Shown: positions 1 to 62,300 of the stretch, one piece after another | How positions within the stretch are numbered: the stretch's first letter is position 1 | Layout of the letters: the number at the start of each line of letters is the position of its first letter | Assembly: GCA_029934515.1 (NCBI GenBank) | Contig: JAOZMB010000001.1 | Span: 1-62,300 of the forward strand | DNA from: Bacteroidales bacterium | Lineage (GTDB): Bacteria; Bacteroidota; Bacteroidia; Bacteroidales; JAADGE01 | Direction: 5' to 3' | DNA length: 62,300 nucleotides | The notes under the pieces: generated by a model | What the model was told of the DNA's origin: nothing | The model's input: the letters and a program-made list of their open reading frames with translations, nothing else | Databases searched by the model: none | Translations under genes and position numbers: made by a program

Positions 1-1535
1 CAGAAGTAGCAGGTGATAAGGCGTTTGATTGGAATATTGAATTTAAAGAAATCATCGATAACGGTGGGTTTGATGTGGTAATTGGAAATCCGCCGTATTT
101 CAATATTCAAACACTTGGAAAAGGCTCAGCTGTTTTTAATTTTCTAAAAACTAATTATTCTCAAATATATCAGGATAAAAGTGATATATTATTCTATTTC
201 ATTAAAAAAGGAATAGATATTTCTAAAAATAATGTTTCATTCATTGTATCAAATGCTTTTCAATTTTCAGATAAGGCTCAAAAACTTAGAAATTGGTTAA
301 TTGATTTTGCAAATGTAATTAGAATAATAAATTTTGATAAATATATGGTATTTAAAGATGCTTCTATTACATCTCTAATCATTACAATAAAAAAAGAAAA
401 AGATATAAAAAAAACAGAATTTATAAATTTTACAGAAAAAAAATTGACCACAAGTATTATAGAAAATAAAATTAATAACAAAAATAACTACTCTAAAATT
501 TCTTTTGAAAAGGATAAAGTTTGGGCATTAATTAAAAAAGATTTAGCAGATTTATATAAAAAAATAGATAGCAATTATCCAAAATTATATGATTTATTAT
601 TGATTGGTAAAGGTATGGAAACTGCGGCTGATAGAGTTTTTACTTTTGAAAGTATACCGTCAATATTTCCAAAACTATTTTTTAAGAAAAGAGTTACAGG
701 TTTAAATATTGATAGATATTCAATTAAACAGGATACCGATTTTTTATTGTATTTTGAAGATATTGAAAATTTTGATGATTTAGATTTAAATATTCAAAAG
801 CATTTACTTAATAATAAATTTATTTTAAAAAATAGAGCCGATAAAAAAAGACGAACAACTGCAAAATGGTGGAATTACACATTTGCAATGCACAAAGAGA
901 AATACAATCTTCCTAAATTAGTTTGTAGTAGAAGGGCAGCTAATAATATATTTGCTTACGATGAAAACTTCAATTATTTGCCATTTTCAAATATGACCGT
1001 TATTTTTCAAACTAACAATAATATTTCTGTTAAGTATATTTTAACTCTTATAAATTCTAAGCTTTTAAATTATAGATATAAAGGAATTGCTAAACAAACA
1101 GGAAATGGAATTTTTGAATACTTCCCAAATTCAGTTGGTAAAATACCAATCAAAGAAATATCGCAAGAAGCCCAACAACCCTTTATAGAAAAATCAGATT
1201 TAATGCTTTCCTTAAACAAAGCACTTCAAACAAAATCTGATAAGTTTATAAAACGGATAAAATCGAATTTAGAAATACATAAAATCAGCAGGAAATTACA
1301 AAATTTTTACAATTTTGATTTTAGAACTTTTCTTTCCGAGTTGCGCAAACAAAAAATAAAACTTAAATTTAAAGAACAAGACGATTGGGAAGATTATTTC
1401 GATATTTACAAAACAGAAATCAACGAGCTACAAATCCAAATAAATCAAACCGACAAAGAAATAGATAAAATGGTTTACCAACTTTACGAACTCACAGACG
1501 AAGAAATTAAAATTGTGGAAAGTTCTGTAAAGTAA
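1..1535 (+). CDS. 5'-truncated N6-adenine DNA methyltransferase / type IIG R-M enzyme (Eco57I-like catalytic motif, TaqI-like C-terminal specificity domain)
   Basis: The frame of the track ORF 75..1535 stays open back to nt 3 (EVAGDKAFDWNIEFKEIIDNGGFDVVIGNPPY), so the gene starts upstream of the window. NPPY motif IV is at nt 87-98. The C-terminal half resembles TaqI/Eco57I-type target-recognition domains (WWNYTF, NGIFEYFPNSVGKIPIK). Confidence 0.7.
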   Translation, partial: EVAGDKAFDWNIEFKEIIDNGGFDVVIGNPPYFNIQTLGKGSAVFNFLKTNYSQIYQDKSDILFYFIKKGIDISKNNVSFIVSNAFQFSDKAQKLRNWLIDFANVIRIINFDKYMVFKDASITSLIITIKKEKDIKKTEFINFTEKKLTTSIIENKINNKNNYSKISFEKDKVWALIKKDLADLYKKIDSNYPKLYDLLLIGKGMETAADRVFTFESIPSIFPKLFFKKRVTGLNIDRYSIKQDTDFLLYFEDIENFDDLDLNIQKHLLNNKFILKNRADKKRRTTAKWWNYTFAMHKEKYNLPKLVCSRRAANNIFAYDENFNYLPFSNMTVIFQTNNNISVKYILTLINSKLLNYRYKGIAKQTGNGIFEYFPNSVGKIPIKEISQEAQQPFIEKSDLMLSLNKALQTKSDKFIKRIKSNLEIHKISRKLQNFYNFDFRTFLSELRKQKIKLKFKEQDDWEDYFDIYKTEINELQIQINQTDKEIDKMVYQLYELTDEEIKIVESSVK

Positions 1536-1660
1536 AAGATACAATTTTATTTTTTTATTGTTTATTGTTTATTATCTTTGTACTGTTTAATATATTTAAG
1601 AGATGGTGTTGTTCCAGAGGGAAATTCTAAAAGTTTTTAACTTCAATAAATTAAATTATT

Positions 1661-2164
1661 ATGGCTTTGTCTAAAGCAAGTATAACTGGTTTTTTTACAA
1701 CACCAGAACGTAGTTTTGATATAACAAGTAAGCTGTTGAGTTTGATGATTAGTGAAATGGAGAACGAAATTTTACATAAATATACTTTTCCTGAGATGAA
1801 ATCTACAGAATTGGAAATTTATGTAGACGCAGAAGTTGAAAGCAACAAGAGAAGAGTAATCAAGATGTCCAACAGAGAGAATGTATATTATCTTAGTTTT
1901 ACTTTCTATTTACCATATCAAACAGTAGTACAAAAAGAGGAAGTGAATATTCCAGTCTTTATAAGCGAATTTACGGAAGCTTTGCATACAGCACTTGCGC
2001 CTTACAATGTTGTTCCTCCAGAACTTTTTAAAACAGTTAAAAAACAATTAATATTAAAAACTAAGGATAATTCGAAATACAAGTACGCAATAACAGATAA
2101 AGAAATTGAATTTCGAAATAACATTAAAGACCTAAGAACGAGAATTAAATCTGGTTTATTTTAA
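1661..2164 (+). CDS. hypothetical protein (167 aa)
   Basis: Clean ATG ORF in an otherwise empty interval, with a TATCTTTG -7-like box at 1573-1580. No recognisable motif. Confidence 0.5.
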   Translation: MALSKASITGFFTTPERSFDITSKLLSLMISEMENEILHKYTFPEMKSTELEIYVDAEVESNKRRVIKMSNRENVYYLSFTFYLPYQTVVQKEEVNIPVFISEFTEALHTALAPYNVVPPELFKTVKKQLILKTKDNSKYKYAITDKEIEFRNNIKDLRTRIKSGLF

Positions 2165-2258
2165 GGATATGGATTAGATATAATAACTAATTTTTTTAAA
2201 TTATTCTCTGCGCTTGTACGGTGTTTTTTGTTGCGCCTATAAAATTCACAAAAAAATA

Positions 2259-3716
2259 ATGAAAATAAAAAATTTAACATACAATAAAGTGTGGAGTTAT
2301 GATGAAGCACTCGAATCGCAGGAAAATATAAAATTAAAAAAAAAATATGATTTATTTATAAACGGAAAATTCGTTCTTCCTGAAAAAAGTAAATATTTCC
2401 CAACAATAAATCCAGCCACAGAAGAGAAAATTACAAATATTGCACAAGCAGATAAAGCTGATATAAACAAAGCCGTTGAAAGTGCTGGTATTGCTTATGA
2501 AAAATATTGGTCGAAAATAAGTAACAGAGACAGAGGTAAATATATATTCCGTATAGCAAGAATGCTACAAGAACGTGCAAAAGAATTTGCTCTTATCGAA
2601 ACAATTGATAACGGTAAACCTATTAAAGAATCAATGTCGTTTGATATACCGACAGCAATAAATTGGTTCTTTTATTATGCTGGCTGGACTGACAAATTAA
2701 AATATGCCTTTCCTGGAAAAAAAATTAAACCGATAGGAACAATAGGACAAATTATACCTTGGAACTTTCCGTTGATGATGGCAGCATGGAAAATAGCACC
2801 AGCATTAAGTTGCGGAAATACTGTTGTTCTGAAACCAGCTGAAACAACATCTTTGACTGCTTTAAAACTTGCCGAACTAATACAAGATTGTGACCTACCA
2901 CCTGGAGTAGTAAATATTGTTACAGGAAACGGATACACAGGAGCCGAAATTGTAAAACATAAAGATATTAAAAAAATTGCTTTCACAGGTTCTACAAAAA
3001 TTGGTAAAGAAATACAGAGAACAACAGCTGGAACAGGAAAAAAAATAACACTTGAACTTGGCGGTAAAGGTGCGAATATTATTTTTGAAGATGCCGCTAT
3101 AAATCAAGCTGTTGAAGGAGTTATTAATTCAATTTATTTTAATCAAGGACATGTTTGTAGTGCTGGTTCGCGTCTTTTTGTTCAGGAAAATATTTACGAT
3201 ATTGTAATGAAAAAAATAAAAGACAGATTTAAAACATTAAAAATTGGAAACCCGCTTGATAAGAACACAGATATTGGTGCAATTAATTCAAAAAAACAAT
3301 TGGAAAAAATTCAAAATTATATTAAAATAGGAAAAAATGAAGGCGGCAAAATTTATCAAACATTCGGAAATTTACCAGAAAAAGGTTACTGGTGCAAACC
3401 AACAATATTTACAGAAGTTTCACAATCGCATACAATAGTGCGAGAAGAAATTTTTGGTCCAGTTCTTACTGTTCAAACGTTCAGAACAATTGACGAAGTT
3501 ATAGAAAAAGCAAACAACACATTTTACGGATTATCCGCTGGTGTGTGGACAGAGAAAGCTTCAAAAATATTTAAAGTTTCCTCAAAACTTAAAGCTGGAG
3601 TTATCTGGGCAAATTCATTTAATAAATTCAATGCAGCCTCGCCCTTCGGAGGATACAAAGAAAGTGGCTTAGGACGAGAAGGAGGAAAACACGGTCTAAT
3701 ACAGTATTTAAAATAA
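2259..3716 (+). CDS. NAD(P)-dependent aldehyde dehydrogenase family protein
   Basis: IIPWNFPLMMAAWKIAPALSCGNTVVLKPAE, ELGGKG and the catalytic-Cys motif FNQGHVCSAGSR. The track start 2214 is TTG; the ATG at 2259 (MKIKNLTYNK) is the more plausible start. Confidence 0.9.
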   Translation: MKIKNLTYNKVWSYDEALESQENIKLKKKYDLFINGKFVLPEKSKYFPTINPATEEKITNIAQADKADINKAVESAGIAYEKYWSKISNRDRGKYIFRIARMLQERAKEFALIETIDNGKPIKESMSFDIPTAINWFFYYAGWTDKLKYAFPGKKIKPIGTIGQIIPWNFPLMMAAWKIAPALSCGNTVVLKPAETTSLTALKLAELIQDCDLPPGVVNIVTGNGYTGAEIVKHKDIKKIAFTGSTKIGKEIQRTTAGTGKKITLELGGKGANIIFEDAAINQAVEGVINSIYFNQGHVCSAGSRLFVQENIYDIVMKKIKDRFKTLKIGNPLDKNTDIGAINSKKQLEKIQNYIKIGKNEGGKIYQTFGNLPEKGYWCKPTIFTEVSQSHTIVREEIFGPVLTVQTFRTIDEVIEKANNTFYGLSAGVWTEKASKIFKVSSKLKAGVIWANSFNKFNAASPFGGYKESGLGREGGKHGLIQYLK

Positions 3717-3774
3717 TTGATAATGAAAAAGTTTACTATCCAGAAGCTGTAAACAACCAGATAGTATAACTGTT

Positions 3775-4431
3775 TTACATCAATTCGTGAACAGTTTTTA
3801 CAAGGTTCATAGCGCCGTCAGCTATATCAATAATTGTAGCATCAAGCATATAACAAGGTGTTGTTGCTGTTTTATATTTTTCATCAATAATAACTTCACC
3901 ATGATTTGTTGTTATATGTTGTCCACCCATTAAGTTAATAACATTTGCCGTTCTTTCGTCCTTTCCTATCGTAACTTTTGCTCCCTCGAATACTTTGGCT
4001 ATAATCGCTGGAGAAATACATAAAGCACCTATTGGTTTTCCATATCTGAAAGCATCTTTTACTGTTTTTTCAACTTCTAAGTTTACTTTACAATCTTTTC
4101 CTTTAAAAGCAAAATCAGATAAATTTTTTGCAGCACCAAAACCTCCCGGAAATATAACTGCATCAAAGTCTCTCATATCAAGCTCTTTGAGAGCTTTTAT
4201 ATCTCCTCTCGCTATCCTCGCCGATTCTACTAATACATTTCTACTTTCTTTCATTTCTTTGCCAGTTATATGATTTACTACATGATAATGAGGTATATCC
4301 GGAGCAAAAATATCATATCTACTTCCTTGTTTCATAATGGCATAAAGTGTCATTGTTGCTTCGTGAATCTCTGCGCCATCGTAAACTCCACAGCCTGATA
4401 AAACAACTGCAATTTTTTTGTTTGTGTTCAT
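3775..4431 (-). CDS. elbB: ElbB-like DJ-1/PfpI family protein (isoprenoid biosynthesis glyoxalase ElbB type)
   Basis: N-terminus KIAVVLSGCGVYDGAEIHEATMTLYAI and nucleophile-elbow PIGALCISP are typical of ElbB. Length 218 aa. Confidence 0.75.
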   Translation of the reverse strand: MNTNKKIAVVLSGCGVYDGAEIHEATMTLYAIMKQGSRYDIFAPDIPHYHVVNHITGKEMKESRNVLVESARIARGDIKALKELDMRDFDAVIFPGGFGAAKNLSDFAFKGKDCKVNLEVEKTVKDAFRYGKPIGALCISPAIIAKVFEGAKVTIGKDERTANVINLMGGQHITTNHGEVIIDEKYKTATTPCYMLDATIIDIADGAMNLVKTVHELM

Positions 4432-4525
4432 TTGTTTTGTCTTTTTATAATTAATATTATTTAATTTTACAAAAATATAAAAAAATGATATGAAAAAAAA
4501 ATATTTATTACTCTATATTCAATAA

Positions 4526-4558
4526 ACTGTCGGCATAGTTTTAAGCCATACCAACAGT
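4526..4558. repeat. 33-nt palindromic element, copy 1 (ACTGTCGGCATAGTTTTAAGCCATACCAACAGT)
   Basis: Imperfect hairpin 25 nt downstream of the stop of the minus-strand carboxyltransferase gene. On the minus-strand transcript it gives a 10-bp stem with two G-U pairs. A near-identical copy is at 41079-41111. Confidence 0.6.
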
Positions 4559-4582
4559 GATTTGATTTACAATCTGATTGTA

Positions 4583-6130
4583 TTACAATGGTATATTTCC
4601 ATGTTTTTTTCTTGGAAGTTTATCTACTTTATTTTCAAGCATTTTAAAACCTCTAATTAAACGTTTTCTTGTTAGTTCTGGTTTTATTATTTCGTCTATG
4701 TAACCTCTTGCTGATGCAATATAAGGATTTGCAAAAATTAAATTATATTCTGTTTCTTTTTCAAGATGCTTTTCTTTAGGGTTTTTTGACGATGCAATTT
4801 CTTTTCTAAAAATTATTTCTGATGCTCCTTTTGCTCCCATTACTGCTATCTCAGCCGAAGGCCAAGCAAAATTAAGGTCGGCACCTATATGTTTTGAGTT
4901 CATAACATCGTATGCCCCGCCGTATGCTTTCCTTGTAATTACTGTTATTCGTGGTACTGTTGCTTCCGAAAAAGCATAAAGTAATTTTGCGCCGTTTGTT
5001 ATTATTGCGTTCCATTCTTGGTCTGTACCAGGAAGGAAACCAGGAACATCTTCGAACACAAGAAGTGGAATATTAAATGCATCACAAAAACGTACAAAAC
5101 GAGCCGCTTTTTTTGATGAATTTATATCAAGTACACCAGCAAGAAAAGCTGGTTGATTTGCTACAATTCCAATACTCTTTCCTCCAAGAAAAGCAAAACC
5201 AACAACAATATTTTCTGCAAAATCTTTATGAACTTCATAAAAAGTATCACAGTCAATAACTTTGTTTATAACCTCTTTTATATCGTAAGGTTGTGTAGAG
5301 TTCTCTGGAATAATATTGTTCAGTTCTGGTACAAGTTCGTTCTTTTCTGAATATGGTACGACTGGACTTTCTTCTTCGCAATTTTGTGGTATATAATCAA
5401 GTAATTTTTTAATTCCAGCAATTGCTTCAATATCATTTGCCACACTAAAATGTGCAACTCCAGATTTTGATGTATGTGTATCTGCGCCGCCAAGTTCTTC
5501 GGCTGTAACTTCTTCATTTGTAACTGTTTTGACTACATTTGGTCCAGTTACAAACATATAAGAAGAGCCTTTTACCATAATGTTAAAATCTGTAATTGCT
5601 GGCGAATAAACAGCCCCGCCTGCACATGGGCCCATTATTGCCGAAATTTGCGGAATTACTCCTGATGCGAGTGTATTCCTATAAAAAATATCTGCATATC
5701 CACCAAGCGAAACAACACCTTCCTGAATCCTTGCACCACCAGAATCGTTAAGACCTATAACGGGTGCACCGTTTTTCATGGCAAGTTCCATTATTTTAAC
5801 AATCTTTTCTGCATGTGCCTCGGCAAGCGAACCACCAAAGACTGTAAAATCCTGTGAAAATACATATATTAAACGTCCTTTTATGTAACCGTATCCTGTT
5901 ACAACTCCATCTCCGAGTATTTTTTGTTTGTCGAGACCAAAATCCTGTGAACGATGTTCTACGAACATGCCAAGCTCTTGGAAAGAACCTTTATCTAACA
6001 ATAGTTTGACACGTTCTCTTGCTGTAAGTTTTCCTTTTTTGTGTTGCTTTTCTATTCTTTTTTTGCCACCACCTTGTTTGGCGACTTCTTTTTTACGTTC
6101 AAGTAATTTAAATTTTTCTTGATTAAGCAT
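4583..6130 (-). CDS. acyl-CoA carboxylase carboxyltransferase subunit (propionyl-CoA carboxylase beta / methylmalonyl-CoA decarboxylase alpha family)
   Basis: 515 aa. Carboxyltransferase motifs [24 protein letters not shown] and [13 protein letters not shown]. Confidence 0.9.
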
Positions 6131-6458
6131 AAGTTATTGAATATTTATTTTTGGAATATTAAAAAATAATATGCAAAGATATAATTTTTTTTGTGAAAAA
6201 ATAAATAAAATTATTAGAATTTATTATTTTCAAAATAGTAATTCTTTAATTTTAAGTATTTAAATATTTTGTCATAATTTTGTTTTTACAAAAAAAATAT
6301 TATTTTTGCATAATAGAAATTATTCTAAATGGAAATGAAATTTCAGAAGTTACTTTTTAATGATTCCTATAAGATTTTTTGCAAGAATATAAAAAAAAGA
6401 AAAAAGATATTGAGTACAAAAAGAAAATTTATAAATCAATACATTAATAATTTTTATT

Positions 6459-6968
6459 ATGACTTTAATTGGTTATAATTTGATGCAAAAAGTGAATAAA
6501 ACAATATTGTTTAATGCTGTTGCTGAATTATTATATTTAGATTCTTCTCAAATTATGTGCGTAAACACAGGACAACAATGTTCAAATACAAAAGTTGTTA
6601 TTTTGTATCGAGAGTCTGATGACACTGATGATTATACAGCATTGGCTGAGATTAATTCTTATGAAACAGTTTATGAAGACCCACAATTTTATGAACTTGA
6701 TTTTGGTATTAAACTTGCCAGAAAAATTAATGCTGATTTATTTGTTTCCGCACCTTTGTCAAGTCCATACGATACAATAAAAATTACACCAAAAGGAAGT
6801 ATTTATAATTGTATAGAAGATTTTTATGAAGATGAAAACGGCAAAGAATTTATTAAAATTATAAATCTTGATAAGTTCTCAAAAAAAGAAATAATAAAAC
6901 TAAAAAAAGAATATAAAGAAGCAACAATAAAAGAACTCGAAGAGTTAAAAAATAGAAAAAATAAATGA
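6459..6968 (+). CDS. hypothetical protein (169 aa)
   Basis: ORF only; acidic, with a Lys-rich coiled tail. The start is uncertain (an internal ATG at MQKVNK is possible). Confidence 0.4.
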   Translation: MTLIGYNLMQKVNKTILFNAVAELLYLDSSQIMCVNTGQQCSNTKVVILYRESDDTDDYTALAEINSYETVYEDPQFYELDFGIKLARKINADLFVSAPLSSPYDTIKITPKGSIYNCIEDFYEDENGKEFIKIINLDKFSKKEIIKLKKEYKEATIKELEELKNRKNK

Positions 6969-6996
6969 TTTGAATTTACTCTTAATTTTATTTAAT

Positions 6997-9102
6997 ATGA
7001 AAAAAATATTTCTTACTAAAATAATTCTAATTGTTACAATTTCATTATCTATTGCACAATTAGATGTTTTTTTCAAAGATGATTTTGATAATAACAAGAA
7101 TAATTGGTATATTTTCGATGAAGACGGAGCAAGTGCAAAAATAAATAACGGCACTATGATAATGGAATGTAAAGATGATTATGCTAGTTATAGGTTCTGG
7201 AAAAGTATAAATTTGAATATAAAAAAAGATTTTTATATTCAAATAAGAATAAAACAAATATCAGGAAATAAAAATGAAGGCTCAGGTATAGTATGGGGCG
7301 CAAAAGGTTGGAGTAACAGTTTTAATTTTGATGTCTCAGCTGATGGATATTATAAAATATACGGTTACAAAAATGAAAAACTTTTCTATATAAAACGAAA
7401 AACAAAATATTCAAAAATTAATTCTACTGGTTTGTACAATACAATTGCTATTCATAAAAAAGCAGATAAATTATTTTTTTATATTAATTGTAATAAGGTT
7501 TATTCAACAAAATTTCGTACTTTTTTTGGTAATTATATAGGATTTATTGCTGGAAATGGAACAAAAATTATGGCAGATTATATTACAATAAAACACCACA
7601 ACGCAAAAATTAATCTTGTAAGTAAATCGGTTTCAAAATATAGCAAAAAAAATATGGGCTTGAACATAAACTCACAGTATTCCGAAATTGCACCTATTAT
7701 TGCACCTGATGGAAAAACTTTATATATATCCCGAAATGACCACCCAAATAACATAGGTGGGAAATCGAAATACGACATCTGGTATTCTAAATTAAAACCA
7801 AACGGTAAGTGGAGTAAAATTAAAAATATTGGGAAACCTTTAAATAATGCTGGAGATAATGTTGTTATTGCTGTATCGCCAGACAATAATACTCTTTGGC
7901 TTGAAACTTTGTACAACAACGACGGCAGTTACAAAAATGATAAAGGAATTTCTATTTCGCAAAGAACAAAAAACGGCTGGAGCATACCCAAAAAAATTGT
8001 TATAAAAAATTATTATAATAGAGATATTTATGAAAGTTTTTGTCCAACAGTAGATAGAAAAGTTCTTATAATGTCATGCAAACGTGATGACGGTTACGGC
8101 GAAAAAGATATGTGGGTGAGTTTCCTTACAGACAATGGAACATACAGCGAACCACAAAATATGGGAGCAATTATAAATAGTTACAACGAAGAAGGAACTC
8201 CTTATATAGCTCCCGATAACAAAACCTTATATTTCTATTCGTACACAGAACCTGGTTATGGAAGTGCAGATATATTTGTAACAAAACGATTAGACGAGAC
8301 CTGGACAAAGTGGAGTGAACCAAAAAATCTTGGTAAAAAAATAAACACAAATGATTGGGATGTTTATTACACGGTCGCTGCAAAAGGTGATTACGCGTAC
8401 CTCGTTTCATCGAAAAATTCATACGGAAACGAAGATATTTTTAATATTAAACTAACAGAAGAAGAAAAACCAGAACCGGTAATACTCATAGAAGGTAAAG
8501 TATTTGACAGAAAAACAGGAAAACCAATAGGAACATCTATCGTTTATGAAAACACAGAAACAGGAAAAATAACGGGGCACGCTAGCTCAAATCCTGTAAC
8601 TGGCGAGTATAAAATTATTCTGCCTTTTGGTATAAAATATCAAATAAGAACTACAAAAAAAGATTATTTTGCAATTAGTGAAATGTTCGATTTACGAAAC
8701 TTCTCTGAATATAAAGAAATAAAAAAAGATTTATTAATGATACCGCTCGAAAAAGGAAAAGCTATTCTACTCAAAAATGTTCTTTTTTATTCCTCAAAAG
8801 CTACTCTGATGCCTGGTTCATACAGCGAAATAAATAGACTCGCAAAAATAATGAACGAAAATCCTTCTATGATTATTGAACTGCAAGGACATACCGAATT
8901 ATCAATAGGATACGAAAAAAAATTAATGGAACTATCAAAAAAACGAGTCAAAACAGTAAAAAATTATCTTATAAAAAAAGGTGTCGAAGCAGAAAGAATA
9001 AAAGAAAAAGCATTCGGCGGAACAAAACCAATAACAAGCAATAAAACAAAAAAAGAAAAAGCTAAAAATAGAAGAGTAGAATTTGTAATATTAAAGAAAT
9101 AG
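6997..9102 (+). CDS. OmpA-family outer-membrane/periplasmic protein with LamG-like N-terminal domain, PD40 (TolB-like) repeats and a CarboxypepD_reg-like domain
   Basis: Signal peptide MKKIFLTKIILIVTISLSIAQ. PD40-type repeats (SEIAPIIAPDGKTLYISRN, EEGTPYIAPDNKTLYFYS). C-terminal OmpA motif (ELQGHTE...NRRVEFVILK). The track start 6970 is TTG; the ATG at 6997 is preferred. Confidence 0.85.
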   Translation: MKKIFLTKIILIVTISLSIAQLDVFFKDDFDNNKNNWYIFDEDGASAKINNGTMIMECKDDYASYRFWKSINLNIKKDFYIQIRIKQISGNKNEGSGIVWGAKGWSNSFNFDVSADGYYKIYGYKNEKLFYIKRKTKYSKINSTGLYNTIAIHKKADKLFFYINCNKVYSTKFRTFFGNYIGFIAGNGTKIMADYITIKHHNAKINLVSKSVSKYSKKNMGLNINSQYSEIAPIIAPDGKTLYISRNDHPNNIGGKSKYDIWYSKLKPNGKWSKIKNIGKPLNNAGDNVVIAVSPDNNTLWLETLYNNDGSYKNDKGISISQRTKNGWSIPKKIVIKNYYNRDIYESFCPTVDRKVLIMSCKRDDGYGEKDMWVSFLTDNGTYSEPQNMGAIINSYNEEGTPYIAPDNKTLYFYSYTEPGYGSADIFVTKRLDETWTKWSEPKNLGKKINTNDWDVYYTVAAKGDYAYLVSSKNSYGNEDIFNIKLTEEEKPEPVILIEGKVFDRKTGKPIGTSIVYENTETGKITGHASSNPVTGEYKIILPFGIKYQIRTTKKDYFAISEMFDLRNFSEYKEIKKDLLMIPLEKGKAILLKNVLFYSSKATLMPGSYSEINRLAKIMNENPSMIIELQGHTELSIGYEKKLMELSKKRVKTVKNYLIKKGVEAERIKEKAFGGTKPITSNKTKKEKAKNRRVEFVILKK

Positions 9103-9132
9103 ATAATATGATTAAAATAAAAAAATTAAATT

Positions 9133-10539
9133 CTAATCAGAATTAAGATTGTGACCAAGTTTTTTTCCTTCTTTTATCATAAATTCAAAAGCTTGTTCAT
9201 AATTGTTTGGAATTATTCCGTTTAGAATAGCTTCTCTGATGGATTTTTTTATGATACCTACGTCCCTTGACGGTTTCATATTAAATGTATTCATTATAAT
9301 ATCTCCCGAAATTGGAGGTTGCCAATTTCTTAATTTATCTCGTTCTTCGACCTCTTTTAATTTTGCTCTTACATTTTTGAAATTATTTAAGAACTGTTTT
9401 TTTTTTTTTTCTATTTTTGAAGTAATATCAGCCTCACAAAGCATCATTAAATCATCAGTATCATCACCAGCATCGAACAACAAACGGCGAATAGCAGAGT
9501 CCGTAACGATTTCTTCTACAAGCGAAATAGGACGTAAATGAAGTCGAACCAACTTGGCTGTATATTTCATTTTCTCGTTCAAAGGCAAACGCATCCTTTT
9601 AAATATCTTCGGAACCATATGATAACCAACAAATTCATGAGCATGAAATGTCCAACCATCAGTAGTGATTTTTTTTGTACGTGGTTTGCCTATATCATGC
9701 AAAAGTGCCGCCCAACGAAGCCATAAATTATTTGATTTTAACGAAATATTATCAACAACCTGAATTGTGTGTATAAAATTATCTTTATGTCCAAAACCGT
9801 TAATAATTTCTATACCTTTCATATTAAAAAGTTCTGGAAATATAAGCTCAAGCAAACCAGATTTATCAAGTAATTTTAATCCTCGTGATGGCTTCTTCGA
9901 CATCAATATTTTATTAAATTCGTCTGTTATTCTTTCTCTGGATACTATTTTTATTCTTTTTCTATTATATTTTATTGCTCGAAATGTCGGAGCGTAAATT
10001 TCAAAATTCAATTGAGATGCAAATCTTATTGCCCGCATCATTCTCAGCGGGTCATCAGAAAAAGTTATTGAAGGGTCAAGTGGAGTTATAATAATTTTCT
10101 TTTCAATATCATTTATTCCATTAAAAGGATCTATTAGTTTGCCAAAATTTTTTTCTGAAAGACAAATAGCAAGACTATTTATTGTAAAATCCCTTCTGTT
10201 CTGGTCGTCTTCCAGAGTTCCTTTTTCAACAAAAGGTCTTCTGGAATCCTTAGAATAAGATTCTTTACGCGCACCAACAAATTCTATTTCCATATCGCCG
10301 TATTTTAACATTGCCGTTCCGAAACGTTTAAAAATATTGATATTAATAGCACCAATTTTGCGAGCAACTTCAACAGCAAGCTCAATTCCACTGCCAAGAA
10401 CAACAATATCAATATCCTTCGATGGACGACCTAATATTAAATCTCTAACAAAACCGCCAATAACAAATGCTTCCTTTTGACTCTTGGAAGTTATATCTTT
10501 TATAATGTTAAAAATAGGATGCCGTAATTTATGTTTCAT
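9133..10539 (-). CDS. tRNA nucleotidyltransferase / poly(A) polymerase family protein with HD domain (CCA-adding enzyme type)
   Basis: GGFVRDLILGRPSKDIDIVV nucleotidyltransferase head, DPLRMMRAIRFASQL, and HD region LLHDIGKP. Confidence 0.85.
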   Translation of the reverse strand: MKHKLRHPIFNIIKDITSKSQKEAFVIGGFVRDLILGRPSKDIDIVVLGSGIELAVEVARKIGAININIFKRFGTAMLKYGDMEIEFVGARKESYSKDSRRPFVEKGTLEDDQNRRDFTINSLAICLSEKNFGKLIDPFNGINDIEKKIIITPLDPSITFSDDPLRMMRAIRFASQLNFEIYAPTFRAIKYNRKRIKIVSRERITDEFNKILMSKKPSRGLKLLDKSGLLELIFPELFNMKGIEIINGFGHKDNFIHTIQVVDNISLKSNNLWLRWAALLHDIGKPRTKKITTDGWTFHAHEFVGYHMVPKIFKRMRLPLNEKMKYTAKLVRLHLRPISLVEEIVTDSAIRRLLFDAGDDTDDLMMLCEADITSKIEKKKKQFLNNFKNVRAKLKEVEERDKLRNWQPPISGDIIMNTFNMKPSRDVGIIKKSIREAILNGIIPNNYEQAFEFMIKEGKKLGHNLNSD

Positions 10540-10855
10540 AAAAATATGTTAATATGTCAATATGTTATAAAAATATGCCAAATTTACATTTTTTACCTAT
10601 TCTGTCGCAAATTATTAAGGTTATTATAAATAAACAAAATTAGGTAAATTTATCTGTTAATAATATTTATAAAAATAAAAGTTTAATGTTTAAAAAACTG
10701 ATTATCAAAATATTATAAAAATTAGAAAATCAATAATTTTATTTTTTTTACTATTTATAACAATATTTATTTAAAATAGGTATGTATTTTGCAAAGAAAA
10801 AAGCAAAAGCAATAAAAAATTGTTAAATGTAAATAATTTAAAATTAAATATAAAA

Positions 10856-11230
10856 ATGGCAAAAGTAAAATTTTTAAATGAAGAATCGTTCAAAAAAAAT
10901 GTTTTTAATTACAAGAAAAATAAAGAATGGAAATTTGAAGGTGATAAACCTTGTATTATAGATTTCTATGCAGATTGGTGTGGCCCCTGTCAAGTGGTAG
11001 CACCGGTACTTGAAGAGCTACAAACTGAGTACGAAGGGAAAATAGATATTTATAAAATCGATACAGAAAAAGAACGAACTTTGTCAGGTATGTTTGGGAT
11101 TAGAAGTATTCCTTCATTATTATTTGTTCCAATGGAAGGTCAACCGCAAATGTCAACAGGCGCATTGCCAAAAGAGAGCTTTAAAAAAGCTATTGCAGAC
11201 GTATTAAAAGTAGATATTTCTCAAAATTAA
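10856..11230 (+). CDS. trxA: thioredoxin
   Basis: WCGPCQ active site within FYADWCGPCQVVAPVLEEL. The ATG at 10856 (MAKVKF) is preferred over the TTG at 10820. Confidence 0.85.
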   Translation: MAKVKFLNEESFKKNVFNYKKNKEWKFEGDKPCIIDFYADWCGPCQVVAPVLEELQTEYEGKIDIYKIDTEKERTLSGMFGIRSIPSLLFVPMEGQPQMSTGALPKESFKKAIADVLKVDISQN

Positions 11231-11266
11231 TTAAAGTATATAGTTAGAAAATTAAAATTAAATTAT

Positions 11267-11310
11267 AAAAAAAAACTTTGCCGAAAATTAAGATTTGGCA
11301 AAGTTTTTTT
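11267..11310. terminator. bidirectional rho-independent terminator between convergent trx and alpha-2-macroglobulin genes
   Basis: AAAAAAAAACTTTGCC-gaaaattaagattt-GGCAAAGTTTTTTT. The stem is perfect, with an A-run on one side and a T-run on the other. Confidence 0.6.
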
Positions 11311-11324
11311 GTTCTTACAAATCT

Positions 11325-14300
11325 TTAAAAATTATCAACCACACTAACAAAAGCTCCTCCTTTTCTTGCATTTATTGTTGCATCGTACATTGCTTCGCAA
11401 TAAACTGGTGGCATCCAATAATCACCAGTATAACTTGCATTTAGTAGTACTCGGAATGTTTTGCTTTTGCTTTTTTTCAAATCAAAATATGTATAAACTC
11501 TGTCATCGCGAATGTCTATATGTTCTGGCGATGCACTCGACTTTCCAAAATTTAAATTAAATAAACGTGTATTTATAATTTCCCAGCCAGAAGGAAAAAT
11601 TTGCGATAATGCCATTTCGCGGTAATGTCCACGCAGTCCGGGATTTGATATTGTAACTTCTGCAACAAAATCTGTTCCCTGCGGAATACTCTCTGGCGAC
11701 AGTTTCGTTCCGTCTGGCAGCATATATTTTACTGTCATATTCAAACCAGTCTGTGAGTTGTCAGCTGTTCCAACATCAGGGATTCCCTGCAAAATCAATG
11801 CTACATACAATACTCCATTGCTTGTATTTTTTATTGAAAAACTGCTTGTAGCTGTTGAGCCGATTATTATAGAACGTTGCGAAATAGATTTTTCTTCTGA
11901 TACTGATTCCTGTTTACCTCCGTTGTAAGCATATTGATATTTTGTTCCTTTCGAAGCATCATTTTTCTTTATATACATAGATACAGAACGTAAAGCATAA
12001 GCTGTTGTTTGTGTGCTTAAAAAACGGTCTTCCGATAGCGCATTTGATATTTCTTTTAAAACAGAGAACGCTTTTGTCTTCTCTCCAATTAAATTTAATG
12101 TTTCGAGTATCATCGCTTCGTCTCTTATATCCGAACCATAAGTGCTTGATAATTCGTTGTATATAGGAATATCTGTTGTTAAACCAGCGACCATATTTTT
12201 TGCAACTTTCTTTTTTCCTGTGATATAATATGCCGCAGCGAGTTGCCATTTTGCCATTACCGAAAGCCCGCTGACGTTCTTTAATCTGTTCATTGCTCCC
12301 CTTTCAGGATACCCAGCCAATGCAAGAATATAAAGCCTATATGCCTGAATTAATTGAGAACTTGCGCCATCGTTTGTCCAGTGTATAGTTTTATTTTTCT
12401 GATATTTTCGCCATTTTTTCATAATTGCCGAAGAAACAGTATATCCTTTTTTATCAGCTTCTATTAGGAAATGTCCAGCGTAATTTGTTCCCCATTGATT
12501 TGCATCGTTTCCGCCAGACCAATAAGAAAAACCTCCACTTCTTGTTTGGAACATTTTTATTTTTTTTATTCCAGCTTTAATATTTTTATCGATTTCTGTT
12601 TTCTTTTTTTTGTTAATATCAATTAAATTAGATACATACAACTGCGGAAAAACAGAAGAAGTTATTTGTTCGATACAACCGTGAGGATATTTAATTAAAT
12701 ATTTAAGTCTATTTTCAAGGTTCAAAGGCGGTACAGAAGAGACTTCAATAGTTCCTTTATTCGTACCGTCAATGCCTGCTGGTGTAAAATCGCCAGTCCA
12801 TGTTTCGCCAGCTTGTAGAACTTTTGATATAATATTTGTAACTTCATGGTTCGGATTTCGTAGGTCTAATTCAATTTTAAAACTTGATTTGAAACTTCCA
12901 GAAGAGGCAATAATTTCAACTTTTCCTATTCCTGTTAGCGAGCCAGTTTCAATATAAAAATTTAAATCTTTTTCTCCGGGTTCGTCAAAATTCAAAGTTT
13001 TACTGTCTGTTCCTTTTACTTTTATCAAATTATTTGTTTTTACTTTTACTGTAACATTTTTAATTTTCTTTTTTCCTACAAAAATACTTACTGGCAATTT
13101 TACTTTTTCTTTCGTACCCAGCACACGCGGCAAAGTCCCTATTACCATCAACGGTTTTATTACTTTTGTAGTTTTTTCAGCCGAGCCATAAGCTTCACCG
13201 TTTCCAGCAATAACCATAGTTCTCACTGAGCCTATATATTTCGGCATCTTAAAACTATGAGTTTTGCTTCCTTTTTTTAGAGTAAATGGTCCGAAATATT
13301 TCACAACTGGTTTAAATCTTTTTGCTTTTTTTCCTTTGTTCCTGTCCACATCCATATCTCCTCCTATAGACAGGAGACGTTCCAATTTACCAGCATAAGC
13401 ACCTATTACTTCGTTGTATATGTCCCATGTTTTTACTCCGAGAGCTTCTTTTGCATAAAACGAGTTCCATGGGTTTGGAGTTTTGTATCTTGTCAAATCA
13501 AGCAGTCCTTCTTCTACAACTGCTATTGTATAAGTCATCGGTCTGTTTTGCTTTTCTGAAACTTTTATTGATACAGTTTTTTCAGCCTCAAGTACATCGG
13601 GCATATTTATTACTGGTTCGATATGTGTTTCTGGGTCTTCGACCATCAGCGGAATTACACCATACATTCTTATTGGCAAGTCGTTTGCCGTTTGTGCATG
13701 TTTTTGCAACAAACTAACGTGAACATAAACATTCGGAGACATCGCTTCTGTTAATTTAAAAATATATTTAGTTTCTCCAGCTTTTGTCTCTATCCAATTT
13801 GTTTGCACAATTTCGGTACCGTTTTCTATACTTATTAATGCTCTGCCGTTCTTTCCTGTAGGAATAGTAAGTATTGCAATTTCGCCTACATTGTATTTCT
13901 TTTTATCCGAAGAGAATGTAAGCATTGCCGCACCTTCGGAATCACCTTTTTGTGCGCGTCCTGCCCAGCCAGGCCAGTCTATATAAACTATTTTTCCACT
14001 TGTGTGTCCCGTGTTTATATCTTTTGCATAAACAAAATATCGTCCCCATTCGGGGTGTTTTATTTCTATGTTCCAATTTGTTTTTCCTCTTGATGTTTTT
14101 ACAATTCCCTGATTTATTAGTTTTGCAGAATTTCTGAAATTGTAACTCGACACCGAATTACTCGATGCGTCCCACCACCATCTCCAATCTAATTTGTATA
14201 GTTTAACTTCTAATGTGTGTTCTTCTTTTATGAGGTTTCCGTTTGCATCTAAAGTTATAAGCTCGACTTTGTGTTTTTTATCAGTCAGTAACATTCCTCT

Positions 14301-16886
14301 TCTTTTATCACCTTTTGGCAATTTTATACCTACATAACCTTCGTATGGCGAATAAGGCAATTTGTATTGGTCAATACTGAAATTACCTCCTTTCTCAAAT
14401 ACTTTTGTAATAAATGTAGCTTTCAACATTCCGGGAGCTTTATCTTCGGCTTCTATATTTGCAGTAACTGTTATGTTTCCGTTTTCGTCTGTTTTTCCGC
14501 CGAATACTCTTTCGCTGTTTCCATCGAATGTTTTTGTCGGGTCATCAAAATTAAAATCGTTATATTTTTTGAACTCTGTTTTAATAACATCCATCGACAC
14601 GTCCACCTGCACTTTTAAATCTTTTGCAATTGCGCCGTGTAGCCATTTTACGTTCATCTTGGCATTTATTGGGATATTTTTTTCGAGTAGTTTTTTTCCA
14701 AAATCAAGATTTATTTTTAATCTATTGGGTTTAATAGTTTCAACTTTCACTGTTTTATTAAAATCTACTGCACCAAGCGAGACGTTCAAATTATAATTTC
14801 CCGTAGTTGCATCATGTTCTGTTTTTGTTTTAAAAGTATAAAACCCCGTTTGGTTCATTTTCTTTACTTCTCTTTGTAAAACTTGTCCCTGCGGATTTTT
14901 AAATTCAAAAACTATTGGGTGTTTTTTCGGAAAATCAGCGTTATCGTATTTCATAACATAAGTTAGATATATTGAATCTCCTGGTCTCCATATTCCTCTT
15001 TCTCCGTATATATATCCTTTAAGTCCTTCTCTAACAGCTGTTCCCGATATATCAAATCTGCTTAAAGACAATGAATTACCGTCTGACATTTTCAAATAAC
15101 CTCTTTGTGTTCCGAGTTTTGCAACCGTAAAGAACGGATTTTTCATTATACCAGCATTTGCTATTCCGTTGTTATCAGTTTCAACTGTTTTAAGTTTTTG
15201 TTGCTGATAATCATATATTTCAATAGAAACACCACTTTTCGGTTTTGTAGTCTTCATATCTGTTACGAAGACCTGTATTTCTCCGTTATTTGCCTGTTTT
15301 GCAATTATTCCCAAATCCGAAGCTATCACGTTTCGTGAAACAGTTTTATTACGTCCGTAGTATGCTTTTTTACAAGGGTTGTCTCTGTCTCGCCAGTATC
15401 CGTAATAATATGAATTTCCTTCATAATTATCATAAGAATCCCAGCTCGATTCTTCTTCAATATTTTCCCATTCTTCTGTTATAGAAGTTGTTTCTTCTTC
15501 TTCTTGGTCTTCTAAATCATCGCATTTGTATAATGAATATTTCTTTCTGATACTAAGTTCGATATGATAAATTGCCCCTGGTTCTGGTTTTATAAGATTA
15601 TTCATGTCAAGTGAGAATTTGTTCCAGATACCAAAATCTTTAATCTTAAATTTATCTAATTTCACTGTTTTTTGCAAAATAGGTTTTCCGACTCTCCTCA
15701 GCTGATAATCACCGTCCATGTCATTGTTCTGCAAGAATTGAAGTATATTATTTTGATAAATTTTAATTATAGTAACATCAACAGCTTTGATATTTACTGC
15801 TTCAAACGGCATAATTAATCCTTTATCCGATGAAGGCAAAATCGAACCTTTACCAATAAATCTTATTTGCGGTTTTAATTCTTCGAATGCTATTTCAAAC
15901 AGCTCGTCCTTTTTTAATTTATATCCAATTATATTTTTAATACCCGCAAAAATACTAACCTTTTTCATATCTTTAATATTCTTTTCGGGATATACTCTTA
16001 TAATATTATCTTCGATAACTGTTCGCAAATATTTTTCGCCTTCAATAGAAATAAGACCGTCAAGGTTTTGTCTTTCGTCTAATGGGTCTGAGAACTGCAA
16101 TTGTAAATATTGTTCTGGCGACTGAAACACCTTAGATGACATTAAATTAAACTCATCAATTGCATAAATTTGTATAGTATCTTCTCCTTGATTATCTACA
16201 TCAATTTCATCACCGTCCCACTTCACAATCACCTCCGACCTTTTCTTTAATCTTTTTACGCTGTCTATCGTAAACTCGTGTCTCATTCCACCGTCCATTC
16301 CGTCTTTCCATTTAATAACCAACTCTTTATCGTTCTGAAAAGCCTTAAAAACTTTTGAAATATTTTTTTTTGTTTCGCTGTCAGCTGTCTCTGTTACTCC
16401 TGTTATTTGTTGATATTTCAAAGTTTTACGGTCTGTTGTTTTCTGTTCTTCTACTGCAAAATCAAATGCCTGAGCAATTGTTTTAAATCTAAATTTGAAA
16501 TCCTGTAATTCTTCTTTTACTTTTGTTGTTCTTCCAAGATTAAAAACAGCAAAATATTCTTTATCTGACGGCATATTTTCGTCTGGTTTGAATTCAAGCA
16601 TATCACCGTTAAGGCTGAATTTTCCTTTAATTTTGGGTTTAAAGTTTAACAATCTTTTTGGTAATTTATTTTTTTTGTTCAGATTATCAACAATTTCATC
16701 TGTAAGTTGAATCTTTATCACCGATGTTTTTGATATAACTCCCGATGTATATGCCAAAACATAACTTGCAAATTCTGGATTATCTGAATTTACTTCCTCC
16801 TTTGTAAAATTATTAACTATAAATATTCCACCGATAATAATTGCAGCAAGTAAAGCCACATACAAAATAATTTTCTTTTTTTCCAT
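11325..16886 (-). CDS. bacterial alpha-2-macroglobulin family protein (1853 aa) with intact thioester motif
   Basis: N-terminal membrane anchor and long MG-domain-like region. The thioester motif PHGCIEQ is encoded at about nt 12666-12686 on the minus strand. An A2M receptor-like C-terminus follows. Confidence 0.9.
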   Translation of the reverse strand: MEKKKIILYVALLAAIIIGGIFIVNNFTKEEVNSDNPEFASYVLAYTSGVISKTSVIKIQLTDEIVDNLNKKNKLPKRLLNFKPKIKGKFSLNGDMLEFKPDENMPSDKEYFAVFNLGRTTKVKEELQDFKFRFKTIAQAFDFAVEEQKTTDRKTLKYQQITGVTETADSETKKNISKVFKAFQNDKELVIKWKDGMDGGMRHEFTIDSVKRLKKRSEVIVKWDGDEIDVDNQGEDTIQIYAIDEFNLMSSKVFQSPEQYLQLQFSDPLDERQNLDGLISIEGEKYLRTVIEDNIIRVYPEKNIKDMKKVSIFAGIKNIIGYKLKKDELFEIAFEELKPQIRFIGKGSILPSSDKGLIMPFEAVNIKAVDVTIIKIYQNNILQFLQNNDMDGDYQLRRVGKPILQKTVKLDKFKIKDFGIWNKFSLDMNNLIKPEPGAIYHIELSIRKKYSLYKCDDLEDQEEEETTSITEEWENIEEESSWDSYDNYEGNSYYYGYWRDRDNPCKKAYYGRNKTVSRNVIASDLGIIAKQANNGEIQVFVTDMKTTKPKSGVSIEIYDYQQQKLKTVETDNNGIANAGIMKNPFFTVAKLGTQRGYLKMSDGNSLSLSRFDISGTAVREGLKGYIYGERGIWRPGDSIYLTYVMKYDNADFPKKHPIVFEFKNPQGQVLQREVKKMNQTGFYTFKTKTEHDATTGNYNLNVSLGAVDFNKTVKVETIKPNRLKINLDFGKKLLEKNIPINAKMNVKWLHGAIAKDLKVQVDVSMDVIKTEFKKYNDFNFDDPTKTFDGNSERVFGGKTDENGNITVTANIEAEDKAPGMLKATFITKVFEKGGNFSIDQYKLPYSPYEGYVGIKLPKGDKRRGMLLTDKKHKVELITLDANGNLIKEEHTLEVKLYKLDWRWWWDASSNSVSSYNFRNSAKLINQGIVKTSRGKTNWNIEIKHPEWGRYFVYAKDINTGHTSGKIVYIDWPGWAGRAQKGDSEGAAMLTFSSDKKKYNVGEIAILTIPTGKNGRALISIENGTEIVQTNWIETKAGETKYIFKLTEAMSPNVYVHVSLLQKHAQTANDLPIRMYGVIPLMVEDPETHIEPVINMPDVLEAEKTVSIKVSEKQNRPMTYTIAVVEEGLLDLTRYKTPNPWNSFYAKEALGVKTWDIYNEVIGAYAGKLERLLSIGGDMDVDRNKGKKAKRFKPVVKYFGPFTLKKGSKTHSFKMPKYIGSVRTMVIAGNGEAYGSAEKTTKVIKPLMVIGTLPRVLGTKEKVKLPVSIFVGKKKIKNVTVKVKTNNLIKVKGTDSKTLNFDEPGEKDLNFYIETGSLTGIGKVEIIASSGSFKSSFKIELDLRNPNHEVTNIISKVLQAGETWTGDFTPAGIDGTNKGTIEVSSVPPLNLENRLKYLIKYPHGCIEQITSSVFPQLYVSNLIDINKKKKTEIDKNIKAGIKKIKMFQTRSGGFSYWSGGNDANQWGTNYAGHFLIEADKKGYTVSSAIMKKWRKYQKNKTIHWTNDGASSQLIQAYRLYILALAGYPERGAMNRLKNVSGLSVMAKWQLAAAYYITGKKKVAKNMVAGLTTDIPIYNELSSTYGSDIRDEAMILETLNLIGEKTKAFSVLKEISNALSEDRFLSTQTTAYALRSVSMYIKKNDASKGTKYQYAYNGGKQESVSEEKSISQRSIIIGSTATSSFSIKNTSNGVLYVALILQGIPDVGTADNSQTGLNMTVKYMLPDGTKLSPESIPQGTDFVAEVTISNPGLRGHYREMALSQIFPSGWEIINTRLFNLNFGKSSASPEHIDIRDDRVYTYFDLKKSKSKTFRVLLNASYTGDYWMPPVYCEAMYDATINARKGGAFVSVVDNF

Positions 16887-16970
16887 AATTAATTGATTAT
16901 TTGGGTTTTGAAATTATACATTATATTCTTCTAATTATAACATTTTTTGTGAAATTTAAATTAAAAAATT

Positions 16971-17064
16971 AAGTGTTAATTCGTCAAATCAATGTTATTG
17001 GCGTTACTTGTATAGAATAATAGGAACACGGAAGAACACAGATTATACGGATTTTCACAGATTT
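16971..17064. repeat. ~95-bp dispersed intergenic element, copy A (core ATAATAGGAACACGGAAGAACACAGATTATACGGATTTTCACAGATTT)
   Basis: Aligns by eye along its whole length with 23635-23730, with most positions identical. It lies upstream of the alpha-2-macroglobulin start codon. Confidence 0.75.
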
Positions 17065-17096
17065 ATAAATATTACAAAAAATTAATTAGTATTTTT

Positions 17097-18443
17097 TTAA
17101 GAAATGTAATGTTTGTCTATTATTTTTATTATATTTTTTCTCAATTCAATAGTTTTTTTCATTTCCTTTTTGTTTATATTTTTAAGGAATACAAATTGTG
17201 CTTTCAATTTAACAAAATTTCTACTTATTACAAAAGCAAGCAAACCCGTAGGTAATAGGCTTAACAGATATATAATTCCAATTAAAAAACTTCCAGACAA
17301 AATATATACAGGAATAAAAAAAATTAAATAAAATAATGGAAAAGTAAACAAACCAAGACAGAAGACGACAGAACTTCTAAATTGTTGGTCTTCTAATTTT
17401 CGTGTGATTAATTGTGGAAGCAAATATGGTATTATATTATTCAAAGCTCCGTAAATAAACACTGGAATACCGATTATCAAAACAATAGCTTTTAGAAATA
17501 ATATTGTAAATGGTTCTGATTTTTCAATAACCCAATCTCGTATTTTGAATTTTTTCAAATTTTCACTATATTCCTCTGTATCTTTATGAAGTTTAGCGAA
17601 ATCATCCGGATTTTTTTTTGCAATATTTTCAACAATTGAGATAGTTTTTTTATCGGCTTTGAATTTATTTTTTTGATTATTTTTTTTAAAATTCATTTTT
17701 TTGAATATTTCGGTATCATAAATTTCCCGCAATAGTTCGTATGTATCATAATGTTTAAGGTCTCTAATATCAATCATTACTTCCTGCATTTTTTCCGACA
17801 TTTTTTTTCCGAGATTAACCATTGCTCTTGCTGGACTTTTTTTGTATTCTTCTATATATTCTGATACTTTTATTGGTTTACCAAAATTTACTTGAAGAAC
17901 CGACCTGAAATTCCAATAGTTTGAATAATATATACCAATTGGAACAATATTAACATCAGCATTAAAATTATTTTTTTCTTCTGTCATAAAAGCTATACGT
18001 TGCACACCTTTTTTTAATTTTTTAAGATGTCTTTTATCAGTATGTTGAGCTTCTGGAAAGATAGTAACTTTCTTTTTTTTTTCTAATATTTCGATAGTTT
18101 TTTTATATATTACTTCATTAAGTTTAAGTTTTTCTTTTCCATCTCGGAGTCTATAAACTGGCAATATTCTAAAAAATAAAAGTATTTTTGAGATAAAATT
18201 ATTTTTAAAAATATCAGAACGAGCAAGAAAAATAAGTAATCTATCCTGCGCATAGAATACCGCCAAAGCATCCATTAGAGCATTTTGATGATTCGGAGCA
18301 AACACTACTGGCTTGTCATGTGGAATATTTTCTGTTCCTGTGTAAACTACTTTTTTATAAAAAATTTTATTGTGCAAAAAGCCAACATAAGCACTAAATA
18401 TTGCATAAAATAAAGATTTTTTTTCTGCTATTTCAAGTTTCAT
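17097..18443 (-). CDS. lysophospholipid (1-acyl-sn-glycerol-3-phosphate) acyltransferase family protein with C-terminal transmembrane extension
   Basis: Acyltransferase block FAPNHQNALMDAL and a later FPEAQHT block. Several hydrophobic helices in the last ~130 aa. Confidence 0.7.
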   Translation of the reverse strand: MKLEIAEKKSLFYAIFSAYVGFLHNKIFYKKVVYTGTENIPHDKPVVFAPNHQNALMDALAVFYAQDRLLIFLARSDIFKNNFISKILLFFRILPVYRLRDGKEKLKLNEVIYKKTIEILEKKKKVTIFPEAQHTDKRHLKKLKKGVQRIAFMTEEKNNFNADVNIVPIGIYYSNYWNFRSVLQVNFGKPIKVSEYIEEYKKSPARAMVNLGKKMSEKMQEVMIDIRDLKHYDTYELLREIYDTEIFKKMNFKKNNQKNKFKADKKTISIVENIAKKNPDDFAKLHKDTEEYSENLKKFKIRDWVIEKSEPFTILFLKAIVLIIGIPVFIYGALNNIIPYLLPQLITRKLEDQQFRSSVVFCLGLFTFPLFYLIFFIPVYILSGSFLIGIIYLLSLLPTGLLAFVISRNFVKLKAQFVFLKNINKKEMKKTIELRKNIIKIIDKHYIS

Positions 18444-18455
18444 TTGATTTTATAT

Positions 18456-20261
18456 TTAGATGAATAATTTAGGAATTTGTTTAATTATTTTTGTTATATA
18501 AGGTTCTTTTCCTGCGAAGATTATAGCAATTTTAATTATATTTTCTGGTTTTATCTTATTAATTATCAACTCTGTATAATATTTATTTTTTTCAATTTGA
18601 TTTAAAGCTATATCTATTGCATTATTTATTCTTTCATTGAATTTTTCTTCGTTTTCGTTTGTTTTTTGTTTTTCTATTTTTTTTATTTCAATAACTACTC
18701 CATTTTTATCTTTGTTATGTGGAATTAATATTATATCGTATCTTCCATTTTTACTTTCTCTGTTTGATTTAATAATAAAATCATCGCTTAAAATAGTAAG
18801 CAATCCCAATGTATAAACATGATAAATTTGTTCTGGTGTAATAATTTTTTCTTTTGTTTTTTTATCTATTTTTTGGGCTGTATCAAAGTAGCTTAAAGTA
18901 TCTCCAATAATTTGTTTAAATCCTTTTTCAAAATCTTGTATTTTATTGTTAATCAAAGACTCTGCTGTTCTTATCAATAAATCTCTTGTGATTTTTATTT
19001 CTTTATTTAGCCAAGTCATTATAATATCAATAAATACAATTCTTACTTCTTTATTTGGTATTTTTAGTTTATAATTTCTATATTTACTTTTTCCTGTTTG
19101 TGTTAAATATCCGTTGTCGGTCAATAGTGTCCACAATAGTTCGTTGTCTGTTTCAAAGTCCTGAAAAACGAAATTTTCTTTTAATTCTTTTTTTATTATT
19201 TTACCTTCAATTAGGTCTTGTATTTTCTCTTTTACACCTGTTTCAATTATTCTATTTTTTATTAATGAATAGTTTCCAGAGTTTACCCAATAGGCTTTAA
19301 AACCGTCATCTTTTTTTGCTATATAATTTACAATAGACCATGGATTATATATATTATTTATTTTTCCAAATCTATAACCGTCGTACCATTTTTTTACATT
19401 TTTTATTTTATTTTGAAGATTAAAATAAGTTAATATTTTTTCTGTTTCTTTTTTTGTAAATCCAAAACTGTCCGAAAAATAATTTGAAGTTATTCCAAAA
19501 ACGTCAAAATTATTCCATTCCGAAAAAATACTCTCTCTTCCAACTCGCATAACTCCCGTCAGAAGTCCTTTATGTAAACTACTGTTTCCCTTGAAAGTAT
19601 TTCCAAGAAAACCCTGCATAAAATTTATAATATTTTCGTAGTATGTTTTGTTTTCCTTGTCAATAGACTTTATCGAATTGTTTGTATTATTAAAAGCATT
19701 TATTATCGGAGCATCGTATTCATCAACAAGAATTATAACGTTTTTATTAAAATGCAATCTTAAATACTCGCTCAGGTTTCTTAGACTAAATTTATAATTA
19801 ACCTCAGATGTTGTCCTTAAAATTATACTTTCAAAAATTTTCTTTTCATAGTCTTCCAGTTTATCTGATTTAAGTAAAAATTTATATTTCTTGTATAGTT
19901 CCGATATTTCTATTTTAAAACTTTCTAAGCATTTATCCCAAGATGTTTCTTTAATATTTTTTAACGAAATATTAATTACTGGATATTTATTTTGTTGATT
20001 TTTGCAAAAATCTTTTTTGTCTGATATTTTAAATTCCGAAAATAATTTTGCACTATCCTGTTTTTGAATATCGAAAAAATATTCGACCATTGATAAATTT
20101 AATGTTTTTCCAAAACGCTTTGGTCGTGGCATTAGAATAATATCATTTTCACTATTGTAAAAATTATAAATCAACATTGTTTTATCAACAAAATAATGAT
20201 TGTTTTTTACTATTAATCCAAAATCTGAACGTCCTATTTTAAGTGTCTTTTTTTTTTCCAT
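18456..20261 (-). CDS. AAA-ATPase-like domain protein fused to a PD-(D/E)XK nuclease-fold C-terminal domain (Bacteroides 'predicted AAA-ATPase / DUF1703' type)
   Basis: The N-terminus GRSDFGLIVKNNHYFVDKTMLI...LMPRPKRFGKTLNLSM is the hallmark of this family. Walker-B-like ILVDEYD. C-terminal ESKNGRYDIILIP...VVIEIKK is a nuclease-fold motif. Confidence 0.75.
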   Translation of the reverse strand: MEKKKTLKIGRSDFGLIVKNNHYFVDKTMLIYNFYNSENDIILMPRPKRFGKTLNLSMVEYFFDIQKQDSAKLFSEFKISDKKDFCKNQQNKYPVINISLKNIKETSWDKCLESFKIEISELYKKYKFLLKSDKLEDYEKKIFESIILRTTSEVNYKFSLRNLSEYLRLHFNKNVIILVDEYDAPIINAFNNTNNSIKSIDKENKTYYENIINFMQGFLGNTFKGNSSLHKGLLTGVMRVGRESIFSEWNNFDVFGITSNYFSDSFGFTKKETEKILTYFNLQNKIKNVKKWYDGYRFGKINNIYNPWSIVNYIAKKDDGFKAYWVNSGNYSLIKNRIIETGVKEKIQDLIEGKIIKKELKENFVFQDFETDNELLWTLLTDNGYLTQTGKSKYRNYKLKIPNKEVRIVFIDIIMTWLNKEIKITRDLLIRTAESLINNKIQDFEKGFKQIIGDTLSYFDTAQKIDKKTKEKIITPEQIYHVYTLGLLTILSDDFIIKSNRESKNGRYDIILIPHNKDKNGVVIEIKKIEKQKTNENEEKFNERINNAIDIALNQIEKNKYYTELIINKIKPENIIKIAIIFAGKEPYITKIIKQIPKLFI

Positions 20262-20304
20262 TTATTAAAAATTTCACTATTTTTATTTTACAAAATTATC
20301 TGTC

Positions 20305-21723
20305 TCAAAGTAACAAAAAATATTTCAAAGGAATAATTACAATATCTTTACGAAGTTCTATTCTATCAATTTTAGAGTTAATAATTATTCCATATTTATA
20401 TTTTATTCGACTTTTTGAGATTTGTTTTGTTGTGGTCTTGTTTATTCCTATTTCGAGAAGTATAGGTTTTGGTAGCGTTTCTATAATTAAATCTGGATTT
20501 TTTTGTCTTTTATTAGAAGCGAATGAAAGAAAATTAACTTCTCCAAAGATGCGTTTTAAATATAAAATAACCGTATCTTCCAACATTTTTGCATAAATAT
20601 CTTTTGTATTCGTATCCATGAATGGCGTTAAAATTGCTTTTCTGATGGAGGGCGACATAAAAAAATATTTTTTTGCTTTATTTATTTTACTGTCGATTCC
20701 TCCGTATGGGTACAAAATATCTATCAGTTCAGCTTTTTCGAGAATATATAAACTTTCATTGATTTTATCTTGCGAAATACCAATGCTTTGACTAAGCGAC
20801 TGTATATTTATTTCGTCTGATGCCGCAAGACGACTTAGTATTTTTTCTGCATTTCTCGGACTTGTAATTTTTGCTATTTTAGGAATATCTTCATAAATAA
20901 CTCTTCTTACTAATTCCTGAATTTGTGTATTTATTTTCAATTTACTCTCAATAAGCAAAAAACGTATTATGTTTTTGTAAGCAATATAATCGTAAATATG
21001 TTTCTCTGGATTATCAATTTTATCAATAAAACAGTCTAATTTTGGTTTTATTATTTGCAATTTATTAAATAATTCTTCTGCGTTTCCAGAGAAGAATATT
21101 GACTTTCTTAATTGTTCTTTTGTTTTATTGTTTATAGTTTGTAAATTTTGATGATTAAAACCAACATATTCACTGAAATTTAACGGAAAGATATGTTGTA
21201 TAAGCATTCTTGTTACTAAATCTGCTGTTGATTGTAGTAACAAAGCCGAACTTCCACTTACGAGAATAAATGCGATTCGAAATTGGTCGTAAAGAACTTT
21301 TAAAGTTTCTGCCCACATTGGAGACTCGTGAACTTCATCAAATATTAGAACAATTTTCTCTTTGTAAGATGCAAGATAATTTTTTACTACATATTTTTCA
21401 AAGGCATCTTTTATATCCCAAATATTTATATCATGTCTTATTAATTTAGAAAAATCAAAAAAGAATATATTTTGAGTATAATTTTTGTATATATGTTCGG
21501 CAGCATGCCACAACAAAGTAGTCTTTCCTGTGCCTCGCAAACCAGCATAACCTAATGCTCTTATTCCGTTGCCTGTTGTAAAATATGTATCAACAGTTTC
21601 TTTTATTTCGGTAAAAACTTCACGAGGTTCTAACCTTTTTTGCAAAAAAGTATGTTGCAAGTTATCGTTTATATTTTCTTTTTTGAGTTTTGAGTTTTCT
21701 AATATTTGTTGAAGTTCTGTCAT
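20305..21723 (-). CDS. AAA+ ATPase (COG1373-like, AAA_14 + DUF4143 type) with nuclease-fold C-terminus
   Basis: Walker A GLRGTGKTTLL and Walker B LIFDEVH. A winged-helix-like middle region. C-terminal NPDLIIE...LLEIGINK resembles the D...E.K motif of DUF4143-associated nuclease folds. Confidence 0.7.
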   Translation of the reverse strand: MTELQQILENSKLKKENINDNLQHTFLQKRLEPREVFTEIKETVDTYFTTGNGIRALGYAGLRGTGKTTLLWHAAEHIYKNYTQNIFFFDFSKLIRHDINIWDIKDAFEKYVVKNYLASYKEKIVLIFDEVHESPMWAETLKVLYDQFRIAFILVSGSSALLLQSTADLVTRMLIQHIFPLNFSEYVGFNHQNLQTINNKTKEQLRKSIFFSGNAEELFNKLQIIKPKLDCFIDKIDNPEKHIYDYIAYKNIIRFLLIESKLKINTQIQELVRRVIYEDIPKIAKITSPRNAEKILSRLAASDEINIQSLSQSIGISQDKINESLYILEKAELIDILYPYGGIDSKINKAKKYFFMSPSIRKAILTPFMDTNTKDIYAKMLEDTVILYLKRIFGEVNFLSFASNKRQKNPDLIIETLPKPILLEIGINKTTTKQISKSRIKYKYGIIINSKIDRIELRKDIVIIPLKYFLLL

Positions 21724-21740
21724 TTTTTATTTTTAGATAA

Positions 21741-22514
21741 TTAAATACCATCAATTACCAATTGTTCATCGTCCTTGTCAATAAGTGCATCGACGAGTAT
21801 CCTTCCGCAATGTTCACAAACAATAATTTTATTTCTTGTTGCTATATCAAGTTTCCTTTGTGGCGGGATTTTATTAAAACAACCACCACATGCTTCCCTA
21901 TCTATAACCGCAACCGCAAGTCCATTTTTAACATTATTTCTTATTCTTTCGTATGTTGTCAATAAATGTTCTTCGATATTTTGAGCAATTCCTATTGTTC
22001 TATCGCTCAATGTTTCTTCTTCTTTTACTGTTTCATTAACTATTGTATTTAGTTCTTTTTGTTTGTCTTCGAGGTCTGCTTTTTTATCATTTATGTGTTC
22101 TTTTATATTTTGAATACGTTTTCTGATAACGTCATGTTTTGCTCTGAATTCTTTTATTCTTTTCTTACTAAGCTCGATGTCTAAGCTTTCATATTCAATT
22201 TCTTTATTTAAAGAATCAAATTGACGGTTATTTCTGACGCTCATTTGTTGTTTCCTGTATTTCTTAATTAAACTTTCCGATTCTTTTATACCGTTTCTTT
22301 TTTCGGAGATTATTTTTTTTATTCCAGCCATTTCATCTTTCACATTTGTAATTCTTTTTTCAAATCCTTTAATGTCATCTTCCAAATCTTTTACCTGTAA
22401 TGGCAATTCTCCTCTTAATATTTTAATTTCATCAATTTTTGAATGGATTGTTTGAAGCTGATAAAGAAGTCTTAACTTCTCGCTAATTGATTGATTTTGT
22501 ACTTGTTTATTCAT
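21741..22514 (-). CDS. zinc-ribbon / coiled-coil protein (COG1579 family)
   Basis: Long coiled coil followed by CGGC...CEHCGR zinc ribbon. It sits 2 nt downstream of the Nif3 gene, which is the conserved Nif3-COG1579 pairing. Confidence 0.75.
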   Translation of the reverse strand: MNKQVQNQSISEKLRLLYQLQTIHSKIDEIKILRGELPLQVKDLEDDIKGFEKRITNVKDEMAGIKKIISEKRNGIKESESLIKKYRKQQMSVRNNRQFDSLNKEIEYESLDIELSKKRIKEFRAKHDVIRKRIQNIKEHINDKKADLEDKQKELNTIVNETVKEEETLSDRTIGIAQNIEEHLLTTYERIRNNVKNGLAVAVIDREACGGCFNKIPPQRKLDIATRNKIIVCEHCGRILVDALIDKDDEQLVIDGI

Positions 22515-22516
22515 TA

Positions 22517-23611
22517 TTAAAAAAAATTCACTGGGTTAGTATTTATTTCTGATAAAAAACATGCAAAACTATGAAATTTATTTGTAATAATTTCATAAAA
22601 AAGTTCTTTTGTAAATTGTTCACTTTCATAATGCCCAATATCTGCTATTAAAATTTTATTTTCGGAGTTAAAAAACTCGTGGTATTTGAAGTCGCTACTA
22701 ACAAAAAGATCTGCTCTTGTTTGTATAGCTTTGCTTAATAAAAAACTGCCTGCGCCACCACATAAAGCAACTTTTTTTATTGGTTTGTTCCTAAAACTTG
22801 TATGTTTTATTGTTTTTGTTTTGAAGATTTTTTTTAGCATAGTCAAAAAATCAGTTTCACTTTTTTCTTTGTCAAGAAAGCCAAACATTCCAAAACCAGC
22901 ATTTTCGTAAATATTATTTAATGGATATATATCATAAGCTGTTTCTTCGTATGGATGTGCTTTTATTAGAGCGTTGATTAATTTGTTTTCGATAAATTTA
23001 GGATATATTGTTTCAATTTTTATTTCAGGTTCAAATTGTAATTTTCCTTTTTCACCAGCAAATGGATTTGTTTCGCTGTTACCACGAAACGTTCCTGTTC
23101 CAGAAACATTAAAACTGCAATTATCATAATTTCCTATGTGTCCTGCACCAGCCGAGAAAATTGCTTTGCGAACTTTATCAGCATGTAATTTAGGAACAAA
23201 AGTTACTAATTTTCTTAATTCATTTGATTTAGGTAACAAGATACGACAATCTTTAAGTCCTAATTTTTGACAAATTTTTGTGTTCACTCCACCTTTTATA
23301 GCATCAATATTTGTGTGCGATGAATAAATAGCAATTTCATTTTTTATAGCTTGTATTACAGTCCTTTCTACATAATTTTTGCCTGTTATACGTTTTAATC
23401 CATTGAATATCAAAGGATGATGCGAAATTATTAAATTGCATTTCTTCTTAACTGCTTCGGCGACAACCTCTTCTGTAATATCAATTGTTATAAGAACACC
23501 TGTTAGTTTGTTATCAGCATTGCCAATAATCAAGCCAGAATTATCATAAGACTCCTGCAAAGACAAAGGAGCATAATAACTTAAATAGTTGGTTATTTCT
23601 TTTATTTTCAT
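22517..23611 (-). CDS. Nif3-like dinuclear metal centre protein (GTP cyclohydrolase 1 type 2 homolog)
   Basis: MKIKEITNYLSYYAPLSLQESYDNSGLIIG, ISHHPLIF and HTNID motifs. The track start 23737 reads through an intergenic repeat; the ATG at 23611 is the family-typical start. Confidence 0.85.
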   Translation of the reverse strand: MKIKEITNYLSYYAPLSLQESYDNSGLIIGNADNKLTGVLITIDITEEVVAEAVKKKCNLIISHHPLIFNGLKRITGKNYVERTVIQAIKNEIAIYSSHTNIDAIKGGVNTKICQKLGLKDCRILLPKSNELRKLVTFVPKLHADKVRKAIFSAGAGHIGNYDNCSFNVSGTGTFRGNSETNPFAGEKGKLQFEPEIKIETIYPKFIENKLINALIKAHPYEETAYDIYPLNNIYENAGFGMFGFLDKEKSETDFLTMLKKIFKTKTIKHTSFRNKPIKKVALCGGAGSFLLSKAIQTRADLFVSSDFKYHEFFNSENKILIADIGHYESEQFTKELFYEIITNKFHSFACFLSEINTNPVNFF

Positions 23612-23634
23612 AAAAATTTTAATTGTTAAAAAAT

Positions 23635-23730
23635 TAGTATTAATATTCGTTAAATCAAAGTTATAGATGTTACTTGAATCGCATAATAGGAACACGGAAG
23701 AACACTGATTATACGGATTTTCACGGATTT
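23635..23730. repeat. ~95-bp dispersed intergenic element, copy B
   Basis: GTTACTTGAATCGCATAATAGGAACACGGAAGAACACTGATTATACGGATTTTCACGGATTT plus ~35 nt of further left-flank homology to copy A. It lies directly upstream of the Nif3 start. Confidence 0.75.
23656..23663 (-). promoter_or_regulatory. candidate Bacteroidota -7 box TAACTTTG for the Nif3 operon
   Basis: Matches TAnnTTTG on the minus strand, 45 nt upstream of the ATG at 23611. I saw no clean -33 TTTG. Confidence 0.3.
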
Positions 23731-23762
23731 TTTTCACAGTATAATGTTGTCTAATTCAATTC

Positions 23763-24518
23763 TCAATTATTTTTGTCTTCGTCGATTTTTTTTAGGTGAT
23801 ATCCGCTGACAACTCTACCAAAACGATAGGTCAAATAAACCAAAGGAAAGATTTTTTGATTATCAACAACTGCCATAATCTCAACAGTCTTTGGATAAAC
23901 TTCAATTGCAAAACCAGCTTCTATTATAGAGAGTCTATTATCTCTTTTGCTAAATTCAAAACTAATACCAGATTTTATAATAACACCCGGAATTACACTT
24001 AATTCGCTAAAACCCTTATAATAAGATGACTGACCAAAAATATAATGTGAAACGATATCTTTGGTAAATTTTTTGTCAACTATATTACCGTCTTCAAATA
24101 TTTCGTAATATATTGGTTTCAAAAAAGCCGTAGTAATACCAGCAAGCATAAATAACCTTACTGAAACACTATTACGGTCTTGTTTACGAAACAGCTCGTT
24201 TTGTCTTCCAGTCAAAAATTGCAAATTGAAAACAGAGTTTGTTTTACCATAAACAAAACGACTAAAAGAAGTATTATTTGTTCTATTAAACTCTTTTTTA
24301 TGTTTCATATAATTAAAATCTCCCTCGTATAACCATTTATTACTAGCTTTGATTCGTTTTCCATACCTATATCCAAAGCCCCAGCCGTTTGAATTTAACG
24401 AAATACCATAACTTTTTTCGTTCCTAAAAAAAATTTTATGACCATCATCAAGCTCGCCCTGTGAAAATACTATTATACACGACAGCATAATCGCTGTAAA
24501 AAAAGTGATTTTTTTCAC
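23763..24518 (-). CDS. hypothetical secreted / outer-membrane-like protein (251 aa)
   Basis: Signal peptide MKKITFFTAIMLSCIIVFSQG. Beta-strand-rich, aromatic-rich sequence ending ...TYRFGRV. No specific family recognised. Confidence 0.5.
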   Translation of the reverse strand: MKKITFFTAIMLSCIIVFSQGELDDGHKIFFRNEKSYGISLNSNGWGFGYRYGKRIKASNKWLYEGDFNYMKHKKEFNRTNNTSFSRFVYGKTNSVFNLQFLTGRQNELFRKQDRNSVSVRLFMLAGITTAFLKPIYYEIFEDGNIVDKKFTKDIVSHYIFGQSSYYKGFSELSVIPGVIIKSGISFEFSKRDNRLSIIEAGFAIEVYPKTVEIMAVVDNQKIFPLVYLTYRFGRVVSGYHLKKIDEDKNN

Positions 24519-24559
24519 AATAAATGTAAATATTAAATGATTAATAAAAATTCAAAAAA

Positions 24560-24589
24560 TTCAAAGTGTACATAACTGCACACTTTGAA
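24560..24589 (-). terminator. rho-independent terminator of the small lipoprotein gene
   Basis: TTCAAAGTGT-acataactgc-ACACTTTGAA, a perfect 10-bp stem. On the minus strand it is followed by TTTTTTGAATTTTT. Confidence 0.6.
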
Positions 24590-24597
24590 TAATGTTA

Positions 24598-24789
24598 CTA
24601 CAACTCATTATCAACTTCAATATCTAAATATTCGCAATTTATATTCGGATTAATCTGTTGCTTTTCAAGCTCTGAGTTCAACGGCGAATACGGATAAGCG
24701 GGACATAAAGGATTAGCAATATTACAGGAAGTTAATAATATTCCACACAAAAAAAATACAATAAATAATACAGATATTAGCTTTTTCAT
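24598..24789 (-). CDS. small putative lipoprotein (63 aa)
   Basis: Signal peptide with lipobox-like LLTSC. Its own terminator is downstream. Confidence 0.45.
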   Translation of the reverse strand: MKKLISVLFIVFFLCGILLTSCNIANPLCPAYPYSPLNSELEKQQINPNINCEYLDIEVDNEL

Positions 24790-24989
24790 TTTAGTAAAAT
24801 TTTATAGGTTACAAAAATAGTATTTTTTTATGAAAAATACATTTAATTTTTAATTAACATATTTTGCAATAGCAAAAAATGTATTATAAACAGAAAAAAA
24901 CAAGACAGTATAGAAAATTTATATTACTGTTTCGTTATAATTTAAAACATAATTTTTATTTATTTTATTGTTTTAAAACAATAAAATAA

Positions 24990-24997
24990 TATTTTTG
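24990..24997 (+). promoter_or_regulatory. candidate -7 box TATTTTTG upstream of the MmcQ/YjbR gene
   Basis: TAnnTTTG match 17 nt upstream of the ATG at 25014. Confidence 0.3.
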
Positions 24998-25013
24998 CAA
25001 ATAAAAAAATATT

Positions 25014-25367
25014 ATGAATATTGAATTTTTTAGAGAATACTGCATGTCAAAAAAAGGAGTAAAAGAAACGTTTCCTTTTAATGAAACGATAATGGTTTTT
25101 AAAGTGCTTGACAAGATGTTTACATTGACAAATTTAGAATCTGATTTTAGAATAAACTTGAAATGTGAACCTGAAAAAGCAATAAACCTGCGAGAAAAAT
25201 ATCATGATGTACTACCGGGTTATCACATGAATAAAAAACACTGGAATACAATAATTATAAACGGTTCTATACATGATAATATTCTAAAAAAATGTATAGA
25301 CGAGTCTTATGAATTGGTTGTTAGTAACATGACAAAGAAAAATAGAAAATTATTATATGAAATGTAA
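25014..25367 (+). CDS. MmcQ/YjbR family DNA-binding protein
   Basis: 117 aa. FFREYCMSKKGVKETFPF...VFKV..KMF...PGYHMNKKHWNTI is the typical YjbR pattern. Confidence 0.8.
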   Translation: MNIEFFREYCMSKKGVKETFPFNETIMVFKVLDKMFTLTNLESDFRINLKCEPEKAINLREKYHDVLPGYHMNKKHWNTIIINGSIHDNILKKCIDESYELVVSNMTKKNRKLLYEM

Positions 25368-25396
25368 TCTGTGCAATCAAAGATTAAAAATTATTT

Positions 25397-25465
25397 ATGG
25401 CAAACACATCAAAAATAAACCGATTTGTTAGTTGTTAGTTTTAAATATTTTGATGCGTTTGCCAT
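25397..25465. repeat. 69-bp palindromic member of the GATGCGT..GCCAT core / TTAGTTG heptamer repeat family; probable bidirectional terminator
   Basis: The arms ATGGCAAACACATCAAAAATA and TATTTTGATGCGTTTGCCAT are reverse complements apart from one A/G and one extra A. The loop contains TTGTTAGTTGTTAGTT. It lies between convergent genes. Confidence 0.65.
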
Positions 25466-25494
25466 ACCTTCTTAATGTTATCAGTGAATTAATT

Positions 25495-26577
25495 TTACTT
25501 ATATTGAGGTGAAATTGCTTTGTGCATTTCGTCATTCCATTGACATCCTTTTGCAAGCATTTGTCTCAGTTTTATAAAATCGACTTCACGGTCATTGCGA
25601 GTTCCAAAATTAAAGGCTCGGAAACCAGCTTTTCCTTCGGTCATCATGTTTAACGCAAGCCAATCGCGATTAGATTCTTTATTTTTGTCCCAATGCTCAA
25701 GCTTCTTTTTACGTATAGAATTTATTGTTTTGCTTAAACAATTAGGCATCAGGTACAAAAGTTTTGTACATAATTTTTCTGTAGCTTCGTCAAGTAACGA
25801 TAAATCTACTTCACCTGATTTGAACAATGATTTTGCTTTTATTTTCTCTTGTCCCGTTTTGGGAGTTCCATAGATAATATTACCTTTATCATCAACCCAT
25901 TTATTGGTATGAACCATAGGATTTGGTATAAATTCGCCGTTTATTTTTAGTGCTGGAACAATCTCTGTTACCAAACCATAACGTTTTGCCTCGTGTGCCG
26001 ACCATGGATCACAAACTGTACACGAATATATAGCCAACTCAACACTTACAAAAAGATGCAAAAAATCTGTAGAACCTCCATCGGGTGCGCTGCCATGTTT
26101 TGGGCCTGCCTGTCCGAAGCGTGCAAGGTCGTGTGCTATCGAAAAATCACATGCCATACCTATTTCCTGACCGCCAGCTATTCGCATTCCATTTACTCTA
26201 TTTATAACTGGTTTATCGCTCATAAGTATTGCAGAAACCATATCGTTAAACAAACGCATATATTGTTTATATTCCTGAGGATTACCTGCATAATATTCTG
26301 CATATTCTTTTGTATTTCCACCAGTACAAAATGCCTTATTACCAACAGCTGTAAAAATAATTGCAACTACACTTCTGTCGTTTGATGCTTCACGAAATGC
26401 AAGGATAATTTCTTTAACTGCCTGAGTTGTATATGAATTGTATTGTCTCGGATTGTTCAATATAATATGAGCATTATATAAACCATCAACTGGCTTTCCA
26501 GCATTGTCAAGGCACGAACTTTTCTGGAATAAAATTTCCTTATATTCTGTTTTAATTAGATTATGACTTACTAACAT
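25495..26577 (-). CDS. crotonase-superfamily protein resembling 6-oxocyclohex-1-ene-1-carbonyl-CoA hydrolase (Oah/BamA type)
   Basis: 360 aa, which is long for a crotonase. The stretches NNPRQYNSYTT, AFCTGGNTKEYAEYYAG, EYKQYMRLFNDMVSAIL, NGMRIAGGQEIGMACDFSIA, FGQAGPKHGSAPDGGSTDF and WLALNMM match my memory of BamA/Oah sequences. Confidence 0.55.
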   Translation of the reverse strand: MLVSHNLIKTEYKEILFQKSSCLDNAGKPVDGLYNAHIILNNPRQYNSYTTQAVKEIILAFREASNDRSVVAIIFTAVGNKAFCTGGNTKEYAEYYAGNPQEYKQYMRLFNDMVSAILMSDKPVINRVNGMRIAGGQEIGMACDFSIAHDLARFGQAGPKHGSAPDGGSTDFLHLFVSVELAIYSCTVCDPWSAHEAKRYGLVTEIVPALKINGEFIPNPMVHTNKWVDDKGNIIYGTPKTGQEKIKAKSLFKSGEVDLSLLDEATEKLCTKLLYLMPNCLSKTINSIRKKKLEHWDKNKESNRDWLALNMMTEGKAGFRAFNFGTRNDREVDFIKLRQMLAKGCQWNDEMHKAISPQYK

Positions 26578-26627
26578 TTTATTAAATAATTATATGATTA
26601 AACAATTGTATTGATAATTTTTCATTT

Positions 26628-28406
26628 TTAATAAACTTTTATTGCATCGAAATTACATTTAATAACACAAATTCCACAACTTATACAATCAGACTGTCGA
26701 ATAAAATGTATTTCTTTTTTCGCTCCATCAATTGCACTTGAAGGACAGTTTATTGCACATATTCTACAACCAGTGCATAAATCTGGTATAATTTCGTAGC
26801 TCAGTAATTTTGTGCAACTCCCAGCTGGACATCTTTTATCGTTTATGTGTGCTTCGTATTCTTCGCGAAAATATTTAATTGTTGTAAGAACAGGATTTGG
26901 AGCTGTCTGTCCGAGTCCGCAAAGAGAACCATCTTTAATCTGATACGAAAGAGTTTCGAGAGTTTCAATATCGCCGTCTTTGCCTTCACCTTCGGTTATT
27001 CTCGTCAGTATTTCGAGCATTCGTTTTGTTCCTACACGACAGAACGTACATTTTCCACATGATTCCTTTTGTGTAAAATCAAGAAAAAAACGAGCTATAT
27101 CAACCATACAGGTGGTCTCATCCATCACCACAATACCACCAGAACCCATAATTGCACCTGTGGCATTTACAGAGTCATAGTCAACAATAGTATTGTCAAG
27201 ATGTGCTGGAATACAACCACCTGAGGGGCCACCTAACTGCACGGCTTTGAATTTCTTTCCGTCCTGAATGCCACCACCAAGTTTGAAAACTATATCGTGT
27301 ATTGATATGCCCATTGGTACTTCAATCAGTCCGCCATGATTTATTTTTCCAGTTAGAGAAAATGCTTTTGTTCCTTTGCTTTTTTCTGTTCCATATTTTG
27401 AATATGCAACTGCACCTTTATTTATAATCCAAGAAACATTAGAATATGTTTCAACATTATTAATATTTGTAGGTTCTTTCCAAAGTCCAGAAACAGCTGG
27501 ATATGGAGGTCGTTTTCGTGGCATTCCTCTTTTCCCTTCTATTGATGACATAAGTGCTGTTTCCTCGCCACAGACAAATGCTCCGGCACCTTCTTTTACA
27601 TAAATATCAAGGTCGAAACCTTTTATATTCATTATATTTTTGCCTAAATAACCATTCTTGCGAGCTTGTTCTAAGGCTATATTTATGCGAACAATTGCCA
27701 ACGGATATTCGGCTCTGCAATAAACAATACCAACCGAAGCTCCTATCGCATAAGCTCCTATGATCATTCCTTCGATGATTGAATGAGGATCGCCTTCAAG
27801 CAAATTTTTATCCATAAAAGCACCAGGATCGCCTTCATCAGCATTACAGATAATATATTTTACATCAGAAACTTCTGCTTTTGCAAATTTCCATTTTAAC
27901 CCAGTAAGAAAACCTCCACCACCACGACCACGCAAACCAGAATCCAAAATTTCTTTTATAACATCATCACGACTAATATTTTTATCTGCAATTTTGCGAA
28001 GAGCTTTATAACCATCGTATTTTTCGTATTCTTCTATTGATTCTGGATCAATATAACCACAATGACGAAGAGCTATTTTTATTTGTCCTTCCCAAAAAAC
28101 ATCATCTTTGGTTTTCAGAAGTTCAGAATGTACAACATATTTATTAAGTGGAGACTGTTTTTTGGTATGTTGTTCGAGTATCTCTTCGAGAATATTCTCG
28201 TCAACACCGCCATATAAATATTTACCAAATTTGTCTATAATTTCAACAAGAGGCTCTCTGTAACACATTCCTATACAGCTTGTCTTCTTGACAAGAACAT
28301 CATATTTTTTTGACTCCGCAAACAAATTAAGTTTATCGAATATTTTACCAGCACCAGCTGCAATTCCGCAACTACCAAGACCAACTATTGCTATTATTTT
28401 ACTCAT
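26628..28406 (-). CDS. NuoF-like NADH-binding FMN/Fe-S flavoprotein with N-terminal thioredoxin-like [2Fe-2S] domain and C-terminal 2x[4Fe-4S] ferredoxin domain (HydB/HndC/BamH-like)
   Basis: GLRGRGGGGFLTGLKWKF and ICNADEGDPGAFMD (FMN/NADH site). ESCGKCTFCRVG...SLCGLGQTAPNPV (N3 cluster). Two CxxCxxCxxxC motifs at the C-terminus. Confidence 0.85.
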   Translation of the reverse strand: MSKIIAIVGLGSCGIAAGAGKIFDKLNLFAESKKYDVLVKKTSCIGMCYREPLVEIIDKFGKYLYGGVDENILEEILEQHTKKQSPLNKYVVHSELLKTKDDVFWEGQIKIALRHCGYIDPESIEEYEKYDGYKALRKIADKNISRDDVIKEILDSGLRGRGGGGFLTGLKWKFAKAEVSDVKYIICNADEGDPGAFMDKNLLEGDPHSIIEGMIIGAYAIGASVGIVYCRAEYPLAIVRINIALEQARKNGYLGKNIMNIKGFDLDIYVKEGAGAFVCGEETALMSSIEGKRGMPRKRPPYPAVSGLWKEPTNINNVETYSNVSWIINKGAVAYSKYGTEKSKGTKAFSLTGKINHGGLIEVPMGISIHDIVFKLGGGIQDGKKFKAVQLGGPSGGCIPAHLDNTIVDYDSVNATGAIMGSGGIVVMDETTCMVDIARFFLDFTQKESCGKCTFCRVGTKRMLEILTRITEGEGKDGDIETLETLSYQIKDGSLCGLGQTAPNPVLTTIKYFREEYEAHINDKRCPAGSCTKLLSYEIIPDLCTGCRICAINCPSSAIDGAKKEIHFIRQSDCISCGICVIKCNFDAIKVY

Positions 28407-28519
28407 ATTTTATGTATATTTTTTATTCGTATAAAACTATCTTTGATATACATTTAAAGTAATATTTTTAAATAATCAAATATTTTTATGCAAAATTATA
28501 ATTTATATTAAAATATATT

Positions 28520-28527
28520 TACTTTTG
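28520..28527 (+). promoter_or_regulatory. candidate -7 box TACTTTTG upstream of dtd
   Basis: TAnnTTTG match 39 nt upstream of the ATG at 28566. Confidence 0.3.
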
Positions 28528-28565
28528 TCTATATTATTTTATAATTTTTTTGTAATAAGAAAAAA

Positions 28566-29018
28566 ATGAAAGTTGTTATTCAGAGGGTTACAAGCTGTTT
28601 TGTAAGTATAAATGGAAATATAAAATCCAAAATTGGTAAAGGATTATTGGTTCTCGCATCTTTCGAAGATGCTGATAATAAAGAAGATATTGAATGGATG
28701 AGTAGAAAAGTCTCTCGACTTAGAATTTTTAATGACAAAAACGGGCTTATGAATATCTCTGTTAAAGATATAAATGGTGAAATAATTATTGTTAGTCAGT
28801 TTACGCTATATGCAAGCACAAAAAAAGGAAATAGACCTTCATTTATTGGCGCTGCAAAACCAGTTATTTCAATTCCTTTATATGAATTATTTGTAGAACA
28901 ACTTGAAAAAGATTTGTGTAAAACCGTAGAAACGGGTAAATTTGGAGCTAATATGCAAATTTCAATAGTAAATGACGGTCCTGTAACAATAATTATTGAT
29001 TCAAAAAATAAGATATGA
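28566..29018 (+). CDS. dtd: D-aminoacyl-tRNA deacylase
   Basis: MKVVIQRV..., SQFTLYA and the C-terminal NDGPVTI motif. 150 aa. Confidence 0.9.
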   Translation: MKVVIQRVTSCFVSINGNIKSKIGKGLLVLASFEDADNKEDIEWMSRKVSRLRIFNDKNGLMNISVKDINGEIIIVSQFTLYASTKKGNRPSFIGAAKPVISIPLYELFVEQLEKDLCKTVETGKFGANMQISIVNDGPVTIIIDSKNKI

Positions 29019-29341
29019 CAATTAGACAGGCACAAAGAGATGTTGATAAATGGATAAAAACATATGGCGTAAGATATTTTAATCAACTAACAAACATGGC
29101 ACTTCTGACAGAAGAAGTCGGCGAATTGGCACGTATAATTGCAAGAAAATATGGTGAACAATCATTTAAAGAAAGTGATAAAGAAAATAATGAGGCAGAC
29201 GAAATGGCTGATATTTTGTTTGTGTTAATTTGTCTTGCAAACCAAACAGGTATTGATTTAACAGATGCTTTTGAAAAAAATCTGATAAAAAAAACTCAAA
29301 GAGACAGCAAAAGACACAAACAAAACAAAAAATTAAATTGA
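29015..29341 (+). CDS. MazG-like nucleotide pyrophosphohydrolase
   Basis: LTEEVGELARII and EMADILFVLICLAN EExxE/D-type helices. The start overlaps the dtd stop (ATGA), suggesting translational coupling. Confidence 0.8.
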   Translation: MTIRQAQRDVDKWIKTYGVRYFNQLTNMALLTEEVGELARIIARKYGEQSFKESDKENNEADEMADILFVLICLANQTGIDLTDAFEKNLIKKTQRDSKRHKQNKKLN

Positions 29342-29481
29342 ATAATTATATTTTGATAATTTTATAAAATATAAATTTTAAGTCGTAAATAACTAATTAT
29401 CAAACAGAAACAACATTGTAGCATACAACTTAATTATAAATATACCTTTTTTTAGGTATTGTTACATTCAAAACAATATTT

Positions 29482-29489
29482 TATTTTTG
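29482..29489 (+). promoter_or_regulatory. candidate -7 box TATTTTTG upstream of the membrane protein/MCP gene pair
   Basis: TAnnTTTG match 36 nt upstream of the ATG at 29525. Confidence 0.3.
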
Positions 29490-29524
29490 TAAAAATTTTA
29501 ATTTATTAATAAATTATTTTAAAG

Positions 29525-30403
29525 ATGAAATTAAGAAAACCTTTTATTGGAGTATTTGCATTTTTAATAGTATTGTTTACAATGCCTCTTGGACATGCAG
29601 CAATGATAATGATGGAAAATATATTTGGAAAGCAATATATTTTTACTGTAGCTTTAATTCTTGGATTTACAGGTTTATTGTTATTAATATTTGGAATAAT
29701 AAACAAGAACGAAAATAAAGCTACATTTTTGGGGCTTATTGCTGGGTTATTTGTTTGGACGGGTTGGATAGAATTTGCTTATGTTTATTATGCAAATCGT
29801 TTTGGTGTAGAGCCATTAATTATTAATAATGAAATTGTTACAAAACCAGAATATTTAATAATGCCATCTTCTGTTGGATTTTGGGCGGTACTGATGATTT
29901 ACTATTTCTTTAATTCAAGAACAGCTTGTGTGTTCTTTAATTGGATACAAAAAAAACTGAAAATAGCAAATACTATTAATCTTAAACCTACAAAAAAAAA
30001 TACAGCATTGGTAATATTTATGGAATTAATAACAATTCTATGGACTTTTTATCTTGTCTTACTTTTTGCTTATGATAATAATTTTTTAGGAGACAGACAT
30101 TTTGTTACTTATATTATTGCTTTTGGTTCTTTATTTTGGTCTTTGTTTTTATTTCTAAAACTTATTAAAATAAATAAAATAGCTTATGCTATTAAATATG
30201 CAATTCCGACTGTTATTATATTTTGGAATTTCATAGAAATACTTGGAAGATGGAATATTTTTGAGGAAATATGGACAGAACCAATGAAATACTGGATAGA
30301 AATGTTGATTATTCTATTAATATTTATAATACTTACAGGAATTATACTTTTTAGAAAAAAAAATATTAAATTGAAACACGAAATAGTAAAAACAAATGAA
30401 TAA
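29525..30403 (+). CDS. polytopic membrane protein, function unknown (292 aa)
   Basis: At least seven hydrophobic segments. No family recognised. Confidence 0.55.
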   Translation: MKLRKPFIGVFAFLIVLFTMPLGHAAMIMMENIFGKQYIFTVALILGFTGLLLLIFGIINKNENKATFLGLIAGLFVWTGWIEFAYVYYANRFGVEPLIINNEIVTKPEYLIMPSSVGFWAVLMIYYFFNSRTACVFFNWIQKKLKIANTINLKPTKKNTALVIFMELITILWTFYLVLLFAYDNNFLGDRHFVTYIIAFGSLFWSLFLFLKLIKINKIAYAIKYAIPTVIIFWNFIEILGRWNIFEEIWTEPMKYWIEMLIILLIFIILTGIILFRKKNIKLKHEIVKTNE

Positions 30404-30443
30404 AAATTTGTAATTACTTAAAAATTAAATAATAATTTAAAAT

Positions 30444-31817
30444 ATGAAAATTGCTGATTTTTTTTTAATAAAATCGAGAAATGAATCTTTTATAATTCAG
30501 TTAAAATCGAAAATACTTTTATATCTGAGCCTTGCCGGTGTAGGGCTTTCTATAATATATTTTTTTATATCTGTAATTAAAAACAATGGATTATTTGGAA
30601 AAAGTATAATGCCTGTTTTAATAATAATAATTTTGGTTGTTGTTCTTATTTTGTTAAGAATAATAAGTTACAAAGTTGCAGGGAATTTTATTTCAATAGT
30701 ATTGGTTGTCAGCCAAATGATTTCAATTTTCCCATCTTTTTCAGCGGAACAACCTTTTGAACTATTTATTGATGAGTTTTATTTTTCAGTAGCTTTTTTA
30801 GTTGCATCGGCACTATTTTCAACTGAAATAGTGTTACTTTTTAATTCAATATTCATTATTGTTGTTTCGGCTGTATCCTACTATATGTTTAAAGATTATT
30901 ATTCTGGAAAAACAGAAGAACTTGCAGGATTTGCCTTTTGGAATTATGAATTTATGATTATAACTATTTCAATAACTTTATTTGGGATTCAAAAAATATT
31001 TAATAAAGCTATCGAACAAATAAAAAAAGAAAGTAAATTGCGTGCCAAACAAAACCAACAAATGAAACAAGTAGCCAAGAAAGTAAAAATTAGCACAGTA
31101 AATCTGAACGAAGCAAGCAGTCAATTATCGGCAATTTCACAACAAATATCACAAAACGCAAACAATCAAGCCTCAATAACAGAAGAAGTATCATCTTCGA
31201 TGGAGCAAATTCTGACTATGATAAATTCAAATATAAAAAATGCAGAAATTACTGGTCGAGTATCAAATAAATCTGCAAATGAAATGAAACAAAGCAATGA
31301 AATTTTTGTAAAAACAATAAATATGGTCTTCGAAATTAGCAAAAAAATTACTATAATTTCAGATATTGCGAATAAAACAGATATTTTATCAATAAATGCG
31401 GCTATTGAAGCAGCAAGAGCTGGAAAAGCTGGAAAAGGCTTCTCTGTTATTGCAAAAGAAATTAGAAATCTTGCCGATAAAACAAAAAAAGTATCTGTTA
31501 GAATAACGGAACTATCAAAAAAGGGACAAGAAATTTCTAAAATCGCTGAAAAAAAACTTGAAAAAGCAATCCCTGAAATAATAAAAAATGCAAAACTTGT
31601 AAATAACATCGTCTTAGCTGGAAAAGAACAACAAAGCGGTGTTGAAAATATAAATAACTCAATTCAACAACTGACAGAAATAACAAATGAAAATTCAGCA
31701 TCTGCAGAAGAAATGTCGGAATCGGCAGAAAAATTATCGGCGCAAGCAAAACAGTTAAAAGAATTGATTAATTTTTTTAATACAAATACAAATACAAATA
31801 TAAATAAAAATAAATAA
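30444..31817 (+). CDS. methyl-accepting chemotaxis protein-like transducer with multi-pass membrane N-terminus
   Basis: The highly conserved MCP signalling hairpin [43 protein letters not shown]. The N-terminal ~190 aa form about 5-6 TM helices. No HAMP domain is evident. Confidence 0.8.
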
Positions 31818-31834
31818 AAATTAACAAATTGATT

Positions 31835-33613
31835 ATGAGATTTATTTTAATTTTAATATTTTCGGTTTTCTTTTTGGGAGAAGCATATACGCAGGCAGAG
31901 ATTACTGAAAAAGAATTATTCAAACATGTAGAGTTCCTCGCATCAGATGATTTGAAAGGAAGAAAAGCCGGAACAAAAGAAGGAAAAAAATCCGCAGAAT
32001 ATATAAGAGACAGGTTTAAAGAATGCGGAACTGAATTATTGGGAAAATCTGGATTTCAATATTTTGAAATATTGACAGCAGTCAAAGCTGGTAAAGGTAA
32101 CTATCTGAAAGTAGGAAATTTCTCAGCCAAAACTTTTGAAGATAATGCTCCGTTTTCTTTTTCTGGAAACGGCAAACTAAACTCAAAAGTAGTTTTTGTA
32201 GGATATGGTTTTGATATTGATACAGAAGATATTAAATGGAACGATTACAAAGGAGTAAACGTAAAAGGCAAATGGGTGATGATTTTACGAGGAGACCCAG
32301 AGATGAAAAACAGAAAAAGTAAATTTATTCCTTACAGCTCAGATAGAGGAAAAGTTTTGACAGCTATTGATAAAGGAGCAGCAGGTGTTTTGTTTGTTTC
32401 AGGAAAAACTTTTGATGAAAAAGATAAATTGCCAGAACTGAAAGTTGGTAGAGGAAACGCACAAATGAAAATTCCTGTTATGCAAATAAAAAACAATATT
32501 GCAAATAAAATACTAACAAAAAAAGGTGAAAAAATTGAAGAACTGGAAAATTTACTTATAAAAAATTTAAAACCACATTCTTTTAAAACAAATATAAAAG
32601 TAAATGCTGGAACAAATATTATATATGTAATGAATAAAACTCAAAATGTTATTGCATTATTAAAAGGTTCAGACCCGAAATTGAAAAATGAATTTATTAT
32701 TGTTGGCGGTCATTATGACCATCTCGGTATGGGCGGCAAGGGTTCAGGTTCTCGCAAACCAGATACTGTGGCTGTGCATAACGGCGCAGATGATAATGCT
32801 TCTGGTATAGCTTCGATAATAGAAATTGCAGAGAAATTTGCCGTTAGAAAATCAAGAACAAAAAGGTCAATAATTTTTATGGCATTCGGGGCAGAAGAAA
32901 TAGGTCTACTCGGCTCCGCATATTTTGCTAATAATCCGCTGATAAATTTATCAAAAGTTTATGCTATGATAAATCTTGATATGGTTGGTAAATTAGACAA
33001 AAAGAAACCAGAAATAACAATCGCCGGAACAGGAACAGCAAAAGAATTTAATAAATTTCTGAAAAATTATGAAAAGAAAAGTAAAATAAAATTTAAATAT
33101 TCACCCAGCGGATACGGTGCATCAGACCATTCTTCGTTCTATACAAAAGAAATTCCTGTTCTTTTTTTTAACACTGGCGCACATCAGGATTATCATACAC
33201 CAGAAGACGACATCGAATTTCTAAACTTTAAAGGTCAAAAGAAAATAAGCGATTTAATTTATGATGTTACTTATTCGCTTGCCGAGAGTAGAGATAAACT
33301 AACTTTTCAGGAGGCTGGAGTCAAAGAAGGACGAAGGTCTAGTCGTGGATTTAAAGTTACACTCGGTATTATGCCAAGTTATGGTAGCACAGAACAGAAA
33401 GGTCTAAAAATCGACGGGGTTACAAAAGGAAAATCAGCCGATATAGGAGGTATGAAAAAAGGAGATATTATTACAGCAATAGACGGTAAAGAAATATCAA
33501 ATATATACGACTACATGGAAAGACTCGGCAAATTAAAACACGGACAAATAATAAACGTTGACGTAAATAGAAACAATAAAAAAGTCGTTCTACGAATACA
33601 ATTGATTGAATAA
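31835..33613 (+). CDS. M28 family metallopeptidase with PA domain and C-terminal PDZ domain
   Basis: GGHYDHLG, NGADDNASG, FGAEEIGLLGS, NLDMVG and SDHSSF zinc-ligand blocks. C-terminal PDZ-like GMKKGDIITAIDGKEI. The ATG at 31835 is preferred to the TTG at 31829. Confidence 0.85.
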   Translation: MRFILILIFSVFFLGEAYTQAEITEKELFKHVEFLASDDLKGRKAGTKEGKKSAEYIRDRFKECGTELLGKSGFQYFEILTAVKAGKGNYLKVGNFSAKTFEDNAPFSFSGNGKLNSKVVFVGYGFDIDTEDIKWNDYKGVNVKGKWVMILRGDPEMKNRKSKFIPYSSDRGKVLTAIDKGAAGVLFVSGKTFDEKDKLPELKVGRGNAQMKIPVMQIKNNIANKILTKKGEKIEELENLLIKNLKPHSFKTNIKVNAGTNIIYVMNKTQNVIALLKGSDPKLKNEFIIVGGHYDHLGMGGKGSGSRKPDTVAVHNGADDNASGIASIIEIAEKFAVRKSRTKRSIIFMAFGAEEIGLLGSAYFANNPLINLSKVYAMINLDMVGKLDKKKPEITIAGTGTAKEFNKFLKNYEKKSKIKFKYSPSGYGASDHSSFYTKEIPVLFFNTGAHQDYHTPEDDIEFLNFKGQKKISDLIYDVTYSLAESRDKLTFQEAGVKEGRRSSRGFKVTLGIMPSYGSTEQKGLKIDGVTKGKSADIGGMKKGDIITAIDGKEISNIYDYMERLGKLKHGQIINVDVNRNNKKVVLRIQLIE

Positions 33614-33649
33614 ATAATTCAGAACGACAGAATATTTTCATTTTAAGAG

Positions 33650-33680
33650 CGTATCACAACATAATGTGATACGTTTGTTT
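33650..33680 (+). terminator. rho-independent terminator after the M28 peptidase gene
   Basis: CGTATCACA-acataa-TGTGATACG, a perfect 9-bp stem, followed by TTTGTTT. Confidence 0.6.
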
Positions 33681-33730
33681 ACAATTTTTTAAAATTTATT
33701 TATTCATTTAATTTTTATAATCAAATAAAT

Positions 33731-34588
33731 ATGAAAAAAAATCCAACTTATAGATTAATACTTATTTGGGCTTTGGCATCGGTGGTGACACTTGGTGCTA
33801 TTGCATATCAGAAATTAACAGGACCAACATATCCCAAAAGAGAAAAAGTAAGCATCAACAATAAAGAATATAAACTTAAATTTCTAAGGAGCCACGGCGG
33901 AGATGACAATGCAAAAATAGAGTTAGATATTGACGATGCTGAAACAAATGCAAAAATATTTTATAAAAATTATCCAGAAGAAAAAGATAAAGATTGGATA
34001 GTTGTTGATTTTGTTAGTTCCAAGAAAGAAGACAAAAATATTCTTGTCGCAGAATTGCCACATCAAAAACCTGCTGGAAAACTTATGTATTTTGTAGAAA
34101 TAAGTAACAATTCTGATGTAAAATTATTTTTTAAAGAAAAACCTATTATTATAAGATTCAAAGGAGATGTACCAGCGTGGATTTTGGTTCCACACATTAT
34201 ATTTATGTTCTTCGGAATGTTGATTGCCAATGCCGCTGGATTATTTGCAGTATTTAATATGTCGCAGTTCAAATTATACACAACAATAACATTAATACTT
34301 CTTTTCTTAGGTGGCATGGTTCTCGGTCCGATTGTTCAAAAATTCGCTTTTCTTGAATACTGGGCAGGCGTTCCATTTGGTTGGGATTTGACTGATAACA
34401 AACTACTTGTTGCATTTATTGCATGGATAGTTGCATTTATTGCAAACAGAAAAGTCGAAAGAAGATATTTCACAATAGCGGCTGCGATAATAACTGTTAT
34501 TATTTTTTCGATACCACACAGTATGCATGGTTCTGAACTTGACAGAGCAACAGGAGATATAACACAGGGTCTGATTTTACTATTTTAA
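33731..34588 (+). CDS. membrane protein, function unknown (285 aa)
   Basis: N-terminal TM helix, an ~130 aa soluble region, then about four TM helices. No family recognised. Confidence 0.5.
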   Translation: MKKNPTYRLILIWALASVVTLGAIAYQKLTGPTYPKREKVSINNKEYKLKFLRSHGGDDNAKIELDIDDAETNAKIFYKNYPEEKDKDWIVVDFVSSKKEDKNILVAELPHQKPAGKLMYFVEISNNSDVKLFFKEKPIIIRFKGDVPAWILVPHIIFMFFGMLIANAAGLFAVFNMSQFKLYTTITLILLFLGGMVLGPIVQKFAFLEYWAGVPFGWDLTDNKLLVAFIAWIVAFIANRKVERRYFTIAAAIITVIIFSIPHSMHGSELDRATGDITQGLILLF

Positions 34589-34681
34589 ATATAATTTTTT
34601 TCTTGAATATTGATACGATGCTGTCAAAGTATTCGTATCAATTTAAGATAAATAAAATTAATAAAACTAAATAAAATAAAG

Positions 34682-36463
34682 ATGACGAATAAAATAATTA
34701 AAGGCGGTGAGTTTTTGGTAAAAGAGACCTCTTTTGAGGATATTTTTATACCAGAAGAGTTTAATGAAGAGCAAGATATGACTGCAAATATGTGTCGTGA
34801 TTTTGTAAACAAAGAAATACTTCCAAAAATTGATGACTTGGATAAGCATGACCCAGCATTACTTTTGAAATTGTTAAAAAGTGCTGGTGAGATGGGTTTA
34901 TTTGGAATTTCAATTCCAGAAGAATATGACGGTTTTGGACAAAATTTTGTAACTTCAATGCGAGCTATCGAAGAGATAGGAAGAGCATTTTCGTATGCAG
35001 TTGCGTTTTCGGCACACACTGGAATAGGAACTTTACCAATATTATATTACGGCAACGAGACACAAAAACAAAAATATGTTACCAAACTTGCAACAGGTGA
35101 ATATATTGGTGCTTATTGCCTTACGGAGCCAGAAGCTGGTTCAGATGCAAACTCTGGAAAGTCAAAAGCAATAATTAGCGAAGATAAAAAATATTATACC
35201 TTAAACGGTGTAAAAAGTTGGATAACAAATGGAGGTGTTGCTGATATTCATATTGTATTTGCAAAAATAAATGATGATAAAAACTTATCTGCATTCATTG
35301 TTGAAAGCAATTGGGAAGGTGTAATTCTCGGAGCTGAAGAAGAGAAGATGGGAATAAAAGGTTCTTCAACAGTTCAGGTATATTATAACGATGTTAAAAT
35401 ACCTGTTGAAAATTTGCTTGGCAAACGAAACGGAGGATTTAAAATAGCTCTAAATATACTAAATATAGGACGTATTAAACTTGGCGGTGCGTGTATAGGT
35501 GCTGCTAAGGGTGTGATTACAAGTTCTGTTACTTATGCAAATGAGAGGAAACAATTTAAAACTCCTATTGCACAATTCGGAGCTATAAAACATAAACTCG
35601 CCGAAATGGCAATAAGAGTTTTTGCCTGTGAGTCTCTTATTTATCGTGCAAGCCAAAATATTGAAGACGCTACTCAACAATATATAGATGAAGGAATGGA
35701 CAAGAACGCCGCTTCTCTGGAAGGACTTCGTCAGTATGCGATAGAGTCATCTATTGCGAAAGTTTACAGTTCTGAGGTCTTGGATTATGTTGTAGATGAG
35801 GGTGTTCAGATATATGGAGGCATTGGTTATTCTGCCGAAACAGATGTAGAAAGAGCCTATCGAGATTCTCGTATTAATCGTATTTTTGAAGGAACAAACG
35901 AAATTAATAGAATGGTGATGGTCGGCGAATTACTGAAACGAGCTTTTAAAGGAGAGATTGATATTATCAGACCTGCCACAGAAGTTGGAAAAGAACTTAT
36001 GGGTATTCCAGATTTTGGCGATACGACACAGGATTATTTTGAATTAAAAAAGAAAGCTATCAAAAATTTCAAAAAAGCAATATTGATGGTTTCCGGTTCG
36101 GCAGCACAAAAATATATGGACAAATTACAAGACGAGCAGGAGCTTCTTTTCGTTGCCGCCGATATGCTTATGTTTACTTATGCTGCCGAGTCGTTTATGC
36201 TTCGTGTTGAAAAACTTGAAAACATAAGAGGAGAAGACCGTATGGAACTACAAAAACTTATGCTTGATGTTTATTTTTACGATATTGCAGCAGCCATAAA
36301 AAAACTCGGCGATGATGCTTTACATTCGTTTGCAGAGGGTAACGAAAAAATGGGAATGCTCATGGGAATGAAACGTTTCACAAAAGTTGAAGGTATAAAT
36401 GTTATTGCAGCACGTAGAAAAATTGCAGATAAAATTATTGATGCAAATAAATATCCATTCTGA
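34682..36463 (+). CDS. long-form acyl-CoA dehydrogenase family protein (593 aa)
   Basis: YCLTEPEAGSDA, SWITNGG, RIFEGTNEINR and the characteristic ~180 aa C-terminal extension of VLCAD/ACAD9-like enzymes. Confidence 0.9.
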   Translation: MTNKIIKGGEFLVKETSFEDIFIPEEFNEEQDMTANMCRDFVNKEILPKIDDLDKHDPALLLKLLKSAGEMGLFGISIPEEYDGFGQNFVTSMRAIEEIGRAFSYAVAFSAHTGIGTLPILYYGNETQKQKYVTKLATGEYIGAYCLTEPEAGSDANSGKSKAIISEDKKYYTLNGVKSWITNGGVADIHIVFAKINDDKNLSAFIVESNWEGVILGAEEEKMGIKGSSTVQVYYNDVKIPVENLLGKRNGGFKIALNILNIGRIKLGGACIGAAKGVITSSVTYANERKQFKTPIAQFGAIKHKLAEMAIRVFACESLIYRASQNIEDATQQYIDEGMDKNAASLEGLRQYAIESSIAKVYSSEVLDYVVDEGVQIYGGIGYSAETDVERAYRDSRINRIFEGTNEINRMVMVGELLKRAFKGEIDIIRPATEVGKELMGIPDFGDTTQDYFELKKKAIKNFKKAILMVSGSAAQKYMDKLQDEQELLFVAADMLMFTYAAESFMLRVEKLENIRGEDRMELQKLMLDVYFYDIAAAIKKLGDDALHSFAEGNEKMGMLMGMKRFTKVEGINVIAARRKIADKIIDANKYPF

Positions 36464-36487
36464 TAATTATTTATATTAAATATAAAA

Positions 36488-36530
36488 AAAATCTGTGTTC
36501 CTGTCATAGAATAATAGGAATACAGATTTT
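36488..36530 (+). terminator. hairpin downstream of the acyl-CoA dehydrogenase gene (probable terminator), related to the GGAACAC repeat family
   Basis: AAAATCTGTGTTCCT-gtcatagaataat-AGGAATACAGATTTT, a 15-bp stem with one G-U, T-rich 3' side. The right arm (ATAGAATAATAGGAATAC) matches the core of the 16971/23635 element. Confidence 0.5.
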
Positions 36531-36624
36531 AATAATTTGTGTATCACAACCTTTCAGATTGTAAAATCAGCAAACAAACTATTGATAATCGATTACACTA
36601 CTTGTAATTTTACTTGATTAGAAA

Positions 36625-36854
36625 TCGTTAAAAAATTAAAGGATTTACATATAAACTGCGAAAAGGAAAAACCAAAATCAAAACTCCGCAGAGATAAAAT
36701 TACCAACGAAATAATTCTTGATAAAAATACTAAAATAAAAGGTATTCCAGATATTGTTTCTGATTATAAACTCGGTAGCTGTTTGGCAATAGACTGGATA
36801 CTTGACCAATACAAAGAGAAAAATTTAACACCTACAAATTTGCCGACTACAAAA
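36625..36854 (+). pseudogene. 3'-terminal remnant of a paralogous type-ISP/MmeI-like R-M gene
   Basis: The nucleotide and protein sequence (LHINCEKEKPKSKLRRDKITNEIILDKNTKIKGIPDIVSDYKLGSCLAIDWILDQYKEK) parallels 39624-39924 of the intact gene. There is no start codon. A 28-nt deletion bounded by AGAGAAAAA repeats shifts the frame. Confidence 0.75.
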
Positions 36855-36874
36855 TCAAAAAGAATAAAAAAATT

Positions 36875-39800
36875 ATGTCAAAACAATCTATTACAAATTA
36901 TTACAATAAATTAGACCAATATAAACTTTACGGCGGGACAGGAAACGAGAGTAGTATTCGCCGTGCTTTTGCAAATCTTTTAGAAGATTATTGTATAAAG
37001 AAAAAATTAATTCTAGTGGACGAGTTGCATCTGAAAAATTCTACGAAAATACCAGACGGAACAGTAAGAGATGCTCTACAACAAGATTGGGGACACTGGG
37101 AAAGTAAAGACGAGAAAGATATTCTTGATGATGCGATTGAAAAGAAATTTGCAATTGGTTATCCGCAAGATAATATAATTTTTGAAAATTCAAAAGAAAT
37201 AATATTAATACAAAAATCAGAAGAAGTTATGCGCGGAAGTATGCGGGATTCTTCTTTTTTGAATAGAATTTTAATTGAATTTACAAATTATCAACATCCC
37301 GAAATTACAAATTTCCATAATGCAATAGAAAAATTTAAACAAAATGTCCCAGATATTTTGGAGATTCTGCGGACTATGATATCTGAGCAGGCAGTAAAAA
37401 ATCCGAAATTCAAAAAAGCGAGAAAAGATTTTTGGAAAATATGCAAAGATAGTATTAATTCAGAAATATCAGCTTTTGATATTCGCGAAATGCTAATACA
37501 ACACATCCTTACACATGAAATTTTTACAACTATTTTTGATGATGCAGATTTTCACAGAGAGAATAATATCGCTCAACAATTGCAAGCGCTTGTTGATACT
37601 TTTTTTACAAGAACGATTAAAAAAAACACTCTTTCTAAGATAGATACTTATTATAAAACGATAAAAAAAGCAGCCGCTGGAATAAGTAATCATCACGAGA
37701 AGCAAAAATTTCTGAAAGTTATTTATGAAAATTTTTACAAATCATATAATCCAAAAGGTGCTGACAGGCTTGGTATTGTTTACACGCCAAATGAGATTGT
37801 TAAATTTATGATTGAAAGCACTGATTATTTGCTTGACAAACATTTTGGAAAACAATTACAAGACAAAAATGTAGAAATCCTTGACCCCGCAACAGGAACT
37901 GGAACGTATATTACAGATATTATTGAACATATACCAACTCAGTATCTTGAATATAAATACAAAAATGAAATCCATTGCAACGAACTTGCAATATTGCCGT
38001 ATTATATTGCAAACCTGAATATTGAATATACATATATGCAGAAGATGCAACACTACGAGCCGTTTAATAATATTGTTTTTGTTGATACTCTTGAAAATTT
38101 TGGCTTCTCTTATGAAGGAAAACAAGAAGATATTTTTAATTTTTCTATCGAAAATTTATTAAGAATTAAGAAACAAAATAAGAGTAAAATATCTGTTATT
38201 ATTGGCAATCCTCCTTATAATGCAAATCAGCAAAATGAAAATGATAATAATAAAAACCGAGAATATCCAGAAATTGATAAACGGATAAAAAATACTTATG
38301 TAAAATATAGCACAGCACAAAAGACGAAAGTTTATGATATGTATTCGCGATTTTATCGTTGGGCAAGCGACAGAATTGATAAGAACGGAATAATTGCATT
38401 TATAACAAATCGCTCGTTTATTGAAAGTAGAACTTTTGACGGTTTTAGGAAAATTGTAGAGCAAGAATTTGATTTTGTATATATTATTGATACACAAAGC
38501 GATGTTCGTAAAAATCCAAAAATCGCTGGAACTTCGCATAATGTTTTTGGAATACAAACAGGAGTTGCAATTATGTTTTTAATTAAAAATAATTTAGATG
38601 AAAGAATAAAGGCTAATATTAGATATTATACTCTAACTGATAAAATGTTAAAAAAAGAAAAACTTGATTGGTTATCAGAGAATCCACTAAAATATATTCC
38701 TTTTGAAATAATTAAACCAGATAAATATAATAACTGGTTAAATATTCCTGATAATGATTTTGATGAACTTTTGCCTATTGCAGATAAAGAAACAAAACTT
38801 GCAAAAAATAAAGTAAATGAAAAAGCTATTTTTAAGTTGTTTTCAAATGGAGTTGTAACAGCAAGAGACGAATGGGTTTATGATTTTGATAAAAAAAACT
38901 TGAAATCGAAAGTCGAATTTTTTATCAATTCTTTCTTGTTTGAAAAAGAGCGTTGGAAAAAATCAAATAAAAAACAAAAAATTGCTGATTTCTTGAAAAG
39001 AGATATAAAATTTTCAGATACATTAAAGAAACATTTATTGAAAATTGCAGAATTAGAAGAAACATTGACCTATTTACAGAACTTACCTCCTAATGGAAAG
39101 CGAAAAAAAATAAAAGAGTTAAAACAAAAACTACTTCCATACAAAGATTTTAGGTTTAAAAGAAATAAAATAAAAATAAATAATTATCGTCCTTTTATCA
39201 AGCAATTTTATTATGCTGAAAAGATTTTAAGTGATAGATTAACACAAAACCATTACGCTATTTTTGGCAACGAATTAAATAAAGAAAACAAAGTAATAGG
39301 TATTATGGGAGTTGGAATAGATAGAAAATATTTTACGATTGCCGTAGATAAAATAATAGATTTACAATTTATACCTAATGGACAATCTTTACCTCTCTAC
39401 ACTTACGACAAGTCTGGTAATCGCATAGAAAATATAACTGATTGGGGTTTAGAACAATTTACAAATCATTATAAAACCGCAAAAATCAGCAAATTAGATA
39501 TTTTTAATTATACTTATGGTGTTTTAAACAATCCAGCATATCGCAAAAAATATGAACTTAATCTGAAAAGAGAACTTCCTCGTTTGCCATTTTATAAAGA
39601 TTTTTATAAATGGGTAAATTGGGGCAAAAAATTAACGAATTTGCATATAAACTATGAAAAAATAGTAAAATACAAATTACAGATAATTGAAAATGAAAAC
39701 CCAAAAGAAAATCCGAAAGCGAAACTCCGCAGAGATAAAATTACAAACGAAATAATTCTCGATGAAAATACTATAATAAAAGGAATACCAGATATTGCTT

Positions 39801-40027
39801 TTGATTATAAACTTGGTAGCCGTTCTGCAATAGATTGGATACTTGACCAATACAAAGAGAAAAAACCGAGATACAAAACGATAAGAGAAAAATTTAACAC
39901 ATACAAATTTGCTGACTACAAAAATCATGTTATTGACTTAATACAAAGATTAACAACTGTTTCCGTAAAAACAATGGAAATAGTAAATCTGATGGAAGCC
40001 GAAGAACAGCATAATATAATTATTTAA
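36875..40027 (+). CDS. single-polypeptide restriction-modification enzyme (MmeI/type IIL-like N-terminal PD-ExK nuclease motif, gamma-class N6-adenine methyltransferase, type-ISP-like C-terminal specificity domain)
   Basis: N-terminal IPDGTV...(14 aa)...WESKD, a D...ExK nuclease motif. AdoMet motif ILDPATGTGTY. Catalytic motif IIGNPPYNANQ. The C-terminus FDYKLGSRSAIDWILDQYKEK...VIDLIQRLTTVSVKTMEIV is like type ISP C-terminal domains. No helicase domain is present. Confidence 0.75.
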   Translation: MSKQSITNYYNKLDQYKLYGGTGNESSIRRAFANLLEDYCIKKKLILVDELHLKNSTKIPDGTVRDALQQDWGHWESKDEKDILDDAIEKKFAIGYPQDNIIFENSKEIILIQKSEEVMRGSMRDSSFLNRILIEFTNYQHPEITNFHNAIEKFKQNVPDILEILRTMISEQAVKNPKFKKARKDFWKICKDSINSEISAFDIREMLIQHILTHEIFTTIFDDADFHRENNIAQQLQALVDTFFTRTIKKNTLSKIDTYYKTIKKAAAGISNHHEKQKFLKVIYENFYKSYNPKGADRLGIVYTPNEIVKFMIESTDYLLDKHFGKQLQDKNVEILDPATGTGTYITDIIEHIPTQYLEYKYKNEIHCNELAILPYYIANLNIEYTYMQKMQHYEPFNNIVFVDTLENFGFSYEGKQEDIFNFSIENLLRIKKQNKSKISVIIGNPPYNANQQNENDNNKNREYPEIDKRIKNTYVKYSTAQKTKVYDMYSRFYRWASDRIDKNGIIAFITNRSFIESRTFDGFRKIVEQEFDFVYIIDTQSDVRKNPKIAGTSHNVFGIQTGVAIMFLIKNNLDERIKANIRYYTLTDKMLKKEKLDWLSENPLKYIPFEIIKPDKYNNWLNIPDNDFDELLPIADKETKLAKNKVNEKAIFKLFSNGVVTARDEWVYDFDKKNLKSKVEFFINSFLFEKERWKKSNKKQKIADFLKRDIKFSDTLKKHLLKIAELEETLTYLQNLPPNGKRKKIKELKQKLLPYKDFRFKRNKIKINNYRPFIKQFYYAEKILSDRLTQNHYAIFGNELNKENKVIGIMGVGIDRKYFTIAVDKIIDLQFIPNGQSLPLYTYDKSGNRIENITDWGLEQFTNHYKTAKISKLDIFNYTYGVLNNPAYRKKYELNLKRELPRLPFYKDFYKWVNWGKKLTNLHINYEKIVKYKLQIIENENPKENPKAKLRRDKITNEIILDENTIIKGIPDIAFDYKLGSRSAIDWILDQYKEKKPRYKTIREKFNTYKFADYKNHVIDLIQRLTTVSVKTMEIVNLMEAEEQHNIII

Positions 40028-40189
40028 CATATTGATATTAGTTAAGTGTTTTATATTTTATATCTTTGCAAAATATATTATTTGTATTAATATTTGCCCA
40101 AATTGTTAGAGTAGAAATGTAACTAAAAATAGAGAATAGCAATAAAAAATTATACAATAAAATACAATTTTTATCATAAATAAAAAAAA

Positions 40190-41050
40190 ATGGCAGAAGA
40201 AAATACTGGATGGTTCAGTCGAATTGAAAAAGGAATAAATACCGAAACGAAGAATAAAAAAGATATTAAAGAAGGAATATGGTATAAATGTCCGAAATGT
40301 AAAAAAATTATACTTACACAAGAGCATGATATAAACCTAAATGTGTGTAACAAATGCGGTTATCATGCAAGAGTCCCAGCTGTAAAGTACTTCAAACTTC
40401 TATTTGATAATAACAAGTACAAAGAAATAAATCATCATATTTCATCAGCAGACCCGCTTGGATTCGTAGACCGCAAAAAATATAGTGCAAGACTATGGGC
40501 AAGCGAAAAAAAGACTGGTTTAAAAGATGCAATAACAACTGTTATTGGAAATATCGGTGGTCATAAAATTGTTATGGCAGCAATGAATTTTGAATTTATT
40601 GGAGGTTCTATGGGAGCTGTTGTCGGTGAAAAGTTTGCTCGTGCTGTTGATTATTGTTTAAAATATAAATTGCCATATATTGTTTTATCGAAATCTGGAG
40701 GCGCTAGAATGATGGAAGCGGCAATTTCGCTTATGCAACTTGCAAAAACATCAGCTAAATTAAACCAACTATCAAAAGCAAAATTACCTTACATTTCACT
40801 GTGTTTAGACCCAACAACAGGAGGTACAACTGCTTCATTTGCAATGCTTGGCGATATAAATATTTCAGAACCAGGCGCATTAATAGGTTTTGCAGGTCCA
40901 CGTGTTATAAAAGATACAATAGGCAAAAACCTTCCAGAAGGATTTCAAAGTGCTGAGTTCCTTCTGGAACACGGTTTTTTGGATTATATAGTTGAAAGAA
41001 AAGACCTTAAACAAAAAATAACACAACAACTAAGAATGTTTGCTAATTAA
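40190..41050 (+). CDS. accD: acetyl-CoA carboxylase carboxyltransferase subunit beta
   Basis: Zinc finger CPKCKK...CNKCGYH, then [13 protein letters not shown] and GGARMMEA blocks. 286 aa. Confidence 0.9.
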
Positions 41051-41078
41051 TGATAATAATAAAATGTATTATATTTAT

Positions 41079-41111
41079 ACTGTCGGTGTGGCTTTAAGTC
41101 ATGCCAACAGT
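41079..41111. repeat. 33-nt palindromic element, copy 2 (ACTGTCGGTGTGGCTTTAAGTCATGCCAACAGT)
   Basis: Lies 29 nt downstream of the accD stop. It has the same orientation and outer arms as the copy at 4526-4558. Confidence 0.6.
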
Positions 41112-41185
41112 TTATATAATTACATTATTTTGAGGTATAATATACTTTTCAATTAAAATTTTAATAGTAAAAGAAAACAAATCTT

Positions 41186-43027
41186 ATGAAGCATATTTTT
41201 AGATTATTTATAACTGTAACATTTATATTTTTGTTATTGTTTTCATTAAAAGCTCAGGATTTAAATATAGAACTGGAAATAAATAATAAATCAAATGAAA
41301 TAAATGATGCTTTTGTAATTGCCAAAGTAACTGGCGGAACGTCTCCTTATGTATATAAGTGGACAAATCAATCTACACCGTTGGAATCAAATAAATCAGA
41401 AAGTCTAACAGAGGGAAAAGAATATATTTTAGAAGTAAGCGATGATTCAGGCAAGCGCAAGAAAATTATTTTTACAGTTCCAACAGAATCGGTTGATGAA
41501 AAAATAAACTCTTTTTTTGTTCCTATTGTCGATGCTGTTGGCAGGATTTTGATGTTTGATATTTTTGCGGTATTAAATATTTATGACCCTGTTTTGACTG
41601 ATGATAATGATAATATTTTGTATCATGCAAACGGCGATGAAAAAAAAATGAAGATTCCTTTTGTTGTTGTATGGCTTGTTTTTGGTGCGTTGTTTTTTAC
41701 AATAAAAATGAACTTTATAAATTTTAAAGGTTTTAAACATGCAATTGATTTAATTAGAGGAAAATACGATGACCCTTCTCATAAAGGTGAAGTTTCGCAT
41801 TTCCAAGCCCTGGCAACGGCATTGTCAGCTACGGTTGGACTTGGGAATATTGCAGGAGTGGCAATAGCTATTTCTCTTGGCGGCCCAGGTGCAACTTTCT
41901 GGATGGTTGTTGCGGGACTGCTCGGTATGGCTTCAAAATTTACGGAAGTTACTCTCGGAGTGAAATATCGAAATATAGATTCCGATGGTCAGGTGTCTGG
42001 AGGCCCTATGTTTTATCTTAGTAAAGCACTGAAAAAGAGAAACATGGGAATGCTCGGTAAAATACTTGCAGGTCTTTTTGCTGTTCTTGTTATTGGCGGT
42101 TCATTAGGTGGTGGTAATATGTTTCAAGCCAATCAATCATTTTCTCAATTTTCAAGTATTATTCCGGGCATAGATGGATACGGAGCTTATTACGGAATTA
42201 TTTTGGCTCTACTTATAGGTGTTGTTGTTCTCGGTGGAATAAAAAGTATTGCAAAAGTAACTGAAAAAATTGTTCCATTTATGGCTTTTTTATATGTTGG
42301 TACGGCACTTGTCATAATAGGAATAAATATTACAAATGCTGGTGATGCTTTCGGACTTATTTTTAATGGAGCTTTTTCTGCTGATGCTTTGAAGGGTGGA
42401 ATTATTGGAGTTCTTATTGTTGGATTTCAACGTGCCGCTTTTTCAAACGAAGCGGGTGTAGGTTCTGCATCAATAGCGCATGCGGCTGTTAAAACAGACA
42501 AACCAATAAGTGAAGGTTTTGTTGCTCTATTAGAACCATTTATAGATACAGTTGTGATATGTACAATGACTGCTCTTGTTATTATTTTTACTGGTTACAA
42601 CGACCCAGAAGTTGCGGCTGGTCTTGAAGGTGCGGCACTTACTTCAAAGGCTTTTGAATCTGTTTTTTTATGGTTTCCTTGGATATTAACAATAGCTATT
42701 TTTCTTTTCGCATTTTCTTCGATGATTTCTTGGTCATATTATGGACTCAATGGTTTCAAATATCTTTTTGGAAAATTTCTTGGCAAACGAAAGATAACAA
42801 AAAATTTGTATATGGGGTCTCTTATTTATTATATTATTTTTCTTATTTTTGTTGTAATAGGTTCGGCTTCCAGTCTTGGTGCTGTTGTAGATTTTTCAGA
42901 TTTTATGATATTAAGTATGGCTTTTCCAAATATTCTGGGACTTATTATTCTAGCGCCAGAAGTAAAACAAGATTTAAAAGATTATATGAAACAAATAAAA
43001 GACGGAACAATTAAGAAATTTAAATAA
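41186..43027 (+). CDS. alanine/glycine:cation symporter (AGCS) family transporter with an extra N-terminal extracytoplasmic SprB-repeat-like domain
   Basis: AGCS body (GEVSHFQALATALSATVGLGNIAGVAIAI..., FQRAAFSNEAGVGSASIAHAA). The first ~130 aa are a signal/anchor plus AFVIAKVTGGTSPYVYKWTNQS...LTEGKEYILEVSDDSG. Confidence 0.85.
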   Translation: MKHIFRLFITVTFIFLLLFSLKAQDLNIELEINNKSNEINDAFVIAKVTGGTSPYVYKWTNQSTPLESNKSESLTEGKEYILEVSDDSGKRKKIIFTVPTESVDEKINSFFVPIVDAVGRILMFDIFAVLNIYDPVLTDDNDNILYHANGDEKKMKIPFVVVWLVFGALFFTIKMNFINFKGFKHAIDLIRGKYDDPSHKGEVSHFQALATALSATVGLGNIAGVAIAISLGGPGATFWMVVAGLLGMASKFTEVTLGVKYRNIDSDGQVSGGPMFYLSKALKKRNMGMLGKILAGLFAVLVIGGSLGGGNMFQANQSFSQFSSIIPGIDGYGAYYGIILALLIGVVVLGGIKSIAKVTEKIVPFMAFLYVGTALVIIGINITNAGDAFGLIFNGAFSADALKGGIIGVLIVGFQRAAFSNEAGVGSASIAHAAVKTDKPISEGFVALLEPFIDTVVICTMTALVIIFTGYNDPEVAAGLEGAALTSKAFESVFLWFPWILTIAIFLFAFSSMISWSYYGLNGFKYLFGKFLGKRKITKNLYMGSLIYYIIFLIFVVIGSASSLGAVVDFSDFMILSMAFPNILGLIILAPEVKQDLKDYMKQIKDGTIKKFK

Positions 43028-43033
43028 TGATAA

Positions 43034-43158
43034 TTAGTTTTTAGTTTTTAGTTCTTAGTTTTTAGTTCTTAGTTTTTAGTTTTTAGTTTTTAATTCTTAG
43101 TTTTTAAAATAATAATTCCTTGGTTTTCAATACTTAAATATTTTGATGCGTCTGTCCT
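43034..43158 (+). repeat. composite repeat E1: ~10 tandem heptamers (TTTTTAG/TTCTTAG) followed by the conserved core TTGGTTTTCAATACTTAAATATTTTGATGCGTCTGTCCT
   Basis: The tandem 7-nt periodicity is directly visible at 43034-43106. The core aligns with the cores at 46238-46277 (reverse), 49503-49540 and 25446-25465. Confidence 0.8.
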
Positions 43159-43200
43159 AAATGATAAATTGTAATTTTTTTATTATAATACCAATATATA

Positions 43201-44133
43201 ATGCCTTCAAAAAAACATGAACGAATAAAAAAAATGCTTCAGACAGCTTCCAATCGTATGAAACGAAAAGGAAGGATACCAATTTTTAAACACATGCGAC
43301 CAGTTCTTGAGTTGAGTACAATATTTTCGATGCTACCATGGGGTGTTCATTTTAAAAAGGTTGTTCTTGAAAACAAATCATGTTTTAGGAAAGTAGTAGC
43401 TGAAGTTATAATACCAAGCAAAGCTGTAAATACTTATCAAATAATACTTTACATGCACGGTGGTGGCTATACGATAGGCTCTTTGCACACACACAGAGCA
43501 TTAGTCGGACGGCTTGCCAAAAAAACTAATCGTGTAGGAATTATTATTGAATATCGTAAAGCACCAGAGAATCCTTTCCCAGCCGCTGTAAACGATGCTG
43601 TGATTAGTTATAAAGCTCTTCTTGAACGAGGTAAAAAACCAAAAGATATTATATTTGTTGGAGATTCTGCTGGTGGAGGATTAGTAATTGCAACACAACT
43701 TGCGCTTAAAGAGCAAAAAATACCACTACCGGGAGCGGGTGTATGTATATCGCCTTGGGTGGATCTTACTGTCAGCAACAAATCTATTGAAAAAAATAAA
43801 AATAATGACCCGCTTGTTGATAAAGAAAAAATGCAATTATGGTCTAAAATGTATTCTGGAAAATATCCAGTTACACACCCACAAATATCACCAGTTTTTG
43901 CTGATTTAAAAGGACTATCTCCTTTACTTATTCAGGTCAGCAATGCCGAAATGTTATATGATGATTCGTTAAATATTGTAAAAAAAGCAGAGGAAGACGG
44001 TGTTGAAGTAAATCTGCAAGTATTCGATGGACTTATACACTGGTGGCATCTATTTCAAAAAACAGTACCCGAAGCGAAAGATGCTATTGACAAAATTGCT
44101 GTATTTATAAATAATATATTTAGTACATCATAA
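43201..44133 (+). CDS. alpha/beta hydrolase, hormone-sensitive-lipase-like esterase family
   Basis: Oxyanion HGGGY motif, nucleophile elbow GDSAGGG, and a C-terminal His block LIHWWH. Confidence 0.8.
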   Translation: MPSKKHERIKKMLQTASNRMKRKGRIPIFKHMRPVLELSTIFSMLPWGVHFKKVVLENKSCFRKVVAEVIIPSKAVNTYQIILYMHGGGYTIGSLHTHRALVGRLAKKTNRVGIIIEYRKAPENPFPAAVNDAVISYKALLERGKKPKDIIFVGDSAGGGLVIATQLALKEQKIPLPGAGVCISPWVDLTVSNKSIEKNKNNDPLVDKEKMQLWSKMYSGKYPVTHPQISPVFADLKGLSPLLIQVSNAEMLYDDSLNIVKKAEEDGVEVNLQVFDGLIHWWHLFQKTVPEAKDAIDKIAVFINNIFSTS

Positions 44134-44160
44134 ACTTTCAACTTGTGAAATCAGCAAAAA

Positions 44161-44211
44161 AATCAGACTTTGTTCTAAAAAAGAAATATTTTAGAACAAA
44201 GCATTCTGATT
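44161..44211. terminator. bidirectional terminator between convergent esterase and caspase genes
   Basis: A perfect 13-bp stem CTTTGTTCTAAAA/TTTTAGAACAAAG (44168-44201) nested in an outer AATCAGA/TCTGATT stem. T-runs on both strands. Confidence 0.65.
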
Positions 44212-44269
44212 CTTTTATTTTTAATAATTATTATATTCATAATTCAAATATTCCTACAGGAAAAATATT

Positions 44270-46195
44270 TTATTGTTTTGTAATAATCACAAAATCATAA
44301 GTACAGCATTTGTTTGTTACTATTGTTCTATATGATATTTCATTTCCTTCTATTAATGCAGTTAAAAAATTTTCAAACTCTGTATATTCTTGTGTAAAAT
44401 TTCTTGATATTCCTTCAATAATTGATGGAAGTTGGTAAAGTGGTTGTGATGATGCAATTATTTTAAAATGTTCCAGACCATAAGGAGGTGATATATCAAG
44501 ACTAATTTCCATTGAGCCTCCTTTTGGTTCAAGTTTAAAATCTGTTGGGCTTTGTCTGTACTCAGTGTATGGACAAATCAGATTAGGTTTATTGTCTGGT
44601 TGAAAATCAATTAACTGATAATATAAAAGATAATCGCTGTTATTATTTATTTTTATTTTAAGTATCTGTTTTGATTGGAAAACAAAATAACCTAATTTTT
44701 TGTTAGATGCAGGTAAGACTTCTGCACTGATTTTAAATTTATCATTATTTATTTCAAGGTTCTTTAAGATAACTGTTTTATTATAATTTTTGCAGATTTC
44801 CATTATTTTCTTTTTAATTTCGATATTATGATTTATAAGTTTCACAGAATGATTATATTTATTTATTGTATAATAAAATGACAGTTTTATTGAGTCATTA
44901 TCAATTTTTTGTGAAACAATAATATCAGCTTTTGAGCTATCGCTTTCGAGTAAAATGAATTTCGATTTATTAATAACAGAGAGCAAATATTTATTTTCAT
45001 ATATTTCATATGACATATACAGTTTTATTTTGTGTGGTTGTAGCTGTCTTTTTTCAATAAAAAAACGCATTTTTTTAAGTTCTTTTTTGTTTATTTTTTT
45101 GTTTATTTTTACTCTGGAGGAGAACGCCTTCGCTTCAATTACAACTGCATCAGCTTTTTTCGAACTCTCATTTTGGTTTTGTGTATCCTGATTGTAAATT
45201 CCTAAAATAGTGCCTTTTGTAATATTAGCCAATTTGCCGTTGTTAATAATTACAATAGAATCATTTTCTATTTTTTCTATTATACTGTATTGTTTATGAG
45301 TTGAAATTTTATCCGAAAAAAGAAAATTATTAAGCTCGCCTTCAGCTGTTGGAAACTGTCCTTTTGTATTGTTTGCAAAAGAAATCTTAATGTGTTCAAA
45401 AAGGGCTTTGTAAGTTCTTATATTTTTATTTGTTAAGCCTTTATATAAAAAATAAGACAACGGACCTATGAAGTCTTCTGTTCCTGAAATTTTAATTTCT
45501 TTATTTTTTTTGTGCTGCATTGATGCCGAAAATATTATAAAAGAAGCTACTTTATTGTCTTCCTTCGTGAAATCAAATCCACTTTCGTCTATACGAATTT
45601 CCTTTAATTTATTTTTACAATCGCTAGTGATAAATTTACCATATTTTTTTTCCTGTTTTATTTCTCTTGACATACTTTCTGAATTACAGGCATCAATTGT
45701 AAAAAAAATATTACCTTTACTTCCAGTTTTTTTTCTCAGTTCTTGAATAATTTTTTTTAAATTGTCATCTCTAATATGTTCTTCTCCATTATATGATTTT
45801 GAGGATTTATTTTTTGCAGCATAACAAACCAATGACTCATCATAACCGTCAATTTCATCTTTATTGTCATCGCATATCTGTTGTCCGTGTCCAGAGAAGT
45901 GAAAATAAAAAATGTCACCGTATTTTAGATTGTTTGTTATGCTGGTAAATGTATCTAATATTGCTTTTTTTGATGCCTTAGAGTTCTGAAGAACAATTAT
46001 ATTTTTCTCTTCAAAACCGCGATATATAAGTCCATTTTTTATTAATTCTACATCTAAATCTGTATGTAGAATACCCCATTCTTTGGTATATTTGTATTCA
46101 GAAATACCAACAATAAGTGCATATTTATTGTTATTTTGTGCAAAACTTTGTAATAAAATTAAAAATAAAAACTGAAAAATTAGAAATAATCTCAT
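44270..46195 (-). CDS. secreted caspase-like (peptidase C14) protein with ~380 aa unassigned C-terminal region
   Basis: Signal peptide MRLFLIFQFLFLILLQSFAQ. KYALIVGISEY, catalytic His in FHFSGHG, catalytic Cys in FFTIDACNSE. Confidence 0.8.
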   Translation of the reverse strand: MRLFLIFQFLFLILLQSFAQNNNKYALIVGISEYKYTKEWGILHTDLDVELIKNGLIYRGFEEKNIIVLQNSKASKKAILDTFTSITNNLKYGDIFYFHFSGHGQQICDDNKDEIDGYDESLVCYAAKNKSSKSYNGEEHIRDDNLKKIIQELRKKTGSKGNIFFTIDACNSESMSREIKQEKKYGKFITSDCKNKLKEIRIDESGFDFTKEDNKVASFIIFSASMQHKKNKEIKISGTEDFIGPLSYFLYKGLTNKNIRTYKALFEHIKISFANNTKGQFPTAEGELNNFLFSDKISTHKQYSIIEKIENDSIVIINNGKLANITKGTILGIYNQDTQNQNESSKKADAVVIEAKAFSSRVKINKKINKKELKKMRFFIEKRQLQPHKIKLYMSYEIYENKYLLSVINKSKFILLESDSSKADIIVSQKIDNDSIKLSFYYTINKYNHSVKLINHNIEIKKKIMEICKNYNKTVILKNLEINNDKFKISAEVLPASNKKLGYFVFQSKQILKIKINNNSDYLLYYQLIDFQPDNKPNLICPYTEYRQSPTDFKLEPKGGSMEISLDISPPYGLEHFKIIASSQPLYQLPSIIEGISRNFTQEYTEFENFLTALIEGNEISYRTIVTNKCCTYDFVIITKQ

Positions 46196-46237
46196 AATTA
46201 TAGATATTGAAAATAAACAATTATCAATTATTTATTA

Positions 46238-46379
46238 TGGCAGATGCATCAAAATATTAAAGTACTGAAAATCAAACAATTACTATTTTAAAAACATAAC
46301 AAATAGAAAATAGAAATTAAAAACTAACAAATAGAAACTAACCACTAACCACTAACCACTAACAAATAGCCACTAAAAA
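46238..46379 (-). repeat. composite repeat E2 (inverted orientation): core ATGGCAGATGCATCAAAATATTAAAGTACTGAAAATCAAAC followed by CTAACCA/CTAACAA heptamers
   Basis: The reverse complement gives TTAGTGG x3 heptamers plus the core TTTGATTTTCAGTACTTTAATATTTTGATGCATCTGCCAT. It fills the gap between the two caspase genes. Confidence 0.8.
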
Positions 46380-46382
46380 ACA

Positions 46383-48539
46383 TCAATTATTTATATTTCT
46401 TACAAAAATAAATTCTCCGTTTTGGTCTCCTGTATCATTAATAACTCGAAGCTGTGGCATATTATTAGTTTTACTTGTAACGTCTTCGTTTATTTCATTA
46501 AATAAATCGCTTGCTGATAAATATGGTCTTTTATTTCTAATTAAGGCATTGATAAAATATTCAAAAAAAACACTCTCATTTGGGACTGGTTTAAGTTCGG
46601 CACTTGTCAAAGCCTGACGGCTTTTTTTTGCATATTTTTTTTTGATATATATAGAGAGATGAGATTCTTTATATTCTGTGGAAGATTTATTTTTTTTTGC
46701 ATTTATACTATTACCTGAGTTTTGTTTATTTATGTTCCTAAATATACCACCGCTGTAGCAGGCATCATTAACTAATAAAGTGTGGAGTGAGTTAATTTTT
46801 TGTATATCGTCTCTTAATTGACTATAATATATATATTTGCTTGTTTTTTTATTATCTGCATCTGAGGGCAACCAATAACCTATTGCATTTTCTTGGTCAT
46901 ATGTTCCGTGTCCAGCATAAAATATTAAAAGATTGTCTTTTTCGGTAATTATTCTTTCTAGTTCGTTAAATTTATCAATAATATCTTCGCGTGTAGGATT
47001 AGATAATAACATTATATTTTTTTCCTTAAAATTATAATCTTTAATTAGAACATTTTTTAATCTTTCAGCATCTTCTATTGGTTTATTTTCCAGGTCTGGA
47101 ATGGAGTCATGTTCGTATTCGCTTATTGGTATCATTAGAACATAATTTTTCCCGATGCCAAGCAAATTTTTAGGTGCTGGATAGTTAGTAATAGAGAACT
47201 TTTTTCTTACAGAGTTTCCTCTTTTGTCTATAGCACGGACAACAAATATACTATCATCGTTGTCAATCCAAGCATTTGTAAAAATACTGTCATTATTTGA
47301 ACTATCTATAGACATTTTTTGATTATTTATAAATATTGAATCTATCTCATTTTCACTTGTTAGAAGCATACATACTTCAAATTTATTTTCAATAATTTTT
47401 CGAGGTTTTGTATTTCTTTGTATCATTTTTCTTGTATCTATATGTGCTGTTAATACAATATCTTTGATAGTCAATTCTCCACGGTCAATTTCTATAACAA
47501 TAATTTCGTATTCTGGTTTTACCTTTTTCCTTTTGAAAATATAGCGGTTCGTATTTTTAAAAATATAATTTTTGCCCGTAGCGGGCATAAAAATATTGGC
47601 ACTAATAATAGCCGCAGAGTATTCTCCAGTTAAAGCAAATAAAGCATCTCTGAAAATGGCTTTTTTTATATTGTTGCAAAAAAGCTCGGCTTCTGAACGA
47701 GGAACTGACACGTATATATTTGGAAAAAAATCAAAATCTATTTTAACTGTTTCACTATCCGAATCATACTTGGCACTTAAAATCTCGGAATCCAATATAG
47801 GTAAAAGCTTCTCGGATAATTTCTTTTGTGTTAAACTGTCTCGTCTATTGTCTATCTTATCGTTATATGTTCTTTTAAAATAATATTCGGTACTTTTAAA
47901 ATCGTCTTTTTTTAGCCAAACAGCCATATCATCGTTTACATATTCAGTAACTATTTTTTTCAATGGAAGTAATAATTTGTATATATCTATTAAATTATTA
48001 TGACTTAAAACAAGAAATTTACTGTTAGAACTGAAATCAATAGAAAAAATCTGACCACGACCTAAAGAAATAGTTTTAATACATTTAAAATTTTTATCTA
48101 TTATCTCATATATTTTTATTTCTTTGTTAGAAGAAAAAAGAAAAAAACGACCGTTAGGACTAAATTTAACAAATGAAATTTCTTTTTCATAATATTCAAA
48201 AGTTTTAATAAGTTCAAATTTATCATCGTTTTTACTATATATTTCAACATAATCGCTGCCGACAGCTAAAAAATTATTGTCTGGACTAAAACTAATACTA
48301 TAAATATGTTCGTCAAATTTAATAGTTTCAATAAGTTTAAAAGTAGCATCTATTATCTTATATATCTTAACTGTCTTATCTCGGGAACAAGTGGATAAAA
48401 ATTGACCGTCTTCACTGAAATTTGTGATAAAAACATCTTTGCTATGAGAATCAAGTGTTGTGTGAAATTTAATTCCTGATTGTGCAAATAAATAAATACT
48501 TATTAACAATAGCGGTAAAGTAGAAATAATTTTCTTCAT
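46383..48539 (-). CDS. secreted WD40-like repeat protein fused to a C-terminal caspase-like (peptidase C14) domain
   Basis: Signal peptide MKKIISTLPLLLISIYLFAQS. About four WD40-like blades (FSEDGQFLSTCSRDKTVKIYK, FSPDNNFLAVGS, FSPNGRFFLFSS, FSSNSKFLVLS). Caspase His in LIFYAGHG...GYWLPSDAD and Cys in LLVNDACYSGG. Confidence 0.8.
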   Translation of the reverse strand: MKKIISTLPLLLISIYLFAQSGIKFHTTLDSHSKDVFITNFSEDGQFLSTCSRDKTVKIYKIIDATFKLIETIKFDEHIYSISFSPDNNFLAVGSDYVEIYSKNDDKFELIKTFEYYEKEISFVKFSPNGRFFLFSSNKEIKIYEIIDKNFKCIKTISLGRGQIFSIDFSSNSKFLVLSHNNLIDIYKLLLPLKKIVTEYVNDDMAVWLKKDDFKSTEYYFKRTYNDKIDNRRDSLTQKKLSEKLLPILDSEILSAKYDSDSETVKIDFDFFPNIYVSVPRSEAELFCNNIKKAIFRDALFALTGEYSAAIISANIFMPATGKNYIFKNTNRYIFKRKKVKPEYEIIVIEIDRGELTIKDIVLTAHIDTRKMIQRNTKPRKIIENKFEVCMLLTSENEIDSIFINNQKMSIDSSNNDSIFTNAWIDNDDSIFVVRAIDKRGNSVRKKFSITNYPAPKNLLGIGKNYVLMIPISEYEHDSIPDLENKPIEDAERLKNVLIKDYNFKEKNIMLLSNPTREDIIDKFNELERIITEKDNLLIFYAGHGTYDQENAIGYWLPSDADNKKTSKYIYYSQLRDDIQKINSLHTLLVNDACYSGGIFRNINKQNSGNSINAKKNKSSTEYKESHLSIYIKKKYAKKSRQALTSAELKPVPNESVFFEYFINALIRNKRPYLSASDLFNEINEDVTSKTNNMPQLRVINDTGDQNGEFIFVRNINN

Positions 48540-48595
48540 AAGATTATTGATTATTAGTTATTAATTAATTTGATTAAAATTTATAAATATAATTG

Positions 48596-49423
48596 TCAAT
48601 AGATATAAAATTTTCCTAAATATACCTCTTCTCCGAATAGTTCCAACTTCCAATAATATAATCCATGTTTTAAAGTTTTCTTAGGAATTGTATGTCTTTC
48701 GTAAATTCCGTTTATAACATAATAAACGGAATTTTTGTTGAAAACAGTAAGCGTAACAACAGCATCGGTCTCCAAAATTTCCCAATTAAAGTTTATAGAT
48801 TCAAAAGAGTTAAAAATATAATCGTTCTCTGGAAAAACTTTATCAGAAGAACGGATAGAACCAAGAAAGTAATCAGATAAACGCTTCTCATAGTCAGGGT
48901 CTTTTCCTGAGATAAGAAATTTACAGGCTCTCTTAAATATGTTTTCTTTATTTGATTTTAGTTCTGCGTTTTCTTTCTCCAAGACTTTTTTATTTTTTAC
49001 AAGTTCTATATTCTTTTTTCTTATATCATGCAAGCCCGACAACAATTTTTTATTTTTTACGATTTGTGATTTGCCGTGTTTTATCTGTTCTTTCAATTTT
49101 TGGCTCTCTTCTGTATATTTTTTTTGAACAATATTATTGGTCAAAAATATTGATAAACATACAAATATTAAAATAGAAGCGGCATATCTTAAAACACGTC
49201 TTAAGTTAATATTATTTTTTTTTTTAATTGATAAAATTTTATTAACTGGAGACACATAATTTTGTGTATAAACATTCATTGTTGCGTTCATTTGCAGGAA
49301 GAATTTAAAATCATTTGCAAATGATTTGTCATTGTTCATAAAATTTTTAAGTGCAAAAGTTTCGGATTTTGTTAGACGGTCATTTATAAATTTCTCCGCG
49401 TAAAATACTATTTTTTTATTCAT
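48596..49423 (-). CDS. single-pass membrane protein with anti-sigma-factor-like N-terminus and coiled coil (275 aa)
   Basis: The N-terminal helical segment FINDRLTKSETFALKNFMNNDKSFANDFKFF resembles the cytoplasmic segment of Bacteroidota anti-sigma-like proteins. TM helix VLRYAASILIFVCLSIFL. The extracytoplasmic C-terminus ends GLYYWKLE. This is a weak call. Confidence 0.45.
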   Translation of the reverse strand: MNKKIVFYAEKFINDRLTKSETFALKNFMNNDKSFANDFKFFLQMNATMNVYTQNYVSPVNKILSIKKKNNINLRRVLRYAASILIFVCLSIFLTNNIVQKKYTEESQKLKEQIKHGKSQIVKNKKLLSGLHDIRKKNIELVKNKKVLEKENAELKSNKENIFKRACKFLISGKDPDYEKRLSDYFLGSIRSSDKVFPENDYIFNSFESINFNWEILETDAVVTLTVFNKNSVYYVINGIYERHTIPKKTLKHGLYYWKLELFGEEVYLGKFYIY

Positions 49424-49444
49424 AATTTTTTGTGTTTTGTAAGA

Positions 49445-49540
49445 TTTTAGTTTCTATTTGTTAGTGGTTAGTTGCTATTTATCTATTTTTTTATAGTAAT
49501 TCTTTGATTTTCAGCACTTAAATATTTTGATGCGTGCCAT
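49445..49540 (+). repeat. composite repeat E3: TTAGTTT/TTAGTGG heptamer-like tract plus core TTTGATTTTCAGCACTTAAATATTTTGATGCGTGCCAT
   Basis: The core aligns almost base-for-base with E2 (reverse complement) and E1. Confidence 0.8.
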
Positions 49541-49601
49541 ATTATTAGTAACTTTTGTAAAACTGTAAGAAGCAAAAACTAATTTATTATTTAACGATTA
49601 C

Positions 49602-50255
49602 TTATTTATCAAATTTAAATTTAACTTCATCGAATAATTTTTGTTTAAAAATTTGATTAAATTTATTTATACTATTCTTCTTAAAATTATAGAAAGGCGA
49701 CAGCAGTTCGTATAGCTTGTCATTATTCAATTTATCTATTCTTTTTGATTTTATACCGTTGTAAATTTTCACAAGAAAAATAAATTTCTTATAATCATGC
49801 TCTTTCAATTGACGAAAAACTGTTACTATAATTTTCATCAAACGGTCTCTTTCTATATATGAAAATTCATTATCAGATATACCAATTGCGGATAATTTTT
49901 TTGTATAAACATTAAGTTGTTTTGTGTAACTTACGAGTTGTTTTTTATATTCCCATGTTTTATATATGCATGATGTTTTAAAGAAACTTGATGTTGCTTT
50001 TTCGTTTCTGTAATTAAAATTGTCAGATAATATTTTTTCTGCAAAATACTCAAAAGAGAGCCAAAGTATTGTTTTAAGGTTACCTGTTTCAAATCCACTA
50101 CCGTAAGTTTTTATGATTATCTGCTTAAAAATTTCAATTTCTAATTTTCCTTTACTGTCTTCCAACAAACATATTATTTCAAAACTTTCATTTTTCTTTC
50201 CAGATAAAATCAAATCTATAGATTTTCGCCATGTATTATTTATTTCTTTTTTCAT
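49602..50255 (-). CDS. hypothetical protein (217 aa)
   Basis: ORF only, first gene of the minus-strand block. No convincing motif. Confidence 0.4.
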   Translation of the reverse strand: MKKEINNTWRKSIDLILSGKKNESFEIICLLEDSKGKLEIEIFKQIIIKTYGSGFETGNLKTILWLSFEYFAEKILSDNFNYRNEKATSSFFKTSCIYKTWEYKKQLVSYTKQLNVYTKKLSAIGISDNEFSYIERDRLMKIIVTVFRQLKEHDYKKFIFLVKIYNGIKSKRIDKLNNDKLYELLSPFYNFKKNSINKFNQIFKQKLFDEVKFKFDK

Positions 50256-50485
50256 ATTATTTATTGTGACTTTATTGTTTTTTTATAATAATCACACAAT
50301 TGACAATCATCTTATTAAAATAAATTGTCAAAAATAGTAAACTTTTCTTTACAAAAAAAACTAATCTATATTTTATAACTACTATAATTTGTGTTTGACC
50401 TATTTTCTATTGCTCGATAAAAGGAACACAGATTTTTGACATTATTTATTAAAGTATGTTTGCTATAAATACAATACAAAAAAGA

Positions 50486-50598
50486 CGAAAAAGTGAAAAA
50501 AAACGGAAAAATATTTTTTTTTTAATTTTTAATAAATTGGTTTTCAATTGTTTACAAACAAAAAAAAATAAAAAAAAGTTTTTTTTTTCACTTTTTCG
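50486..50598. repeat. inverted repeat CGAAAAAGTGAAAAAAAAC / GTTTTTTTTTTCACTTTTTCG flanking a 73-bp A/T-rich segment in the divergent intergenic region upstream of the giant gene
   Basis: Left arm 50486-50504, right arm 50578-50598. Eighteen consecutive complementary positions, after which the A/T runs differ in length. Confidence 0.6.
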
Positions 50599-50730
50599 GT
50601 ATTTCAGGATTGTATATAAGTAAGGCTGGTTGTTTTAAACAAAGATACTGTTTTTGTTTATTGTGCAAGTTACAATAATGAATACAAAAAAGAGTAATTT
50701 GTGTAAAAAATAGTCCATTCATACACTATT

Positions 50731-50763
50731 TTTGCAAAAAACAATGAACTATACATAAATTTG
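50731..50763 (+). promoter_or_regulatory. candidate Bacteroidota sigma-A promoter of the giant surface-protein gene (TTTG-21 nt-TAAATTTG)
   Basis: TTTG at 50731-50734, a 21-nt spacer, then TAAATTTG at 50756-50763. This fits the published Bacteroides -33/-7 consensus TTTG-N19-21-TAnnTTTG. It lies 52 nt upstream of the ATG at 50815. Confidence 0.45.
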
Positions 50764-50814
50764 TCTTGTAAAAATAAAAGTTATAACTAACCACTAATAA
50801 CTAACAATTCTATT

Positions 50815-53800
50815 ATGAAAAAATTTACTATTAAAATTCGTTTAAATTTAGGGTTTATAAAAAACTTGAAATTAAGTATTGCTGTTGTTTTTTTACTATT
50901 TAGTTTACAGCTTACGGCACAAGAAAAAAAAATGAAAGTTACACAACTCGGCTCGGACGAAATAACGGAAACAACACTTGTGGAAAGTATAATAGGATGT
51001 AAAAAGGATATGGATATTCAAAATGTCAAATTTACAGGCTCAAGAGCAGCAGCAGGAGTATTTAGCTACAGTGGAGATGGACTTGGTATTAAAAAAGGAA
51101 TTATTTTAAGCAATGGATATGTTAATAAAGCAGATCAATCACAGGGAGGTCATCCAGCTTCTTCTGATCTTAATCTTCATGGCGATGAAGACTTGAATCA
51201 GTATTATTCTGAAGATGAATCTACTAAAGATGCAACAGTTCTTGAATTTGATTTTATACCTACAACTGATTCAATTACTATTTCATTTATATATGCTTCA
51301 GAAGAATACGGAAGTAATCAAGGTTTAAGTGATGCTTTTGCAATATTCCTTAATGGTAATGAAAAGATTAATAATGTAGCATTTATTAATGAGATGGAGG
51401 GAGAAAAAGTTATTTCAAATACTACAATAAACAGCAGTATAAACCAAAATTATTACAATACAAATAATGGTGAAATTGACTTTGTATATGACGGTTATAC
51501 AAAATTAATAACAATTACTTTTGCTGTAAAAAAAGACGATACAAATCATATAAAAATTGTCATTGCTGATGGTAATGGCAAGGATCGTTCTTATGATTCT
51601 GCTGTTTTGTTAAAAGATATTACAGCTTTTGAGATTGAAAAAGATTTAACTTCTATTCCGGCTCTTCCTCATGTTTGTGAAGAAAGCGATAATATTGAAC
51701 TTACTATTGAAACTACAGGTTACGAGAACCTTGATTACCAATGGTATAAAGACGGTAATCAAATAATAGGAGCAACCTCATCAATATTAACAATTAGTAG
51801 AGAAATAGAAAATTCTGGATTTTACAAGTGTATGGTTTCAAGCTGTCGTGATGATAAATACAGTAATGATATTGAGGTAAAAATAGATAAACTTATTGAA
51901 GCCAATGCCGGAGATAATGATATAAATTGCGGAATAAAATATCAATTTTCAGGAAATAATCCTATTCAGGGTTATGGTGAATGGTCAAGTACAACTGCCG
52001 GTTTAACTTTTGATAATCTTTCATTGTATAATACGAGTGTTTTAAATCTACCGAACTTTCAAAATAATGTATATAACAAAGATTTTACTTTTATTTGGAC
52101 AATTACAAATGGTAAGTGCAAAGATTCTGACAGCATGATTTTAACTCGTTACAAAAAAATTAATGCTAATGCAGGTGACAGTACTGCTGGTATTTGTGCA
52201 AACGAATATCAATTTAATGGAAAAGAACACGATGCAGGTTCAGGTATTTGGACTTATGATGCGCTTAACAATTTAACTTTCGATAATATTTCATTACATA
52301 ATGCTACAGTTTCAGGTTTGCCAGATGATGAGTTTACCGCAAATTTTACATGGACAATTACAAACGGTCCATGTGAATCTTCTGATAATATGTTACTCAC
52401 AAGATACAAAGGCGTAACAGCCAATGCAGGTGACGATGCTCAAGTTTGCGATTCTGTTTATCAATTATCTGGAAACACACCAGAAACGGGATACGGAATA
52501 TGGACAACGAACGATAAGGAAATTATTTTTGATAATTCAAACTTGAACACAGCAACAGTTTCAAACCTTACCAATAATGATTATGTGAACTATATTGATT
52601 TTACGTGGACTGTAATAAACGGTGATTGTGAAAGTTCGGACACAATGACACTAACACGTTACAAAGTTATTGAAGCAGATGCTGGAGACGATGAAGATAT
52701 TTGCGGTACAATTTATACATTGAACGGAAACAACCCAGCACCTGGAACAGGAATTTGGACAACAAACACAAGCAATAGCGTAAGTTTTGACAACCTAACA
52801 AGTACAAGTGCAACTGCTTCTGGCATGGTAATAGATGATTGGGAAAGGGATTTTACTTTTACGTGGACGGTTACAAACGGACTCTGCGAAGACTCTGATA
52901 ATATGATTTTAACATGCCACAGAAATGTCGATGCAGATGCAGGAGACGATGCTGAGATTTGCAATAATTCAAGTTATCAATTATCAGCAAATACGCCCGA
53001 ACATGGAATCGGAACTTGGACAAGTAGCGATGCTGAAATTATATTTGATAATTCAAATTTAAATACTGCCGTAGCTTCAAACCTAACAAGTGGAAATGAT
53101 ATAAATAATATAACTTTTACGTGGACAATAGAATACGGAGGCTGTATAAATTCCAATACAATAAATTTAACACGTTATGAAATAATTCAAGCAACAGCTG
53201 GCGAAGATGATGGAGTTTGTGATTCAGATGAATATACATTTTCACAGGCAAACGATCCATCACCTGGCTATGGTGTTTGGACAAGTAACAGAAGCGGTCT
53301 AACATTTACTTATGCCTCAATGCACAATGCTTTAGTTTCGGGTTTCCCAAAAACTAATGGAACAGAAACTAAATTTACTTGGACAATTAAAAACGGTGTT
53401 TGTACTGATTCCGATGAAATGATTTTAACATCTTACGAAACAGTTGGCTCGCAGGTTATTGGTGACGATTATATTTTATGTAATTATAGTTGGTGTTATT
53501 TACGTGCCGATGACCCTTATCCTGGTAATGGATACTGGACAAGTGAACCATCTGGTATTACGTTTAACGCACCAAATAATTTTAAAACTATAGCTAATGG
53601 TTTACCAGAAGGCAATATTACTTTCACTTGGAATGTCCAAAACGGTGTTTGCGACCTTTATCAAGATAATATTATTATTACAAGATATGACCCTTATGCT
53701 GATGCTGGTGGACCTGATGATGTTTCGAATGATACAGAACATAATTTAATTGGAAATGAGCCAGAAAATAATCAAACAGGAAAATGGACTATTGCTTACG

Positions 53801-56800
53801 GACTGGATACTGTTTCAGGTGTTACATTCGATGACAACAGTTCTGCAAATACTTGGGCGCGTAATATTCCTAACGGAATACATACTTTTACTTGGACAAT
53901 TACCGAAGGTCCATGTAAAGAATCGGATAATATTCTTGTTGGTAAATATGTATCAATAAATACTGCTGTTACTGCTGTTAATAATCAGGATTGCAGTTCT
54001 AATATCATTGTTGAAAGTTCTGCACATTTTCGTCAACTTGAGTCTGTTTTATTAATTCAGATGCAGGGAGCAGAAATAGATAATACAAATAGTATAAACT
54101 ACGGAGATATTACAAACTATTACAATGCCGGTAATTATGAATTTCTTTATATCCCGCTTGGAGGTATTTCTGGAAACACTATAACTTTCAATAAATCAAT
54201 AAAAAACAATTACGATATTTCTGGAAATGTTCAGTTAATCAGAGTTTATCCGTTTGAAGATGTAGTTTTTTCAGATTCCGATATTGATGCTCCAGCTTGG
54301 GATGGTTCCACTGGCGGCGTACTTGCAATTAGTGCATTTGATACAATCACATTAAATGGAATTGATATAACAGCCGATGGAAAAGGTTTTAGAGGTGGTG
54401 TTGCTTCAACTATGAATCAAACAAGTTTTAACGATTATTTTTCTTTATTTAGTGATAATAATGCTGCCAGAAAAGGCGAAGGAATAGCTGGAACTTTTGC
54501 AGAAACAGAATACGAATGCGCCGCAGGAAAAAATGCCAACGGTGGAGGCGGAGGAAATGCTGGAAACAACGGCGGAGGAGGAGGAGGAAACGATGTATCT
54601 GGTGGCAATGGAGGTCTCGGCTCTGTTTTGGCGGCAATAGGAGGCAACGGATTGGAATATAATAATACTGATAATAAAATCTTTCTCGGAGGAGGAGGAG
54701 GAGCTGGATATAACGGAACATCAGGAGGTGCCGGAGGTGGAATTATAATTATGAGTAGTGGCTCAACAATCGAAGGAGGAGGAAATAAAATATCTGCAAA
54801 AGGAGAAAATGCTGAAAATACAAGCAACGGTGCAGGCGGCGGTGGCGCAGGTGGAACAATATTAATAAATACAACAACAATTGACAGTCTATCCACAGAA
54901 ATGCAAGGCGGTAACGGAGGCACAGGAAACGCAGGCGGTGGTGGCGGTGCAGGAGGAACTTTATGGTATTCAAATGCATTTCCTACAAATAATACAAATA
55001 CAGGAGGAACGGCAGACGGTTCAGGTGGCGCACAAAATGGAACAAATGGAACAGAAATAGACGGGTTAAATTTGGTTTTTAATGATTTAATGTCGGTAAA
55101 AATAACGCAACATCCAGAAGATTCTACAATTTGTGAAGGTGACAACGCAAGTTTTACAATTGATGCTGAATGTGAAAATTCTTTTCAGTGGCAGATATGC
55201 GAAGTAATTCAAGGATATTTTACTGATATCAGTGATAATGATATTTACTCAGGTACAGATACCAAGACTTTAACAATCACAAAGCCACTGCTGAGAATGA
55301 ACGGTTATGCATATCGTTGTGTTGCAACTCGCAGTAGTAACGGACATTATGCAGAAAGCAATTATGCAATTCTTAGAATAGATAAATTTATAGAAGCTGT
55401 AGCTGGTGAGGATAATGCTGTTTGTGCAGATGAATATCAATTTTCGGCTGAAATTCCAGAAGAAGGATACGGATTTTGGAGTAGCACAACAGACCCAGAT
55501 ATTGAATACAGTTCAAGTACTTACAATGCAACAGCTTCAAACCTAACTAGCGGAGGTGATGATTATATAAATATTATAAATTTTATATGGACAACCAGAA
55601 ACGGTGTTTGTACCGATACCGATGAAATGGTTTTAACTCGTTATGATGTAATTACAGCCGATGCTGGTGATGATAAAGAAATTTGCGATGCTGTAACTTA
55701 TCAGCTCTCCGGAAGCGACCCTTTGATAGGACAAGGTCTATGGACAGCTGTTAAAACTTATATTGATTTTAATGAAGAAAATGATAACAATGCAATAGTA
55801 TCTGGTTTAGTGGAAGATTATCCTGAAAAAAATTATATTCTTAAATGGACTGTTACAAACGGACTTTGTGTAGATTACGATGAAATGACTTTAACACGTT
55901 ACGAAACAATTACAGCAAATGCAAGCGAAGATGATGCTATTTGTGATACAACAATATATCAATTCTCTGCAATAGAACCGCGTGCAGGATATGGAACATG
56001 GACAACAACACAAAATAATATAAGTTATGATAATTCAAGTATTTATAATGCAACAGTTTCTGGTTTGCCAGAGATATATCCAAGTAACGAAACGATTTTT
56101 ACATGGACAACGCGTAATGGTGTTTGCACAGATAACGATGAAATAATTTTAAAACGTTACGAAACAATACAAGCTGATGCTGGAGGTAATGCTGAAGTTT
56201 GTGATTTAACAAATTATACATTAAACGCAGAAACTCCCGAACACGGTTCAGGAATGTGGACAGCAACAGAAAGTTACATAAATTTTGATAATCCTTCTTT
56301 GACAAATGCAACTGTTCAAGATTTATCGGATATTTTTTGGGAAAAAGATTTTAATTTAAAATGGACTGTTACAAATGGTGTGTGCAGTCATACTGATGAA
56401 ATGATTTTAACAAGGTACGAAACAGTTGATGCCAATGCTGGAGATAATGAAAATATTTGTAATAACACAACTTATGTCCTCGAAGGAAATGAACCCGTTT
56501 GCGGAAGCGGTATGTGGACAAGTGAACCAGGAATAACTTTTGATAACTCAAGTATTTATAATACAACTGCTTCAAATTTACCAGACGAAGAATTAATTAA
56601 TGAAGCAGCATTTGAATGGACAATTACAAACGGAGCATGTATTAGCTCAAGTACAATGATTCTCACACGTTACGAAAAAGTTAATGCTAAAGCCGGTAAC
56701 GATACTTCAATTTGTGATTTTACAGAATATCAATTATCTGCAACAGAGCCAGAAGCAGGCTACGGAACATGGACAACAGATTACAATTATATAACTTTTG

Positions 56801-59800
56801 ATAATAACTCAAGCCAACATACTTCAAATATTCCAGGAGCAATAGCTTCAAATTTAACAAACGGAGAGTCAATAAATAATATTATTATTACTTTTACATG
56901 GACAGTAACAAACGGGGCATGTATAGATTCTGAAGATATGATTTTAACTCGTAATGAAACTATCCTTGCCGATGCTGGAGAAGATGAATCGATTTGCGAT
57001 AGTACATATTATGAATTAAATGGGAACTACGGTAATGGGGTATGGACAAGTCCGAATGCAGATATTACATTTGACTATCCGAACTGGTACCAAGCTGTTG
57101 CTAACAATTTACCCGAAGGAAGCACAGATTTAATCTGGACAATCACAAACGGTGCTTGCGTAAATTCCAACACAACTGTAATAACAAGAGACATAACAAT
57201 AGAAGCTGATGCTGGAGGTCCAGATGAAATTTCAGGTGCAGAAATTTATAATTTAAACGGAAATACACCAGAACCTGGAACAGGATTATGGACGGCTTCA
57301 AATACATCAGTTGAAATTGCAACACCAAGTTTATATACAACTGTTGCAAGTAAAATTCCGCTTGGAATTAGTACACTTACATGGACGATAACAAATGGAG
57401 CATGTATTTCTTCTGACGATGTACTTATTGGAAGTTTTGATGTTGTTGATGCAGTTGTCAGCAATATTCAGTGTAATCATCTTACAGTTGACAATCTCTT
57501 TAATATTTCAGTAGAAGGTAATATACTTGGAGAATTTGAAGTAGGTGACCGTGTTTTATTAATTCAGATGAAAGGAGCCGAATTTGACACAACAAATACA
57601 AGCAATTACGGAAATATTACAAATGATAATCATGCTGGTAATTATGAATTTTTGGATATTACTGCTATTTCGGGAAACGATATTTATTTTGCTAAGGAGT
57701 TTGCAAAAGATTATGATGATATTCTTGGAAGTGTACAGTTGATAAAAGTTTTTGGATTCGATGATGTAAGATTCTCGGATAAAACAATTCAACCGCCAGA
57801 GTGGAATGGTTCAAAAGGTGGAGTTGTCGTAATTGAAGCTAATGGAACGGTTGAATTAAATATTGGAATAAATGCAGATGCAAAAGGTTTTAGAGGTGGT
57901 AAACATGAAATTATGACCTATTCAACCGATTTTAGTGGTTATTTCTCATCATTAGAGAACAGTACAGCAGCCATAAAAGGTGAAGGTATAACATATGATT
58001 TAGACAGAACAGACTACGAGTGTGCCGCAGGTAAAAATGTAAATGGAGGTGGAGGAGGAAATGCTGGAAACAATGGAGGTGCAGGAGGAGGAAATGCTGG
58101 AAACGGAGGAAACGGAGGAAGTTCTTTTTTAGCTGCAATAGGTGGAATTGAATTAACATATAACAATGAAGATAATAAAATTTTCTTGGGAGGTGCAGGA
58201 GGTGCAGGTCATAGCGACAACGTGAATGGAACAGATGGTGCAAACGGTGGAGGAATTGTAATTATACGTGCAAATGAAATTATTGGAATTAGCGAAATAG
58301 GAAGCACTATTTCAGCAAAAGGCGAAAATGCTGGAAATGCAAACGGAAACGGTGCAGGAGGAGGTGCAGGAGGTACTGTTTTATTAGAAGTAAATACAAT
58401 TTCGGATATATTAGTAAATGTCCCTGGCGGAAACGGAGGCTCGGCTACAGGAACGGCTGGTGCTGGTGGTGGAGGTGGTGGAGGTGCGGTTTGGTATTCA
58501 ACGGTATCACCTACAAATATTATAAATTCAATGGGAACGGCAGGAACAGATGAAAATCCTTCTATTGCTGTTCAAAACGGTACAAATGGAACAATTATTG
58601 ACAATTTGAATACGGTTCAGTGTTTTACTGATTTTTTATTAATAGAAGAACAACCGCATGATACTACAATTTGTCAAGGAAACAGTGCAGCTTTTGATAT
58701 TGTTGCATCATGTTACGACAGGTTAATTTGGCAGGTAAAAGAAAACGAATACTCCGGCTTTCGTAATATAGAAGAATATGAAGCTTTTTACAGCGGAATG
58801 ACAAGTGATACTTTAACAATAACAACGCCAGAATTATATATGAACGCTTATCAGTATCGCTGTATTGCATACAATATAGGTATTGAAAACGGAGAAGAAA
58901 TAAGCGATACAGTTTTGCTAAATATTGATAACGGTATTAATGTAAATGCTGGAGATGATTCTTTTATTTGTGATACTAAAGAATATCAATTCTCGGCTGA
59001 CCCGCCACTGTATGGATACGGATACTGGACGACAACAGATGAAAGTATAACTTTTGATAACAGAAGCTCTTATGATGCAACAGCTTCAAATCTTACTTCT
59101 GGAAATACAGAAAACGAAATGATTTTTACATGGACAGTTAGTAACGGGGTTTGTCGAGGTTCAGATACAATGACTATAAGACGTTATGAAACAATTATTG
59201 CAAGTGCCGGAGAAGATGCGAAAATTTGTGATAACACAAGATTTCAGCTTAACGGAAATGACTCTTTGTCTTTAGGACGTTGGGAAAATAATACAGATGT
59301 TGTCTTTGACAATGCAAGTAACACAACTTATGTAACTCTGCCAACAGACGATTTGGAAAAAGATTTTATTTTTACATGGACAATTATAAATGGTGAGTGT
59401 TCACATTCAGATGAAATGATTTTAACACGTTACGAAACTGTTGAAGCAGATGCCGGCAGCGATAATAAAATTTGCGATGACGATGAGTATCAATTATCAG
59501 CAAACGCGCCAGCACTTGGCTACGGAACTTGGACAAACCAAAACGGAGGAATTATTTTTGATAATTCAAATTTAAACACAGCAACAGCTACTAATTTAAC
59601 GCCAGATGTTTGGGAAAAAGATTATAATTTTATCTGGACAATTACAAATGGCGTATGTATTCATTCAAATACAATGCTTCTTACACGTTACGAAACTGTT
59701 GAGGCGTATGCCAGCGATGACGATGAAATTTGTGAACTATATCAATATACACTCAACGGAAACGAACCAGATTACGGAACAGGACTGTGGACAGAAATAA

Positions 59801-62300
59801 CATCACATGGAATAGAATTTACAGAGCAGAGTATTTTCAACACAACAGCAACAGGTTTACCGTCCGGAGAGGTATTAACAAATATGACTTTTGATTGGAC
59901 AATTACAAATGGAGTCTGTTCGCACTCAGATGAAATAAATTTAACACTTTATGAAACAATAATTGCTGATGCAGGAGTGGATACTTCGCTTTGCGATTTA
60001 ACAAATTATACATTATCAGGAAACAACCCAACACCTGGCACAGGAAAATGGACAGGTGAAGACGGAACTTTTAATAATAATACATTTTACGGTACCACAG
60101 TTTCAGGACTACCAGCAAACGAGTGGGAAAAAGATTTTGATTTTATCTGGACAATTACAAACGGCGTATGTCCTATAAATTCAGATACAATGACTATTAC
60201 ACGTTACAAAACAGTAAACGCAGAAACTGGCGGTAATGATAAAATTTGTGATACTTTACAATATCAACTTAACGGTAACGAACCAGATTACGGAACAGGA
60301 TTATGGACAACACAAATAGGAATAGGTTTTGTTAATCAAAGCATTTTCAACACAACAGCAAACAATTTGCCAAGCGAAGAACTTGAAGCTGATTTTAATT
60401 TTACATGGACAATTACAAATGGAGTCTGTGTTGATTCTGATGAAATGATTTTAACACGTTACGAAACAATAATTGCCAAGGCTGGCGATGATAATGAAAT
60501 TTGTGATACTTTACAATATCAACTCTCTGGCAACGAACCAGGAAATGGATACGGGTATTGGACGGCAACAGATAATGAAATAACTTATAATAATTCGAGT
60601 GTTTACAATGCAATTGCTGGAAGTCTTACAAACGAAGAACCAATTAATAATATGTTATTTAAGTGGACAACTCGAAACGGTGTTTGCACACATTCCGATG
60701 AAATGATTTTAACACGTTACAAAACGATTATTGCAGAAGTCGGCGAGGACGATAAAATTTGTGATACAACGGTTTATCAATTTTCGGGTAATGTTCCAGA
60801 GCCTGGTTACGGTGTTTGGTCTTCGGATACAGAGAATTTGATTTTTGATGATATTTCTTTATCAAATGCAACAGTTTCAAGTTTGACATCAGGAGGATGG
60901 GAAACAGATTTTAATTTTACATGGACAATTACAAATGGAATATGTAAAAGTTCAGATAGTATGTTATTAACAAGATACACAACAGAAACAGCAAATGCTG
61001 GTGATAATATTCAAATTTGCGATTTAACACAATATCAAATATCGGCTGTAACAACAACCGTTGGAGTAGGAAAATGGATATCAGAAAACAATGTAATAAT
61101 TTTAGAAAACCAGCCACCTATAAATGCTAATATTTCAAATATACCATCTGGAAATTTAGAAGAGAACTTTACTTTTGTTTGGATTGTTACAAACGGAGTA
61201 TGTGTTGACTCTTCAGAAATGATTTTAACAAGATACGAAACTATAACAGCTGAAGCTGGAGATAATGATGAAATTTGTAATTTAACGAATTATCAATTTA
61301 ATGGAAATAATCCCGAATCTGGTTATGGTGTATGGTCGTCTGTAACAGACGAAGTTACTTTTGATGATATTTCTTTATCAAACGCAACGGTATTAAATTT
61401 ACCAAATGATGAACTTAAAGAAGATTTTAATTTTATATGGACAATTACTAATGGTGTTTGTTCGCATTCCGATGAGATGGTTTTGACATCTTACAAAAAT
61501 ATCTTTGCCGATGCTGGAATAGATACTTTACTTTGTGATATTGCTTCAATTAATTTATACGGGAATGACCCATTCCCTGGTTCAGGAGTTTGGGAAGCTG
61601 ATAATTCGATTATTACAATACAAAATGATAATTTATACAATACAAATATCTCAGATATTCCACTTGGAGAAACAAATTTTAAATGGATAATTACAAATGG
61701 TGTTTGTCCATCGGATACAAGCTCTTTGATTTTAACAAGATACAAAACTATAACAGCAAATGCCAATGATGATGATGAAATTTGCAATTTAACAAATTAC
61801 CAATTTAATGGAAATAATCCAGCATCTGGTTATGGTGTGTGGACATCAAACACAAGCGGACTAACTTACAGTGCAAATGCTTCTTTATACAATACTGTTG
61901 TATCTGATTTGCCAGCTGGTAGCTGGGAACGGGATTTTATTTTTACGTGGACAATTAAAAACGGAACTTGCGAAAGTTCTGATGATATGTTATTAACAAG
62001 ATATGCAACAGAAATAGCAAAAGCTGGTGATGACGCACAAATTTGTGATACAACACAATATCAACTCTCAGCAGAGACTCCAGAAGCGGGAACAGGAATG
62101 TGGTCAACAAATATTCCACAAATAAATTTTGATAATCAAACGATTCCAGATGCAACAGCTTCAAATATACCTGATGGAAGTTTGGAACAGGATTTTACTT
62201 TTACGTGGACTGTTACAAACGGTGCTTGTTCTCATTCAGATGAAATGATTTTAACAAGATACAAAACTATAACAGCAAATGCCAATGATGATGATGAAAT
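50815..62300 (+). CDS. giant secreted repeat protein, 3'-truncated by the window (at least 3,828 codons): choice-of-anchor-L-like N-terminal domain, Ig-like modules, at least 29 copies of a ~85 aa Cys/Trp repeat, two Gly-rich modules. Probable cell-surface adhesin of the Bacteroidota T9SS-cargo type.
   Basis: I translated frame +1 codon by codon from the ATG at 50815 to nt 62298 without meeting a stop. It is not in the supplied track because no stop lies inside the window. The N-terminus MKKFTIKIRLNLGFIKNLKLSIAVVFLLFSLQLTAQ is signal-peptide-like. Confidence 0.9.
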   Translation, partial: MKKFTIKIRLNLGFIKNLKLSIAVVFLLFSLQLTAQEKKMKVTQLGSDEITETTLVESIIGCKKDMDIQNVKFTGSRAAAGVFSYSGDGLGIKKGIILSNGYVNKADQSQGGHPASSDLNLHGDEDLNQYYSEDESTKDATVLEFDFIPTTDSITISFIYASEEYGSNQGLSDAFAIFLNGNEKINNVAFINEMEGEKVISNTTINSSINQNYYNTNNGEIDFVYDGYTKLITITFAVKKDDTNHIKIVIADGNGKDRSYDSAVLLKDITAFEIEKDLTSIPALPHVCEESDNIELTIETTGYENLDYQWYKDGNQIIGATSSILTISREIENSGFYKCMVSSCRDDKYSNDIEVKIDKLIEANAGDNDINCGIKYQFSGNNPIQGYGEWSSTTAGLTFDNLSLYNTSVLNLPNFQNNVYNKDFTFIWTITNGKCKDSDSMILTRYKKINANAGDSTAGICANEYQFNGKEHDAGSGIWTYDALNNLTFDNISLHNATVSGLPDDEFTANFTWTITNGPCESSDNMLLTRYKGVTANAGDDAQVCDSVYQLSGNTPETGYGIWTTNDKEIIFDNSNLNTATVSNLTNNDYVNYIDFTWTVINGDCESSDTMTLTRYKVIEADAGDDEDICGTIYTLNGNNPAPGTGIWTTNTSNSVSFDNLTSTSATASGMVIDDWERDFTFTWTVTNGLCEDSDNMILTCHRNVDADAGDDAEICNNSSYQLSANTPEHGIGTWTSSDAEIIFDNSNLNTAVASNLTSGNDINNITFTWTIEYGGCINSNTINLTRYEIIQATAGEDDGVCDSDEYTFSQANDPSPGYGVWTSNRSGLTFTYASMHNALVSGFPKTNGTETKFTWTIKNGVCTDSDEMILTSYETVGSQVIGDDYILCNYSWCYLRADDPYPGNGYWTSEPSGITFNAPNNFKTIANGLPEGNITFTWNVQNGVCDLYQDNIIITRYDPYADAGGPDDVSNDTEHNLIGNEPENNQTGKWTIAYGLDTVSGVTFDDNSSANTWARNIPNGIHTFTWTITEGPCKESDNILVGKYVSINTAVTAVNNQDCSSNIIVESSAHFRQLESVLLIQMQGAEIDNTNSINYGDITNYYNAGNYEFLYIPLGGISGNTITFNKSIKNNYDISGNVQLIRVYPFEDVVFSDSDIDAPAWDGSTGGVLAISAFDTITLNGIDITADGKGFRGGVASTMNQTSFNDYFSLFSDNNAARKGEGIAGTFAETEYECAAGKNANGGGGGNAGNNGGGGGGNDVSGGNGGLGSVLAAIGGNGLEYNNTDNKIFLGGGGGAGYNGTSGGAGGGIIIMSSGSTIEGGGNKISAKGENAENTSNGAGGGGAGGTILINTTTIDSLSTEMQGGNGGTGNAGGGGGAGGTLWYSNAFPTNNTNTGGTADGSGGAQNGTNGTEIDGLNLVFNDLMSVKITQHPEDSTICEGDNASFTIDAECENSFQWQICEVIQGYFTDISDNDIYSGTDTKTLTITKPLLRMNGYAYRCVATRSSNGHYAESNYAILRIDKFIEAVAGEDNAVCADEYQFSAEIPEEGYGFWSSTTDPDIEYSSSTYNATASNLTSGGDDYINIINFIWTTRNGVCTDTDEMVLTRYDVITADAGDDKEICDAVTYQLSGSDPLIGQGLWTAVKTYIDFNEENDNNAIVSGLVEDYPEKNYILKWTVTNGLCVDYDEMTLTRYETITANASEDDAICDTTIYQFSAIEPRAGYGTWTTTQNNISYDNSSIYNATVSGLPEIYPSNETIFTWTTRNGVCTDNDEIILKRYETIQADAGGNAEVCDLTNYTLNAETPEHGSGMWTATESYINFDNPSLTNATVQDLSDIFWEKDFNLKWTVTNGVCSHTDEMILTRYETVDANAGDNENICNNTTYVLEGNEPVCGSGMWTSEPGITFDNSSIYNTTASNLPDEELINEAAFEWTITNGACISSSTMILTRYEKVNAKAGNDTSICDFTEYQLSATEPEAGYGTWTTDYNYITFDNNSSQHTSNIPGAIASNLTNGESINNIIITFTWTVTNGACIDSEDMILTRNETILADAGEDESICDSTYYELNGNYGNGVWTSPNADITFDYPNWYQAVANNLPEGSTDLIWTITNGACVNSNTTVITRDITIEADAGGPDEISGAEIYNLNGNTPEPGTGLWTASNTSVEIATPSLYTTVASKIPLGISTLTWTITNGACISSDDVLIGSFDVVDAVVSNIQCNHLTVDNLFNISVEGNILGEFEVGDRVLLIQMKGAEFDTTNTSNYGNITNDNHAGNYEFLDITAISGNDIYFAKEFAKDYDDILGSVQLIKVFGFDDVRFSDKTIQPPEWNGSKGGVVVIEANGTVELNIGINADAKGFRGGKHEIMTYSTDFSGYFSSLENSTAAIKGEGITYDLDRTDYECAAGKNVNGGGGGNAGNNGGAGGGNAGNGGNGGSSFLAAIGGIELTYNNEDNKIFLGGAGGAGHSDNVNGTDGANGGGIVIIRANEIIGISEIGSTISAKGENAGNANGNGAGGGAGGTVLLEVNTISDILVNVPGGNGGSATGTAGAGGGGGGGAVWYSTVSPTNIINSMGTAGTDENPSIAVQNGTNGTIIDNLNTVQCFTDFLLIEEQPHDTTICQGNSAAFDIVASCYDRLIWQVKENEYSGFRNIEEYEAFYSGMTSDTLTITTPELYMNAYQYRCIAYNIGIENGEEISDTVLLNIDNGINVNAGDDSFICDTKEYQFSADPPLYGYGYWTTTDESITFDNRSSYDATASNLTSGNTENEMIFTWTVSNGVCRGSDTMTIRRYETIIASAGEDAKICDNTRFQLNGNDSLSLGRWENNTDVVFDNASNTTYVTLPTDDLEKDFIFTWTIINGECSHSDEMILTRYETVEADAGSDNKICDDDEYQLSANAPALGYGTWTNQNGGIIFDNSNLNTATATNLTPDVWEKDYNFIWTITNGVCIHSNTMLLTRYETVEAYASDDDEICELYQYTLNGNEPDYGTGLWTEITSHGIEFTEQSIFNTTATGLPSGEVLTNMTFDWTITNGVCSHSDEINLTLYETIIADAGVDTSLCDLTNYTLSGNNPTPGTGKWTGEDGTFNNNTFYGTTVSGLPANEWEKDFDFIWTITNGVCPINSDTMTITRYKTVNAETGGNDKICDTLQYQLNGNEPDYGTGLWTTQIGIGFVNQSIFNTTANNLPSEELEADFNFTWTITNGVCVDSDEMILTRYETIIAKAGDDNEICDTLQYQLSGNEPGNGYGYWTATDNEITYNNSSVYNAIAGSLTNEEPINNMLFKWTTRNGVCTHSDEMILTRYKTIIAEVGEDDKICDTTVYQFSGNVPEPGYGVWSSDTENLIFDDISLSNATVSSLTSGGWETDFNFTWTITNGICKSSDSMLLTRYTTETANAGDNIQICDLTQYQISAVTTTVGVGKWISENNVIILENQPPINANISNIPSGNLEENFTFVWIVTNGVCVDSSEMILTRYETITAEAGDNDEICNLTNYQFNGNNPESGYGVWSSVTDEVTFDDISLSNATVLNLPNDELKEDFNFIWTITNGVCSHSDEMVLTSYKNIFADAGIDTLLCDIASINLYGNDPFPGSGVWEADNSIITIQNDNLYNTNISDIPLGETNFKWIITNGVCPSDTSSLILTRYKTITANANDDDEICNLTNYQFNGNNPASGYGVWTSNTSGLTYSANASLYNTVVSDLPAGSWERDFIFTWTIKNGTCESSDDMLLTRYATEIAKAGDDAQICDTTQYQLSAETPEAGTGMWSTNIPQINFDNQTIPDATASNIPDGSLEQDFTFTWTVTNGACSHSDEMILTRYKTITANANDDDE
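50932..51630 (+). other. choice-of-anchor-L-like N-terminal domain of the giant protein
   Basis: GIILSNG, HGDEDLN, DATVLEFDFIPTTDSITISFIYASEEYG, DAFAIFLNG, YDGYT and IVIADGNGKDRSYDSAVLL. This order of blocks matches my memory of the choice-of-anchor L family. Confidence 0.6.
51898..53955 (+). repeat. intragenic repeat array 1: 8 units of ~250-261 bp (~85 aa)
   Basis: Unit starts (A-x-A-G-x-D motif) near 51901, 52162, 52420, 52672, 52930, 53188, 53446 and 53695. Each unit ends ...F.WTI.NG.C..SD.M.LTRY. The last two units are degenerate. Confidence 0.85.
53956..55085 (+). other. Gly-rich module A of the giant protein (predicted solenoid/beta-helix-like, function unknown)
   Basis: VLLIQMQGAEIDNTNSINYGDITNYYNAGNYEF ... 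WDGSTGGVLAI ... ADGKGFRGG ... YECAAGKNANGGGGGNAGNNGGGGGGN ... KIFLGGGGGAGY ... ISAKGENAENTSNGAGGGGAGGTILI ... GGGGGAGGTLWYS. Confidence 0.7.
55090..55392 (+). other. Ig-like module following Gly-rich module A
   Basis: ITQHPEDSTICEGDNASFTIDAE...FQWQ...YSGTDTKTLTITKPLLRMNGYAYRCVA is the classic I-set-like pattern (C...W...Y.C). Similar modules are at 51646-51897 and 58621-58925. Confidence 0.65.
55393..57435 (+). repeat. intragenic repeat array 2: 8 units of ~85 aa
   Basis: Unit starts near 55393, 55654, 55912, 56170, 56428, 56683, 56965 and 57205. Confidence 0.85.
57436..58620 (+). other. Gly-rich module B of the giant protein (paralog of module A)
   Basis: VLLIQMKGAEFDTTNTSNYGNITNDNHAGNYEF ... 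WNGSKGGVVVI ... ADAKGFRGG ... YECAAGKNVNGGGGGNAGNNGGAGGGNAGNGGNGG ... KIFLGGAGGAGH ... ISAKGENAGNANGNGAGGGAGGTVLL ... GAGGGGGGGAVWYS. Confidence 0.7.
58930..62300 (+). repeat. intragenic repeat array 3: 13 complete units plus the start of a 14th, running off the window
   Basis: Unit starts near 58942, 59200, 59443, 59701, 59965, 60217, 60472, 60733, 60988, 61249, 61507, 61756, 62017 and 62275. Spacings are 243-264 bp. Confidence 0.85.

Follow-up and report, generated by a model that had tools for sequence, protein, structure and literature searches.

Gene content and layout of the block

Four neighboring open reading frames (ORFs) of an uncultured Bacteroidales bacterium occupy the minus strand between positions 50255 and 44270 of the window, by which we mean the whole 62,300-nt stretch of contig that was analyzed. 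They encode P0004 (49602 to 50255), a cytoplasmic protein of 217 amino acids without a signal peptide; P0003 (48596 to 49423), a single-pass anti-sigma-like membrane protein of 275 amino acids; P0002 (46383 to 48539), an exported WD40/Ig-like/C14 protein of 718 amino acids; and P0001 (44270 to 46195), an exported C14 protein of 641 amino acids with a DUF4384-like C-terminal part. The ORFs lie exactly where the initial annotation had placed four codirectional genes. The intergenic gaps measure 178 bp (P0004/P0003), 56 bp (P0003/P0002), and 187 bp (P0002/P0001). The last of these (46196 to 46382) holds a copy of a repeat element composed of a (CTAACCA)n heptamer array and a conserved core, and the first (49424 to 49601) holds the same element in the opposite orientation. 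Composite repeats between the genes had been reported from the letters of the sequence, and they are indeed there, but they are a genome-wide feature: arrays of the heptamer CTAAC[CA]A occur at 103 loci, 91 of which fall outside long ORFs. Because these mobile-looking repeats sit in two of the three gaps, co-transcription of the four genes is uncertain, in agreement with the earlier caution that the block need not be one operon. A bidirectional terminator-like hairpin with a stem of 13 to 14 bp followed by a T run (44167 to 44202) separates the 3' end of P0001 from a convergent esterase gene. The neighbors of the block are housekeeping genes (accD-like, alanine symporter, and esterase), with a restriction-modification gene of type ISP at a distance of 4 kb.

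Two exported metacaspase-like proteins

P0001 begins with a signal peptide (aa 1 to 19; 46139 to 46195), which is followed by a metacaspase-like C14 domain (aa 24 to 285; 45341 to 46126) matching Pfam Peptidase_C14 (PF00656) with an E value of 5.6e-14 and 52.8 bits against a cutoff of 21.4; a profile scan of the whole genome recovered the domain at the same coordinates. The predicted catalytic residues H103 (45887 to 45889, in FHFSGHG) and C170 (45686 to 45688, in IDACNSE), as well as the S1-pocket aspartates D48 and D168, occupy invariant columns of a 33-sequence family alignment, and the histidine falls on the SGHG motif when GSU0716 and Arabidopsis MC4 are aligned with it. These results uphold the description of P0001 as a signal peptide followed by an N-terminal C14 domain. 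Beta-rich middle domains connect the C14 domain to a DUF4384-like domain (PF14326; aa 512 to 585; 44441 to 44662), for which the match lies just below the Pfam cutoff (E = 1.6e-5, 25.3 bits against 27); the precomputed Pfam list includes PF14326 for a protein identical to P0001 and for many family members. The AlphaFold model of P0001 (pLDDT 85.7, pTM 0.83) has as its top Foldseek matches Arabidopsis metacaspase 9, GSU0716, MALT1 caspase-Ig3, and Trypanosoma brucei MCA2 (E = 6e-12 to 1e-8, probability 1.00), and the protein as modeled has the caspase-hemoglobinase fold. The family to which it belongs, with a signal peptide, C14, beta domains, and DUF4384, is widespread in Bacteroidota (more than 536 related loci), and orthologs were found in 3 of 24 genomes of the same taxonomic family. 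At least 90% of the sequences in the 33-member alignment have glycine in the fourth place of the cysteine motif (CHSG). Because CNSE replaces CHSG in P0001, its activity is not assured, despite an intact predicted dyad.

P0002 has a signal peptide (aa 1 to 20; 48480 to 48539), four confident WD40 blades (aa 13 to 188; 47976 to 48503; Pfam WD40, E = 5e-20), and a C-terminal C14 domain (aa 466 to 697; 46449 to 47144; PF00656, E = 2.3e-14, 54.1 bits against 21.4), which confirms the architecture first proposed for it. H544 (46908 to 46910, in FYAGHG), C594 (46758 to 46760, in NDACYSG), and the S1-pocket aspartates D490 and D592 are invariant in an 11-sequence alignment. The C14 part was modeled confidently (pLDDT of about 80 to 95), and the fold search was swamped by WD40 matches; the Foldseek alignments with WDR5 span ~330 columns on a model that is of low confidence (pLDDT < 50) beyond aa 198. 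What had been called an unknown linker of ~240 amino acids is only partly so: aa 198 to 395 were left unmodeled by AlphaFold (pLDDT < 50), but at about aa 395 to 460 the linker holds an Ig-like module that is common to P0002 and its paralogs. Two such full-length paralogs are encoded in the same genome (C28:4008-6116 and C22:1072-3171), each with about seven blades, and P0002 is, as far as sequence comparison can tell, a reduced paralog of these WD40/Ig-like/C14 proteins.

P0001 and P0002 are thus both metacaspase-like C14 peptidases which retain the His/Cys dyad, as had been noted initially, together with both S1-pocket aspartates. These aspartates are taken as the equivalents of D95 and D211 in TbMCA2. 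Since both are kept, cleavage after Arg or Lys is predicted. Assignment to the EACC1-associated caspases (NCBIfam NF047832, cutoff of 140 bits) was rejected at 60.4 bits for P0002 and 13.9 bits for P0001. The generic "caspase" model of PADLOC matches both proteins, with the bare caspase domain only.

The N-termini of the two proteins, MRLFLIFQFLFLILLQSFA and MKKIISTLPLLLISIYLFA, each followed by Q, show a positive n-region, a hydrophobic core, and an A-Q junction. This Bacteroidota-type pattern recurs in almost all of the 33 members of the P0001 family and in at least 13 of the roughly 17 C14 genes carried by the 3.3-Mb source genome, and it bears out the proposal that the two proteins carry export signals rather than being cytosolic. 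Neither signal peptide contains a lipobox cysteine, and a type IX secretion system (T9SS) C-terminal sorting domain (Por_Secre_tail/CHU_C) was not detected in either protein with Pfam; for these reasons the periplasm is the default location, and both proteins are most likely Sec exported and periplasmic. The broader claim of a location outside the cytoplasm can thus be kept as far as export is concerned and narrowed to the periplasm. Export of caspase homologs is nothing exceptional: in this genome it is the rule, and a 2012 survey had already mentioned it (PMC3501461).

The anti-sigma-like protein and its upstream partner

P0003 consists of N-terminal anti-sigma-type helices (aa 1 to 55), a single transmembrane span (aa 77 to 99; 49127 to 49195) that is its sole hydrophobic span, a Lys/Arg-rich coiled linker (aa 100 to 185), and a C-terminal beta domain (aa 190 to 275; 48599 to 48856) with a GLYYWKLE...GKFYI signature. 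Just before the C-terminal domain lies a conserved x-R-S motif (R191-S192), which is present in 11 of 14 aligned family members, with R-N in one more. A search of all representative proteins returned 17 relatives of 245 to 283 aa with full-length matches, making this a sparse family of single-pass anti-sigma proteins; among 24 genomes of the same taxonomic family there was one marginal match (G021, E = 2.8e-4), which turned out to belong to the family. The N-terminal region aligns with zf-HC2-type anti-sigma relatives, one of which matches zf-HC2 itself (PF13490, E = 1.5e-5). The H-x3-C-x2-C zinc motif is kept in 8 of the 14 members and lost in P0003, which has the aligned N-terminal helices and the transmembrane span of zinc-binding anti-sigma (ZAS) proteins and lacks the H/C residues; we consider it a relative of the ZAS proteins and not a zinc-binding member. 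The proposal of a 275-aa single-pass anti-sigma-like protein beside the caspases therefore survives. A DdvA-type identity was also rejected, as the ectodomain of P0003 is a beta domain of ~90 aa without a protease match and the proteases are encoded by separate genes.

P0004 had no match in Pfam, NCBIfam, PADLOC, or the PDB, and a search of 5.8 billion clusters found only P0004 itself. An HMM for ECF sigma factors scored it at 1.1 bits over the full sequence and 4.6 bits for the best domain, values within the range of shuffled sequences (of 2,000 shuffles, 266 reached the full score and 36 the best-domain score). Comparisons of P0004 with ECF sigma factors using hhalign gave probabilities of 0.4 to 5%; with a pair profile the alignment was collinear over the full length and reached a probability of 5% and a score of 22.4, which is near the 97th percentile of a null built from 120 ORFs and about 2.5 standard deviations above it. 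On these results P0004 was not accepted as a recognizable member of the ECF sigma-70 family.

Conservation of the gene neighborhood

At a locus in another organism (L119), a 220-aa homolog of P0004 (36% identity over 219 aa, E = 2e-34) is encoded 1 bp upstream of P0169, the closest homolog of P0003 (25% identity over the full length, E = 2e-19). P0004 and P0003 thus form a conserved gene pair, and at L119 an exported C14 gene then follows, so that the order P0004-like, P0003-like, and signal peptide-bearing C14 is preserved at a protein identity of only 25 to 40%. The label of "217 aa unknown" given to P0004 stands with respect to domain matches, but the protein is no singleton. Other P0003-family genes lie downstream of clear ECF sigma genes, at L124 (Pfam Sigma70_r2; E = 8e-41 to the ECF HMM), L125 (3.5e-28), L029 (3e-18), and L128 (7e-14), and the upstream gene is weakly ECF-like at L120 and L122. 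A clan-CD protease adjoins the P0003-family gene in the window and at L119, L120/121, L122/123, L124, L125/126, and L128. In the P0003 family, then, an ECF sigma gene regularly precedes the anti-sigma gene, and genes for exported proteases of the TPR-CHAT or C14 type lie beside it. By its position and its one homolog, P0004 is a conserved partner encoded upstream of the anti-sigma-like gene, standing where relatives of P0003 have their ECF sigma.

A similar picture emerges from the P0001 family. Within 8 kb, 21 of 80 loci had an ECF sigma gene, a frequency (26%) to be set against rough expected densities of 6 to 13%; in about 16 of these 21 the sigma gene was no more than two genes from a clan-CD gene on our reading of the gene-order map. 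A second C14 gene was found at 27 of the 80 loci, CHAT at 17, trypsin-PDZ at 16, and CHASE2 at 15. A second cluster in the same genome (C63) contains WD40, C14-like, ECF sigma, and anti-sigma-like genes with a convergent CHAT/TPR gene. The four-gene block itself is not conserved among the 24 genomes of the taxonomic family.

The block also lies beside a giant adhesin gene, and the initial annotation had speculated that the exported caspases process or remodel this divergently encoded surface protein. Adjacency across a 560-bp divergent region is all that speaks for the idea, and such adjacency carries no signal: an ORF of at least 1,500 aa was present within 8 kb at only 2 of 80 P0001-family loci, no context of the P0003 family had one beside the module, and the P0002 paralogs at C28 and C22 are not adjacent to a giant ORF. 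The giant gene has its own match to a Bacteroidota-type promoter, TTTG-N21-TAAATTTG, at 50731 to 50763, and belongs with the downstream T9SS genes (CHU_C cargo and PorP/SprF). We regard the proposal as very improbable. The other members of the block point to a concrete target, the ectodomain side of P0003 with its conserved arginine at the likely cut site.

A possible role in envelope signaling

We hypothesize, with a probability of roughly 0.45, that the four genes represent one lineage's form of an envelope module that recurs in Bacteroidota, in which a cytoplasmic regulator and its anti-sigma-type partner in the membrane are joined by exported clan-CD proteases with repeat or sensor domains. 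The N-terminal helices of P0003 would hold P0004, which may be a sigma-like factor that has diverged strongly or a transcription regulator of another kind, at the inner membrane. Through their WD40 and DUF4384-like modules, the proteases could bind either a cue in the periplasm or the ectodomain of P0003; once activated, a protease would then cut the Lys/Arg-rich linker of P0003; a candidate site, suggested by motif conservation only, is between R191 and S192, just before the C-terminal domain. Such a site-1 cut would open P0003 to intramembrane proteolysis and thereby free P0004. A bolder version, which we consider unlikely, is that P0004 and its L119 homolog constitute a new class of sigma-like or nonsigma transcription factor that cannot be recognized by sequence, held by a zinc-less ZAS descendant until a periplasmic, Arg-specific orthocaspase encoded alongside cuts this descendant at the R-S motif and sets the factor free.

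It is possible, although we find it doubtful, that the proteases are instead the output of the system, with P0004/P0003 or another regulator controlling only the transcription of the neighboring protease genes. The proteases would then carry out an envelope response, for example in nutrition, in competition, or by turning over surface or periplasmic proteins, and would not act on the anti-sigma protein. ECF sigma/anti-sigma pairs commonly regulate adjacent genes, the clusters around the P0001 family hold other exported hydrolases (trypsin-PDZ and an astacin with a T9SS tail), and most of the roughly 17 exported C14 genes in the genome are far from any sigma gene. However, WD40, TPR, CHASE2, and DUF4384 partners are typical of regulated, protein-recognizing proteases and not of bulk degraders, in DdvA the clan-CD domain and the anti-sigma share one polypeptide, and a conserved arginine precedes the ectodomain of P0003 while the proteases are predicted to be Arg/Lys specific. 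That the four genes form no functional unit at all, having been joined by rearrangement between repeats, and that the two caspases are unexceptional members, located in the periplasm, of an expanded protease family, would fit the dispersed elements in two of the gaps, the absence of the block from genomes of the same family, and the lack of such neighbors around both P0002 paralogs and most other C14 genes of the genome; the gene order shared with L119 at such low identity and the repeated adjacency of P0003-family genes to clan-CD proteases make this improbable. Quite improbable as well is an envelope sensor of phage or other conflict, in which an invader's protein would be sensed in the periplasm by the exported proteases, leading the module to switch on defense genes elsewhere. 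DdvA/DdvS offers a precedent, PADLOC matches both caspases, and a restriction-modification gene is close by, but the block contains no defense effector genes and has housekeeping neighbors, the PADLOC matches cover a bare domain, and the EACC1 scores fall far below their cutoff.

Caspase homologs are abundant in bacteria, and to our knowledge almost none has a known substrate or role. If the bolder version above is right, bacterial orthocaspases would gain their first defined physiological substrate and signaling role, and the fused design of the recently described DdvA would have a widespread split counterpart in Bacteroidota. If the protease gates the regulator, the DegS/RseA step of envelope signaling would have an equivalent built on a caspase fold, which would also explain why exported C14 and CHAT genes so often neighbor ECF sigma genes in this phylum. 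If it does not, exported repeat-domain caspases are still documented here as a normal, expanded feature of these bacteria.

Comparison with known systems

The proposed scheme would amount to a split, exported version of protease-coupled sigma/anti-sigma signaling, such as has been proposed for DdvA/DdvS of Myxococcus, the closest known case. DdvA is a periplasmic TPR-CHAT (clan-CD) domain fused to an anti-sigma protein, and DdvA-DdvS switches on a CBASS/CRISPR island. The block resembles this system in that a regulator in the cytoplasm is paired with an anti-sigma-type protein that crosses the membrane once, while a His/Cys clan-CD protease domain and its repeat scaffold face the periplasm. 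Relatives of P0003 retain the HxxxCxxC anti-sigma motif, and their genes lie between those for an ECF sigma and an exported TPR-CHAT protein. The block differs in that the proteases are separate, signal peptide-bearing polypeptides of the C14 (metacaspase-like) rather than the CHAT type, with WD40 and DUF4384-like domains in place of TPR; P0003 has no zinc ligands and its ectodomain is a small beta domain, P0004 cannot be recognized as an ECF sigma factor, and no defense island is attached. In the RseA-DegS-RseP system of the Escherichia coli sigma-E response, regulated intramembrane proteolysis is used, and the proposed periplasmic site-1 protease would likewise cut the ectodomain side of a single-pass anti-sigma protein; related clusters even contain a trypsin-PDZ (DegS-like) gene. 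Here, in contrast, the candidate site-1 protease would be a cysteine enzyme of the caspase fold, there is no RseB, and P0004 is only a putative sigma factor.

As enzymes, P0001 and P0002 resemble the orthocaspases and metacaspases (C14B; GSU0716, PDB 3bij; T. brucei MCA2, PDB 4af8; Arabidopsis MC9, PDB 8a53) in their fold, His/Cys dyad, acidic S1 pocket (an Asp in "..ND.." and an Asp two residues before the Cys), and DExDGxDE loop after the His. In bacterial orthocaspases WD40 is the commonest partner domain, N-terminal signal-like helices occur, and some Bacteroidetes have large expansions (PMC3501461). The proteins of the block are set apart by being exported and genetically coupled to an anti-sigma-type pair, by the family-specific C-terminal beta/DUF4384-like module of P0001, and by the order of signal peptide, WD40, Ig, and C14 in P0002. 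Comparative genomics has also linked ECF sigma genes and TPR, CHASE2, and trypsin modules to caspase domains, as in the EACC2-caspase neighborhoods that encode an ECF sigma together with a TPR protein (Kaur et al. 2021, PMC8195603); the block, unlike those systems, has no EACC domain, and its caspases are exported single proteins of another family and architecture. In the type III-E Craspase, Csx29 (TPR-CHAT) cleaves the anti-sigma-like Csx30, which binds the ECF sigma RpoE, and DUF4384 is found in some Csx30 C-terminal domains (bioRxiv 10.1101/2022.08.17.504292). In our proposal, too, a clan-CD protease would act on an anti-sigma-like protein, and P0001 has a DUF4384-like domain, but Craspase is cytoplasmic and RNA guided, whereas the block has exported proteases and no CRISPR-related genes.

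Organization of the block and its surroundings

The window is part of contig C83 of a 3.34-Mb genome that is 98% complete and has roughly 30% G+C. The four co-directional minus-strand genes reported in the initial annotation were recovered exactly where it had placed them. They encode P0004, a 217-aa protein (49602-50255), P0003, a 275-aa anti-sigma-like protein (48596-49423), P0002, a 718-aa protein with WD40 blades and a C14 protease domain (46383-48539), and P0001, a 641-aa C14 protease (44270-46195), with intergenic gaps of 178, 56, and 187 bp in that order. One flank consists of a convergent Abhydrolase_3 esterase gene, an alanine symporter gene, an accD-like gene, and a type ISP restriction-modification gene. 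The esterase and P0001 genes are separated by a hairpin with a perfect 13- to 14-bp stem and T runs on both strands (44167-44202), which is likely a bidirectional terminator.

The other flank is a divergently transcribed giant gene encoding 3,875 aa, which ends at contig position 62442. No recognized T9SS tail was found within the last 750 aa of its product. Beyond the window, the stretch of C83 that lies 3′ of this gene (62443-72412; L030) contains a 438-aa open reading frame (ORF) and then genes for a 1,085-aa CHU_C cargo protein, a PorP/SprF protein, and a 1,018-aa FG-GAP/CHU_C protein. A dispersed intergenic element, composed of (CTAAC[CA]A)n heptamer arrays and a conserved core of ~55 bp (…ttttcaaaatagtaattccttgattttcag…), has copies in the window at 46330-46370, 49440-49480, and 50787-50798, oriented either way with respect to the gene that follows. 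It occurs at 103 loci genome-wide, 91 of them outside long ORFs; many copies lie at contig ends, so the element probably breaks the assembly.

Matches to sigma-70-type promoters in the AT-rich DNA of the window were at chance level, as were matches to the Bacteroidota −33/−7 pattern window-wide. The sole well-placed match to the latter (TTTG-N21-TAAATTTG, 50731-50763) lies ~50 bp upstream of the start codon of the giant gene; the caspase block has no match of similar quality ahead of it. The giant gene thus has a promoter-like match of its own, and it goes with the T9SS genes downstream of it. The earlier suggestion that the caspases process or remodel this giant surface protein is rejected: an ORF of at least 1,500 aa was found near only 2 of 80 P0001-family loci and next to the module in no P0003-family context, and none of the P0002 paralogues is adjacent to a giant ORF.

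Two exported C14 proteases

The Peptidase_C14 matches of P0001 and P0002 are both well over the curated Pfam cutoff, and the catalytic His and Cys are invariant in the alignments, which bears out the C14 identity first assigned to both large proteins. A protein search with P0001 recovered 45 clusters of full-length relatives (~650 aa) at E < 1e-10, and its sequence patterns occur at more than 536 loci of Bacteroidota, including Saprospiraceae, Chitinophagaceae, Bacteroidales, Lacibacter luteus, and Cesiribacter andamanensis. An alignment of 33 sequences shows H103, C170, D48, D168, and a post-His loop (D-x3-DE-x-DG-x-DE) to be invariant. A caveat for P0001 is its catalytic-Cys motif, which is C-N-S-E where at least 90% of the family have C-H-S-G. 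The folds nearest to the AlphaFold model of P0001 (pLDDT, 85.7) are plant, trypanosome, and yeast metacaspases, Geobacter GSU0716, and the MALT1 caspase-Ig3 unit. The C terminus, originally left unassigned, proved by profile, alignment, and model to consist of conserved beta-rich domains spanning 340 residues, the final module of which is DUF4384-like. A P0001 paralogue elsewhere in the genome (contig C123:11144-12846) is split by an in-frame TAA into ORFs of 91 and 414 aa and is probably a pseudogene.

P0002 has two full-length paralogues in its own genome (702 aa at 32% identity and 699 aa at 29%), each with ~7 WD40 blades, an Ig-like module, and a C14 domain. P0002 itself retains four of the blades; residues 198 to 395 are divergent and have no confident AlphaFold model. 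Searching with the whole protein as the query returned results swamped by WD40 proteins, and a fold search with the model gave WD40 matches only. Its invariant residues in the alignment are H544, C594, D490, and D592. In metacaspases such as TbMCA2, the S1 pocket is formed by the Asp near the “..ND..” motif and the Asp two residues before the Cys; since these aspartates are present, P0001 and P0002 are predicted to cleave after Arg or Lys.

At both N termini, a basic start is followed by a hydrophobic core and an A|Q junction, a pattern typical of Bacteroidota signal peptidase I substrates (the “Q-rule”). The same type of signal peptide occurs in almost all P0001-family proteins and in at least 13 of the ~17 C14 genes of the genome, and the proposal that these caspases are exported therefore stands. 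Neither a lipobox Cys nor a T9SS C-terminal domain was found in P0001 or P0002 by Pfam or in the sequence, so that the periplasm would be the default location of both. Export of caspase homologues is an ordinary part of the finding; it has been known since 2012, when such homologues were described together with large expansions in Bacteroidetes and with WD40 as the most frequent partner domain (PMC3501461).

Another caspase paralogue of this genome, a small exported C14 protein of 252 aa (contig C28:19859-25725), adjoins three ORFs whose N termini, judged by eye, resemble a Ser/Thr kinase (672 aa), an FHA-domain protein, and a PP2C-like phosphatase. These neighbors would put this caspase in another signaling context.

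An anti-sigma-like protein and its partner

P0003 matched no profile in Pfam, NCBIfam, or PADLOC; among 1.84 billion representative proteins, 17 relatives of equal length were recovered. The family alignment has four parts: an N-terminal helical region, with H-x3-C-x2-C in 8 of 14 members and a zf-HC2 match in one; a single transmembrane helix; a variable Lys/Arg-rich linker; and, at the C terminus, a conserved ~90-aa domain (..PGLYYWKLE..GKF.VK). Ahead of this domain, 11 of 14 members carry an x-R-S motif and one more has R-N. P0003 retains all four parts but has lost the zinc ligands. The label “anti-sigma-like” is therefore upheld at the family level, by the helices, the transmembrane segment, and the zf-HC2-type relatives, but P0003 is not a zinc-binding member.

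P0004 had zero relatives in a word-indexed protein search. Its counterpart emerged from the L119 locus that encodes P0169, the nearest homologue of P0003 (25% identity; E = 2e-19). One base upstream of P0169 lies the gene for a 220-aa protein with 36% identity to P0004 (E = 2e-34). Thirty bases downstream is the start of a gene whose product opens with a signal peptide and then “EKYALIVAISDYGQESGF...”, the beginning of a P0001-type C14 domain (C14 HMM, 2.7e-8; 40% identity to the P0001 N terminus). The gene order has thus been kept between organisms at just 25 to 40% protein identity, which is good evidence that the P0004-like, P0003-like, and exported C14 genes form a functional unit.

All other P0003-family members with upstream sequence are preceded by a co-directional gene of 186 to 325 aa, tightly spaced or overlapping. 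This is clearly an ECF sigma gene in L124 (Pfam Sigma70_r2; ECF HMM, 8e-41), L125 (3.5e-28), L029, from a same-family genome (3e-18), and L128 (7e-14), and it is weakly ECF-like in L120 (1.7e-5) and L122 (1e-4); the gene upstream in the P0183 contig had no Pfam match. Since ECF sigmas stand at the same place beside its relatives, P0003 has P0004 in what is the sigma position. As an ECF sigma by sequence, P0004 was rejected, and the idea is kept only as a hypothesis from its position: against the ECF HMM, built from 9 and later 27 ECF sigmas, it scored inside the shuffle and genome-ORF null, and neither it nor its L119 homologue did better than shuffles. A profile of this pair was collinear with ECF alignments over the whole ECF length at a probability of at most 5%, scoring ~2.5 standard deviations higher than the null given by 120 ORFs of this genome, and gave a probability of 0.1% against the divergent sigma-like partners. 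We put the chance that P0004 would be a sigma factor at close to even.

Conservation of the neighborhood

A clan-CD protease gene directly adjoins the P0004/P0003-type pair in the window (two C14 genes), in L119 (C14), in L120/121 (signal peptide, TPR, and CHAT; 1,071 aa), in L122/123 (TPR-CHAT; 938 aa), in L124 (TPR, then CHAT), in L125/126 (TPR-CHAT; 976 aa), and in L128 (signal peptide, TPR, and CHAT; 1,214 aa). From the side of the protease, genes were called in 80 loci related to P0001 and tagged with purpose-built HMMs within 8 kb. These neighborhoods held a second C14 gene in 27 loci, family d157 (a member of which was scanned without a Pfam match) in 24, an ECF sigma in 21, families d515 and d304 (no Pfam match in the members scanned) in 20 and 19, CHAT in 17, trypsin-PDZ in 16, a CHASE2 membrane protein in 15, and a P0003-like or anti-sigma N domain in 9. 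We estimate that an ECF gene would be expected in roughly 6% of such neighborhoods at the density of this genome and in perhaps 13% of them in ECF-rich Bacteroidota.

Two orders recur: ECF, anti-sigma, (TPR-C14), d157, small TPR protein, trypsin-PDZ, [C14-DUF4384], CHASE2, and d304; and [C14-DUF4384] with a divergently transcribed ECF gene, followed by d515 and more C14 genes. The CHASE2 protein of these signal peptide/C14/DUF4384 loci (L039 to L118), where it accompanies trypsin-PDZ, small TPR proteins, and d157/d304/d515, lacks an output domain. CHASE2, d157, d304, and d515 are absent from the genome of the window, in which CHAT and one trypsin gene are present, and neither P0003 nor P0004 showed similarity to CHASE2, d157, d304, d515, trypsin, or CHAT.

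A second cluster in this genome (contig C63:2320-9625) encodes, in one direction, a 349-aa signal-peptide protein, an exported 459-aa WD40 protein, a 236-aa K/T/E-repeat protein, a 266-aa C14-like protein without a D-x-C motif that is perhaps a pseudo-protease, a 230-aa ECF sigma, and a 228-aa anti-sigma-like protein. A convergent gene (626 aa) matches a full-length TPR-CHAT HMM.

In a survey of the 60 nearest genomes, only 3 of the 24 from the same family had a P0001 orthologue, and P0003 had a single marginal match there (G021; E = 2.8e-4), later shown to be a family member. The four-gene block as such is lineage-specific.

Proposed mechanism and relation to known systems

At the level of sequence, these comparisons establish that both metacaspase-like proteases are exported, that P0003 is a membrane protein of an anti-sigma family, that its cytoplasmic partner is conserved, and that the neighborhood is conserved as well. 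The observation of the initial annotation is confirmed, and its interpretation is supported in part. We propose that P0003 sequesters P0004 and that the WD40 and DUF4384 modules of the proteases recognize either a cue in the periplasm or the ectodomain of P0003. The basic linker of P0003 would then be cut, with R191|S192 as the candidate site, and intramembrane proteolysis would release P0004. The main rival reading makes the proteases the output of the P0004/P0003 regulator rather than its input, and the present computational results fit both. Assignment to a defense system was rejected, as PADLOC gave a generic caspase model only and the NCBIfam EACC1 caspase model scored below its cutoff.

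The proposed mechanism, with the proteases as input, is plausible because of published systems. In Craspase, Csx29 cleaves Csx30, an anti-sigma-like protein that binds RpoE and whose C terminus is in some cases DUF4384 (bioRxiv 10.1101/2022.08.17.504292); EACC2-caspase genes co-occur with ECF sigma and TPR genes (PMC8195603). The block appears to be a reduced, lineage-specific variant of a protease-coupled sigma/anti-sigma module, a function that we infer. It is split and exported and relies on C14 proteases; its anti-sigma-like protein has lost the zinc ligands, and the partner is not recognizable by sequence.

Follow-up and report, generated by a model that had tools for sequence, protein, structure and literature searches.

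The question raised by the 3' end of the window (the whole stretch of 62,300 nucleotides analysed here) is whether the very long open reading frame that runs into its edge is a real gene and, if so, what kind of protein it encodes and what that protein might do for the host, which is an uncultured member of the Bacteroidota, class Bacteroidia. The conserved carboxyltransferase of the window is 76–83% identical to proteins of Bacteroidota genomes. Giant surface proteins exported by the T9SS govern the sticking of Bacteroidota to particles, hosts, and prey, and few of them have been characterised, most of their length being without domain annotation.

As the original prediction had it, translation of frame +1 on the forward strand, begun at the ATG at 50815, meets no stop up to position 62300, where the window ends, and gives 3,828 codons; the closest in-frame stop 5' of this ATG is the TAA at 50788. 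Given the base composition of the region, which has a G+C content of 35%, the probability of meeting no stop over 3,828 codons is approximately 1e-138, and the five remaining frames of the same interval contain 157–434 stops apiece. The interval is the first 11.5 kb of an intact, real gene, the product of which is longer than 3,828 residues. In the intergenic region upstream, candidate Bacteroidota -7 motifs (TAnnTTTG) are present at 50727 and 50756, and these matches are weak evidence for a promoter because the motif occurs at a frequency of 1.17 per kb across the window. Also upstream of the gene is an inverted repeat of 38 nt, 18 nt of which form a perfect core; an invertible promoter found no support, since the orientation is unchanged in an independent contig and recombinase genes are absent nearby.

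The product is built from three units in series, each composed of a head, an Ig-like linker, and a stalk of Ig-like repeats: a choice-of-anchor L domain, an Ig module, and 8 repeats in the first unit, a Gly-rich module, an Ig module, and 8 repeats in the second, and a Gly-rich module, an Ig module, and at least 13 repeats in the third (Table 1). The earlier count of 8, 8, and at least 13 repeats parted by Gly-rich-plus-Ig modules was borne out by a self-built HMM, which found exactly 8, 8, and 13, and the proposed recurrence of the 8-repeat-plus-module block about every 3.5 kb is matched by the DNA self-comparison, in which the unit period is 255–261 nt and the block period 3,501–3,540 nt, with the block starts spaced by 1,165 and 1,182 residues. 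The parts are all of known types and the three-unit order is unusual; this arrangement is absent from the top 150 repeat-bearing proteins and from the best 120 relatives of the Gly-rich module. Over the part encoded in the window, the product is strongly acidic (527 D+E versus 162 K+R), and the sequon used for O-glycosylation in Bacteroidota, D-S/T-[AILVMT], shows no enrichment there (25 observed versus 20.6 ± 4.2 expected).

Table 1. Features of the giant gene and of its upstream region, in window coordinates
Feature	Position	Strand	Basis
AT-rich intergenic region 5' of the giant gene	50256..50814	+	candidate -7 promoter motifs within
Giant ORF, 5' part of the gene	50815..62300	+	3,828 codons without a stop
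Signal-peptide-like N-terminus, aa 1-36	50815..50922	+	basic n-region, hydrophobic core, LTA/QE
Head 1, choice-of-anchor L domain, aa 56-268	50980..51618	+	NCBIfam NF038133
Ig-like linker 1, aa 282-357	51658..51885	+	Pfam Ig_3; aligns with linkers 2 and 3
Stalk A, 8 tandem Ig-like repeats of 82-89 residues, aa 361-1049	51895..53961	+	self-HMM, alignment
Head 2, Gly-rich module 1, aa 1050-~1425	53962..55089	+	homology to NF047640 gliding_AgmC_N
Ig-like linker 2, aa 1430-1525	55102..55389	+	three-linker alignment
Stalk B, 8 tandem Ig-like repeats, aa 1526-2212	55390..57450	+	self-HMM, alignment
Head 3, Gly-rich module 2, aa 2213-2605	57451..58629	+	homology to NF047640, AlphaFold2
Ig-like linker 3, aa 2606-2707	58630..58935	+	linker alignment; Ig structural matches in the Gly-module model
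Stalk C, 13 tandem Ig-like repeats, aa 2708-3820	58936..62274	+	self-HMM, alignment, AlphaFold2
Start of a further repeat, ITANANDDDE, opening as in repeat C12	62275..62300	+	cut by the window end

The N-terminus is signal-peptide-like, in line with the earlier reading: a basic n-region precedes a hydrophobic core at aa 19-32 with a Kyte-Doolittle maximum of 2.49, which is followed by LTA/QE, so that by inspection of hydropathy, from which both the Sec signal call and the cleavage site were taken, the protein is predicted to carry the Sec signal peptide of a T9SS cargo. The domain that follows, initially called choice-of-anchor-L-like, is assigned to NF038133 (PF26766 in newer Pfam), scoring 149.3 bits in the scan of the whole protein and 155.4 bits in that of its N-terminal fragment, far over the cutoff of 27 (E 1e-43 to 1e-45), and it spans positions 4–216 of the 219 in the profile. 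Choice-of-anchor L proteins of Bacteroidota are typically about 760 aa long with a CHU_C end, the closest matches are only 39% identical over 45% of the query, and just 1 of the best 150 repeat-bearing giants shares this head. Surface anchors vary among the relatives of the domain (by a manual table count, PF13585 (CHU_C) in 36/108 and PF18962 in 4/108), and choice-of-anchor L domains occur with PEP-CTERM, OmpA-like, Hint, and T9SS partners. The Ig-like module that had been placed after this domain is recognised by Pfam Ig_3 at aa 282-342 with 37 bits against a gathering threshold of 30. The three linkers can be mutually aligned, and the conserved Cys, Trp, and Tyr-x-Cys pattern is present in linkers 2 and 3 too.

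The repeats of the stalks share 23–62% protein identity (mean 43%), and their alignment, in which the unit has 86–88 residues, agrees with the approximately 85-aa unit and the consensus first described, with G29, W31, W65, G70, and C72 being invariant over the 29 copies. The alignment varies too much to provide a seed for DNA pattern searching, and a word-indexed protein search gave no hit with it. The Ig-like fold that had been proposed for the unit is supported by the AlphaFold2 model of repeat C6, which is predicted to be an Ig-like sandwich (pLDDT 93.1) and for which the top Foldseek match is the base of GhpA (9fly_A; TM 0.70, 30% identity). GhpA, the grappling hook protein A of Aureispira sp. 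CCB-QB1 (5,898 aa; PDB 9flp/9fly), is a T9SS substrate that assembles as a parallel heptamer with a rigid, hollow stem; it has an N-terminal, adhesin-like hook module at aa 26-1402 and a T9SS sorting domain at its C-terminus, and PorP and PorE homologues (ghpB, ghpC) are encoded downstream of it. GhpA was also the sole match of the repeat profile in the PDB (E 1.9e-115), and 11 strong copies lie between aa 4759 and 5717 of GhpA, which makes the window repeat a member of the sequence family that forms the membrane-proximal base of that protein. The 29 repeats scanned singly against Pfam gave no convincing match to models of the PKD, HYR, or Big type or to any other (scattered hits at E >= 0.008, each in 1–2 repeats) in a copy one release older than the precomputed annotations, so that a newer repeat model is possible, and the repeat is likewise without a model in the NCBIfam copy scanned. 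A common motif (A.AG.D..IC ... NG.C..SD.M.LT) is shared with P0124, a CHU_C protein annotated with PF13585 and PF19081, residues 525-597 of which match the window repeat in a profile comparison with 92% probability (E 6.8e-7); relative to this Ig-like domain, the window repeat constitutes a subfamily of its own, which is longer and has two conserved Trp. The family comprises 6,277 representative proteins, 1,432 of them at E <= 1e-30 and many with 2,000–7,000 residues, and giant proteins built from this repeat are common. Among the best 150 of the 6,277, a T9SS C-terminal domain was detected in 118, with 88 being type-B-like and 30 type-A-like according to proxy HMMs that were validated with Pfam on 10 C-termini.

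Both Gly-rich modules are related to NF047640 (gliding_AgmC_N), with 143.3 bits for module 1 (E 1e-41; local HMM boundaries aa 1048-1422) and 182.1 bits for module 2 (E 1.7e-53). Because each copy alone remains under the cutoff of 275 bits, with the whole-protein score of 313.7 bits being the sum of two copies, the module is a homologous domain and not an AgmC equivalog; no literature on AgmC was found, the NCBIfam name being an annotation only. Module 2 was modelled by AlphaFold2 with a pLDDT of 86.9 and a pTM of 0.84, and sequence and profile searches of solved structures with the Gly-rich module found nothing beyond the T9SS domains of the homologues in the alignment. A likeness of the fold to phage tailspikes was also considered and set aside as uninformative (TM ~0.14). 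The module has more than 1,900 homologues, and among the best 120 of them it lies directly behind the signal peptide in 112 and is accompanied by a T9SS domain at the end of the protein in 101, with no protein carrying two copies. In other bacteria, small T9SS cargo proteins are where the module normally occurs, as the head at their N-terminus. The modules of the window protein are 30–47% identical to such cargo proteins (450–870 aa), some of which cover 94% of the query and therefore take in the following Ig-like domain. In the small cargo the head is followed by a short stalk, whereas in the window protein the module is internal and occurs twice, between arrays of at least 8 repeats.

The explanation that best accounts for these features, and to which a probability of roughly 0.7 is assigned, is that the gene encodes a giant, long adhesin that is exported by Sec and the T9SS and anchored at the outer membrane as an acidic surface fibre, with its C-terminus lying past the window. 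In this reading, the protein would cross the inner membrane via Sec and the outer membrane via the T9SS, and would remain attached through a C-terminus carrying a T9SS sorting domain, which is likelier to be of type B (CHU_C) than of type A. With the fibre attached in that way, the choice-of-anchor L head would be at the distal tip and the Gly-rich heads at roughly 1/3 and 2/3 along the window-encoded part, which alone would measure on the order of 130–160 nm. We infer the adhesin function and the orientation of the fibre by analogy, the fibre presumably serving as a long-reach adhesin. The proposal that the protein is a secreted surface adhesin, probably of the T9SS, is thus supported indirectly, by its kinship with GhpA and by the T9SS domains of its repeat-bearing and Gly-rich relatives. 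In the genomic neighbourhood, no PorP/SprF or other T9SS gene adjoins the giant gene on the upstream side, a six-frame scan of the window found no T9SS-domain cargo elsewhere in it, and the sole PorE-like (OmpA) protein of the window, at 6970-9102, scores 181 bits against a curated cutoff of 600. The architecture rests on one assembly because no close orthologue was found in the GTDB representatives, the JGI metagenomes, or plasmids, the last 352 residues having no match in GTDB representative genomes or JGI metagenomes, the Gly-rich module none in JGI metagenomes, and five repeats none in a tblastn search of plasmids. The gene of the neighbouring 217-residue protein occurs on at least two short contigs and is carried in samples SRR21545385 and ERZ23491059. 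The source contig measures 72,412 bp, of which at least 1.6 kb precede the window, which leaves at most about 8.5 kb beyond position 62300.

The kinship with GhpA could be taken further, to a functional counterpart in which several protomers lie side by side in a rigid, hollow hook that catches prey cells or flagella during contact-dependent predation (ixotrophy). No relative of the repeat other than GhpA has a solved structure, and both proteins are giant, come from Bacteroidota, begin with a Sec signal and a distinct head, and continue in long Ig-like arrays. However, the strong match is limited to the 11 membrane-proximal repeats, the repeats of the GhpA stem matching the window profile weakly (<=7 bits), and a whole-protein search of the PDB aligned only the repeat region with GhpA and not the hook. 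The head is a choice-of-anchor L domain in place of the Antigen I/II-like hook of GhpA, the two internal Gly-rich heads have no counterpart reported in GhpA, a repeat present in 6,277 representative proteins is not diagnostic, and the window shows neither T6SS genes nor PorP/PorE neighbours, which together make a grappling hook rather unlikely. A different comparison, that of a mobile gliding adhesin moved over the cell surface by the gliding machinery, is offered by SprB (6,497 aa), which in Flavobacterium johnsoniae forms a giant, repetitive surface filament of the T9SS (type B), and the likeness, that of giant, repetitive surface proteins of Bacteroidota, is joined by the predominance of type-B-like sorting domains among the repeat relatives (88/150) and by the match of the Gly-rich module to a model named for a myxobacterial gliding protein. 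This reading is quite unlikely, since the SprB repeat PF13573 was not matched at E <= 0.1 by the whole protein or at E <= 10 by single repeats, the Gly-rich modules score below the AgmC_N cutoff and the name of that model is mere annotation, and gld/spr genes are absent from the window.

The choice-of-anchor L head also bears on the route of export, because proteins with this domain use non-T9SS anchors as well, and this counts against the T9SS reading. With its PEP-CTERM, OmpA-like, and Hint partners alongside the T9SS ones, and with the C-terminus of the window protein lying outside the window, it could be argued that the protein is exported without the T9SS and is either held by another anchor or set free, as a soluble protein or as part of a matrix. 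Against this stand the Bacteroidota host and the overwhelming association of the repeat and Gly-rich families with T9SS domains (118/150 and 101/120), so that such a route has only a small likelihood, comparable with that of a gliding adhesin. It is very improbable that the locus represents the remains of a pseudogene or a chimeric assembly instead of a single functional gene. The gene is carried by one assembly only, giant repeat genes often break assemblies, and the independent Logan contig L001 stops at 50740, just 5' of the gene. These points are outweighed by the run of 3,828 stop-free codons within a region of 35% G+C and by the structural residues kept in all 29 repeat copies. In addition, the DNA of repeat copies over stretches of at least 100 nt has diverged to 60–82% identity, with 91% reached only in short 33-nt stretches, so that the repeats can be uniquely placed and an assembly collapse of near-identical copies is not a worry.

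Within the reading of a T9SS-exported adhesin fibre, a more specific and tentative model is that the fibre is multi-headed, having arisen by the end-to-end fusion of three normally separate small T9SS cargo units, or else that it is cleaved after export into three head-stalk pieces; this is possible, though on balance doubtful. Each unit would then bring its own binding head, joined through an Ig adaptor to an Ig stalk, and a filament longer than 130 nm could present three heads, either different or redundant, at a spacing of approximately 35–40 nm.

Giant proteins of similar repeats are common, and this gene alone opens no new field. It does bring together two large families, the Ig repeat of the GhpA-base type and the Gly-rich head, which are without a model in the Pfam copy scanned and for which confident structure predictions are available, and heads that are usually at the tip of small cargo here sit inside a long stalk. 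If this arrangement is true and functional, the fusion of such cassettes suggests a simple route by which surface fibres may gain new binding specificities.

The giant gene occupies frame +1 from an ATG at 50815 to the right end of the window at 62300, and its translation gives 3,828 codons with zero stops, as had been claimed in the original prediction. Since the nearest in-frame stop on the 5' side is the TAA at 50788, this ATG is the earliest possible start. For a region composed of A 0.36, T 0.29, G 0.20 and C 0.15, one stop per ~12.5 codons is to be expected, and 3,828 open codons would arise by chance with a probability of ~1e-138; the remaining five frames hold 157-434 stops apiece. The frame is missing from the ORF list solely because no closing stop lies within the window, which is the cause that had been proposed. 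The repeat copies share 23-62% protein identity (mean 43%), and over at least 100 nt their DNA identity is 60-82%, with 91% being reached by short 33-nt stretches only, while G29, W31, W65, G70 and C72 are invariant; diverged copies with invariant residues argue for old, selected duplications that are uniquely placeable by short reads. The giant ORF is intact, and a pseudogene or an assembly chimera is scarcely credible.

The encoded protein consists of three head-Ig-stalk units in series, of which the first comprises a choice-of-anchor L head, an Ig domain and 8 repeats, the second a Gly-rich head, an Ig domain and 8 repeats, and the third a Gly-rich head, an Ig domain and at least 13 repeats. 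A repeat HMM trained on 14 copies picked by hand delimits 29 full repeats of 79-94 residues in three uninterrupted arrays, and an additional copy starts at the window end, where the last eight codons (ITANANDDDE) have the same opening as copy C12 of the third array. The three Ig-like linkers are mutually alignable and have a Cys, Trp and Tyr-x-Cys signature in common. This order of arrays and intervening modules, together with the signal-like N-terminus, the choice-of-anchor-L-like domain and the N-terminal Ig-like module, agrees with what had been predicted, the last two scoring above cutoff in the profile scan (NF038133 and Pfam Ig_3). The predicted block period of ~3.5 kb likewise recurs at the DNA level (3,501-3,540 nt, with a unit period of 255-261 nt), and the block starts are spaced 1,165 and 1,182 residues. 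The final repeats of the first two arrays (A8 and B8), both without the first Cys, are mutual best matches at 46%, and the Gly-rich modules have 54% identity to each other; both findings suggest that the entire "stalk plus head" block was duplicated long ago. The composition is acidic (D+E 527 vs K+R 162).

Features of the giant protein (aa) and of the window around its gene (nt)
Feature	Position	Strand	Basis or remark
Signal-like N-terminus	hydrophobic core aa 19-32	+	hydropathy; basic stretch before the core, LTA/QE after it
Choice-of-anchor L domain	aa 56-268	+	NF038133, 149 bits vs cutoff 27
Ig_3 domain	aa 282-342	+	Pfam, 37 bits vs cutoff 30
Array A	aa 361-1049	+	8 copies, repeat HMM
Gly-rich module 1	aa 1048-1422	+	between arrays A and B, ~375-390 residues
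Array B	aa 1526-2212	+	8 copies, repeat HMM
Gly-rich module 2	aa 2215-2605	+	between arrays B and C, ~375-390 residues
Array C	aa 2708-3820	+	13 copies, repeat HMM
Ig-like domain, ~90 residues	directly after each Gly-rich module	+	linker alignment
Type IIG restriction-modification gene, cut by window left end	3-1532	+	NPPY motif; PADLOC REase_MTase_IIG positions 537-1064 of 1066
OmpA-family protein, 710 residues	6970-9102	+	CHU_0125-type/PorE-type resemblance, 198 bits vs 620; 181 vs 600
Bacterial alpha-2-macroglobulin, 1,853 residues	11325-16886	-	bMG3, MG2, bMG5, bMG6, bait region, TED, bMG10
Type ISP / Type IIG restriction-modification enzyme, complete, 1,050 residues	36875-40027	+	Type_ISP_C 261 bits; PADLOC REase_MTase_IIG 853 bits
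Caspase-like (Peptidase_C14) gene with DUF4384	44270-46195	-	
Caspase-like (Peptidase_C14) gene with N-terminal WD40 repeats	46383-48539	-	weak match, "EACC1-associated" caspase model
Orphan ORF	48596-49423	-	beside caspase-like genes
Orphan ORF	49602-50255	-	beside caspase-like genes
Inverted repeat	50466-50618		AT-rich region upstream of giant gene; 38-nt arms, 82% complementary, 77 nt between

None of the 29 repeat copies, each scanned singly, matches any Pfam model convincingly, and the NCBIfam scan gave no model for them. The sole PDB sequence matched by the repeat profile is GhpA, the grappling hook protein of Aureispira sp. CCB-QB1 (5,898 residues, E 1.9e-115), in which residues 4759-5717 hold 11 strong copies and the stem matches are weak. 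The AlphaFold2 model of copy C6, calculated from the 29-copy alignment, is all-beta with seven strands and a mean pLDDT of 93.1; among solved structures it is matched best by the GhpA base as determined by cryo-EM (9fly_A, TM 0.70, 30% identity), with Ig domains of titin, cadherin and Robo next. The Ig-like fold claimed for the repeat was thereby borne out, and the stalk is homologous to the GhpA base. In a profile comparison, the repeat was in addition remotely related (92% probability) to a domain of P0124, a CHU_C protein with the annotations PF13585 and PF19081.

In an exhaustive profile search over 1.84 billion representative proteins, the repeat was detected in 6,277 at E <= 1e-3; of these, 3,543 passed E <= 1e-10 and 1,432 passed E <= 1e-30. 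Many have lengths of 2,000-7,079 residues and contain as many as 73 copies. [quoted passage not shown] When 10 sampled C-termini were checked with Pfam, CHU_C was recovered in 4/4 and Por_Secre_tail in 3/3, whereas the 3 negatives gave either no hit or one under the threshold. With 118/150 carrying a T9SS-type domain, the repeat is a component typical of giant T9SS cargo and not a specific marker of grappling hooks.

The search with Gly-rich module 2 found >1,900 proteins at E <= 1e-5, those listed all having 356-866 residues; in most relatives PF13585 or PF18962 is present, in many cases together with PKD domains. Of the best 120 relatives, 112 have the module beginning no more than 60 residues from the N-terminus, 101 have a T9SS domain at the end, and none has an internal or duplicated module; this usual tip position on short T9SS cargo suggests that the module is a binding or enzymatic head. 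The whole protein scores 313.7 bits against NCBIfam gliding_AgmC_N (cutoff 275) because the scores of two copies are summed; each module alone is below the cutoff (143 and 182 bits), and assignment as an AgmC equivalog was rejected in favour of homologous domains. Among the papers searched, none on AgmC was found. The AlphaFold2 model of the module (pLDDT 86.9, pTM 0.84) contains long Gly-rich stretches of high confidence with hardly any helix or strand assigned. Sequence, profile and fold searches gave no convincing solved counterpart: the first two matched only T9SS domains brought in by aligned homologues, and the phage tailspikes of the fold search have a TM of about 0.14. Against predicted viral structures, the model of module 2 (57451-58935) matched a "PA14 domain-containing protein" of Bathycoccus sp. 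RCC716 virus 1 (TM 0.53, E 5e-21) and a protein of a second prasinovirus, Ostreococcus mediterraneus virus 2; from these models, the bacterial surface module may have relatives in algal viruses.

The host is a member of the Bacteroidota: a conserved carboxyltransferase of the window (4583-6130) shares 82-83% identity with proteins from uncultured Bacteroidia genomes and 76-79% with many from Flavobacteriales, Cytophagales and Sphingobacteriales. The G+C of the window is ~30%. Window proteins are recorded in NCBI, Logan and ENA assemblies, the longest carrying contig being 72,412 bp. As the Type IIG gene is open from base 3 with ~536 residues missing, the source contig extends at least 1.6 kb further left, leaving at most ~8.5 kb (~2,830 codons) past the window end. 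The complete Type ISP / Type IIG gene is the second restriction-modification gene of the window. Next to the giant gene on its 5' side, and read from the other strand, are the caspase-like pair and the two orphan ORFs, which together may form a defence or cell-death cluster; beyond them come genes for a lipase and an amino-acid carrier, and accD. The upstream inverted repeat has an 18-nt perfect core, CGAAAAAGTGAAAAAAAA. An invertible promoter was considered there but found no support, since a Logan contig (SRR21545385) has the same orientation (49565-50740, 100% identity) and no recombinase gene is nearby. This contig, which ends at 50740, 75 bases short of the start codon, and an ENA contig (ERZ23491059) agree with the window at 100% identity over 49540-50740. 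The sole T9SS-flavoured gene of the window is that of the OmpA-family protein, far under both curated cutoffs; no T9SS, gliding or T6SS genes were seen close to the giant gene within the window, and a six-frame scan of the window found no further copy of the repeat or the heads and no T9SS domain.

GhpA, the one solved relative of the repeat, combines a Sec signal with an N-terminal hook module, 52 Ig-like repeats and, at its C-terminus, a T9SS sorting domain; its hook, 240 nm long, is built of seven aligned protomers and has its anchor in the outer membrane, and homologues of PorP and PorE are encoded downstream of its gene (bioRxiv 10.1101/2024.01.29.577165). A true grappling hook would account for the shared base-type repeat, but is unlikely given that the N-terminal head differs, the stem repeats are only weakly alike, the repeat family is widespread and no T6SS context is visible in the window. 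A gliding adhesin like SprB, toward which the whole-protein AgmC score might point, is improbable, as SprB repeats are absent, the module matches are sub-cutoff and the window shows no gld genes close by. That the exported protein is released, or is anchored by a mechanism other than the T9SS, concerns the C-terminal part beyond the window and has a similarly low probability, both unannotated module families being strongly associated with T9SS sorting domains.

The preferred reading, with a probability of about 0.7, is that of a T9SS-exported acidic fibre protein retained on the outer membrane. Sec would carry it across the inner membrane and the T9SS across the outer one, by way of a C-terminal domain beyond the window, for which type B is likelier than type A from the 88 vs 30 count among repeat relatives, and it would be held on the outer membrane, perhaps by a PorP-type partner, as an extended fibre with the choice-of-anchor L head distal. 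By analogy with GhpA (240 nm per 5,898 residues), the window-encoded part might measure roughly 130-160 nm. Within the limits of the window, the evidence supports the surface-adhesin interpretation of the original prediction. Two large module families of the protein are without a model in the Pfam copy scanned. Among the top 150 repeat-bearing proteins none has the Gly-rich module and one has a choice-of-anchor L head, and the nearest N-terminal relatives reach only 39% identity over 45% of the query. With parts that are rarely or never joined in relatives, the combination is new within the collections searched, each part being familiar: giant T9SS-type Ig-repeat surface proteins are common, and it is the concatenated three-head architecture that is unusual.
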